A stretch of DNA of 63,583 bases, the filler included, from Octopus bimaculoides (lineage: Eukaryota): NCBI RefSeq assembly GCF_001194135.2. It is 3 parts of 3 records of this genome, joined end to end, with 100 filler letters (N's around TTAATTAATTAA, not from the genome) between each part and the next. Parts side by side here need not be neighbours in the genome. Positions count along the whole stretch, not along the records: positions 30,428 to 57,512 come from NC_068992.1; 2 more parts are not named here. One strand, given 5' to 3'. The notes under the pieces are model-generated. The model had not been told where the DNA came from, searched no databases, and was given only the letters and a program-made list of their open reading frames with translations. Shown one piece after another: positions 1-63,583 of this stretch. Position 1 is the stretch's first letter; each line of letters starts with the position of its first letter. Position numbers and translations under genes: made by a program.

Positions 1-173
1 TATATATATATATACGATGGGCTTCTTTCAGTTTCCGTCTACCAAATCCACTCACAAGGCTTTGGTCAGCCTGAGGCTATAGTAGAAGTCACTTGCCCAA
101 GGTGCAATGCAGTGGGACTGAAACTGGAACCATATGGTTGGGAAACAAACTTCTTACCACACAGTCACAACTA

Positions 174-1394
174 GGAGGGGAAGTCAAAAATTATCCACAC
201 TTTCATCATAACATATATCTATTATTGTCACATTGCCTTCGCATATGTGCTTATAGTTGGTACTATTGTAGTCACGTGATCGAAGTTTGAGCCTTATCAT
301 GGATTTTTCTTTCTGGCTTTACACTGTAAGTATGGCTGCTGCTCCACTAGCAGCGTGTATCAAAGAAGAACAAAGAGCAGTGATCCAATTTCTTTGGTCA
401 GAAGGTGTGTCATGTACTGAAATTCATTGGAGGCTTTTAGCACAATTAGTTAATAGTTTCAACAGTCTGGGTGGCTGTGTGTAGGCATGCATTGTCATGC
501 AACAACAAAACCTTCTTCAATAATATGTTTTGGCATTTGGTATGAATCGCTGGTTTCAGTTTGTTGATCAGCAAAGCACTGTATCTTGCACTGTTGATCA
601 AACATCCCTTTTCCAGGTAGTCTTCCAGTTTAGGCCCTTTTGAGTTCCAAAAATGAGTTAGCATCACCTTTCCCACAGAAGACTGAGTTTTGAATTTTTT
701 TGTTGCTAGCAAGCCAGGATATTTTCACTCCATACTCTGTCTTTTGGATTCTGCCTTATAATAATGGACCCATGTTTCATCTCCTGTGACTATTCTGCTC
801 AAAACTTCTTCACCTTCATTGTTGTACCGATTGAGTAAATGTTGGTAGACCTCAAGACATTTGCGCTTGTGCTCTGCAGTAAGCTTTCTCATAGATGATT
901 TGATAGGCAGAACCATGACTAATCTGCAGAGAATGAGCTATCTCATTGATGATAACTTGGCGGTTCACCATTACTATCTCTTGAGCTTACTGAATCTTCT
1001 CATCAGTGGTGGAGGTTGATGGGCATCCTGCTACCTCTTCGTGTGTCATTCTTGTCCAGTCACTTTTAGACTTCTTGATCCACTCATACACACTTCTGCA
1101 TGGTACTGTACTGTCCCCGTATTCTGCTAGAAGCCTCCGATGAATTTCAGCACCTGACACACCATCCAAACAGAGAAATCAGATCATTGCTCTTTGTTCT
1201 TCTTTGGTGCACATTACTAGTGGAGTGGCCATGCTTACACCGTAAAGCCAGAAAGCAAAATGGCATGATCAGGCTCAAACTTCGATCACGTGACCACAAT
1301 AGTACCAACTATAAACATGCATGCACAGTAGGCAGTGTGAAAATAATAAATATATGTTATGGCGAAAGTGCAGATAATTTTTGACTTCCCTTCG
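174..1394 (-). mobile_element. Degenerate mariner (Tc1/mariner) element with about 285-bp inverted 5' ends
   Basis: Transposase fragments EQRAVIQFLWSEGV..EIHRRL, SRIVTGDETWVHYY, VGKVMLTHFWNSKG and VLLLHDNA. Termini read GAxGGGAAGTCAAAAATTATC and TA dinucleotides lie at 172-173 and 1395-1396. Confidence 0.9.
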
Positions 1395-1901
1395 TATTTA
1401 TGTGACTGGTAGTAAATTCTCCACTTCAGCCTATCTCACTGCTGCCCCTCTGTTTCCAATCTTCTAGGATTCCCCTCTAAGTGTTACCCATGCTTCATCT
1501 TCATCTGGCCTTCTGCTTGTTTTTTTAATTTCTTATTTATTTATTTTATCTTTGTTCCTTGAAATTACATTTATTCATTTTGGTATATCCACTTCTGTAT
1601 TGCTTGTAATCCATGTATTGTTTGTTTGTTCTTGGTCCAATATTCTCTACAACTCTTGAAGTTGCCTCCAGCTGGGAAGCAATCTTATTGTTAAAGGCAT
1701 GAAATTGTGTCATACCCTCTGGTCGATAACTGATGAGGAATTAGGGACATTTTGCGTCCGTTATTTGTTTGTCTGTGCATTTAACATATATATTTTAACT
1801 TGCCACTCTGTGTCTGTTTTTCATTTGTGCATTTACTATACAATTTTCCACTTATTAAGTAATGGAATGCTATGCACCCTAGTTTATATATATATATATA
1901 T

Positions 1902-2328
1902 ATATAAATACAGTGTACATTTAAACACATAAGAGGCATCCATCATATGGATTCTTTGCACGCTAGAAAGAACAGTTAAATTCCATACCACTATTTAGGG
2001 ATAAAACTTTGAAGAGAATGAAAAATAAAAACATTTACCATCGAACTCCTGGACCAATAGTCTCAGACTTATTTTAGCAAATAAAGTAATTTGCTAGGCG
2101 AAGTCTTCTTCAGCAGGTACATTTTAGATTACACATATATACACGAGGCAATCCAGTATCTGCCTCATGCTTACACATTATAATTTTTCAAATCAATGTT
2201 TTTATTTTTCATTCCCTTCGAAGTTTTATCTCTAAATAGTGGTATGGAATTTAACTGTTCTTTCTAGCGTGCAAGGAATCCATATGATGGATGCCTCTTA
2301 TGTGTTTAAATGTACACTGTATTTATAT
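1902..2328. repeat. Foldback element (about 134-bp inverted arms), probably Penelope pLTR-derived
   Basis: 1902-2035 is the reverse complement of 2195-2328 with few mismatches. The spacer holds a hammerhead-like motif. Confidence 0.85.
2048..2117 (-). ncRNA. Type I hammerhead ribozyme-like motif with a core A14G change
   Basis: Reads CCUG-CUGAAGA-AGACUU[stem II]AAGUCU-GAGA-C-UAUUG-GUC-CAGG. Stems I and II pair perfectly; the core GAAA is GAGA. Confidence 0.65.
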
Positions 2329-2617
2329 GAATAATATATAGTCTATTGACTAAATTTTACACGCTAGGCCACTGGTAGTAGAAATTTCTAATATTTCTCA
2401 TTGCCCTTGATAATATTATATATATNNNNNNNNNNNNNNNNNNNNNNNNNNNNNNNNNNNNNNNNNNNNNNNNNNNNNNNNNNNNNNNNNNNNNNNNNNN
2501 NNNNNNNNNNNNNNNNNNNNNNNNNNNNNNNNNNNNNNNNNNNNNNNNNNNNNNNNNNNNNNNNNNNNNNNNNNNNNNNNNNNNNNNNNNNNNNNNNNNN
2601 NNNNNNNNNNNNNNNNN

Positions 2618-2652
<35 letters not shown>

Positions 2653-3650
2653 CATACATACATACATATGTAATGTGTTATAAACTAAATGAAGCAAGGT
2701 ATTTTGTTTAGTACTTTATTGTTTCTGCTATCCATCTATCCTTGATTCTTTACTCAGGCACAGAACAAAGTTTATGGAACACATTAAGTCATACTTCCAC
2801 CATTGAAATAATGGACTTAATTCAACGACATATTGAATTAACCATAGTATTTCATCAATGACGTTGGTGAATAAGTTAAGGAGAGAGGATACTGTCTTCT
2901 GTATGCAAAGTATTCATTGTTGTTGTCGTCATTGTCATTGTTAACATCATTATCATTGTCATCGTTGTCCCCCTCCCCATCCTCCTCCTCATCACCATCA
3001 TCGTCGTTGTCGTCGTCGACGTCATCATCATCATCATAATTATCATCACTACCCCTAATCATCCCTATCATCATCACCATTGTTTTAATATCCAGCTTTC
3101 CATGCTAGCATGAGTTAGATGAAACTCACTGAGGCAATAAGAGCTGGATGCTCTTCCTGATGTTAACTTTCATCTGTTTCCAAGATGGGTAATAAAATTT
3201 TTTTCTCTAGTCTTTCAAACATCAAACAGTTCAACAGGTAGACATGCTTTCACAGCAGATTGTAGACAATGACATCATTTGAATGGACAGTGACCTTGGT
3301 TTTATGTAGCATGCAATCAACATCAAGACATGTAAGCAAGCAAGAAGCTAAGATTGAGTGGACCTTGAAGAAGATACTGGAAAGTATCCTATCAGGTTTT
3401 CTGCAATCTTTACTATATCTATTGCTATGAATAATTATCTTTCTAATATTGGAATAAAGTGCATGTGAAGAGCACAATTTATAAAATCATCCTCACAAGC
3501 GGGGATTGACTTATACTTTTTTTTTACGGCTGTTGGGAAGATGATTTCTCATTATTGTGGTAGGATTTGAACTTTGAATGTAAAGTGATATAAATGCCAC
3601 AATGCGTTTATCAAGCACTCCACTTTTTGGCCATCCCAAAAGTTGTTTAA

Positions 3651-3870
3651 CCCTTTTGCCTTTAAACAGGCCATATCTAGCCAAAATATTCTACCTGTTT
3701 TACATTCAAACTGGTTGGATCCAGTATATCACAATTACCCTACAATGTCATTCTAAAAATTAACAACACATCATCAAAATGTCAAGACTATGGGATAAAT
3801 GCATGATTAATTCAAAGCTGTGTGAATAAATAAGCATTACATTTGACAGAATAATCTGAATGCTGAAGGG
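3651..3870. mobile_element. piggyBac-like MITE
   Basis: TTAA flanks both sides (3647-3650 and 3871-3874). Termini are CCCTTTTGC and the reverse-complement CCCTTCAGC. Confidence 0.7.
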
Positions 3871-4017
3871 TTAATGAATAATAAAAAATGTTACCAACAA
3901 AAAAGCAAAAATAGCAATAACCAACAACAATAATAGAAACAATGAAAAAAGAAAAATGATAATAACAAAAATACACATATGAGTTTACATTGAAATATAA
4001 TCTAAATTTGAACTTAC

Positions 4018-4121
4018 TGATCTGAAAATGTGCCAAAAAACAAAGATCCAACAAAAACACCTGCCATGAGTAGCATGTTGATTGTTGAGATAAAGACTGT
4101 TCTGTGACACACAAGGTTTAG
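4018..4121 (-). CDS. SLC22-family transporter, next exon (NLVC...TM2...SD)
   Basis: Acceptor tttgttgcag and donor CA|gtaagt. The 104 nt are in frame (phase 0) with the 13277 exon and read LNLVCHRTVFISTINMLLMAGVFVGSLFFGTFSD, the SLC22 W/FxLVC...GxxxGxxxFGxxSD motif. Confidence 0.9.
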
Positions 4122-4336
4122 CTGCAACAAAGCAAATTTGGTGGAGTTTTATTAAGCTATACAAGTAAACTTTTGTAAATATTCTTGCTTGTTTCTACAT
4201 GGAATTTGGTAACATCTAGAATTGGAAAAAAACCAGAGAGGTTTTGCAATAGTTACAAATAGAGGTAAAAAAATGTTTAGCTTATCAGCTCTGAGTATGG
4301 GGAGATAACTAGCTTTTGTGCCTAATTTCTATACAA

Positions 4337-5682
4337 CAGTGGAGCGAAAAATGCAACTTTCGAAATCGGTAACTAAGAATCAATATTTTGTTGCGAATTA
4401 GGATTAAAAGAAAGAACTTTGTGGTTAAATATTTTTGCAGGCTCTGCAACACACTTGAACATTTTTAAAATTGCTATTTTTGGTTGAATTTTGGATTTAA
4501 TGGATTATAAGTAGTAATGAATACATATTTCTACATAGTAGAATACAAAACAGTAAATATAATATACTTAAGAAGTTGCAAACTAAGTTTCAATACAATT
4601 GACTAATATCTTGGGGTTCCGCATTGACCATAAAGAGAACGGGAGTGTGAACTTCTCTCCAGTGCTGCTGCAGTGGTTGTTGTGTGTGGGCGTATGTCGT
4701 ACATGTGTGAAGTTTACTGCTTTGTGCCTTGACTTTAGGCCATTGTATTGAAGTTTAGTTTTGTTTACATTTAGTGATGACTCATAAACCAATAATGCGT
4801 CATGATATTGAATGCCCAATATTTGGTACTCCATGTAATCTTACTGAGCAAGTTTTACCAACTTACAAGGATGTACTAAAATGTATTTTATTTGAATGAG
4901 AAAAAGAAACGAATGTAGTTAAGAAAGATCTTCGATTAAACAAATTGCCAAAATTGTAGCAGAAAAGATAATTCTTCTTTGGCAAAAGGCATCCATCCCT
5001 TGTGCTATGACTGAGTCAGTTAAAACGAAACTCTTAAAATTTTATCTAAAGTACCAAGCATTACTAAGATCTGTGAAAAACAGAAAAAAAATTGTGCCAT
5101 CGTTGCAAACAAAGTGTTTAAAAACAATGTAGCAAAAGATTTATTTGTAAGTGCAACTCCTTTAAAAACTGAAGTTGTAGTAGAATCAAAAAAGTACTAC
5201 AGAGAGAACAAGATTTTTTACAGGATCAACGGACAAATTGAAAAAGGACCATTGGCAGAATAGATCAAGCAGAATCTTAACAGAATGTTCAGAGGTTTAT
5301 TAGAAAGAATTGGCCTTCTAAGTCAGCAAAGGATTCTGAATTGATAGCATTTTCATTAAATAGTGAATCACATAATTTCGAAATTTCAAGTGCCTCGCAG
5401 AGTTTGAAGTTATAAATTTTAGAGCTTGAGATTTTAACACTCTTGTTTTTAAAAAAATTTCACAAAAGCAAATCACTTCGTAATAATCAATGTAAAAATA
5501 AAATGAGGAACAGCAAATGTGTTATAAATTGATTTTTTGCTCATTATTCAAAATTTCAAGTGGGCTGTGGAGTCTAAAGATGTAAATTTACAAACTTCAG
5601 ATTTTAATACAGTTGTTTTTAAAGGATTTCGCAAAAAAAAGTATATTCTTGAAAACATGTTTTGAAAATCGCTCCACCCTGT
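4337..5682 (+). mobile_element. Unclassified DNA transposon remnant
   Basis: Imperfect termini CAGTGGAGCGA / TCGCTCCACCCTG. Internal decayed frame AKIVAEKIILLWQKASIPCAMTESVKTKLLKFY and about 170-bp subterminal repeats at 5380-5640. Confidence 0.45.
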
Positions 5683-6852
5683 TCTATACCAAGAACTCAT
5701 ACAACAGCAACAAAAAAAAAGCAGTTGACCAAAACCTTCTAAACATGAGCACCTAAAATTTTAGAATATTAATTGGAGTTGGCAGTCTGTGAGTCTAATC
5801 ACAATATTACATGGTCAATACTGTTAACTGATTCAGAATAATGTTCTTTTGTTTGAGAAACATCATTGTTACTTTACACTTGAAGTCTTCCATCTTTAGC
5901 TGACCCCAAATCATTCTCTGAATATATTTAATTAATCTTTTTATCTAATCTTCATAAGAATCTTCTACAGAGCTGCTTGTCAATTTTTCCACTTTCCAAC
6001 ATGAAAAAGCCATTGCTGTTTTACAAATCAGCCTCAACTTCACATCCAATACCTGAATCCACTCCTAAAAATGAGCCCTATAAAGTTCCAGCACCTAATC
6101 TCCACCTCTATTTGCCTCATACATTTCCACCAGCACTGCATACTTTCCCATCTTCTTTGTCTGCTTCCTCCTTTCTTGTTTCCCACAAAATAGTCAATTC
6201 CATAAGGATCATGTGACATACTAGCACAAGAACCTGATCAACTCTAAAGGTCATGTCTACCTCTTGTGCTGATATCATCTTCTTTTCTTTTTTTGTCTAC
6301 TAACACCTCCCAGTTATCTGCCATTGCTATCACCCAATAAAATACCAAGGAAGTGTACACTCTTTCTGCCTTGTTCTTCCTTCACAAATTTGATGCCTTT
6401 CTCTTACTGTGCTCTCTTATCCTTCTTCATTTCCACTCTCTTGTGAATAACTTCTGTCAGCTGCCTTAGCATTTGATTGTATCTCCAAGTATAAGCTCAG
6501 AGAAGAGTCACACTTCAAGATAACATGTGCTTTGGCCACCGCCTTGATTCCTTGCACAATTCATTTTGATTAATTCTGCATCTCTTCTATTTATTAGAGA
6601 CAGCTGCATAACATGTGTGGAACCAAATATATAGGAAACTAAATCAAATCTAGTATATTTATTGTTACTTAGTTTGGCAGTCTGATGGAGATAATAAACA
6701 AAGACGGTTGCAGAGGATTTGAGCTCTGAATTAGATATCACAAGTTACTCAAGCTAGTAATCTCTAGTTGGTTTCTTGATCTGAAAGATATAGAGCTAAA
6801 CTTTTACCCAAATCACACTTTACTACTCCCCCCCCCTCTGTCTCTGTCTCTG

Positions 6853-6906
<54 letters not shown>

Positions 6907-7304
6907 GTTCTTTCTTTCTTTCTAAGACAAAGGATACATTGGATCATGTAACCCTGGGCACACTATCACTGAAAATTTTAAAAAATGGATGGTCACAGCA
7001 GAAATGCTTTTGATCATAGGCCTGCTGGATCTTGGCTGACCTGGCATCAAACAACCTGTCAATCATACATCATAGTTTACATATAAGTTACCTGGCCTGT
7101 TAGGTAAACATACTGTACAAACAAATATTTATTGTTAATCAGTAATGATTGAAAATATTTTTGTATCTGAAATCACATTTAAGAGCAATTTCGAAGGGAA
7201 ATTTCGAATGAAGCTGCACTTACGCAGTGAATTTGAAAAATTATAATATATAATGAAGAGACACGTGTTATTTGTCTCTAAATTATATGTTAATGTTATG
7301 GCGT

Positions 7305-7374
7305 GGTCCCTGATGAGAGTTTCGCCTAGCAAATTATTTTATTTGCTAAATAAAATTCGAAACCTAGTATGATC
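7305..7374 (+). ncRNA. Type I hammerhead ribozyme motif with intact catalytic core
   Basis: Reads GGUCC-CUGAUGA-GAGUUU[extended stem II with UAGCAAAU/AUUUGCUA]AAAUUC-GAAA-C-CUA-GUA-UGAUC. Lies immediately upstream of a Penelope RT fragment. Confidence 0.7.
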
Positions 7375-7425
7375 ATAAAAAAATAACAAGGTAAAAGTTT
7401 TTATTTTTCATTCCCTTCGAAATTG

Positions 7426-7810
7426 CGCTTAGAGTTCTGGATAAACCAATATCCACAAAGAATAAGAATTCAGAAGAGATTCCCAAAAGAATTTATACAT
7501 GAAGGATTACAGTTAGTACTGGAAAACAACTACTTCTTTGACAACTAAGACAGCCATGAGGATGAAAATCACACTAACGTTTGTGACTCTAGTAATGGAG
7601 TACTTTGAAGGAAAAGGATATGCTCTGTCCAGAACTACTGTTGATCATCAGTTCCAAACCTAAGATTTTTGGATGACTGCTTCATATTTTGGAATAAAAG
7701 TAAGGAGGACCATACAAGATTCCTTAAATTAATAAGCAGCATTCATGAATTGATCCAATTCCCTATGGAAATGAATGAAAAGGAACTCTTTTTTTCTGAA
7801 CATTCTAATA
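7426..7810 (+). mobile_element. Penelope-like element reverse transcriptase fragment
   Basis: Decayed RFPKEFIHEGLQLVLENNYFF, TAMRMKITLTFVTLVMEYFE and FLDDCFIFW motifs. Confidence 0.75.
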
Positions 7811-7811
7811 A

Positions 7812-10800
7812 TTAAGGAAAATGTAGTAATTTATCAAACACTGACCTGACTTTCCTGGCGAACATTAGTTCAGCTGGCGACATACCTGAAGTGGTGCTGG
7901 GGTTAGGTGTTAAGAATTGTGTCAATGCAGTATCAGCTAGTAGCTCATTCCTAGATTTTTTCAGTGCCCTCATAAACATGTCTACAGAATGTTCCGCCAT
8001 CTCGGATAGTATGGCGGAGTAGTTTTATGCTCTATTGAATGCATTTTGCAAAAGTTTTTAATTTTCTTCAACGTGAACTGTGTTCCATTATCAGACACTA
8101 TAGTGTCTAGGACACCATATCATGCAAAAGTTCATCCAGAAATTCCATTGATACTTTGGAGGTTGGCTCCCTACATTTACATATTTCTGGTCATTTCATG
8201 TAACTATCCACAGCTAATAGATAATACCCTCCATTTAACAGTCCTGCAAAGTCTGTGTGTAATCTGGTCCAAGGCTGAATTTTTATAGGTGATGCTTTTG
8301 CTGTCAGGGCACAACCCCTGCAGGCTTTCAGCAATTTTTCAATATCCTGATCCATATTTGGCCAGCAGACGTAGCTCCTCATCAGTGCTTCATTCTCATG
8401 ATTCCTGGATGTGCCATGTGGAATTCTTTTAGTATACGATTTTGCAAGGAAACAGGTATTACAATGCTCTGAGCGTACATAAGTATGTTGTCACATATCG
8501 AATACCATTTTGAAACCGCATTACGCTCAGCTACATGAGTTATTGTATTTGTTTGACTTCACTATTTTTTTCATTTTTATTATGAACACATCCTTCTCTG
8601 CTTTAATTTTTATTTCCTCTAAAGTGACAGGTAGTTCACGTACTATGTTGCAGAGTATATTTTTTTAATTTCGATTTTAGTTTTTAATGTCCCTATTACT
8701 GTGTCCTCATTATATTTAGGTATCAATCTTGACAGTCCACCCACATGTCCCAGTTTTTTCAATGGTAGAAATTCCATCTTAAAGTCATAATTTAGCAGGA
8801 TTGTCCCCCAGCACTGCAATTGATAGGCTGTATGTGTGGGGATACCATTTTTCGATCCGTAAATTGTCAACAATGGGCAGTGATCTGTCTGCAGACTGAA
8901 TTTCCTTCCATGTATGAATTTGTAAAATTTTTTCATCGCAAAAATCATGGCTAATTTCTCCTTCTCAATTTAGCTGTAGTTTTTTTCAGCTACCAACAAT
9001 GAACATAAAGCATGAGTGATGAGTTGTAGTCTATCATTTCCATACTTCTACAAAATTACAGCTCTTATACCACCTTCACTAGCATCTGATGCTACTAATA
9101 TTTTAAAATTTGGATCAAAGTGCGATAATGACAGTTCCAATGTTAAAACTTTAAAAATTTCTTCGAACACATTTTGGCACCTGTCCGACCAATACTATTT
9201 AACGTCTTTTTTCAATAGGTTGTTTAAGGATGCTCTTAGCTCATGCATATTCGGTATATATGTTTGGTAATAGTTTGGGAATCCCGAGAATGCTTGTAAT
9301 GTTGTAATATTTTTCAGGGGAGGTATATTTTTTATTGCAGTCGATCTTGAAGAATCTGGCCTGTGACCATCTTTATTGATAACTTGCCCTAGATACTTTA
9401 TTTCTGGCATGAAAAATTTGCATTTTTCCTTTCTAGGTTTAATTCCATACTCCTTTATTCTTTCAAAGACCTTTTTAACATGTCCCTCATTCTGGCCTTG
9501 AGATTCACATTTTATGAATATGTCATCCAAGTAAGCTATAGTGAAATCTGTATCTGCAAGCATAGTGTCCATCACCTGTTGGAAAATACTAGGTGCCACC
9601 TTTATCCAAAAAGGAAGTCGATTGAATTTATATAAATCTTTATGGGTGTTTATCATTAATAATTTCAAACATTCCTCCTCAACTTGTAACTGTAAATACA
9701 TCTCCAGCAAGTCCAGCTTTGAAAAAAATTTTCCTCTATTGAGTTTCGCAAAAATTTCCTCCAGACTTGTTAATGGGTAACTGTATGTCATCAAACATTC
9801 ATTCAAGCCTGTTGAAGAGTCAGTGCATACTCATATTTATTTTTTTTTCTTTACATAAACAGCTAGTGATGCCCATTCTGAATAATCTATTTTTTTCTAT
9901 AACTCCAAGCTTTTCAAGTCTATCCAATTCCTAATTGACTTGATTCAACATCACAAAAGGTACAGCTCACTTTGATTTAAATACCAGTAGAGTGTTTTCT
10001 TTTACTTGAAATCTTACTTTTGTCTTCTCCAGAAAAACATCAGGAAAAATCTTTTTTAATTTCTTTTTTTAAATCCTCCGACATGATATTTCAATTGGCA
10101 TAAGAACTATTCACATTACAAAAAATATTTATGGAGAAGTCCCATAAATTAAGTAGTTCCATCCAGTCTGAGCCAAATAAGTTCGTCGTATTTTTTGATA
10201 CAAAAACTTTGGCTTTCAAAGTTTTTCTGCGAAATGTCACCTCACTTATCAATTCACCCCAAAATCACAATTGTTTCCCCGAAATACCTCGCACAATTTT
10301 CGAAGTTTCTTTCAGTGTAGGCTTTCCTATTTGTCTCCATGTATTATCATTAATTATCGTGATATCACCACCTGTGTCCAACTGTAGTCTCGTATTCACA
10401 TTATTTTCATTTATGGAGACAAATTTTATTTTTTGTGCCTCGCTTTGTGTTGACAATACTTTTTTTCTCGAATTTTTTCTTTCAACCTTGTTCAATTTTC
10501 AATTTTGTTCAATTTTTTGTTTCACCCAACAATGTGAATTCTTATGTCTGTTTTTTTCCACATTTCAAACATTTTAGATTTTTAAAAGGACAGTTTCTTT
10601 TAAAATCTATTTCTCCACACCTATAGCATTGTTTGGGTCTTGACTGTTGTTTTTTTTATCTATTACAAGTCGACACATATGTATATTTGAATAATCATTT
10701 TCAATTTTTCCTGCATCCTGTCATAAGTTTGTAATCCTTTGGCATTCTTCAGCCACTGCCTGTAGAGTTAGTTTTCGAATCTTGTTCTAGTTTTGTCAAT

Positions 10801-11942
10801 ATCCGAGCCCGTATCTCTGCATCTTTGCTTGCAGTTAATCCTTGTACAAAGATTAGACATTTTAACATGTCTGGTGTTAATTCGTTTACTTAAAAATTCT
10901 TCACATTTTCTATTGGAATTATTGTTGCAGTCCAAAAACACTTCAGGTTCATTTTCGGTAGACGGGGTTGAAGAATTTACTTGTAATCCAGAAGAAGAGA
11001 TTACATTTTCTGCATACTTCAGAAGGTATGAAGGAATCTTCAAAGAAGAATGTAGAAACTGAATGGACGAAAGGAAGGTACAACTTCTTTTAAGGAAATT
11101 ATCACCCGCAGAACATGAAAAGTATTGTAATTACATCCTGCCGAGAAAAAACAACCAAAATTTGTTTCCTTGAAACAAATCTTGGATGGTTTTAGTTGAA
11201 GAGAGACCATAACGTTTCCTTAAGAGACCATAACGTTTCCTTAAGAGACCATAACGTTTCCTTGAAACAAATCTTGGATGGTTTTCTCGGCAGGATGTAA
11301 TTACAATACTTTTCATGTTCTGCGGGTGATAATTTCCTTGAAAGAAGTCGCACCTTCTTTTCGTTCATCCAGTTTCTACATTCTTCTTTGAAGATTCCTT
11401 CATACCTTCTGAAGTATGCAGAAAATATAATCCCTTCTTCTGGATTATAAGTAAATTCTTCAGCCCCATCTGCTGAAAATGAACCTGAAGTGTTTTTGGA
11501 CTGCAACAATAATTCCAACAACTATTGATTTTGCTGTTGTTGTTGTTGCTGTTGTACCTGTTGTTGCTGTTTCTGTTGTTCTTGTTGCTGTTGTAGTTGT
11601 CGTTGCAACTGTTGCTGCTGTTCTTGTTATTGTAGTTGCCATTGCAACTGTACCACAGAAGCTAATATGTGTTCCATGCTAAGAACGTCCACAGTGAGCT
11701 TCGAATGCCTTGTCACCACTCTTATATCCTTGAGTTTGGTTATAAACTACACTGTAACACTACAAAAACTAAATCAGTGACAAGCATGTAACAAACTTAT
11801 ATCTCTTCTCAACGACTTTGACTGCCTTCACAAATGCGACTGCACACACCACACTGTACCTTACACTGCCAGTACGCACACGCATTTATAAGGTTTAGGA
11901 CAGCTTATTTGCTATCCCACAGGGGTGTCAGGATTTCACCAC
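7812..11942 (-). mobile_element. Ty3/Gypsy LTR retrotransposon, 3'-truncated and degenerate
   Basis: 5' LTR at about 11721-11942 (starts TGTGG) with PBS-like AGTGGTGACAAGG. Gln-rich gag, CCHC knuckles, protease (LQLDTGGDITII), RT (FSKLDL..YLDDI), RNase H (FSLQTDHCPL) and integrase (RLHTDFAG, SGMSPAELMF). Confidence 0.92.
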
Positions 11943-13276
11943 AACAAGAATAGAATAAAGAAACACAAAATTAAAATGTATTTTTTATTAAAATTCCTTT
12001 CAGTGTTGACTTTGCTCTTTCTTCTGTTATAGAGTGGAGACTGTTGTAGAGGGTTAGTTCTGTAGACCTGTGCAACATTAAAGTCTTAGTTGAAGAGAGA
12101 CATAGAGTTACATAGAGTTACATGAAACAAGAAAACACTAATTTTCTTGTGCTGGTTCAAAGAAACGATATGTTAGAGTAATTTTCCCTGATTCTTTCCA
12201 GAATTAGAAGAGGATTGAATCCAGCACTGCAGGCTAACAAGGCACTTATCAGTTACATTATTTGACTTTGTTTACAGTGGCAATTTGGCCCTATCCTACA
12301 GTACCTATTCACTACTAGGTGCAAATTAAATGTCTTGGAAATGAATGAAATGCAGTATGAATTCTTATTTGGTCATGTTGTATTGTATTAACTTGTAGTA
12401 GTACTAACATTCAAAACTACATCAACCCATTAACAAATGATGGACATGACATATCAGGTGATCTTGGTCTATCTTTTAGCCAGTTGTTGTTCTGGTGTAT
12501 TTGTGTGGTAGTAAAACTAATGGAAAATTCCATGTAGTTCTATGCCAAATCATGGTTATAAATTGAGATGCATAAGAAATACAAAGGAGAGGAGTTAGAT
12601 GAGCCAGGAGACATGTAGAGGTTATCTTAGTGTACCAGCAGCCAAGCCATTTCGACCTTATGTTAAAAGAACACTTCACCAAGCATGAAGACTTTCATTT
12701 TCTCCTCTCACCAAACAATCATTCACACAAAATAACTACTGGTATTAAGAATAACAACATCTGGTAAGTAACCTTTGTAATGCCAATATGGAAATAAATA
12801 TGATTCATTAAAACTGAATATTATGGTTGGTTTTATGTGGCAAATGACACACAGCTCGAACAAATTTCCAGCTTCCAGCTAACCAAGCCACAAACTTAAG
12901 TATCCATGATTTCAATAGAGCAATGATAACTGCATTTAATTCTTAAAATATCATATGATGTTTATCCTATTGACAAAAATACTTTATTGCCAGAGAAAAA
13001 AATGGTAATTTTTAACATGGGTACAAGGCCAGAAAATTGACAAGGAAGTAGTTAGTTGATGAAATCACCCCCAGTACATGAATGGTACTTTATTCTATAA
13101 ACCTTGAAAGAATGAAATGACAATGTTGTCCTTGACAGGATTTGAAATCAGAATGTAGAAAGTTAGATCAAATTCCAGCTTTAATGATTCTACTCTTCAA
13201 ACATTTTCTGGAAGCAACAGCATGAAACTATTCAATATTTTTATGAAAGCTTTCAAAAGAAAGAAGTCATACTTAC

Positions 13277-13490
13277 ATCAGAAGCAGCTGTTGATGGAAC
13301 ACTTGATTTATCATAGACCCATGCATGACAGTTGACCTCTTTAGAGGTATTCCAATCATTAAAATCTGAATAGTTAAATTGATAAACCTTACATTTTCTA
13401 TTGTCACTGGGCAAGGAATGGTTTATATACCAAGCATGAGTGTCACTCTGCACTTTGTAAGTATCATTTTCCCAGCCTGGAATAGCACAC
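13277..13490 (-). CDS. SLC22-family organic cation/carnitine transporter, internal exon (large first extracellular loop)
   Basis: Acceptor ttttcatgacag and donor GAT|gtaagt. The 214 nt read (R)CAIPGWENDTYKVQSDTHAWYINHSLPSDNRKCKVYQFNYSDFNDWNTSKEVNCHAWVYDKSSVPSTAASD, matching the SLC22 HRC-x-IPG and C-xx-W-x-YD-x-S-xx-ST motifs. Confidence 0.9.
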
Positions 13491-13721
13491 CTGTCATGAA
13501 AAAAAAAAGTTACACTATTATATTTTGGTTGATAATTATAGTTTCTTTGCTAAATAAAATTATTTTATTAAGTTAATATCTACATTAAGTGAAGCTTATG
13601 AGTACATCTTTGTAAAAGAGTTCAAGAAAAAAAATATGAAAGCAATCACTGCATTACTTATATATTCAAAATAGTATTGTAATGGTGAAGTAGAATGACC
13701 CCACTCAACTTTGCTTGATCT

Positions 13722-16700
13722 TTTAGTGAATAGGCACTAAAATAACATCTAAATTTTTATAACAGCAGTAGTATATCATCATCATCATCATCATCATCGT
13801 TTAACGTCCGCTTTCCATGCTAGCATGAGTTGGACGATTTGACTGAGGACTGGTGAAACCAGATGGCTACACCAGGCTCAATCTGATTTGGCAGAGTTTC
13901 TACAGCTGGATGCCCTTCCTAACGCCAACCACTCAGAGAGTGTAGTGGGTGCTTTTACGTGCCATCGGCACGAAGGCCAGTCAGGTGGTACTGGCAACGG
14001 CCACACTCAAAATGGTGTATTAATGCAATAATAGACAACGTTCAGAAGGCTTAATAGAATATACTAATTTATTAAAAGAGGAAATTATGATAACATTAAA
14101 TCGAGGTTTGCTTGACAGCATACAGGGCATAACAGTGTCCTAAGTGAACAAAAGAAAAGTTTGAGCTACTTGTTATAGGGTCACAAATCTAGAAGAACGT
14201 GTATGCAGCATAAATAACATGTAACACTTACTGTTACTGTATATTGTAAGATGTGAACAGGATAAATGTTCGAACAGTCCATAAATAGTTATTTAGTTCT
14301 AGAATGCTTCTTCCTTTGATATTGTTTACATGGTGGAATTGAGCTCTGACAGTGATATGACAAATTATGTCTAACTTTCTTGGAGGTTTGGCTGGGACTG
14401 ATTAAAATTTTCCTGTGACTTTATAACAGGTGGCAGTGTGTATCTATGTGTGAGGTAAAGTGGTTGGCCACACTAACCAAACCATGCATAGACAGACAAC
14501 AGTTCCGCCAAACGGAAATAGTGCTCCTAAACAACCTCTTGCTCAGACCAAAAGGGCAATCAACATAAAGGAGCAAATATTCTGGAAGGTAACACATAAA
14601 TAGAAAAGGAAAAGAAGAAAATACAAAATGCTGAAAAAGAAGCACAGTAATACAGCAAGACAAAAATTAACACAGCAAAGCAAAATGAAAACATGCCCAA
14701 AAGGTAATTCCATGTGCTAAAGCTGGATGGTACTAAGTTGTCTGAATGCACCGCACACCTAGAATTTTCAAAAGCTCATGTAAGAGCTAGGATTCAAACT
14801 GCCTACCATGGTCAGTGGTCATCATAGTAGAAACGCTGTAACATGATATCCAACCCAATTCTGCTGTAATATCACACAAAGGGATGGCTTCCGGCCGACG
14901 TGTAAAGTGGTTGATGCACATAAGGTGATATGTAAAGCCTTGATTAACTGGCCACTAGATTGATATGGATGTTACTTAGATGAGTGTCCAGGGTGCTGAA
15001 CATACTGAGAGGCACATGAATGTGCCTATGCACTTTAGCTTTTCAGCAGGAGAGACAAGAACATGACCAAGCAGTGATATCTCAGCTCATATTTGGCCAG
15101 AAGAATCTAGCTGAAATGAGTTTCACTGTGGCTGAAGCTCCAGGATGTGAGAGACTATGCAGAGTCTGGAAAACAATTCAACAGTGAGTCTCTGGAACAA
15201 GAAGACATGGTATATCCATCGAGATGTCACATAATATTTGCATGAGAGAAGTAGGCACAGGCAAGTACTTAAATTTACACGTTGCAAATTCTGGTTAAGC
15301 AAGATTGATTGACTCTAGGGGAGGCTGATCCACAGAAAGAAGATGGAAGTTGATATCTGAAGGTGACAAAGAATTTACATGGAGGCAAGAGAGAATATCT
15401 GCCACTGCATTCTGTGCACCAGAGATATGATGAATATCATTGGTAAACTGTGAAACAAAATTTAGGTCACGAGTTTTGTAAGGTGAATATCTGTTGGGCT
15501 TCAAATGAAGCGCAAAAGTAAGCGGACGATGATCGGTATAGATTATAAATTGGCAACTTTCAAGTGCGTGTTGAAAGTGTTTAACTGCCAGGTACATAGC
15601 CAGAAGTTCATGGCTGGACATGCTTAAACTGTCTAAAGAAGATAGCAAGAGGTTGTACTTGCTGCTGGTGATGTTGCTTCAAAACTGCACCAACAGCTGT
15701 GTCTGATGCATCCACGACCAGTGAAAGCTGGGCATCAGACACAGGATATTTGAGAAGAGAAGCACTAACCAATGCCTGTTAGACTTTGGTAAATGCCTCA
15801 AGATGAACCAGATCAAGAGAAATAGGTTCGTCTTTCTTTTTTCTATTTTGTAAAAGATCAGACAGAGGGGACAGGAAGTTTGCACAATGTGGAATAAAAT
15901 GGTGATAATAATTAAGAAGACCAAGGAACTGTCAAGGCTGTCACAAAAAAGTAGGTGAGGGAATATCCTGAAGAGCATTCACTTTATCTGGAAGTGGTGC
16001 TGTTCCATCAGCGCTGATGATGTGGCCCAAAAAGATAAGTGAAAACAACACACCAAAAACACACTTTGCAAGGTTAATGTGAACTTGGTACTGCCTAAAC
16101 CACTCAAAAAGTAGGTGAGTGCTATGTTCTTCCAGCGAAGCACTTGCAACCAGAATATCATTGATATAGGAGTATACGAAGTCAAAATCGTGAACGACCT
16201 CATCCATGAAATGCTGGAAGGTACTTGCAGCATTTCGTAACCCAAACAGCATAGTTAAAAATTCAAATGCCCCAAGCAGGATTCACCAGTATTTGACGTC
16301 CAATTTCGAAAAGATGGTACATCAGTGGAGAGAAGAAGCAAAATCTTGGATGTGAGCGATCTGGCACAGTGATTGAATTCAAGCACCTGAAGTCTCCTGT
16401 CAGATGCCAACTCCAGAGCGTTTCATGACCATATGTAATGGAGATGTCTATGGACTAGAAAAAGGGCGAATGATCCCCAATTACAACATATGATTGAATT
16501 CTGCCTTGACCACTTTCAATTTCTCCTGAGAGAGATGAGGAGGGTGAGAAAAGACAGAAGCACTCTTGGTTTCAATAAAATGTTTGATAGAGTGAGTAGG
16601 AGTACTCACTACAAAATTCAAATTGGTTAATTCTGGAAAGGAATGTAAAAGGTATGGGTCATCAGAAGCAGCGAAAAAGAAAATTGGACTGATTGCTGGA

Positions 16701-19014
16701 TTCAATAGTTTATGACCAGAAACAAAAAGATCCATGTTCACATCCAATAAACAATGTGCATGCATATCCTCGAGAAGATTGTAGTGATGTAAGAAATCAA
16801 TGCCCAGGATAGGATATGGCAAATCTGCAACGATGAAAACCCAGGTAAAATCTCTATGCAAATTCAGGTCCAAAAGCAAGAGATTTGGCCATAAGTAGGA
16901 ATATGAGAATGATTGAGAGCTTGCAAAGAAATTGGTGAAAGTGGGGGTTTATCCTTAAGAAGCTTCAAGGGCCAAATACTAAAAGTCACCTCAGTATCAA
17001 TCAGACAGCGTACATATGAAGACGAATCCATAACAAAGAATGCACAATTATGAGTGTGCGCTGGTGGGGTAGGTGACCTGCTCAGTTCTCCAGTGAAGAA
17101 TTTCTCTGCTTAGAAAAAGAACAAGGCTGTTTACTCTGGTGTGTGGAAGTACCAAAATGTTTGTGATACTAATAAAACGATGATGAATATGAAGGATATT
17201 GGCGACGTGGCAAAAAAGAATGATTTCATGGCTGACATCGAGGAGACTGAGTGCATGAGACACATAAGAGTTGCACTTCTCTAGTAAAATCCAATATTGC
17301 CTTTAATGTAGCAGCCGCAGTGGGCTGATCCGACGACAATTAAGCAACTTGCCAAAAGAAAGAAGAATAGTTTGCTGTTGGTCCTAACGAAGTAGATGTG
17401 GCAGGGTTACCAGTATAATCCATGATTTTGTCTGCAGAAAAAGCTAGTTAATCTGCTGAACTGGTTTCCATCATAGGTGCCAAAATGGCCTGAATATTAG
17501 GTGGCAGCCTGGAGAAAAAGAGTTGTTTGATCATTACACTATCTGCCAGCACGTTTTTCAGCCAGTTCCTTCATTCATCATAATAGCTGTGAAAGCATAT
17601 GATCACCAAGGAGTTCATCATTCACTAATATGCGAAATTTTTACTCTGCCAATAAAGATGCCAATAAAGAAGTCCGTCATAAGATCTTTGTTTTAATACT
17701 GTAATAAGTGACATCTGCTGGCAGATCGGTAATGAGATCCTTAATTGTCAATGTTAAAGAAGCTGGTTTAACAGTGAGTAATATGTGAAGCTGTTGTGCC
17801 TCTGAGGATATGTTATTAGCCATGCACGAACATCACTGATAAAATTTGGCAATGAGTTGTTACCCATGATGGAAGGACAGTGAAAACTTCGATAAGAAAA
17901 GAATCAGAAATAGCAGCTAGGAACACTGGGTCTCTTGAAGAAGGCAAGGAAGAAATAATGACCTCCTACTTGAAAAATGAAAGGTTTTGTTTGCCTGGAG
18001 ATGAATATACACCAAACTGGTGAGAAAAGAAGAATAAGTCTTTCATCAAAATGTTATAAAAATCACGAAGTCATCACACATGGAAAATCCAAGGCAGGCG
18101 AATTTAACAGGGAACCCATGGCATTTGGTGTATACATCCACTGTGCATGCTCAGAGCAGCAAATTCACAGGAAAAATCGAGGAAGATGAAGACAGGTGCC
18201 ATGTTGGACTAAGCTCCAAGCTGTATTCACTGGCATAAAACATTGGCAGTCGACATTGTGGGAGAAAAATACTTCAGAAGGAGATTATTTCAAAGAATAT
18301 GTATTTCCCTGGAAGAAGGATGCATACTCTGTTAGGTACAAGTTTGAGATGAAGAAGATGAATTCTAGAGTTTCACTTGAATCACCAATTTTTAGTGGAG
18401 ATTTGAGTGAAGACTGCAGTTCTTTCAGTTCAGGGTTATCAATTTTTAGTGAATAGGCACTAAAATAACATCTGACTTTTCATAACAGTGGTAGTACAAT
18501 ACCTTGTAAAGCAATAATAGACAATGTTCAGAAGGCTTAATAGAACATAATTTATTATAAGAGGAAATGACAATAGCATTAAATCGAGGTTTGCTTGACA
18601 GCATACAGAGCATAACAGTGTCTTAAGTGAACAAAAGAAAAGTTTGAGCTACTTGTTATAGGGTCACGAATCCAGAAGAAGGTGTATGCAGCATAAATAA
18701 CACGTAACACTTACTGTTACTGTATATTGCAAAATGTGAACAGGATAAATGCTCGAACAGTCCATAAATAGTCATTTAGTTCTAGAGTATTTCTTCCTTT
18801 GATATTGTCTACATGGTGGAGTTGAGCTCTGACAGCGACATGACAAATTACATCTGATTTTCTTGGAGGCTTGGCTGGGACTGATTAAAATTTTCCTGTG
18901 ACTTTATAATAGGCAACAGTGTGTATCTATGTGAGAGGCAAAACGGTTGGCTAACCTAACCAAATCACACAGAGATGGATAACAGTTCTGCCAAAGGGAA
19001 ATAGTTCTCCTACA
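13722..19014 (-). mobile_element. Second Ty3/Gypsy element, degenerate, with both LTRs
   Basis: Direct repeats at 13722-14531 and 18445-19014 (minus strand starts TGTAGG). PBS-like TTGATAACCCTG, gag about 17400-17950, protease (FLIDTE..FIVADLPYPILGIDFL), RT (MLFGLRNAASTFQ..YINDIL), RNase H (FIIYTDHRPL) and integrase (FTRRPEAIPL). Possible TSD atct/atca. Confidence 0.85.
13776..14020. mobile_element. RTE-tail-type non-autonomous retroposon inserted in the Gypsy 3' LTR
   Basis: (CAT)n followed by cgtttaacgtccgctttccatgctagcatg. Absent from the partner LTR; related copies at about 3070, 57850, 58420, 59110 and 62320. Confidence 0.75.
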
Positions 19015-19512
19015 ATCAAAACTTCACTTAAAACTATAGTAATTTCACAAACCAACTGCCACTGATAATGCCACATTATATCTATCTAGAACAGATTCTT
19101 CCATTTTACCTTGTGTATCCCAGTTTTAGAATAAGTGCACCACATCTTTGCATGTTATAAGAGGCAACTAAAAATCTTGGCAATAAGAAGGGCAACACTA
19201 CTTCAGAAAAATCATTCAACTCATATCAGCACATGTTAATGAGAATGATTACCAGAGTCTCACATTCTGCTAGTCTTGTACAAATATTTTCCTACTCAGA
19301 TTATTAGATCTACATTAGGGTTTCAGTTTGGCAGTATTTCATTATATAAGGCACATGCATGGCTGTGTGATTAAGAAGTCTGCTTCTCAACTACTTGGTT
19401 TTGTGTTCAGACCCAGGATGTGGTATCTTGGGCAAGTATTTTTTTAATTATAGCCTGGGCCCAGCTAAGTTTTGTGAGTAAATTTGGTAGATGGAAACTT
19501 AAAGAAGACAAC

Positions 19513-19600
<88 letters not shown>

Positions 19601-19869
19601 TGTGTGTATGTGTGTGTGTGCGTGCGTGTGTGAGTGTATTTGTGTCATCTTGTCTTGTTATCATGAGATGGTTATATAGGACCATCACTATTATAGAAGC
19701 AGTGTTTTTTTTATTTTCAATCTGCCATGAAACATCCAGCCATAGGGAAATATTACCTTGCTTGAAAACAGGTAGGGGTTGGTGATAGGAAGTTCATCTG
19801 GCTGTTGAAAATCTGCATCAATGAATTCTGTCTTACCCATGCACAGAAGGAAAAGTGAATGTTAAAACT

Positions 19870-19907
<38 letters not shown>

Positions 19908-20576
19908 ATTTTTTACAGACATCAAAATAAAATTATTTTGTACTCTCTAACAGTATTTCTCATGTCTCCTTTGATGTTGTGCTCTTGATTGACAACTACT
20001 GGTTCAGTGAATAAGATGTTTTCTTTGCTAAAAAGTTAATAGCATGTATCATTTACTCGAGATGAAACAGTTAATCCCATCTACCTTAATAAAAGAGCAG
20101 ACAGAAGCAAGGTGAGTTGTTAGTTATGAAACAATTAGTTATAATTTAGTGGTGTGTAGTTTATAGACTCAAGATTCTCTTCACTTACATAAGCATAAAT
20201 GTTTAGGTATATTCATCTTAAAACATCTCCATTTATACAGGAATATATAAGTACACAGTAGATACATAGATGTCCAAATATATTGATTATTTCTTTTTTC
20301 AAGAGGGAAAAACAGTGCCTATGGCTTTTTAATTTTCTTGAGCTTCCAAGACTTCTGGGAGAGGGGAGAATGTCATCTTCAAACTGGAAACTTAACCTTA
20401 AAGATTGCAACAGAGTGAAATCTGCTATAGTTTACCAAGGACCATCTGCCAATCTCTTAAACAGGAAAGAAAAAATATGAAAAATACAGACAAATCTACT
20501 TCAAAGTGCACCTCATCATCTTATACAAGGAAAACAAGGAAAAGATACTTAGGATAACACAATCCTAGATGTAATC

Positions 20577-21086
20577 TTAAGAAGGGAGTAGTCCAGGTTG
20601 AAATACCTTTAACTTGTGCGATGCGCTTTCCCACAGCTCGTCTCTCTGACTGAGCTGCAGTCGTGGATCAAGAAGAGGCCGAGGAAGGGCGAATGGCACC
20701 GCGAGTGTCACATTGCTCTGGAGCAACTCTGCCCGGGTTGACCTTGACAGCAGTCGTTTGACATAAGCCCACAAGTCAGAAATGGTTGAACACTGCACGG
20801 GTGCATGCAGAATGGTTTCGTCGCTCTGACCGCATTTCGGGCAGGTCGGCCTGGTGTTTCTCAAGCCATGCCTGCAGAGCTTATCCCGAACAGGTAGTGC
20901 TTCTCAATAGCACTGCCAGGCCAGGGATCTCTGGAAGTTGTCCATCATAGGTCCCGGCCCGAAAGTCGTCTTGAACAGGCGGGTCAGGTATTCCTTGTCG
21001 ATGCCCAGGTTCGCCCCGAGATCGTCATTGTACCTCCCCTCCACTAATCCCCTACAAAATGCTTTGGTTGTGATGCAGTCACTCAA
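20577..21086 (-). mobile_element. Tx1/L1-clade LINE 3' fragment (zf-RVT region)
   Basis: Reads MMDNFQRSLAWQCY.EALPVRDKL and TCPKCGQSDETILHAPVQC. A related fragment lies at about 31030-31140. Confidence 0.75.
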
Positions 21087-21237
21087 GGTCTATGTGTATG
21101 TTTTGGTTGTATACATCTGTATATTTTTCTTGTATGTATATATCTGTGTATATATATGTATGGATGTGGGAATCTGTGTAAAACTTTATGTATGAGTAGT
21201 ATGTGTGTATAGATATGTATTTGTATATATGTGTGTG

Positions 21238-21346
<109 letters not shown>

Positions 21347-21799
21347 ATATATATATGTATGTATGTGTGTGTGTATGTATATCTGCTAGTTTTGTCATCT
21401 TTATCTATATAATAATGCTGAATTTGAAAAATTAATTTTTTAGTGGATTAATTCAAAATTTTGAATCCTTTGAGTGCATGTTCTTGTAGTTACTGTAAAT
21501 TACATCATTATACTAGTAATCTAATATCAATTACAAATTACAAATAGGATGCCTTCATTATACTAAATAATTATTTGTATAAATACATTCATTTAACTTA
21601 TTATTATTATTATTATTATTATTATATTATTATTATTATTATTTTAAAAGGATTGACGTAGCTCTTCACAAAGATTAACAGACAAGATGAAGAGTGTGAT
21701 GCAATTGCAATAGATATTTTATTGGTTGAACAATATTTTGACACTCCGTGAAATTAAATTCAAAGATAGGAAATGCTTAAACATTCAAAATTAAATAGG

Positions 21800-23200
21800 A
21801 ATAACTGCATTTCTTTCTAAGTGAAACGACATCATCAGCCTTTGGTCTTTTTCCAAAGGTAGCAGAAGGAAGGAGAGAAACAAGAAAACAAAAAGAAAAA
21901 AAAAACTGGAGAAAAAATTATTCAGTCAAAACGTTTAGTATAAATATGGTGGAATTCATCTGCCATTTTATTAATTCCTCCAGGCTGAGATGTCAACAGT
22001 TCACAAATATATCTATCATCATGGGTTTTGAGGACTGAACGTGCAGTAGAATGAGGGCATTTTTTGAAAACGTGCACCTTCAGATCCTCCTCAAATTTAC
22101 ACCTGTTTGATGTGAAATGCTCCGCAAGTTCTGTGGAACTACTGTTATTGTGCCTGATGTTGTACCTATGTCCGTTAAATCTTTTTTGCAATCATTCTGT
22201 TGTGCAGCCAACATGAATCATTTTGTGTTTGGTGCTTTCCGCTGCATACACCAAATGGGAATCCTTACAGGTCCCTCCTTCTGTGTAAATCATAACATTT
22301 CTGTTATAATTCTTGATGGAATTGGTCTGACTGATGTTATTGCATAACAAATAGGGCTTACTTATCTTATGAGTGTTTTTGAGGATGCTGCATTCAAAAA
22401 CTCCAGTTGACTTTTTATTAGAGGTACTGGTCAATATTTCTGTAATATTTCTATTATGTCTAAAGGCTACAATAGGCAGAAGAGGAAATATTTGTCGGAA
22501 ATGAGGATATTTTTCTGAAATATGTTGGTAACTGTCATGCAACACTTTTGAAATGCTAGCAAAACTTCGGTGCCTGTTAATCACTAAAGGAATTTGGCCA
22601 TAAGCTCTTTTCTGACTGCTAAAATTAGGTGTGAAAGTTTGATTATCATTACTAATTTCAGCTATGTCATTTGCAATTTCCTTTAATCGTGATTCACTAT
22701 AACCGTGCTTTACATAATAGCACACAAAAGTATTTGCATGTTTCCAATAATCCCCAGTGTCTGTGCAAATACATCTAATCCTTAAAAATTGTGACTTTGG
22801 ATTTGATCTGACTGTATGATGTGGATGATTAGAGCAGCGGTGGAGATAAATATGGGATGACGTGAGTTTGCAGAATAATTCTGTGACTATTTGGCCTTCC
22901 AAAAAGTTGACTTTTGTGTCCAAAAATTCAACGCTAGTTTTTGAAAAACTCGACATGAATTTTATTTTGGACTTAAAAGCCACAGTCTTCCATTAAGCAG
23001 TCACAGAAATGTAAAAATTTGACTAAACTATCTTGTGTTCCTTCCCAGACAAAAAAAGATGTCATCAATGAACCGTAACCAGAGTATAGGTTCATGACCA
23101 TGCAGGAATTTGAATGTCTCCATTAATTGCATTTCAAATTTTGTCATGAAGACATTTGCGAAATTAACTGCCATAGGAGTACCCATGGTGCATCCTTTCA
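21800..23200 (-). mobile_element. Penelope-like element (RT C-terminus, thumb, GIY-YIG endonuclease)
   Basis: Motifs GCTMGTPMAVNFANVFM, WLRFIDDIF, VEFLDTKV, YLHRCSNHP and LVYAAES..HVGCTTE.LQKRFNGHR. Confidence 0.92.
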
Positions 23201-23559
23201 TTTGTCCAGGGTTTAGCTCAACCAGCAAGGCTGATAAACCAACGGTAAAAAGGAACAAAATACAAAAGCTGTATTTTGTTTTATGATTTTCCTTGGACTC
23301 CTGCCTCTTGAGATAATTTCCAGGACCTTTAAATGTTCCAATTCTTATACAGTGTAATATATAATCAATCATCTTCTCAATCTACTTGATTTTGATAATA
23401 TTTCAAGATTGAAGTTACTTTTTTTGTCATACCAATCAGAAAATGAAAAAATAGCAGTTCTGTTTAGTATATCAGATAAAGGTGTCAGTGCCAAGCAGAA
23501 AATGAATGGAGAGAGTGTGACTCCCTGGAATATTTCTCTGTTGGTGCTGCATTGATCTC

Positions 23560-23710
23560 TATTTTGTTTTTGCTAAGTTTTTGGGAGAATATTTTGGGGT
23601 TGTAGTTGTTTGTTTTGTTCAAAGAAACGTTGGAGTTTCTCATACTGGTAGATTCTTTGTGCTTTGGCAAGGATATCCTGCTTTAGATGTTCTTTTACCT
23701 CAGGTATACC
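23560..23710 (-). mobile_element. R4/Dong-like LINE fragment upstream of RT
   Basis: Reads EHLKQDILAKAQRIYQYEK..RFFEQNKQ. A similar fragment lies at about 47620-47730 (+). Confidence 0.55.
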
Positions 23711-23724
23711 TTGTTCTGTAATTA

Positions 23725-23801
23725 TCATTGTCATCATCATCATCATCACCATCATCATCACCATCATCGCCGTCGTTGTCGTCGTCGTCGTCGTCGTCGT
23801 T

Positions 23802-23877
<76 letters not shown>

Positions 23878-23900
23878 TCATCATCATCATCATCATCATT
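23725..23900. repeat. Compound (CAT)n-(CGT)n-(CAT)n microsatellite
   Basis: Directly visible; about 35 CGT units flanked by CAT tracts. Confidence 0.95.
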
Positions 23901-24898
23901 ATGTGTAGGTGTGTGTGTGTGTCACTACCAGCATGGAATATACAAAATCATTCATAAATGCCTTCCTTCTTTAGTTCCATTTGTGTTTTGTCTCTACATA
24001 GAGACTGGTTTGCCTTTTGAACCTAATAAACTTGATAAAATACACACCATTTAAAGTACTGGAGTGGAGGAATTTGATATAATTGATAAAACCTTTGAAG
24101 TCCATGCGCCAGCATGTCTACAGTTTTATGATTGAGACATTAAAGAAAAAAGAACATATATCTGGAAAGTATAATTTCTTTTCTTAATTCTATGAATTAC
24201 TTATTGCTTGCAATTTTGTTTGAATTTCATACTTAATTACAGTTTCTTTTATCATACAACAAATAGAATAGAACAGATTAATAAAGGCACAAAGTGACAT
24301 AAATTATATTTTGTGACTTTCATAATGATCATTAAATATTATCTTTAATATCTTACTACTGAGCTTTTTATTTTTTATCTTCTCTGCCCATTGTTTTCTG
24401 TAAAATACTTTAGCATAGAAATAAGTGGTTTCATTACTTTTCCTCATAATTGCCTCTTGTAAAATTCCATCAGACATATGAAAATACAAATTTAAATACA
24501 TTCATGTATATATACAGATATACACATGTATGCAGAGACATACACACATATATCCACACATTCGCATAACAATTATTTCCAGTTAGAATTTTAATTTTCC
24601 TTGTATTGAATATATTATCAATAGTTTGACTAATATGTAAATTATTAGATTTGACATTGCATGCATCATTTATAGAAAAGCTTACGACCTAGTCCTACAC
24701 CTGTGGATCAAATGATGCCAAGAACTCTTCAAGATCTTGTCAAGGGCTAGGTGCCTGTTAGGAAATGCAATGTGTCATTGGAGAGTAGAGTTAATATCAG
24801 AAGGGAAAAAACTAACAGATATACACATCAAATGAAGAATTAACTCAAAAGACGACATCCTCTTTTTCATTTTGCTTGTAATTGCACTAATCCCTTAT

Positions 24899-26748
24899 CT
24901 ATACTATAAAAGGCAGATTTTCTCTGTGTGTGTGTATGTTTGAAATTCATACATTTACACAATTCCAAATTTCTTGGATTAAAGAATCCCAATTAATATT
25001 CTAAATACAATTTGTTAGGTCACTGCATCATTTTTTCACTCAAAGAAATTCCTAATAACGAATAAAATCTATAAAACTACACGAGTAAACATTTTCTCCC
25101 TAATAAAATCTAATTTCCTCATTCTAATACAAATCCTTTCAACTCCTACTTTCTCTTATGAACCTTTACGAACAATCCAACAACAAATACAAAAAGAAAG
25201 GAAGGAGAAACACTGGCAGTAAAAGAAAACTATTTCAGTATCAAAACTGAAACAATCACNNNNNNNNNNNNNNNNNNNNNNNNNNNNNNNNNNNNNNACA
25301 TAAAAAAATAGTCACACATCTTTTTCAAATACGATCGACAAACATTTATTCCCTACAAACTGTGAGTTTTTTGGAAAATATTTTCGTAAATCTGCGGGTG
25401 TTAATCTGAAAATTTAACAATCTTTTTTGAAACACTTTTACTTACTAACATTTTTTTATTTAGTGTGTGTGTGTGTGTGTTGCCCATAGATATATACACT
25501 TAAGACTTAGTTGTGGGTTGGGACTTTCATCGGCAGAGGTCATTATTATTACGACCATATATATATACACACAGAATGCACATTAATACACACATACATA
25601 CAAATACCTATTATTCTTTTTTATTAAGTGTGTGTGTGTGTGTTGCCCATCTTAATATATAATGCTGAAGTTCTGTATCTGTGTGAAGCCTTTTTAAAAG
25701 TTTATAGAAATCCACATTTTCCACTTTTTCGTCCTAACCCTAACACTGTAGTGAAAATCGTGCTGGTGTTAATCTGAAAATTTAACAATCTTTTTTAAAA
25801 CACTTTTACTTNNNNNNNNNNNNNNNNNNNNNNNNNNNNNNNNNNNNNNNNNNNNNNNNNNNNNNNNNNNNNNNNNNNNNNNNNNNNNNNNNNNNNNNNN
25901 NNNNNNNNNNNNNNNNNNNNNNNNNNNNNNNNNNNNNNNNNNNNNNNNNNNNNNNNNNNNNNNNNNNNNNNNNNNNNNNNNNNNNNNNNNNNNNNNNNNN
26001 NNNNNNNNNNNNNNATTATTATTATTATTATTATCATTATTATTTAAAATTTTTCCCACAAGGGCGGCTTCGGGAAGGTGGAGAATAGTCGATTATATCG
26101 ACCCCTATGTCCAGGGTTACGGTTTTTGGGTTAGGGTTAGGGTTACGATGAGGGTTAGTGTTATGGTTACGGTTTTAGGGTCAGGGTTAGGGTTTAAGGA
26201 TTACGGTTACGTAATCGTGCGGGTGTTAGTCTGAAAAATTATCGAAATGTGAAAACTACCGACCCTGCCATCTGTTATAACTTTTGTTGTTCTGTTTAAT
26301 ATGTACATAGATTACGCCTCCAAACAAGACAACTTGCTGGGGAAAGAAAGCAACCGGTTTAAAAAGACAACATCTTTTGCCCAATCTGATACAATTCTGG
26401 CAGAACTGTGTAGCAACAGATCGCTAGCAATTGCTTCATCAGAAATTGCTGTCCTACTTCCTGCAAAAAGGAATTACCCTGCTATGTATAATCAAGGCAG
26501 TGCAAAAAGTTGTTTTGCACAAGCATTTCTATAGCCAATTAGACGGATGACATTTACGTACGCTTAATAATGTTACGCAAAACAACCTTCAGACCTTCCC
26601 TATTAATTTCATCGTCTTTTGAATTATGAACATTCATAAGGGTTTTTTCGTTGTATGGCTTTCTTTTTTAGTTGATTTTCAGCTAGCAAGACTTATTGGA
26701 GATGGCGTAATCAGTCACACCCGGACAACGTCGGGTTATACTGCTAGT
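24899..26748 (+). mobile_element. Helitron-type non-autonomous element(s) with PIF1 helicase relic and TTAGGG-like tract
   Basis: 5' TCTATACTATAAAA (24899) and ATCTTAATATATAAT (25649) starts. ILAELCSNRSLAIASSEIAVLL resembles the Helitron helicase; the 3' hairpin CCCGGACAACGTCGGG is followed by CTAGT at about 26744-26748. Confidence 0.7.
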
Positions 26749-26759
26749 ACTAAATAAAA

Positions 26760-28600
26760 TTAAGGAAGGATACCTACTGAGAAAGAATATGTTAAAGGTG
26801 AATCATCTCTTTAAGCTTTATAACAAAAACAAGAACCAATTAGGTTCCTTAATGAAAACCGTAAGAATATTCAGTAACAACATTGGGATGACTTTCAGAA
26901 TTGAAAAATATATTTTTGATGGAGATGAAATGAGGGAAAACTCATAAAAAGTATTGGAAAAGATTTACTAAAGAGGAGAATCTTTAGTCAGTAGAAATAT
27001 ATAGATATCTGGTAGTATTAGAAAGCAACTAAATGAAAAGTATAGAAATCTAGGAAACCCTCAGTAAACAATATTTTTACAGTATCAAGAAGATTCTAAA
27101 TTCAAATTTGAACATAGGGAAATACATAAATCCCATAAATAATGCAGTTTTTTCAGTTACATAAATTAAAAGTCAGAGGGGGACAGGATAAACTACCTGC
27201 ATCAACTTGCTATAAAAGCAGGTAGTAATTTTACGGTGTCCTTATTTTTAGTGCAAATTTTGAAGAGTGCAGTTCAATTTTAATAGTTATTTTTCAAAGC
27301 TATAATGGAAGTGACAACGTAACATAGTGGGCATATTTTGCTTTATGAGTTCAATAAAGGCAGCAACATAATGGAAGTGTGAGAAATTTTAATGCAGTAT
27401 ATGGGGATCAGACAATAAGTGCAAGTCAGTGTCAATGTTGGTTCCAGAAATTCCGAGCTAGAAACTACAGCCTAGAAGACGAACCTCATCCTTGAAGATC
27501 TGTAGAGCTTGATGAGGAAGTCCTACAAACCCTGGTGGAACAAAATTCCATTGTAACTGTTGAGGAACTAGCAGAGAAGCTTGGATTTGGTCATTCAACA
27601 ATTCATCGACACCTGCGTGCCATTGCAAAAGTCAGCAAAATGGGTCAATGGGTTTCTCACAAACTTTCTGTGTCTAATTGAGTGCAGAGAGTGAATGTGT
27701 GCTCTTCTTTGCTGCCACGCCTAACGGATGAACCTTTTTTGGACCAAATAGTGACTGGTGATAAGAAATGAGTTCTCTATAAAAATGTCAAGTGTCGAAG
27801 ACAGTGGGTAGGGAAAAGAGAAACACCGGCACCCCAGGCTAAAGAAGGTCTTCACCCACGTAAGGTATTGTTATCTGTTTGGTGGGATATGAAAGGTTTA
27901 GTCCACTTTGAACTTTTAAACGCAAACCAAATGATAGCAAAGGAGATCTACTGTGAGTAGATTGAGTGGCTTAAGTCAGTATTAGAAGAATAATGTCTTT
28001 GGTTTCAAGACAAAAGGATAATATTTGGCTACATACAGCAAGGATGACATTCCAAAGGCTAGAACAGTTTGAATGGGAAACGATGCCCCACACACCATAT
28101 TCACCAGACATTGCCCCATGCGATTATCATTTATTCCTTAGTCTTCAAAATCATTTGAATGGAAAAAATATGAATTCTGTAGACGAGGTAGAAACAGTAC
28201 TGGAGGAGTATTTTTCATCATGGACAATTGAAATGTTGGAAGAGGGGCCTTGCAAGTCTACCAGATAGATGGAAAAGCATTGCAGAAAATGAAGGAGAAT
28301 ATATTTTAGATGAAAAAAGAACTTTGCTTATCTTAATTTTGAAAAATAAAAGAAGTATAAAAAATACCGCATTATTTGTGGGATGACCCATTACCAGCAA
28401 TCAACCTGAGGGCAGTATCCTTAATAAGGTATGGAGCCAGAATTATTGAATGGGAAAAGGATGATTGGAAGAAAATTGACAGAAAAATGAGAAAGTAGCT
28501 CACAATGTATCTTCAATTTAATCTGGATTGGTTATACTGGAAAAGAACAGAAGAATGAAGAGAGTTAATGAGTGTCAAAGAGGTAATGGAACTAGAAAAG
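26760..28600 (+). mobile_element. R4/Dong-like LINE RT remnant interrupted by a mariner
   Basis: NHL..KLY..NKNQLGSLMKTVRIFSNNIGMTF precedes the mariner and (I)PAINLRAVSLIRYGARIIEW follows it. A further RT fragment RKAYDLVLHLWI lies at about 24660-24790. Confidence 0.7.
27129..28391 (+). mobile_element. mariner (Mos1/Hsmar-like) transposon, near full length, with stops
   Basis: Motifs HILLYEFNKG, GQWVSHKL, IVTGDKK and TPYSPDIAPCDYHLFLSLQNHL. TIRs TCCCATAAATAATGC / GCATTATTTGTGGGATGACCCA, with TA at both junctions. Confidence 0.93.
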
Positions 28601-28939
28601 AGAAGTCTAGAAATATAAATTTTAAAAAAATTAAGGATATTTACAGATTGTATAGAATTCCAAAAAGTGGAAAACAGAAAATGTAGAAAAGAGGAAATGA
28701 AATGAAAGAAGTTCACTCAGCATTTTTTCAAAAACAAGAGAAATAATAGACAACAAGGACAGCTGGGTATAACTAAACTTTTTGGGAGGGTTTAAGTTGA
28801 TTATATTGATCTCAGTGCTCAACTGGTACTTATTTTATTGACCCCAAAAGGATGGAAGACAAAGCTGATCTCAGTAGAATTTAAACTCAGAATGTAAAAC
28901 AGTTCTATACAAAATATATGCAGCTCATATGACATCAGG

Positions 28940-29464
28940 ACAGTATTCAAGAGTAATACAACACTTCGCAAATATCTCCTGCGAGTAAAACCACCAATAG
29001 AAGAGAATATGACCAAAAACTGCATGTACTCCATCCCATGCAGCTGTTTGGTAGGTTATACAAAGGCAAAACATGCTACCTCCTCAAAATAAGGGTAGAG
29101 GAACATCGCAAAGCTGTGACACGAGGAGATATTGATAAATTGGGTATAACTGATCATGGATGGAAAAATGGAGACCACCTCCCCCTGTGGGATGAAGTTA
29201 AAATAATAGACAGAGAACACCACTGGAAAATACGGAAACTAAAAGAAGCAGCATATATGCTAGGACACAACAACCTCCTAAGCAGACCGAGTGCAGATAT
29301 GAATAGCATATGGGAACTGGTACTAAGGAAGGATAGAAAATATTAGATTTATAAGCCCTAAGATTCACTCCATAATAGCCAACGGGCATATGGCGTAGTG
29401 GTTAAGAGCTCGGCTACTAACCCCAAGATTCCAAGTTTGATTCCAGGCAGTAACCTGAATAATA

Positions 29465-29507
<43 letters not shown>

Positions 29508-29620
29508 TAAATCTAAAAATACCTTCAGAATGAGAATCCAGGTTCGAAATTTCCCCAAGACACCTGATAAAAACTGGAGGGTATATAAGCCGAAATGTGT
29601 TAACAACAAACAAGATGAGG
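28940..29620 (+). mobile_element. Penelope-like element 3' end (GIY-YIG C-terminus and pLTR)
   Basis: Reads KNCMYSIPCSC.GRLYKGKT..LKIRVEEHRKAV..EVKIIDREHHWKIRKLKEA. The downstream region has a tRNA-like head, (AAT)n and a decayed hammerhead motif. Confidence 0.85.
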
Positions 29621-29899
29621 ACAAACATCCGTCAAATGTAAATGATGTAAATAATGCTCAGAATGTAAAGATGGACAAAATACTGCTAAGCATTTTGTCC
29701 AGCATCTTAATGATAGGTCTGAACTGGTGGGAACATAAGCCTTTCAAGATAGTAGACCCCACTACTTGCTGGTACTTTATTTTGTCAACCCTCAAATGGA
29801 TGAAAGTTTACCTTGGCAGGATTTGAACTCAGATTGTAAAGTGTCAGAAATACCACTAAACATTTTGTCTGATGTTCAAATGATTCTGCCAGCTCAATG

Positions 29900-29930
29900 C
29901 CTTAATAATAATAATAATAATAACAACAAC

Positions 29931-30019
<89 letters not shown>

Positions 30020-30090
30020 CGACGACGACGACGACGACGGCGACGGCGGCGGCTCCATCGCACTACCCAATTCTGCTAGCTCACCACGTT

Positions 30091-30149
<59 letters not shown>

Positions 30150-30160
30150 TAATAATAATA
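29900..30160. repeat. Graded compound microsatellite (AAT)n-(GAT)n-(GAC)n-(GGC)n, then a SINE head and (AAT)n
   Basis: Directly visible. Confidence 0.95.
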
Positions 30161-30164
30161 AGGA

Positions 30165-30327
30165 CTATTACATACTGTGAAAGGATTCAGTGATGATATC
30201 GGGATGGAGTTTGGCCTTGAAAAGTGTGCCAAAGCCACTTTTAAGAAAGGGAAACTGGTAAAGTCAAGTTCAATAGAATTAGATGTCGAAACAGTAATTA
30301 AAGAACTTGAGCAGAAACAAACCTATA
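30165..30327 (+). mobile_element. R4/Dong-like LINE RT fragment
   Basis: Reads KGFSDDIGMEFGLEKCAKATFKKGKL, directly after an (AAT)n tract. Confidence 0.8.
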
Positions 30328-30371
30328 NNNNNNNNNNNNNNNNNNNNNNNNNNNNNNNNNNNNNNNNNNNN

Positions 30372-30383
30372 TTAATTAATTAA
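30372..30383. other. Artificial scaffold-join linker TTAATTAATTAA inside an N-gap
   Basis: Palindromic 12-mer with stops in all six frames, embedded in N runs; an identical linker is at 57557. Confidence 0.85.
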
Positions 30384-30427
30384 NNNNNNNNNNNNNNNNN
30401 NNNNNNNNNNNNNNNNNNNNNNNNNNN

Positions 30428-30475
<48 letters not shown>

Positions 30476-30519
30476 CAAATAATATAATATATTATATAAT
30501 AATAATACAAACTGACAAT

Positions 30520-30925
30520 AGGTGGTATAAACATGTGCCAAACCAGGTACACAACAACGACTAGACCACAATCATCTGGAATATCCCGGGTGAAACCGAC
30601 AAATAAAAAAAGCTAATCACCCAGACATAATAATCAAGGACTGGGGAAAAAACATTTGCTTACTGGTAGGCATTGTAGTTCCTACTGATTAAAATATTGT
30701 CCAAAAAAAAAAAAGTGGAGAGATTTTCAAAGTAGAAAGACCCCGTAATTGAAGTATTCAAGATTTGTAATAACAATACCAATAATAATTGGAGCATTGG
30801 GCATGCCAAAAAAAAAAAAGAAGAGAAACATGAACAAAATACGTAAAAGCTATACCTGGATCCTCAACACTACACACTATCCCAAAATAGCCCTACTAGA
30901 AACAACCCACATCGTACGCAAGACT
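30520..30925 (+). mobile_element. R4/Dong-like LINE 3' restriction-like endonuclease fragment
   Basis: Decayed HPDIIIKD, IPIIIGALG and YPKIALLETTHIVRK motifs. Confidence 0.7.
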
Positions 30926-31519
30926 GACGATTCAATAATACAACTTAAACAAATCAACCCACTTTTCCGCTTCATTCACAATTAATGAGTAACTAATGAA
31001 AAGAGTTATAAGTTTTTCGTCATCGTCATCGTAGTAGTAATGCCATGCAAAAGACTTTTGGAAATTGTGCATGATCTTCGACCCGAAGGTCCTCTGGAAG
31101 AGACTACTCAGACTGTTGATACCTAGATTCAATCTTAGGCCATCATCATTCATACCCTCAACTAGTCATCTACAGAAATATTGGGCTGTTTTCCGCTAAT
31201 GGCTTATTTCGACTGTCCACCTGTGACTGTGATTAAATTTATTAGGAACACTACGCGATGAATATCTAATACCAAACAATCTTAATCTCTATATCTAAGC
31301 TGCATTAAACTTTGGCAAGCTTACTTTTACCTATTCCGAATTACTTGAAAGGTGATGTTCCCTTCCCTCTCTTCTATTTGCTAATACGTTGGTTTACCTA
31401 CCAACGCGCTGTTTCACTTTAAGGATGCTTATTTACTCATCCATTATGATATTTCAACTGTTGTCCATTGTTTCAAATACGTTTTAGAATTGTCGTTCTA
31501 GCCTTTTTTAAACACTTAC

Positions 31520-31568
31520 ATATGATTCGTCCCAAAGAATCAACCTTTAAATAAGAGTTTTGCTTCCA
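31520..31568 (-). CDS. Candidate exon, same gene, YWTD-like (phase 0 to 1)
   Basis: Acceptor agctttcgctag and donor ATAT|gtaagt. Reads WKQNSYLKVDSLGRII(Y?), resembling LAVDxxGRxLYW. Confidence 0.5.
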
Positions 31569-31906
31569 CTAGCGAAAGCTATACATATCTTTCAGAAAGC
31601 TCCATACCAATTTAACTTTATGCAGCATTTGCTGTTCGTTTATGCACAGGCTATGTGGGAAGATAGAATAAAGGGGCTTTTGTTGGCTTATCTCTCTGAA
31701 AAAAATAGCTCCCTTTGCTGTTGAAGAAAATAAACTCACAGAGAGGAAGTTTCAACGTTTTCCTTCAATTTCATTACACCATTTATGTGACTGTTTGTGA
31801 CAAGAAATTTCGCTTTCATGTGAAACAACTATATTTTGTAGTCATTATCTGTAATCTACTCCCAAAACATTCCAGCAGCTCTACTTTGCATCGCTTGCAA
31901 ACTTAC

Positions 31907-31972
31907 ATGTTCTATGATCATTAAAGTGCAACGACCTCCACAATAACCGGCCTTCAATTTGATTTTCCGTTC
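31907..31972 (-). CDS. Candidate exon, same gene (66 nt)
   Basis: Acceptor tgtttccggttcatctag and donor CAT|gtaagt. Phase 0 reading is ERKIKLKAGYCGGRCTLMIIEH; a phase-1 frame is also open. Confidence 0.5.
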
Positions 31973-32679
31973 CTAGATGAACCGGAAACAGATTGCCGTG
32001 CTACTCATAAACTTTCTCGGTAGTTGAATTATTTGGTTGGAAAAAATACCACCAAAGCAACTTAAACCGTCCAAAGGACGGGTGCGTTTGCTATTATGTA
32101 CATATAAATATTTATATGTATATTAGAGGACAAAATAGATTAGAGGACTTAATCTATTCCTGCAATATGAACGCAACATTCGAAATACTGTATATTTATG
32201 TATAGAAATATGAACGAATGAGTATACATGTGTAAATGTGTATTCAAATATGCTTTTATATTAGTATTTGTGTGCGTGTATATGTGTTTGTTTGGGTGGG
32301 TGGTTGTGTGCGTGTGTGTGTGTGTGTGTACCTTTGAGAGTGGGTGTATGTATTATCCACCGATGTGTGTCGATGAAGCGTGTAAGCATCAAGAGAAGTT
32401 ATGCTACACTTTTGAAGTGGTTCAGAAGAATTAAGTCGTTTGCACCGAATTAGAAGCGATCCTGTGTCATTCATTCTTGACGTGTAAAGGACTGTGGACT
32501 AATGATTAGCTGGGAACCAGTAACCAAGCATCCTACTGGCCCAGATCACTAACCCCTTTCTCCAGTAACTTGGGGTAGGGTTTAGTCGTTACACACAAAC
32601 ACATACACTCACACGTGCGCGCGCACGCACACACACACACGCACGCACGCACGCACGCACGGACACATATTTTATTAAA

Positions 32680-32841
32680 GGAGTGGGTGTGTGGTAAGAA
32701 GCTTACTTCCCAACCACATGGATTCGGGTTCAGTCCCATTGCGTGAGACCTTGGGCAAGTGTCTTCTACTATAACCTCGGGCCGACCAAAGCCTTGTGAG
32801 TGGATTTTGTAAACGGAAACTGAAATAAGCCTGCCGTATAC

Positions 32842-32877
<36 letters not shown>

Positions 32878-32913
32878 NNNNNNNNNNGAAACTGAAATAA
32901 GCCTGCCGTATAC

Positions 32914-32971
<58 letters not shown>

Positions 32972-33135
32972 ACTTGTGTGTCTGTGTTTGTCCCCCAACA
33001 TCGCTTGACAACCGATGTTGGCGTTTACATCCCCGTAACTTGTCGGTTCGACAAAAGAAATCAATAGAATAAGTACTAGACCTACAAAAAATAAGTCCTG
33101 GGGTCGAGTTGTTGGACTAAAGGCAGTGCTCCAAT
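32680..33135 (+). mobile_element. tRNA-derived CORE-type SINE (OR2-like) with internal microsatellite
   Basis: Head GGAGTGGGTGTGTGGTAAG..GGGTTCAGTCCC, core CCTTGGGCAAGTGTCTTCTA, internal (TA/TG)n and 3' GGGGTCGA..GGCAGTGCTCC. Confidence 0.85.
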
Positions 33136-33236
33136 TAAAAGAGTAAAATAGTATAGCTATATATCTCTCTATTTCTTTCTCTTTATATATATATATATAT
33201 ATACATATGTGTGTCTGTGTCTGTGTTTGTGTGTCT

Positions 33237-33306
<70 letters not shown>

Positions 33307-33939
33307 ATGGGGGGAGGGGAGTAAACATACGTCCGCAGCCCGCATTTTTATTTAAATAAATACTGCAGTTTATATGACATCTAAAAGAAATTCTTTGACG
33401 TGTATGTCATGCCCCAGCATGGCCGTACTCCAGTTACTGAAACTCGTAAAAGAATATAAGTGGAAGAAAAAAATACATACTCATTTCTTTCCCTCCCCTT
33501 CTCTCCCCCCCCTCTCTCTTTCTTCGTCTTTTGTTGTTTTTTTTGTTTTTGTTCTTAAGTTCCATCAGATCTAAACACAGCTGCTTTTCAGTGATTCTGT
33601 CCAGGCGTCAAATGATTGATTAATCTTACAAGGAAGATTGAACAATGAGATATGTTTTTATTAATTTACTGCTGGCTACACCACCACCGCCAACAACAAC
33701 AACAACAACAACAACAATAACAACATCAACATCACCTTCGTCCTCAATGTTAGCAGCAGCAGCATCATTTTCATTCGTAACTACATCGTTCCCATTTAAA
33801 AATTCTTTTTATACTTTTATATATCCTTTTATATATCAGTCCGGTGTATATTTTTACCATTCATTCGACCATAAAATTACAACTGTAACGACGAAGACGA
33901 TGATGATGATGATGATGTTTGCAACAATAATAATAATCA

Positions 33940-35135
33940 TTTCTGCTGTTGGCACAAGGCCTGATATTCTTGGGGAAGGGACCAGTCAATTGCATCGACC
34001 CCAGTGTTTCACTGGTACTTTATTTATCGACCCTGAAAGGATGAGAGGCAAAGTCGACCTCGGCGGAATTTGAACTCAGAACATAGCGACGGGCGAAATA
34101 CCGCTACGCATTCCGATTCTACCGGCTCGCCGACTTTAATAGTGATAATTATAATCCTTTCGAATTTCGGCCCAGGGTCAGTGATTACATAGGCCTCAGT
34201 ACTGGATGGAAACTATATTTTATCGGCCCCGAATGGAAGAAGAGCAAAGTTGACATCAGCGGGATTTGAACCCAGTACGTAATGTGACACGACTAAATAT
34301 ATTAAGGTAATCTTTTTCCGATTCCCTAACGATTCTACCAAATAACAAATCCTTTGTACTATAGGCACAAGGGCTGAAATTTGGTGGGAGGGAGCTTGCC
34401 GATTACATCGACCCCAGTACTCAACTGGTACTTATTTAATCCACCTAATAATCATTTCAAACTTTACCACAAGGTCAGCAATATACGGAAAGGGGATAAG
34501 TCCATTATCTCGACCCCAGTGCTCAACTGGTACTTATCGACCTCCGTAAAGGTGAAAGCCAAAGTCGACCTCTGCGGCATTTGAACTCAGAACGTCAAAA
34601 CGAACGAAATACCACCAAGCACTTAGTGCAGCATGCCAAGGATATTGCCAACTCGTTGCCTTATTCTGCCTAATAATGCTTTCTAATATTAATCCTTTCT
34701 ACTATTTACCTTTAGAGCACCGAAGGCTGGATATAGTAACCTTTAGGAGGGACAAACAAGAGCGCCTAATAATCGACGTGGCAGTACCAGGAGATTAATA
34801 TATCATCATGAAAGAAAGAGAAAAGGTTGATGAATATGGAGACCTGAGAAATGAGATCGCTAAGATGTGGCAAACATAGAGATCATCCCTATTGTCATCG
34901 GAGTACTGGGTTCAATACCACCCAATCTGACAAAACATCTGGAAACCTTAGAGATACCCTACAATCTAGATGTCTAAAAAAAAGTTGGCTTTCCTTGGAA
35001 TTGCACACATATTGTGTAAAGTACTGTCTGTCTGAGGTTCTTGCTGTGACTTGACAAACAGTACAAACCCCCGTTAGACACAATATCTCCAATCAACAAC
35101 CTCACGATATTGTATACTGTATACTGTGCGAAGTC

Positions 35136-35196
<61 letters not shown>

Positions 35197-35600
35197 TCTA
35201 CTATAGGTTCAAGTCCAGAAAAAGTTGGCACAGGGGACGAGTCGATTACATCAACTCCAATGCTTAACCGGTACTTATTTTATCGACCCCGAAAGGATGA
35301 AAGGCAAAGCTGAACTCAGAACGTAAAGACGGATAAAATGCCGTTTAGCATTTTGTCCGACATGTTAACTATTGTGCCGGGATAATAATTCTTTCTACTA
35401 TAAGCACAAGGTCTGATATTTTGTGAGAACGAAATATTTGATTACATCGAACCCCCACCCCTACCCCAGTACTAAATTATTACTCGTTTCATCGACCCCA
35501 AAAGGTGAAAAGCCAATAAGCATCGGCGGAATTTGAACTTAGAACGTAAAGATGGGTGATATGCCGCTAGGCATTTTGTCCGGCGTTGTCCGTTATTATT
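33940..35600 (-). mobile_element. Cluster of about 5 tRNA-derived SINE copies separated by (AAT)n, with an R4/Dong REL fragment at 34741-35080
   Basis: Recurring ATCGACCCCGAAAGGATGAAAGGCAAAGTCGACCTCGGCGGAATTTGAACTCAGAAC (B-box reverse complement). The REL fragment reads LIIDVAVPGD..KEREKVDEYGDLRNEIAKMW..IPIVIGVLG. Confidence 0.85.
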
Positions 35601-36315
35601 AACACTCACCGTTTTAATAATAATAACAACAACAATAATGGAATTTTTCCACAAAAGCAAAATAAAAGGAACGTTACAAAGACAAAAATACAAATATAAA
35701 AACGCCACATCGTGAGAGAATTCAGGGAAATAAAATATATCTACCTGTACCATTAAAATACTTAAAACATAACAATAACCTTAAAAGGTGCCTGACTAGA
35801 TACGACATATCGGGGCATCGTGAAAACACCGATTGATCTGAAGATAAAGGCGAGTGCTTTCTCCTTAATGCCATTCACTAAAAAAAAATACCGCGAGTTT
35901 TGAGCCAACCAGTCACAATGAATTCGCCTCTCTTATTCCCCTTTCATAAAAATTTACCCAAGGTCAGGCGTTTCTTTCTCTCACACTCACCTTTTTTTCT
36001 TCAAGTGGTACTGGAAGAAGACAATAACGGCTTCGTTTGTAAAGAGGGGAAAATAAACAAGCTAACCTCAAACAATTCAACCTCGTTCATCACACTAACA
36101 CTTTTGTTGTAGCCACCAGGTACAAAAACGCTGTATACGATCTTCCTTGTTAAGAGAAAGCAACAGAATGATCTTTACGATTAAGCCCGGTGGACAATTT
36201 AATCTTTCCCACACGGCACATCAATTGTTCGACGTAATCCTACAGACAGATGAGTGGAGAAACACTTGAACGCTCGTCTGACAGTTTTATTTGCCCTACC
36301 GCATCTTTGACATAC

Positions 36316-36430
36316 CCTGTTGTTTGTAATATCCGTGCTTGTATAGGCTTTCACACATTGGTAACTATCCATACTCTTCAAACTGGAAGACTCTAGCGGT
36401 CTATCAGTGTTCATACTCTCATCTAGGTCT
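36316..36430 (-). CDS. Candidate exon, same gene (phase 2 to 0)
   Basis: Acceptor ctttcattttgtag and donor AGG|gtatgt. Only one frame is open: DLDESMNTDRPLESSSLKSMDSYQCVKAYTSTDITNNR. Confidence 0.6.
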
Positions 36431-36819
36431 CTACAAAATGAAAGCATGTTGTACAAACTACAAATATGTCTACGCTTGGAGAATTGTCGGCAGAGGCCAA
36501 GTAGATATCACGTTTTATCGACTACTCATAATGCATCTCCGTGAAGGATACGAGCTGAAAGAAAGCCGTTTTAACAAAAGAATACCAAACGTTTCTCTGT
36601 AGATGGAGTAACTTCATAAAACAATATTGTATCAACAAAGCGGGCATGAGTCTATGCAAACTTGCAATATAGAGTTGATGGTTGTGACTCAAGAAGCTAA
36701 ACCAGTGTTATGGAATATCAATGGAAAAGAGATGGTACGAATACACATAAATTTCCCCAGATAAAGGAAATGTAGAGAATGCACATACTGACAAGAAAAT
36801 TAAATATATTTTCCTTGAT

Positions 36820-37184
36820 ATTATGGTCATATCCATGCATACATACACACACACATTCACACACACAGACATGCACACATACATACGTACATAAATGCAT
36901 ACATACATACATACATACATGCATACACACACATAGAGACATACATTCATACATATGTATATGTATGCAAACACACACACACATATACATACATACATAC
37001 ATACATGCATACACACACATAGAGACATACATTCATACATATGTATATGTATGCAAACACACACACACATATACATATATACATACATACATGCATACAC
37101 ACACATAGAGACATACATTCATACATATGTATATGTATGCAAACACACCCACACATATACATATATACATACATACATATATAT
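36820..37184. repeat. Minisatellite of about 70-80 nt units built from CA/TACA microsatellites
   Basis: At least 3 copies of catgcatacacacacatagagacatacattcatacatatgtatatgtatgcaaacac. Confidence 0.85.
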
Positions 37185-37502
37185 NNNNNNNNNNNNNNNN
37201 NNNNNNNNNNNNNNNNNNNNNNNNNNNNNNNNNNNNNNNNNNNNNNNNNNNNNNNNNNNATGCATTTTGCCCGACATGCTAAAGATTTTACCAATAATAA
37301 TCCTTTCTACTACAGACACAAGTCCTGAAATTTCGAGGAAGGGGACTAGTCGATTACATCGATTCCAATGTTTCGCTGGTATCTAAGTTATTAACCCCGG
37401 AAGGATGAAAAGCCAAGTCGACCACGGCGGAATTTGAACTCAGAACGTAATGACGGACGGAATGACGCTAAGCAATTCATCTGGCGTGCTAACGATTTTG
37501 CC

Positions 37503-37534
<32 letters not shown>

Positions 37535-51173: not shown

Positions 51174-51397
51174 TCACACAGACATCCACATGTATATACA
51201 TACATACATACATACATACATACATGCATACATATGTATGGTAAGAACCTTGCTTCCAAACCACATGGTTCCAGGTTCAGTCCCACTGCATGACACCTTG
51301 GGCAAATGTCTTCTACTGTAGCCTCGAGCCAACCAGTGACTTATAAGTGAATTCGGTAGACGGAAACTGAAAGAAGCTCGTCGTATATATATGTATA

Positions 51398-51451
<54 letters not shown>

Positions 51452-51691
51452 TATCTGTCTGTCTGTGCCTGTGTTTGTCTCCCCATCATCGGTGCTGGTG
51501 TGTTTACATCCCTGTAACTTAGCGGTTCGGCAAACAGGACTGATAGAGTAAGAATCAGGCCTTTTAAAAGGTAAGTACTGACAGGGACAACGAAACTTTC
51601 GGAAATAGAATTTCCCACAGATAAACACACACATACACACACACACAAGCCTTCATGCATGCGTACAAACACACGTACATACATATACACA

Positions 51692-51751
<60 letters not shown>

Positions 51752-51855
51752 TCGTGAAGGTGTACTGTGGTTAATGGTATGGCTCAGTTGTAATTTTCTT
51801 TTCGGTGCTAGACGGATTACAGAAGTCCCTTAGTAATGGCATATAGGCATATAGG

Positions 51856-51889
<34 letters not shown>

Positions 51890-52202
51890 NNNNNNNNNNN
51901 NNNNNNNNNNNNNNNNNNNNNNNNNNNNNNNNNNNNNNNNNNNNNNNNNNNNNNNNNNNNNNNNNNNNNNNNNNNNNNNNNNNNNNNNNNNNNNNNNNNN
52001 NNNNNNNNNNNNNNNNNNNNNNNNNNNNNNNNNNNNNNNNNNNNNNNNNNNNNNNNNNNNNNNNNNNNNNNNNNNNNNNNNNNNNNNNNNNNNNNNNNNN
52101 NNNNNNNNNNNNNNNNNNNNNNNNNNNNNNNNNNNNNNNNNNNNNNNNNNNNNNNNNNNNNNNNNNNNNNNNNNNNNNNNNNNNNNNNNNNNNNNNNNNN
52201 NN

Positions 52203-52253
<51 letters not shown>

Positions 52254-52295
52254 AGGGAGAGAAAGAGAGAAAGAGAGAGAGAATGCCAAGCTTAC

Positions 52296-52383
52296 CTTAG
52301 ATTGTAACGGTGCTGTAATATGTATTTGATGTATAATATTTCCTTGATCCAGAACGAATAGCAACTTCTCCAGCTGTTTTAGT
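52296..52383 (-). CDS. Candidate exon, same gene (phase 2 to 0)
   Basis: Acceptor tttatttattgctag and donor AAG|gtaagc. Reads LKQLEKLLFVLDQGNIIHQIHITAPLQSK; phase-compatible with the 53207 exon; other frames are closed. Confidence 0.65.
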
Positions 52384-52514
52384 CTAGCAATAAATAAAGT
52401 TTAACCACGATTAATGTTATTTTAATCATTTAATATGGGCAATAGTACACACGATAATAATAATAATAACAATAATAACAACAACAATAATACTACTACT
52501 ACTACTACTACTAC

Positions 52515-52582
<68 letters not shown>

Positions 52583-53206
52583 GTAAATCATTTGAATTAT
52601 TCGTTCTTAACGTGATCTCAGAGCTATTTGGGCTGTTAGAGCACCAACAAAGATTTATTTTCATGAAGTGTTTTTAGGGATAGTCATCTCTCGTTGTAAC
52701 GTCATATAATGACACACATTCATAAGCACACACGCACACACATACACGCATAGATAGATAGATAGATGAGAAGACAGACAAATAGACATACAGATAGATA
52801 GATAGTCAGTCAGACAGACAGACAGTTAGTCAGACAGACAGACAGTCAGTCAGACAGACAGTCAGACAGACAGTCAGTCAGACAGACAGAAAGACAAATA
52901 GACAAACAGACAGATAGGTAGTCAGTTAGACAGACAGTCAATCAGACAGGCAGATAGATAGGCAGACAGACAGATATACGACGGGCTTCTACGTTTTCCC
53001 ACTGCCAAATTCTCTCACAAGGTATTGTTCAGCTCGGAGATACAATAATAGATACTTGCCCAAGACACTTGCCCAAGATACTTGCCCAAGTGGAACCGAA
53101 CCCGAAGTCACGAAGTTACACAGCGATCCTCTTATCCTCACAGCCATATCTGCGCGTAAGTTAAAAGAAACGCGTACGATCAACATTATATCGTCGATAT
53201 ATTTAC

Positions 53207-53324
53207 CTTGTATGTCGAATAGAATAATAGAGTGTGGAGTCATAGACACTAATATCTGCTATTGCCACATTATTGGTGTGGACTGGTTTACTGATGGTGG
53301 ACCCAACCAGAAGGGCTGTGAATT
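53207..53324 (-). CDS. Candidate exon of YWTD-like beta-propeller gene (phase 1 to 2)
   Basis: Acceptor cttttatatttcag and donor AAG|gtaaat. Only one frame is open: FTALLVGSTISKPVHTNNVAIADISVYDSTLYYSIRHT. Confidence 0.65.
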
Positions 53325-55111
53325 CTGAAATATAAAAGTTTAAAATTTAAATTCGTTGAAACTATTGTTATCTCTCGATTGGAAAGTTTTCCTCACAAAC
53401 TGGAATAATACCGTCATGAAAACTCGTTCTTACGATATGAGGGCTTGATGCTTGTATAGAGAAATAACAGAATTAACAGATGTTTACATTGCTTTCAAAT
53501 TTTGGTACAAGGCCAGCGAGTTCAAGGAGGGGGTAAGTTTCAGTTTCCGTCAACCAAATTCACTCACAAAGCTTTCGTCGACCCAAGGATATAGAAGAAA
53601 CTTGCTCAAGATGTCACGCAGTGAGACCGAACCACATAGCCACACCTGAACCTATTTATTCGACTCCACTTTTTATGTTGGTGAAGGTGCATCGCCTAGA
53701 GTTTAAGGTGTGGAACTTCGATTTCCGGATCGGGTGATGCGTTGCGTTCTTGAGCAAGAGACTTCATTTCACGTTGCTCCACTCCACTCAATAGTAACTG
53801 AGAAAACCTGCAACGCAAAGGCCTCCCTTCAGGAGTGACGTTGTGATCTCGGTCACTTAAACGCCATGGAAACCGAGTAACCGGCTCTTTGAGCCTAATG
53901 GCTCGAGACAGTACGTACTAATATATATGTTTAGATTTTGAGTGGGATATAATCTGTCAGACTTAAAACATACGTATAAGATGCACATTTGGCTCAAAAA
54001 TACCTCACCCTTATCGTATATACGAAGTTGGATCTCTCATAAACGTTAATTCACTAAAAACTATTTTTACCTGAATGTGGGCAGCTGAAATTGGGGTTCG
54101 TATAATAAGCAAGTGCGTCTTTTATACCATCAAATATTGGTTTCCTATTTTGGCACAAGGCCAGCAATTTCGAGGTAGGGTTAATTCGATTACATCGATC
54201 CCAGTGATCAATTGCTACCTATTTTATCGACCCCGAAAGACTGAAGGGCAAAGTCGACCTCGGGGGAATTTGAACATAAAACGGCCAAGACATACCGCAC
54301 GCCCCCTTGACTCTAAGAAAGTGAGGGCCCAAGTGAAGACGGATACATTAAGATATCGTATCCTACACACATTATTGAATGTGTGCAGGATGTACTTCAT
54401 TTTCAAGAGGATGTACTTCATTTTCAAGAGCGTAGGATGTAATTTACGGATGATTTGACTACTTTTACTAGTAAATCAAATAACAACGGAGAGGTACACA
54501 CGCTGGTTTGTGGGACGAAATTAAATAAGAGTTATAACATTCAAATCATACCCAAAGAATTTGTGAAATGTTTAAAATATATTCAACCGGAAATTGAAAC
54601 TGGGTCGTCAGCAACATTTCCCAAGTACCATCCCCTCTACTAAATCCGAGTTGCCCTGTGACGAAACTACTTCATACAAACAAAAACTAATGTTTCTATT
54701 CGAAACATTGTAAGGTTCTTCTTATTCAACCATTCCACGTATCTATTCAATTGTATCTGTTTATATTCTATTTAGCTTTCAGTTTTCTTTACTCAGAATA
54801 CAAAAGTCGAGAATATTTTAGGTTTCTAACTTGCAACACTTGCGATGCTTTAAATGACAGGATTTATTCAAAATAAATTATAAAAATATTTACATAGTTT
54901 ATTTATGTAATCTATTCGTCCGCTACGCGACGAAGAAAGACACCATCGGCCTTATTCAGTAGTAAAATAAGTACAAGAGATCAAGTTGGATGGTACATTA
55001 CAAAACGTATTCTCTTGTTTAGATAAAAAGTGAAAAGTTCAACATACCTGCTTTGTCGTGTTTCCAAAATGGTTCATTTGAAATTACTGAATAAGAAAAG
55101 AAAAAGCATTT

Positions 55112-55157
<46 letters not shown>

Positions 55158-55342
55158 NNNNNNNNNNNNNNNNNNNNNNNNNNNNNNNNNNNNNNNNNNN
55201 NNNNNNNNNNNNNNNNNNNNNNNNNNNNNNNNNNNNNNNNNNNNNNNNNNNNNNNNNNNNNNNNNNNNNNNNNNNNNNNNNNNNNNNNNNNNNNNNNNNN
55301 NNNNNNNNNNNNNNNNNNNNNNNNNNNNNNNNNNNNNNNNNN

Positions 55343-55377
<35 letters not shown>

Positions 55378-55451
55378 CGTTAATATCGAAGAGTGACCAT
55401 GACTTCTCAACATGACATTGGTGGATAAATATTCTTGTTAACCCACAAATA

Positions 55452-55503
<52 letters not shown>

Positions 55504-56856
55504 GTATGCATGCATACATATATATAAAGTATATTTATATATCGTAACTATTATGTTAAACTGTTGTATATCCAAATTTGGCCAAATGCGTTTTTGTTTT
55601 TTCAATATATATTTTTGCTTGAAATAGCCGGTTCTTTTGGTCAGACTATCGTATCTCCAGGTACTTCAGATACCAAGATATCGCAAATTGCTATGGAATG
55701 GTGAAACTATTTTTTTGTTTTCTGAAAAAGCAACGTTTTGGACTTACGACACTTACCATAATAGCAACAACATATATATATGTACATGTGTGTGTGTGTC
55801 TGTGTGTGCGTGTGTCCGTGTATGTGTACACATACATACATACATACATACATACATACATACATACATACATACATACAAGTTGGTATACGAATGAGAA
55901 ACTCAAGTTCCATAACATAGCACACCAGGAAGAACGCTTAGCGGCATTTCGTTCAAATTCCACCGAAGTCGACTTTACGTTTCATCGTTTCGGGATCGAT
56001 AAAATAAGTACCAGTTGAGCACTGAGATCGATGCAATCGAACGTCCTCTCCTCCGAAATTGCTGATAAGATTACGGATATGCAAATAAGATTACGGATAA
56101 TGTCGCAGCCAGTTTCAGAAAGAAATTCCGACGAACGTTTGTACGCAAATGTAAATGAAAAGTATATATTGCGGGAACATGTATCCAGTAAGTTCTTGTA
56201 TCACCTTTGGGCAGTAACCGTCAGAGAAATACCCTGCAAATATTTTAGAGTAGTTGTCTGATGGACTCTAGTAAATGCACTTGGAATGAAGTCGTATAAT
56301 CTATGGCCTCAAACAAATCACACATTTCAGCACGAAAATCTCTTACAGACATATATAAAAAGATGCGCGCACGCACACATGCACGAGCGCCGCATTCAAA
56401 CCCATTTGTATATGAACGTGTGTGTGTGTGTGTGTGTTTGTGCGTATACACATACAGGTATGCATATATAGACACACATACATACGTTCATATATATATT
56501 ATATATATATTATATTATATTTATCTTATGATATTTACTTTACTTTATATTATACTCATTTATTGTGCTTTTAATTATTAATTTTTCTATATGTGATAAT
56601 GGATTTTCATCGATGAGTTCTTGAAAATTGGTTATTTTCCCTAAAACTATATATTTCATANNNNNNNNNNNNNNNNNNNNNNNNNNNNNNNNNNNNNNNN
56701 NNNNNNNNNNNNNNNNNNNNNNNNNNNNNNNNNNNNNNNNNNNNNNNNNNNNNNNNNNNNNNNNNNNNNNNNNNNNNNNNNNNNNNNNNNNNNNNNNNNN
56801 NNNNNNNNNNNNNNNNNNNNNNNNNNNNNNNNNNNNNNNNNNNNNNNNNNNNNNNN

Positions 56857-56891
<35 letters not shown>

Positions 56892-57556
56892 CATACATAC
56901 GCACACACTCACTCGCACACACATACACACACACACACACACACACATACTCATATATCCGCAAACTCACGAACACGCTCACACAAACACACATACTCTC
57001 ACACAAACATACTCACACACACACAAATGTATGGTGGGGTTGTCTTTGTTTTCTCCGTAACGTAGGATGCGAAAGAGACCGATGGAATTTTCTAAAAAGC
57101 ACAGACTTTAAAAAAATATGTTCTGGGTTCGTTTTGGTGTTGCCCAAGCATGGCCGCAGTCCAAGGGTTGAACAAGTAACAGATAAAAGATAAATGATGC
57201 AATGTGTTCGTTAGATCATCTCGCCGATCGACATGGTGTTTAACGATGACGAATACAACCCTGATGAAAGAGATGCATTCGATTTTAAACAGTGGTAAAT
57301 ACGGTTTTAATTTCGAAAGCAAGTGCTAAAAGTATAGGACGACCATATTTGACGAATCCAGATAGTCACGTTATGTACTTAACTGACAGACTGAAAATTC
57401 AATGCGACCCAAAATATAAACAGCTTCTGTGGGAAAGAGAGAGGGAGAAAGTGTGAGCGTGCGTTTAAATTCGTATACATGCATACAAGCATACATGATT
57501 TATATATATATANNNNNNNNNNNNNNNNNNNNNNNNNNNNNNNNNNNNNNNNNNNN

Positions 57557-57568
57557 TTAATTAATTAA
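57557..57568. other. Artificial scaffold-join linker TTAATTAATTAA inside an N-gap
   Basis: Same 12-mer as at 30372, embedded in N runs. Confidence 0.85.
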
Positions 57569-57613
57569 NNNNNNNNNNNNNNNNNNNNNNNNNNNNNNNN
57601 NNNNNNNNNNNNA

Positions 57614-57830
57614 CCCAAACTGCATCTCATCTAAATTGATTCGCTCCCTAATTAGTTGGGCTATGACCCTCTCTGTAACTTTCATAACCTGATCTAACAG
57701 CTTGATGCCTCTGTAATTATTTGTATCTAAAGCGTCCCCTTTACCTTTGTAGCAGTTGACTATGATGCTGCTACACCAGTCATAGGGTATGACTCCTTCG
57801 TGTATCACCTGGTTCGTAATACGGGTGACT
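57614..57830 (-). mobile_element. RTE-clade LINE RT fragment
   Basis: Reads EGVIPYDWCSSIIVNCYKGKGDALDTNNYRGIKLLDQVMKVTERVI..DEMQFG. Confidence 0.9.
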
Positions 57831-58569
57831 AGGCTATAGCCAACACTGCCAATGTCCATTTTCCATACTGGCATGGGTTGGATGGCTTGACAGAAACTGG
57901 CCAAGCCAGGAGTCACACCAAGTTCCATAGTCTGTTTTGGCCTGGTTTCTACAGCTGGATGCCCTTTTTAATGCCAACAACTTTACAGAGTGTACTTGGT
58001 GCTTTTTACATAGTACTATCATCAGTGTTTTTAATCTGGCACCAGCACACTCACACCAATACTTTTTACATGGCATCTTGGTTTTAGGAGCTCAATTTTG
58101 TTGTAGTGGGTGGGTCTTCTTGAGTAAAGCTATTGTGGTGGATAGGTTTTCTTGAGTACAGCAACAATAGTTTTTTTTTCAGACCCAGTAACATCATCAT
58201 TTTAAAGTTCTATTTTTCCCCTCATGCTGCCAGGGATTGGACACAAACCATGCTGAGACAGTATACTGTAGTCAGATGCCTTTCCTGCCACCAACTCTGA
58301 TTTAGAACCACTGAACGACAATTTCAACATAAACTTGAAACAGTCACAACACTTTCTCATTGGCTGAAGGTTTATTGTTTATAGGTGGTATAAACATGAC
58401 ATCACTATTGCCTAAACACCATCATCACCATTTAACACCCCTGCTGGCATAGGTTGGACGGTTTGACAGAAGCTGACCAGGTGAAGACTGTTCAGGCTCC
58501 ATGTATGTTTTGGCATGGTGTCTATGGCTGACTTCACTCAGCCTATTCTTATTCTAGCAGCTATGCTTT

Positions 58570-59072
58570 CAGAACAACCTACCCCACTGCTAAATTGGTC
58601 ACCTAAGTAATAGGAACTGTCTACTACTTCTAGGGATCCCTTCTGGCATACAAGGAAGTTTATTTTTTTGCACATTCCTGGTGTTTAATGTACCTGTACA
58701 TCTGCCACATCTAAAGACTACTTTCTCTGTTAGTTGACCAATGATACTGCTGCACCTTGTATGTGTCATGCAAAGAAATACTGAAATAAGCATTCATATA
58801 CACATATACATATTGATTTCAAATTCTGACACAAAGCTAGCATTTTCAGAGGAAGGGATAAGTCGATTACATTGACTCCAGTGTTCAAATGGTACTTATT
58901 TTATCAACCCTGAAAGGATGAAAAGCGAAGTCAACCTTGGCTGAATTTGAACTCAGAATGTAAAGATGAACGAAATACCACTATGCTGTTTGTCAACATG
59001 CTAACGATTCTGCCAGCTCTCTGCTTTCGTACACATATACATATTACACATGCCTGTGTATCGCGCGCGCGC

Positions 59073-59105
<33 letters not shown>

Positions 59106-60260
59106 ACATCTCCCATGCTACCATGAGTTGGATGGTTCAACAGGAACCAACATACCTGAGGACAACACCAAACTCTAATGTCTGCTTTGACATGGTTTTG
59201 ATGGCTGGATGTCCTTCCTAATACCAACCAATTTAGTGTCTACTGGGTACATTTTATGTGGCACTGGTACAAGTGAGGTCACCAAATAACTCTCACAACC
59301 ATTCAGATAGTTTGGGTGTGCAGTATCAAGGGAGGTGACTCTATGCCAGTTGATGAGAATAGAGTGACAGGAACAAATATCTTGCTGCAGGGAGATATAT
59401 GGTTACCCCCACATGGAAAAGAAAGAAGATAGCAGTGAAGATGTGTCAGAGCAGACTCTTAAGTTAAAGAAGCTGAAAATAAAAGAAGCATGAGTAGGTA
59501 AGTGAGTATGTGGGAGTATGAGAGGAGAGTGGTAGGTAGATAGAGATGGAGACAGAGGGAAATGCAGTGCGAGTTAAGGTGGAGGCTTGGTCAATCATGA
59601 ATATCAGTTGGAGGGAAAGTAGGAGGAAGTGAGTATGGGTTTGGGAGGATAATAGGTAGCAGCAAAGATGATGTGAAGTGTGTGGAGATGCAAGTGTGCA
59701 GGGTGCAAGAGAGATGCATAGGTCATTCTTCACTACTGCACCCCACATCCTCCTGAGTCTCCCTCTTCCACAAGTTCCATCCACATTTAGCAATCAGCAC
59801 TTCTTTCTGCAGCTGTCCTCATCCATATACCTCATACCAGCACAGCCATTTCTCTTACACTCTACATCTGATGCCACTTATGCCCATTTTTTTCTCAACA
59901 CATTTACACTTCATCGTACATTCACACTGACATTACACATCCAGTAGAGCATGATGGCTTTGTTTCTTTTAAACCTTCACATGTCCTCTGCATTCAGTTT
60001 GTTTCATTACAATGTAGCATTGCTGTTCTTATATAAGCATCTTACATTCTGCCTTTTACCCTGAGACAGAAACCTTTTCTTAAGCAACAATGGCAATAAT
60101 TCTTTGAACTTTCCCCAAACTATTCTTATTCTAGCAACTATATTTTCAGTACAGCCTCCTCCACTGCTAATTAGGTCATATGGGTAATAGAAACTATCCA
60201 CTACCTCCAGAGAATTCAAGAAAATCTATTTCCTATCAGTCCTTAGTGTCTATCGCTCCT
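58570..60260 (-). mobile_element. Several RTE LINE 3' fragments interleaved with SINEs
   Basis: FRCGRCTG (58700), SLEVVDSFYY..DLISSGGGCTENIVARIRIVWGKFKELLPLL (60007-60219) and VDGTCGRGRLRRMW..VVKNDL (59700-59790). Confidence 0.8.
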
Positions 60261-60497
60261 GTACATCATCCACATATAAACACTACTTCTACCATTCTTG
60301 TATGTATCAGTGAATGTAAACTGATGGTGATGATGATATATATATATATACATACATGTATGCTTACATATATATCTTTAATATTAACGATTTTTCATTT
60401 TTTTCTTAGTAGTTCTCTACATTTAGGTTGGAACAACAGCATTCCTAAATCCATTGATGTTTTAAGTTTAAGACCCTTTTGGCTGCATCATCTAAAT

Positions 60498-60760
60498 CAG
60501 TGGTTCTCAACCATTTTTTTCCTATGAAACCCTTTGATTCCTATTTTACTATACTGGACCTACATAACCATTCACTGNNNNNNNNNNTATAAAATCTTAC
60601 TGCATTTTTATAAATAAATATTTGAGGCAAATGTATAAAAACAAAATTGAAATATTTTGTATATTGTAGAAGTATAATCAATTTATTGCACATAAATTCT
60701 AACAACAAAATCTTTATATGGGCCTCCAAGGGCCATATGGACCCTGGTTGAGAATCACTG
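60498..60760. mobile_element. hAT (Charlie-like) MITE
   Basis: TIRs CAGTGGTTCTCAACC / GGTTGAGAATCACTG with an 8-bp TSD ATCTAAAT / AGCTAAAT (7 of 8 identical). Confidence 0.85.
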
Positions 60761-62857
60761 AGCTAAATGAAGTGGTGACAGTAGTATTGGGGTGTCATTG
60801 CAAGCTGTACAACAGATCAAAGGATAAAAGGGGTCCTGCTAAAGGCAGCAAGCTGGCAGAATTGTTCGCATGCTGGGCAAAATGCTTAGTGGTACTTCGA
60901 CTGTTGCTATGTTCTGAGTTCAAATTCTGCCAAGGTCAACTTTGCCTTTCATCCTTTTGGGGTCGATTAAATAAGTACCAGTTATGCACTGGGGTCGATG
61001 TAATTGACTTAATCCCTTTCCCCAAATTCGAGGCCTTGTGCTTCCAGTAGAAACATAAATAAATAAATAAAAGGTGTCCTGCTAAAATCATCCACATCAG
61101 CTTTAAAATTATTCAACAGTTAACTCTTCTTTGATTTTATATCTATTTGATGATTTTTAGTTATTTTCTTATTTTTTTGTGGAATTATATTTTAGGATGG
61201 TAGTGTTGTCAATGTTTTTTGCTGATATTCTTTCATGTTTTGAGTTGCAATGGTTCCTTGTAACTGCTGAGTTAACCAATGAGAAAGTGTCCAATGTAAC
61301 AGTTTGAGTTATGAAATGTACAACTTTTCGTGTTTCTATTGAAATTTGTATATTAAATTAGTTGTGTGAAGTATATTTAAGTGTTTGACAGTTACACATA
61401 TACACAAACACATACACCCACACATATGTACATGCATACACATATACAATAATGCTGTCAGCCACATAACCAATACTAATACACAAGTATCTCTACACCT
61501 AATACATGATTCCACATCCCTTTCACCATTATACCTGTCACCTGCCACCATCCTCATACATTTACCAGTTTTCTAGTTAGTGTGATCTCCATAGTAACTG
61601 TAGTGGTTATGTTGTGGTTTACCCCAAAATTTTGATAACAATAACCAGTGATAGCAGATAATAGGTGACATCCACTGTATCATCATCATCATCATCATCA
61701 TCATCATTTTGTCATTTGCCTTTCCATGCACAACTTTTCACTACTTGCTGCCAATCTTTGTCATCATTTTTGTGGAGGTCACCCTCTGAGATCAGTTCTC
61801 ACCACTTTTTCTTGTTTTCTTTGTTTTGTTTTTTTTCTTTTGTAGTTGCCTTTCATAGAAACCATTTGATATTTCTTTACCCATCTCTTATTGTACTTCT
61901 TTCTTCCTTGCTACACTTGATTCTTCTTATACCCAGTTTTACTTTCTCACCTCATTTAAGCTCTCTTTATGCATCCAGCAGAGTGCGTGCACGCACACAC
62001 ACACACACACAAATGATGTTCTTATCAATTTTAATGACCTACTCATTGAATTAGCATGCAAAGTGGCTGAGTATTCCACATACAAATGTACCCTTAATTT
62101 AATTCTCAACAAGAATCAGTATGACATTGTGACAGAATGACATATGGTAAGGTAAGACTTTTGAAACAAGTGTAATCCATCTGATGGACTTCTACACAAT
62201 TTCCATTTACCTAACTTCACTCAAAAGGTTTTAGATCAGACCCAGGAACTCATAGTTATGAGTAAACTTCTCAGTCACTCAGTTATGTGTGTGTGAGAGT
62301 AATGTATATCATCAACATCATCATCATTTAACATCTATTTTCCATGCTGGTATGCGTTGGGCAGTTTGCCAGGAGCTGGCTATCCACATAACTTCCCAGG
62401 CTACAATTGTCTGTTTTAGCATTGGTTCTATGGCTGGATACCTTTTCTAATGCCAACCACTTTACAGAGTGCATGGGATGTTTTTACATGGCACTAGTAC
62501 GGGTGCCTTTACATTGCACCAACAGGAGTGTTTTTATGTGGCACTGGCATGAGTATTTTCATGTGGAACCAGCACCTGTGAGTCCACAAGACAAGGACCT
62601 CTCAGTTGAGAGACAGAGAGAGAGTGGAGGGGGACATAGCCATAAAAGACATGCCTGCAGGGATGAATAGCCATGATTCTTCTTAGCTTGATGTGTCTTC
62701 TCAAGCACAGTACACAGCCAGAGATCTCAGTCTTTTGTCATCTCCTCTGTGAGGTCCAATGTCTGAAGATCTTTTCTCACCACTTCACGTCTTCCTGAAT
62801 CTACCCTTTCCAAGGGTTCCCTTTACAATTAGAGATCAACATATATATTTTTTTTTT

Positions 62858-63583
62858 CTGTCCATGTTTTTGTATACATTTGATGCTTTCTTCCAAGGAA
62901 TTTAATGCCCTTAGCTTAGTTTTCCTTGGGGCTGGCCAGATTGGAGCAATATCGAGAATAACTAGCTGAAATTACAAAGATAATCTGGATCTTAACTGAT
63001 GAAAGAAAACTCCAAATGACCTGTCCTTGTTTTCTCTGTATCATCTATCTGGAAGTTTTGTTGTCTCTTTCTTGTATCACGTAACTGTCTGGATGTTTTG
63101 TGTTCTTGTCCTATTTTGTATTATTTATATATATATATACATATATAGCAGCATATGTACACATTTTTCTAAATCTTGTACGACTCTATTTTTGTCTATC
63201 AGCCCTTTCACCCTTATTCGTTCATTCCACTCTTTGTTCTTTTGTCCCTCTGCCTCTACCTCTCTCTCTTCTCTTCCCACGTGACCGGCGTTCGGTCAAG
63301 CCTGATCTTTCTTTCTTCGCCAGCCATTGTGCTTGCAGCATCGATATTCCTCCCTGTGCCTGTGAAATCTTGTATCCCTGCCATAAGGCTTTATTTCCAC
63401 ACACGCCAGCTTAATTAAATTCGTCCTGAGTCGAAAGACACCTGTTGTTATGTCCTGTTATTATTTTTATTGTATTTGTGTAACATTGTTCATTTTTTTC
63501 CGTCTGTTTTTGTATACATTCGCTGCTTTCTTCCAAGGAATTTAATGCTCTTAGCTTAGTTTTTCCTTGGAGCTGGCCAGATT
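62858..63583. repeat. Interspersed element with about 85-bp direct terminal repeats (right copy runs to the window end)
   Basis: tttttgtatacatt..gctttcttccaaggaatttaatgc..ttagcttagtttt..gctggccagatt occurs at 62858-62942 and 63500-63583. Confidence 0.7.

What the first reader, a model, noticed from the sequence alone, without database searches (positions are those of the whole stretch)
31520..53324. Hidden multi-exon gene encoding a divergent YWTD-like beta-propeller protein, invisible to the ORF track
Seen: 12 short minus-strand segments with canonical AG/GT signals, several with only one open frame. They form two phase-compatible chains: 53324 to 52296, and 48286, 47910, 45655, 44736, 43696, 42379, 39172, 36430, 31972, 31568. 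The joined peptide includes ADISVYDSTLYYS, VLGQMYLFTTE..LWSQSMKG, FFIDPIGYTIYY, LMDWVYEA..GLW and LKVDSLGRII(Y). Known: LDL-receptor class B repeats follow L-x-I/V-D-xxx-g-x-l-Y-W-T-D at roughly 40-aa spacing. Inference: this is an extracellular propeller (LRP/ROS1/nidogen-like fold) that has lost the WTD signature, possibly from a lineage-specific family. One link (phase 0 to 2, between 52296 and 48286) is missing and may lie in the 51890-52202 gap.
Basis: partly seen in the sequence, partly recalled or inferred. Interest (0 to 1): 0.72.

Follow-up and report, generated by a model that had tools for sequence, protein, structure and literature searches.

The report
Octopod chordin gene, first seven exons
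It is not a new beta-propeller protein, and about half of the proposed exons are wrong.

Summary
A real spliced gene lies on the minus strand. Seven exons join into one open frame of 258 codons: 55086-55048, 53324-53207, 52383-52296, 47910-47736, 45655-45515, 44736-44663 and 43696-43555. This peptide is 89.5% identical, without gaps, to residues 1-257 of Argonauta hians GAB1606046.1 (800 aa, labelled 'hypothetical protein, partial').

In the Argonauta locus the same seven exons have identical lengths and AG/GT at the same places. DNA similarity stops within about 40 nt of the exon ends, mostly within 10. Differences fall 29/11/118 by codon position, giving dN/dS of 0.03.

The Argonauta protein has CHRD and three VWC domains and matches solved human chordin over CHRD1-4 and CR2-4 (E 5e-52). 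The window peptide itself matches human chordin CHRD1 (E 8e-10).

- Five are exactly right.
- One (47910) has the right acceptor but the wrong frame and donor.
- Six (48286, 42379, 39172, 36430, 31972, 31568) have no support.
- One real exon (55086-55048) was missed.

No exon is hidden in the gaps. The YWTD propeller reading fails: CHRD domains are SOD-like Greek-key barrels. This is a known family, so interest is low.

The parts
55048..55086 (-). Exon a (39 nt, enters in phase 2). Encodes (I)SNEPFWKHDKA, the linker before CHRD1.
   Evidence: Residues 1-11 of P0001 match at 100%. The exon is flanked by TTATTCAG| and |GTATGT (PWM 8.8 / 9.9). The colinear blastn block 55033-55126 matches L001 10049-9955 at 81%. 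The Argonauta exon 9996-10034 has the same length.
53207..53324 (-). Exon b (118 nt). Encodes EFTALLVGSTISKPVHTNNVAIADISVYDSTLYYSIRHT, the start of CHRD1.
   Evidence: tblastn against P0001 residues 11-51 gives 80% identity, E 5e-16. blastn block 53197-53334 matches L001 13201-13064. The Argonauta exon has the same length and the same AG/GT. Only one frame is open.
52296..52383 (-). Exon c (88 nt, ends in phase 0). Encodes (R)LKQLEKLLFVLDQGNIIHQIHITAPLQSK.
   Evidence: P0001 residues 51-81 match at 90%. blastn block 52292-52407 matches L001 14012-13897. The acceptor is TTGCTAG| and the donor |GTAAGC.
47736..47910 (-). Exon d (175 nt, frame 0). Encodes VCWGKCTSLPQVCGVWRKVPVLYQQYLWDKRVSIVLTTALHPDGEVKGRVITTNDKHK, the second half of CHRD1, including the Cys that corresponds to human Cys235.
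Evidence: P0001 residues 80-138 match at 85%, E 3e-30. blastn block 47728-47918 matches L001 20863-20673 at 81%, E 1e-46. The exon aligns to human chordin 'lvCGVWRavp...hpsGEvwG'.
45515..45655 (-). Exon e (141 nt). Encodes ETFTTVLWSQSMKGEGGRANFFIDPIGYTIYYNITLARPFTGINKLA, the start of CHRD2.
   Evidence: The exhaustive HMMER scan gave P0001 at E 9.5e-18 with 87% identity over all 46 residues. blastn block 45509-45661 matches L001 21650-21498.
44663..44736 (-). Exon f (74 nt). Encodes LNQERITVSVLYNRKTILMDWVYEA, the middle of CHRD2.
   Evidence: P0001 residues 185-210 match at 92%. blastn block 44658-44739 matches L001 22066-21985 at 88%.
43555..43696 (-). Exon g (142 nt, leaves 1 nt). Encodes DGIINGLWMKLKKRTLRQLTRGKLVIKVNTQTTKPFSGRILPRITCG, the end of CHRD2 and the linker Cys that corresponds to human Cys403.
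   Evidence: P0001 residues 211-257 match at 88%, E 3e-24. blastn block 43548-43698 matches L001 25947-25797 at 82%, E 7e-37. 'ilpritCG' aligns to human 'iaarksCd'.
30428..43554 (-). Start of the long intron after exon g, running to the edge of the piece.
   Evidence: In Argonauta this intron is 16.3 kb (25941-42201), and only 13.1 kb remain here. No match to Argonauta exons 8-10 was found by tblastn or by blastn at word size 7.
41181..41209 (.). Short conserved non-coding block in that intron (28/29 identical to Argonauta).
   Evidence: It is colinear and single-copy in both loci; it matches L001 28512-28540, E 6e-06.
41013..41044 (.). Second short conserved non-coding block (29/32 identical).
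   Evidence: It is colinear and single-copy; it matches L001 29125-29156.

Best explanation
The piece carries the 5'-internal part of an octopod chordin (Sog/Chordin-type) gene, transcribed from the minus strand. Seven short exons are spliced into 777 nt. They encode the linker, CHRD domain 1, CHRD domain 2, and the cysteine of the CHRD2-3 linker. The rest of the gene lies outside the piece: a signal peptide and CR1 upstream, and CHRD3-4 plus three VWC/CR domains downstream.

By homology, the product is a secreted BMP antagonist. In chordin, the VWC domains bind BMP2/4 together with Twisted gastrulation, and Tolloid cleavage releases the ligand. The four CHRD domains form a compact SOD-like beta-barrel array that binds sulfated glycosaminoglycans and is thought to set where the complex diffuses and localises.

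Shown here: the exon structure, the orthology, purifying selection, and homology of the encoded peptide to chordin CHRD1.

Inferred: CHRD2 identity (from colinearity), secretion, BMP antagonism, and GAG binding.
For: - A single exon (46 aa) found Argonauta hians GAB1606046.1 at 87% identity, E 9.5e-18, among 1.84 billion representatives.
- All of its residues 1-257 map to seven window exons in order on one strand.
- The joined CDS is open for 258 codons and is 230/257 identical without gaps.
- The Argonauta locus has the same seven exon lengths with AG/GT at the same places. Nucleotide differences by codon position are 29/11/118; dN is 0.061, dS 1.875, dN/dS 0.033.
- blastn between the two loci aligns only the exons, apart from repeats and two roughly 30-nt blocks.
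- Pfam on the orthologue gives VWC x3 (E 1e-24) and CHRD (E 5e-12).
- The orthologue matches human chordin 9rd6_A at E 5e-52, over chordin 165-641 (CHRD1-4) and 692-928 (CR2-4).
- The window peptile itself matches chordin chains 9igm_A, 9rd6_A and 9qvv_A at E 8e-10 to 5e-9.
- Both cysteines of the human Cys235-Cys403 disulfide are conserved.
- CHRD domains, as opposed to VWC domains alone, are what separates bona fide chordin from chordin-like genes (PMC9977687).
Against: - Pfam CHRD scores only 13.6 bits (E 0.13, cut-off 24.1) on the window's first domain and nothing on the second. CHRD2 is therefore assigned by position, not by its own significant match.
- Only about a third of the gene is visible. 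No start codon, signal peptide, CR1 or VWC domain lies in the piece.
- The Argonauta model is itself a partial prediction labelled 'hypothetical protein'.
- No transcript evidence could be consulted.
- The human GAG-contact Arg193 appears to be Asp here. This rests on my count, using an inferred +10 offset between chain index and paper numbering.
Confidence: 0.93

Rival explanations
1. One reading: a divergent YWTD-like (LDL-receptor class B) six-bladed beta-propeller from a lineage-specific family, encoded by 12 exons between 53324 and 31520.
For: Two 'h-x-h-D-x(5-6)-L/I-Y-Y' motifs really occur in frame. The product's family is extracellular and all-beta.
Against: The peptide is homologous to chordin CHRD1, a Greek-key barrel. 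The motif spacing is about 125 residues, one per CHRD domain. Two of the five quoted motifs are out of frame or non-coding (VLGQMYLFTT, LKVDSLGRII). Six of the 12 exons have no counterpart in the orthologue.
Confidence: 0.01
2. There is no gene: the chain is a chance assembly of AG...GT-flanked open segments in AT-rich, repeat-rich non-coding DNA.
For: Motif counts and open-frame lengths are within chance. Three word-indexed protein searches found nothing. This remains the best account of segments 48286, 42379, 39172, 36430, 31972 and 31568.
Against: For the seven exons it is excluded. They show 89.5% ungapped protein identity to an octopod orthologue, conserved exon boundaries, dN/dS of 0.03, and conservation limited to the exons.
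Confidence: 0.02
3. It is a chordin-derived pseudogene or a truncated paralogue, rather than the functional chordin orthologue.
For: Only part of the gene is visible. No exon downstream of 43555 was found in 13 kb. Pfam's CHRD model barely recognises these domains.
Against: There are no stops or frameshifts in 258 codons and all 12 splice sites are canonical. dN/dS is 0.033 with saturated dS. The missing downstream exon is expected to lie outside the piece, because the orthologous intron is 16.3 kb.
Confidence: 0.04

Closest known systems
Argonauta hians GAB1606046.1 (Ahia01_000887000, 'hypothetical protein, partial'; BAAFZT010000048.1:22654191-22706627)
   Same: It is the orthologue. Identity is 89.5% over residues 1-257. 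The seven exons have identical lengths and splice positions, in the same order and on the same strand.
   Different: It comes from a different octopod species: CDS nucleotide identity is 79.6% and dS about 1.9. Intron sizes differ (window 1723/823/4385/2080/778/966 nt against 3039/729/6672/648/343/3737 nt). The database entry is not named as chordin.
Human chordin (CHRD, UniProt Q9H2X0; PDB 9RD6, 9IGM, 9QVV)
   Same: The architecture is CHRD1-4 followed by CR2-4 in the orthologue (E 5e-52). The window peptide aligns to CHRD1 (E 8e-10). The Cys235 and Cys403 equivalents, the GVWR motif and the 'GE-x-G' strand are conserved.
   Different: Identity is roughly 25-30%. Octopod CHRD1 has a 10-residue insert with two extra cysteines (KVCWGKCTSLPQ). 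CHRD2 is too diverged to score on its own. The Arg193 equivalent appears not to be conserved. CR1 and the signal peptide were not seen here.
Molluscan chordin (Crassostrea gigas, Lottia; Tan, Huan and Liu, PMC8789067)
   Same: It is the same gene family in the same phylum, where BMP2/4 and Chordin pattern the dorsal-ventral axis (abstract).
   Different: No sequence comparison could be run here. The cephalopod gene's expression and role are unknown.
Chordin-like / kielin-chordin-like proteins (CHRDL1/2, KCP)
   Same: They are secreted BMP modulators with VWC domains.
   Different: They lack CHRD domains (PMC9977687; the Argonaut eggcase preprint). The sequence encoded here consists of CHRD domains, so it is not one of them.
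LDL-receptor class B (YWTD) beta-propellers
   Same: They are extracellular, beta-rich, and have a superficially similar 'hydrophobic-D...aromatic-aromatic' strand motif.
   Different: There is no profile match, the repeat length differs (about 125 against about 40 residues), and the fold differs (Greek-key barrel against six-bladed propeller).

Membership tests
Chordin / Sog | CHRD domains are present; this is what separates bona fide chordin from chordin-like genes | tested here: met
   Residues 28-157 of the window peptide align to human chordin CHRD1 in three solved chains, E 8.4e-10 to 5.5e-9, and as a profile at E 3.7e-8. Pfam CHRD covers the whole first domain (3-120 against profile 1-117) but at only 13.6 bits, below its cut-off.
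Chordin / Sog | Four tandem CHRD domains | tested here: inconclusive
   The orthologue P0001 aligns in one stretch to human chordin 165-641, which is CHRD1-4. The window itself holds only the first two. CHRD2 is assigned by colinearity and by its conserved end 'GRILPRITCG', not by a significant match of its own.
Chordin / Sog | C-terminal VWC (CR2-CR4) domains that bind BMP | not testable with these tools
   They are present in the orthologue: Pfam VWC x3 at E 1e-24, aligned to human 692-928. The corresponding exons lie beyond the edge of the piece.
Chordin / Sog | N-terminal signal peptide and CR1 | not testable with these tools
   The Argonauta model is 5'-partial and starts at exon a. No conserved block was found in window 55087-57512 against L001 1-9995.
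Chordin / Sog | Inter-domain disulfide between CHRD1 strand 6 and the CHRD2-3 linker (human Cys235-Cys403) | tested here: met
   Both cysteines are conserved: VCGVWR in exon d and RITCG in exon g. The disulfide is described in PMC13382577.
Chordin / Sog | BMP antagonism, Tsg co-binding and Tolloid cleavage | not testable with these tools
   These are biochemical properties, inferred from family membership only.
LDL-receptor class B (YWTD) beta-propeller | Match to the Ldl_recept_b repeat profile | tested here: not met
LDL-receptor class B (YWTD) beta-propeller | Six repeats of about 40 residues, each with a YWTD-type strand | tested here: not met
   In the true reading frame the 'D...LYY' motif occurs twice, about 125 residues apart, once per CHRD domain. 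The homologous solved structure is an eight-stranded Greek-key barrel.
Chordin-like (CHRDL) / kielin-chordin-like | VWC domains only, with no CHRD domain | tested here: not met
   The encoded sequence is CHRD-domain sequence. For the definitions.

The most novel reading that the evidence does not exclude
The octopod chordin locus may carry lineage-specific features worth a developmental biologist's time. The first is a two-cysteine insert (KVCWGKCTSLPQ) in CHRD1, next to the cysteine that cross-links the CHRD array, together with loss of one human GAG-contact arginine. Together these could change how the protein is tethered in the matrix. The second is a pair of roughly 30-nt intronic blocks (41181-41209 and 41013-41044). 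They are kept at 91-97% identity although synonymous sites are saturated, and they contain TAATC/GATTA cores, so they could be conserved enhancers of chordin expression. Cephalopod BMP-chordin axis patterning is essentially undescribed.
Probability: 0.3. Interest if true: 0.4.

Novelty: new member of a known kind. Interest (0 to 1): 0.25.

Why it matters
Chordin is the main BMP antagonist in dorsal-ventral patterning. It has been lost repeatedly in some spiralian lineages (annelids, PMC9977687) and is used in mollusc axis patterning (PMC8789067). An intact copy under strong purifying selection in two octopod genera shows that cephalopods keep it. It also gives exact exon coordinates for probes, knock-downs and annotation repair, since the closest public entry is an unnamed partial 'hypothetical protein'.

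There is also a methodological point. Intrinsic splice and open-frame statistics, plus three word-indexed searches, all pointed to 'no gene'. A single 46-residue exon in an exhaustive search overturned that.

Beyond this, it is an expected housekeeping-level result for a metazoan genome.

Tried and rejected
The peptide contained an out-of-frame exon and lacked half of CHRD1.
These were false negatives. The Argonauta protein is in that collection and shares long exact words with the queries.
A 5733-aa query was too long.
- **Null models** were tried: PWM splice sites plus open frames against Markov-1/3 shuffles, open-segment length distributions, motif counts, and the longest phase-compatible chain. 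I had provisionally concluded 'not beyond chance', and that was wrong for seven exons.
- **Repeat overlap:** the claimed exons are not in within-window repeats.
- **Rfam and tRNA scans** found nothing.
- **Exact look-up of ten window ORFs** found none in the collection.
- **A weak match at 40004-39900** to P0001 residues 261-295 (34% identity, E 9) was rejected as chance. The other exons are 80-100% identical, and there is no DNA match to Argonauta exon 8.
- **A TE-relic reading of 36430 and 44270-43920** got no support from Pfam. It rests only on similarity to a dispersed copy in the Argonauta intron.
- **Literature:** 33 papers hold both 'chordin' and 'cephalopod', and none of the 12 listed describes a cephalopod chordin gene. 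A second search was uninformative.

Full report
**Material.** The piece 30428-57512 has 37.5% G+C and 11 assembly gaps. It is dense in TG/CA, TATC and AAT microsatellites and in SINE-like repeats on both strands. No Rfam family or tRNA gene is present.

**Checking the observation.**
- Each anchor follows an AG, and GT donors allow the phases claimed.
- Several segments do have only one open frame: 53324, 45655 and 43696.
- None overlaps a within-window repeat.

**A false start.** It also hit nothing in the word-indexed search of 5.8 billion proteins. The same search returned nothing for 4182 aa of minus-strand and 4679 aa of plus-strand open segments.

Null models then looked unfavourable:
- YWTD-like motifs numbered 7, against 3-5 +/- 2 expected.
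- The excess of strong AG/open-frame/GT candidates on the minus strand was modest: 13 against 5.9 +/- 2.5, and 6 against 1.6 +/- 1.2. Much of it came from one locus, 47910.

On that evidence I was heading for 'chance'.

**The turning point.** It matched one protein at 87% identity over its whole length, E 9.5e-18. That protein is GAB1606046.1, 'hypothetical protein Ahia01_000887000, partial' from the octopod Argonauta hians, 800 aa. The earlier negatives were therefore tool false negatives, because this protein is in that collection.

**Exon map.** tblastn of the Argonauta protein against the piece places its residues 1-257 on seven minus-strand segments, in order:

| Exon | Window coordinates | P0001 residues | Identity |
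|---|---|---|---|
| a | 55081-55049 | 1-11 | 100% |
| b | 53328-53206 | 11-51 | 80% |
| c | 52385-52293 | 51-81 | 90% |
| d | 47913-47737 | 80-138 | 85% |
| e | 45656-45516 | 139-185 | 87% |
| f | 44740-44663 | 185-210 | 92% |
| g | 43711-43556 (true exon from 43696) | 211-257 | 88% |

With splice sites resolved, the exons are 55086-55048, 53324-53207, 52383-52296, 47910-47736, 45655-45515, 44736-44663 and 43696-43555. Their lengths are 39, 118, 88, 175, 141, 74 and 142 nt, 777 nt in all. All are flanked by AG and GT. They join into one open frame of 258 codons, 230/257 identical to the Argonauta protein without a single gap.

**Cross-species test.** The Argonauta locus was fetched as L001, 72 kb.
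- The seven exons there have exactly the same lengths, with AG/GT at the same positions.
- Nucleotide differences fall 29, 11 and 118 at codon positions 1, 2 and 3.
- dN is 0.061 and dS is 1.875 (saturated), so dN/dS is 0.033.
- blastn between the loci gives unique colinear matches that end within about 40 nt of each exon boundary, mostly within 10. Everything else is microsatellite or SINE, apart from two short intronic blocks.

This is the signature of a functional coding gene.

- Five segments are exactly right.
- The acceptor at 47910 is right, but the exon is 175 nt in frame 0, not 33 nt in frame 2. VLGQMYLFTT is an out-of-frame reading.
- Segments 48286, 42379, 39172, 36430, 31972 and 31568 have no counterpart in the protein or the locus.
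- Exon 55086-55048 was missed.
- Exon c ends in phase 0 and exon d starts in frame 0, so no link is missing and nothing coding hides in gap 51890-52202.

**Gaps.** No exon touches a gap. Four gaps lie in intron 3. The ungapped alignment to the orthologue, and the continuity of the human chordin alignment through that junction, show the scaffold is coherent there at gene level. Three other gaps are flanked by exact or near-exact duplicates, which are unmerged contig overlaps.

**Downstream of 43555.** In Argonauta the next exon (residues 259-295) lies 16.3 kb after exon g. Only 13.1 kb remain here. The two conserved intronic blocks place window 41013 opposite L001 29156, still 13 kb short of that exon. 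The next exon is therefore most likely beyond the edge of the piece, or possibly in a gap.

**What the gene is.**
- Pfam finds three VWC domains (E 1e-24) and CHRD (E 5e-12) in the Argonauta protein.
- Against solved structures it matches human chordin 9rd6_A at E 5e-52. One stretch covers chordin 165-641 (the four CHRD domains) and another covers 692-928 (CR2-CR4).
- The window's own 258-residue peptide matches the chordin chains 9igm_A, 9rd6_A and 9qvv_A at E 8.4e-10 to 5.5e-9 over CHRD1. A two-sequence profile gives the same result.
- The two cysteines of the human Cys235-Cys403 inter-domain disulfide are conserved, as VCGVWR and RITCG.
- Pfam's CHRD model alone is not convincing on the window peptide: 13.6 bits on domain 1 and nothing on domain 2. 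CHRD2 is therefore assigned by colinearity.
- CHRD domains are SOD-like eight-stranded Greek-key barrels (PMC13382577), not propeller blades. Ldl_recept_b never matched.
It is the equivalent strand of CHRD1 and CHRD2, about 125 residues apart.

**Mechanism (inferred from the family).** Chordin is a secreted BMP antagonist acting with Twisted gastrulation. BMPs bind its VWC domains. The CHRD array binds sulfated glycosaminoglycans between CHRD1 and CHRD4 and is proposed to govern diffusion and localisation (PMC13382577). The part encoded here would supply half of that array. The Arg239 equivalent is conserved; the Arg193 equivalent appears to be Asp (my count, with an inferred numbering offset).

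**Novelty.** This is a known family in a phylum where it is already studied (PMC8789067). No paper listed in the library describes a cephalopod chordin, and the closest entry is unnamed. It is therefore a new member of a known kind, of low interest.

Noticed in passing
window 41181-41209 and 41013-41044: Two short blocks in the long intron after exon g are 28/29 and 29/32 identical to colinear single-copy sites in the Argonauta intron (L001 28512-28540 and 29125-29156), although synonymous sites are saturated. Both contain TAATC/GATTA cores. They are possible conserved regulatory elements.
   Followed up: partly
window gaps 32878-32887, 38309-38588, 49456-49465: These gaps are flanked by direct duplicates: 62 nt at 100%, 260 nt at 100% (38049-38308 = 38627-38886), and 95 nt at 98%. 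The contig ends overlap and were not merged, so the gaps are artefacts and the true sequence is shorter.
   Followed up: yes
window 49792-49904, 42030-42118, 32725-32831, 51287-51383, 53538-53620 and others: A SINE-like family of about 90-110 nt is present in many copies in both orientations. It also occurs about 12 times in the 72-kb Argonauta locus at 77-90% identity, so it is shared across octopods.
   Followed up: partly
It is a dispersed repeat, probably derived from a transposable element. Pfam found nothing.
   Followed up: partly
window 47910-47875 (exon d): Relative to human chordin, octopod CHRD1 has a 10-residue insert with two extra cysteines (KVCWGKCTSLPQ), just before the conserved cross-linking cysteine. 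It is identical in Argonauta.
   Followed up: no
tool behaviour, against 35, 38: The word-indexed protein search missed an 87-90% identical protein that is a cluster representative in its own collection. Only the exhaustive scan found it, so negatives from the indexed search should not be treated as absence.
   Followed up: yes
whole piece: On the sense (minus) strand T exceeds A (8292 against 7485). This fits a transcribed intron-rich region, but it was not tested further.
   Followed up: no
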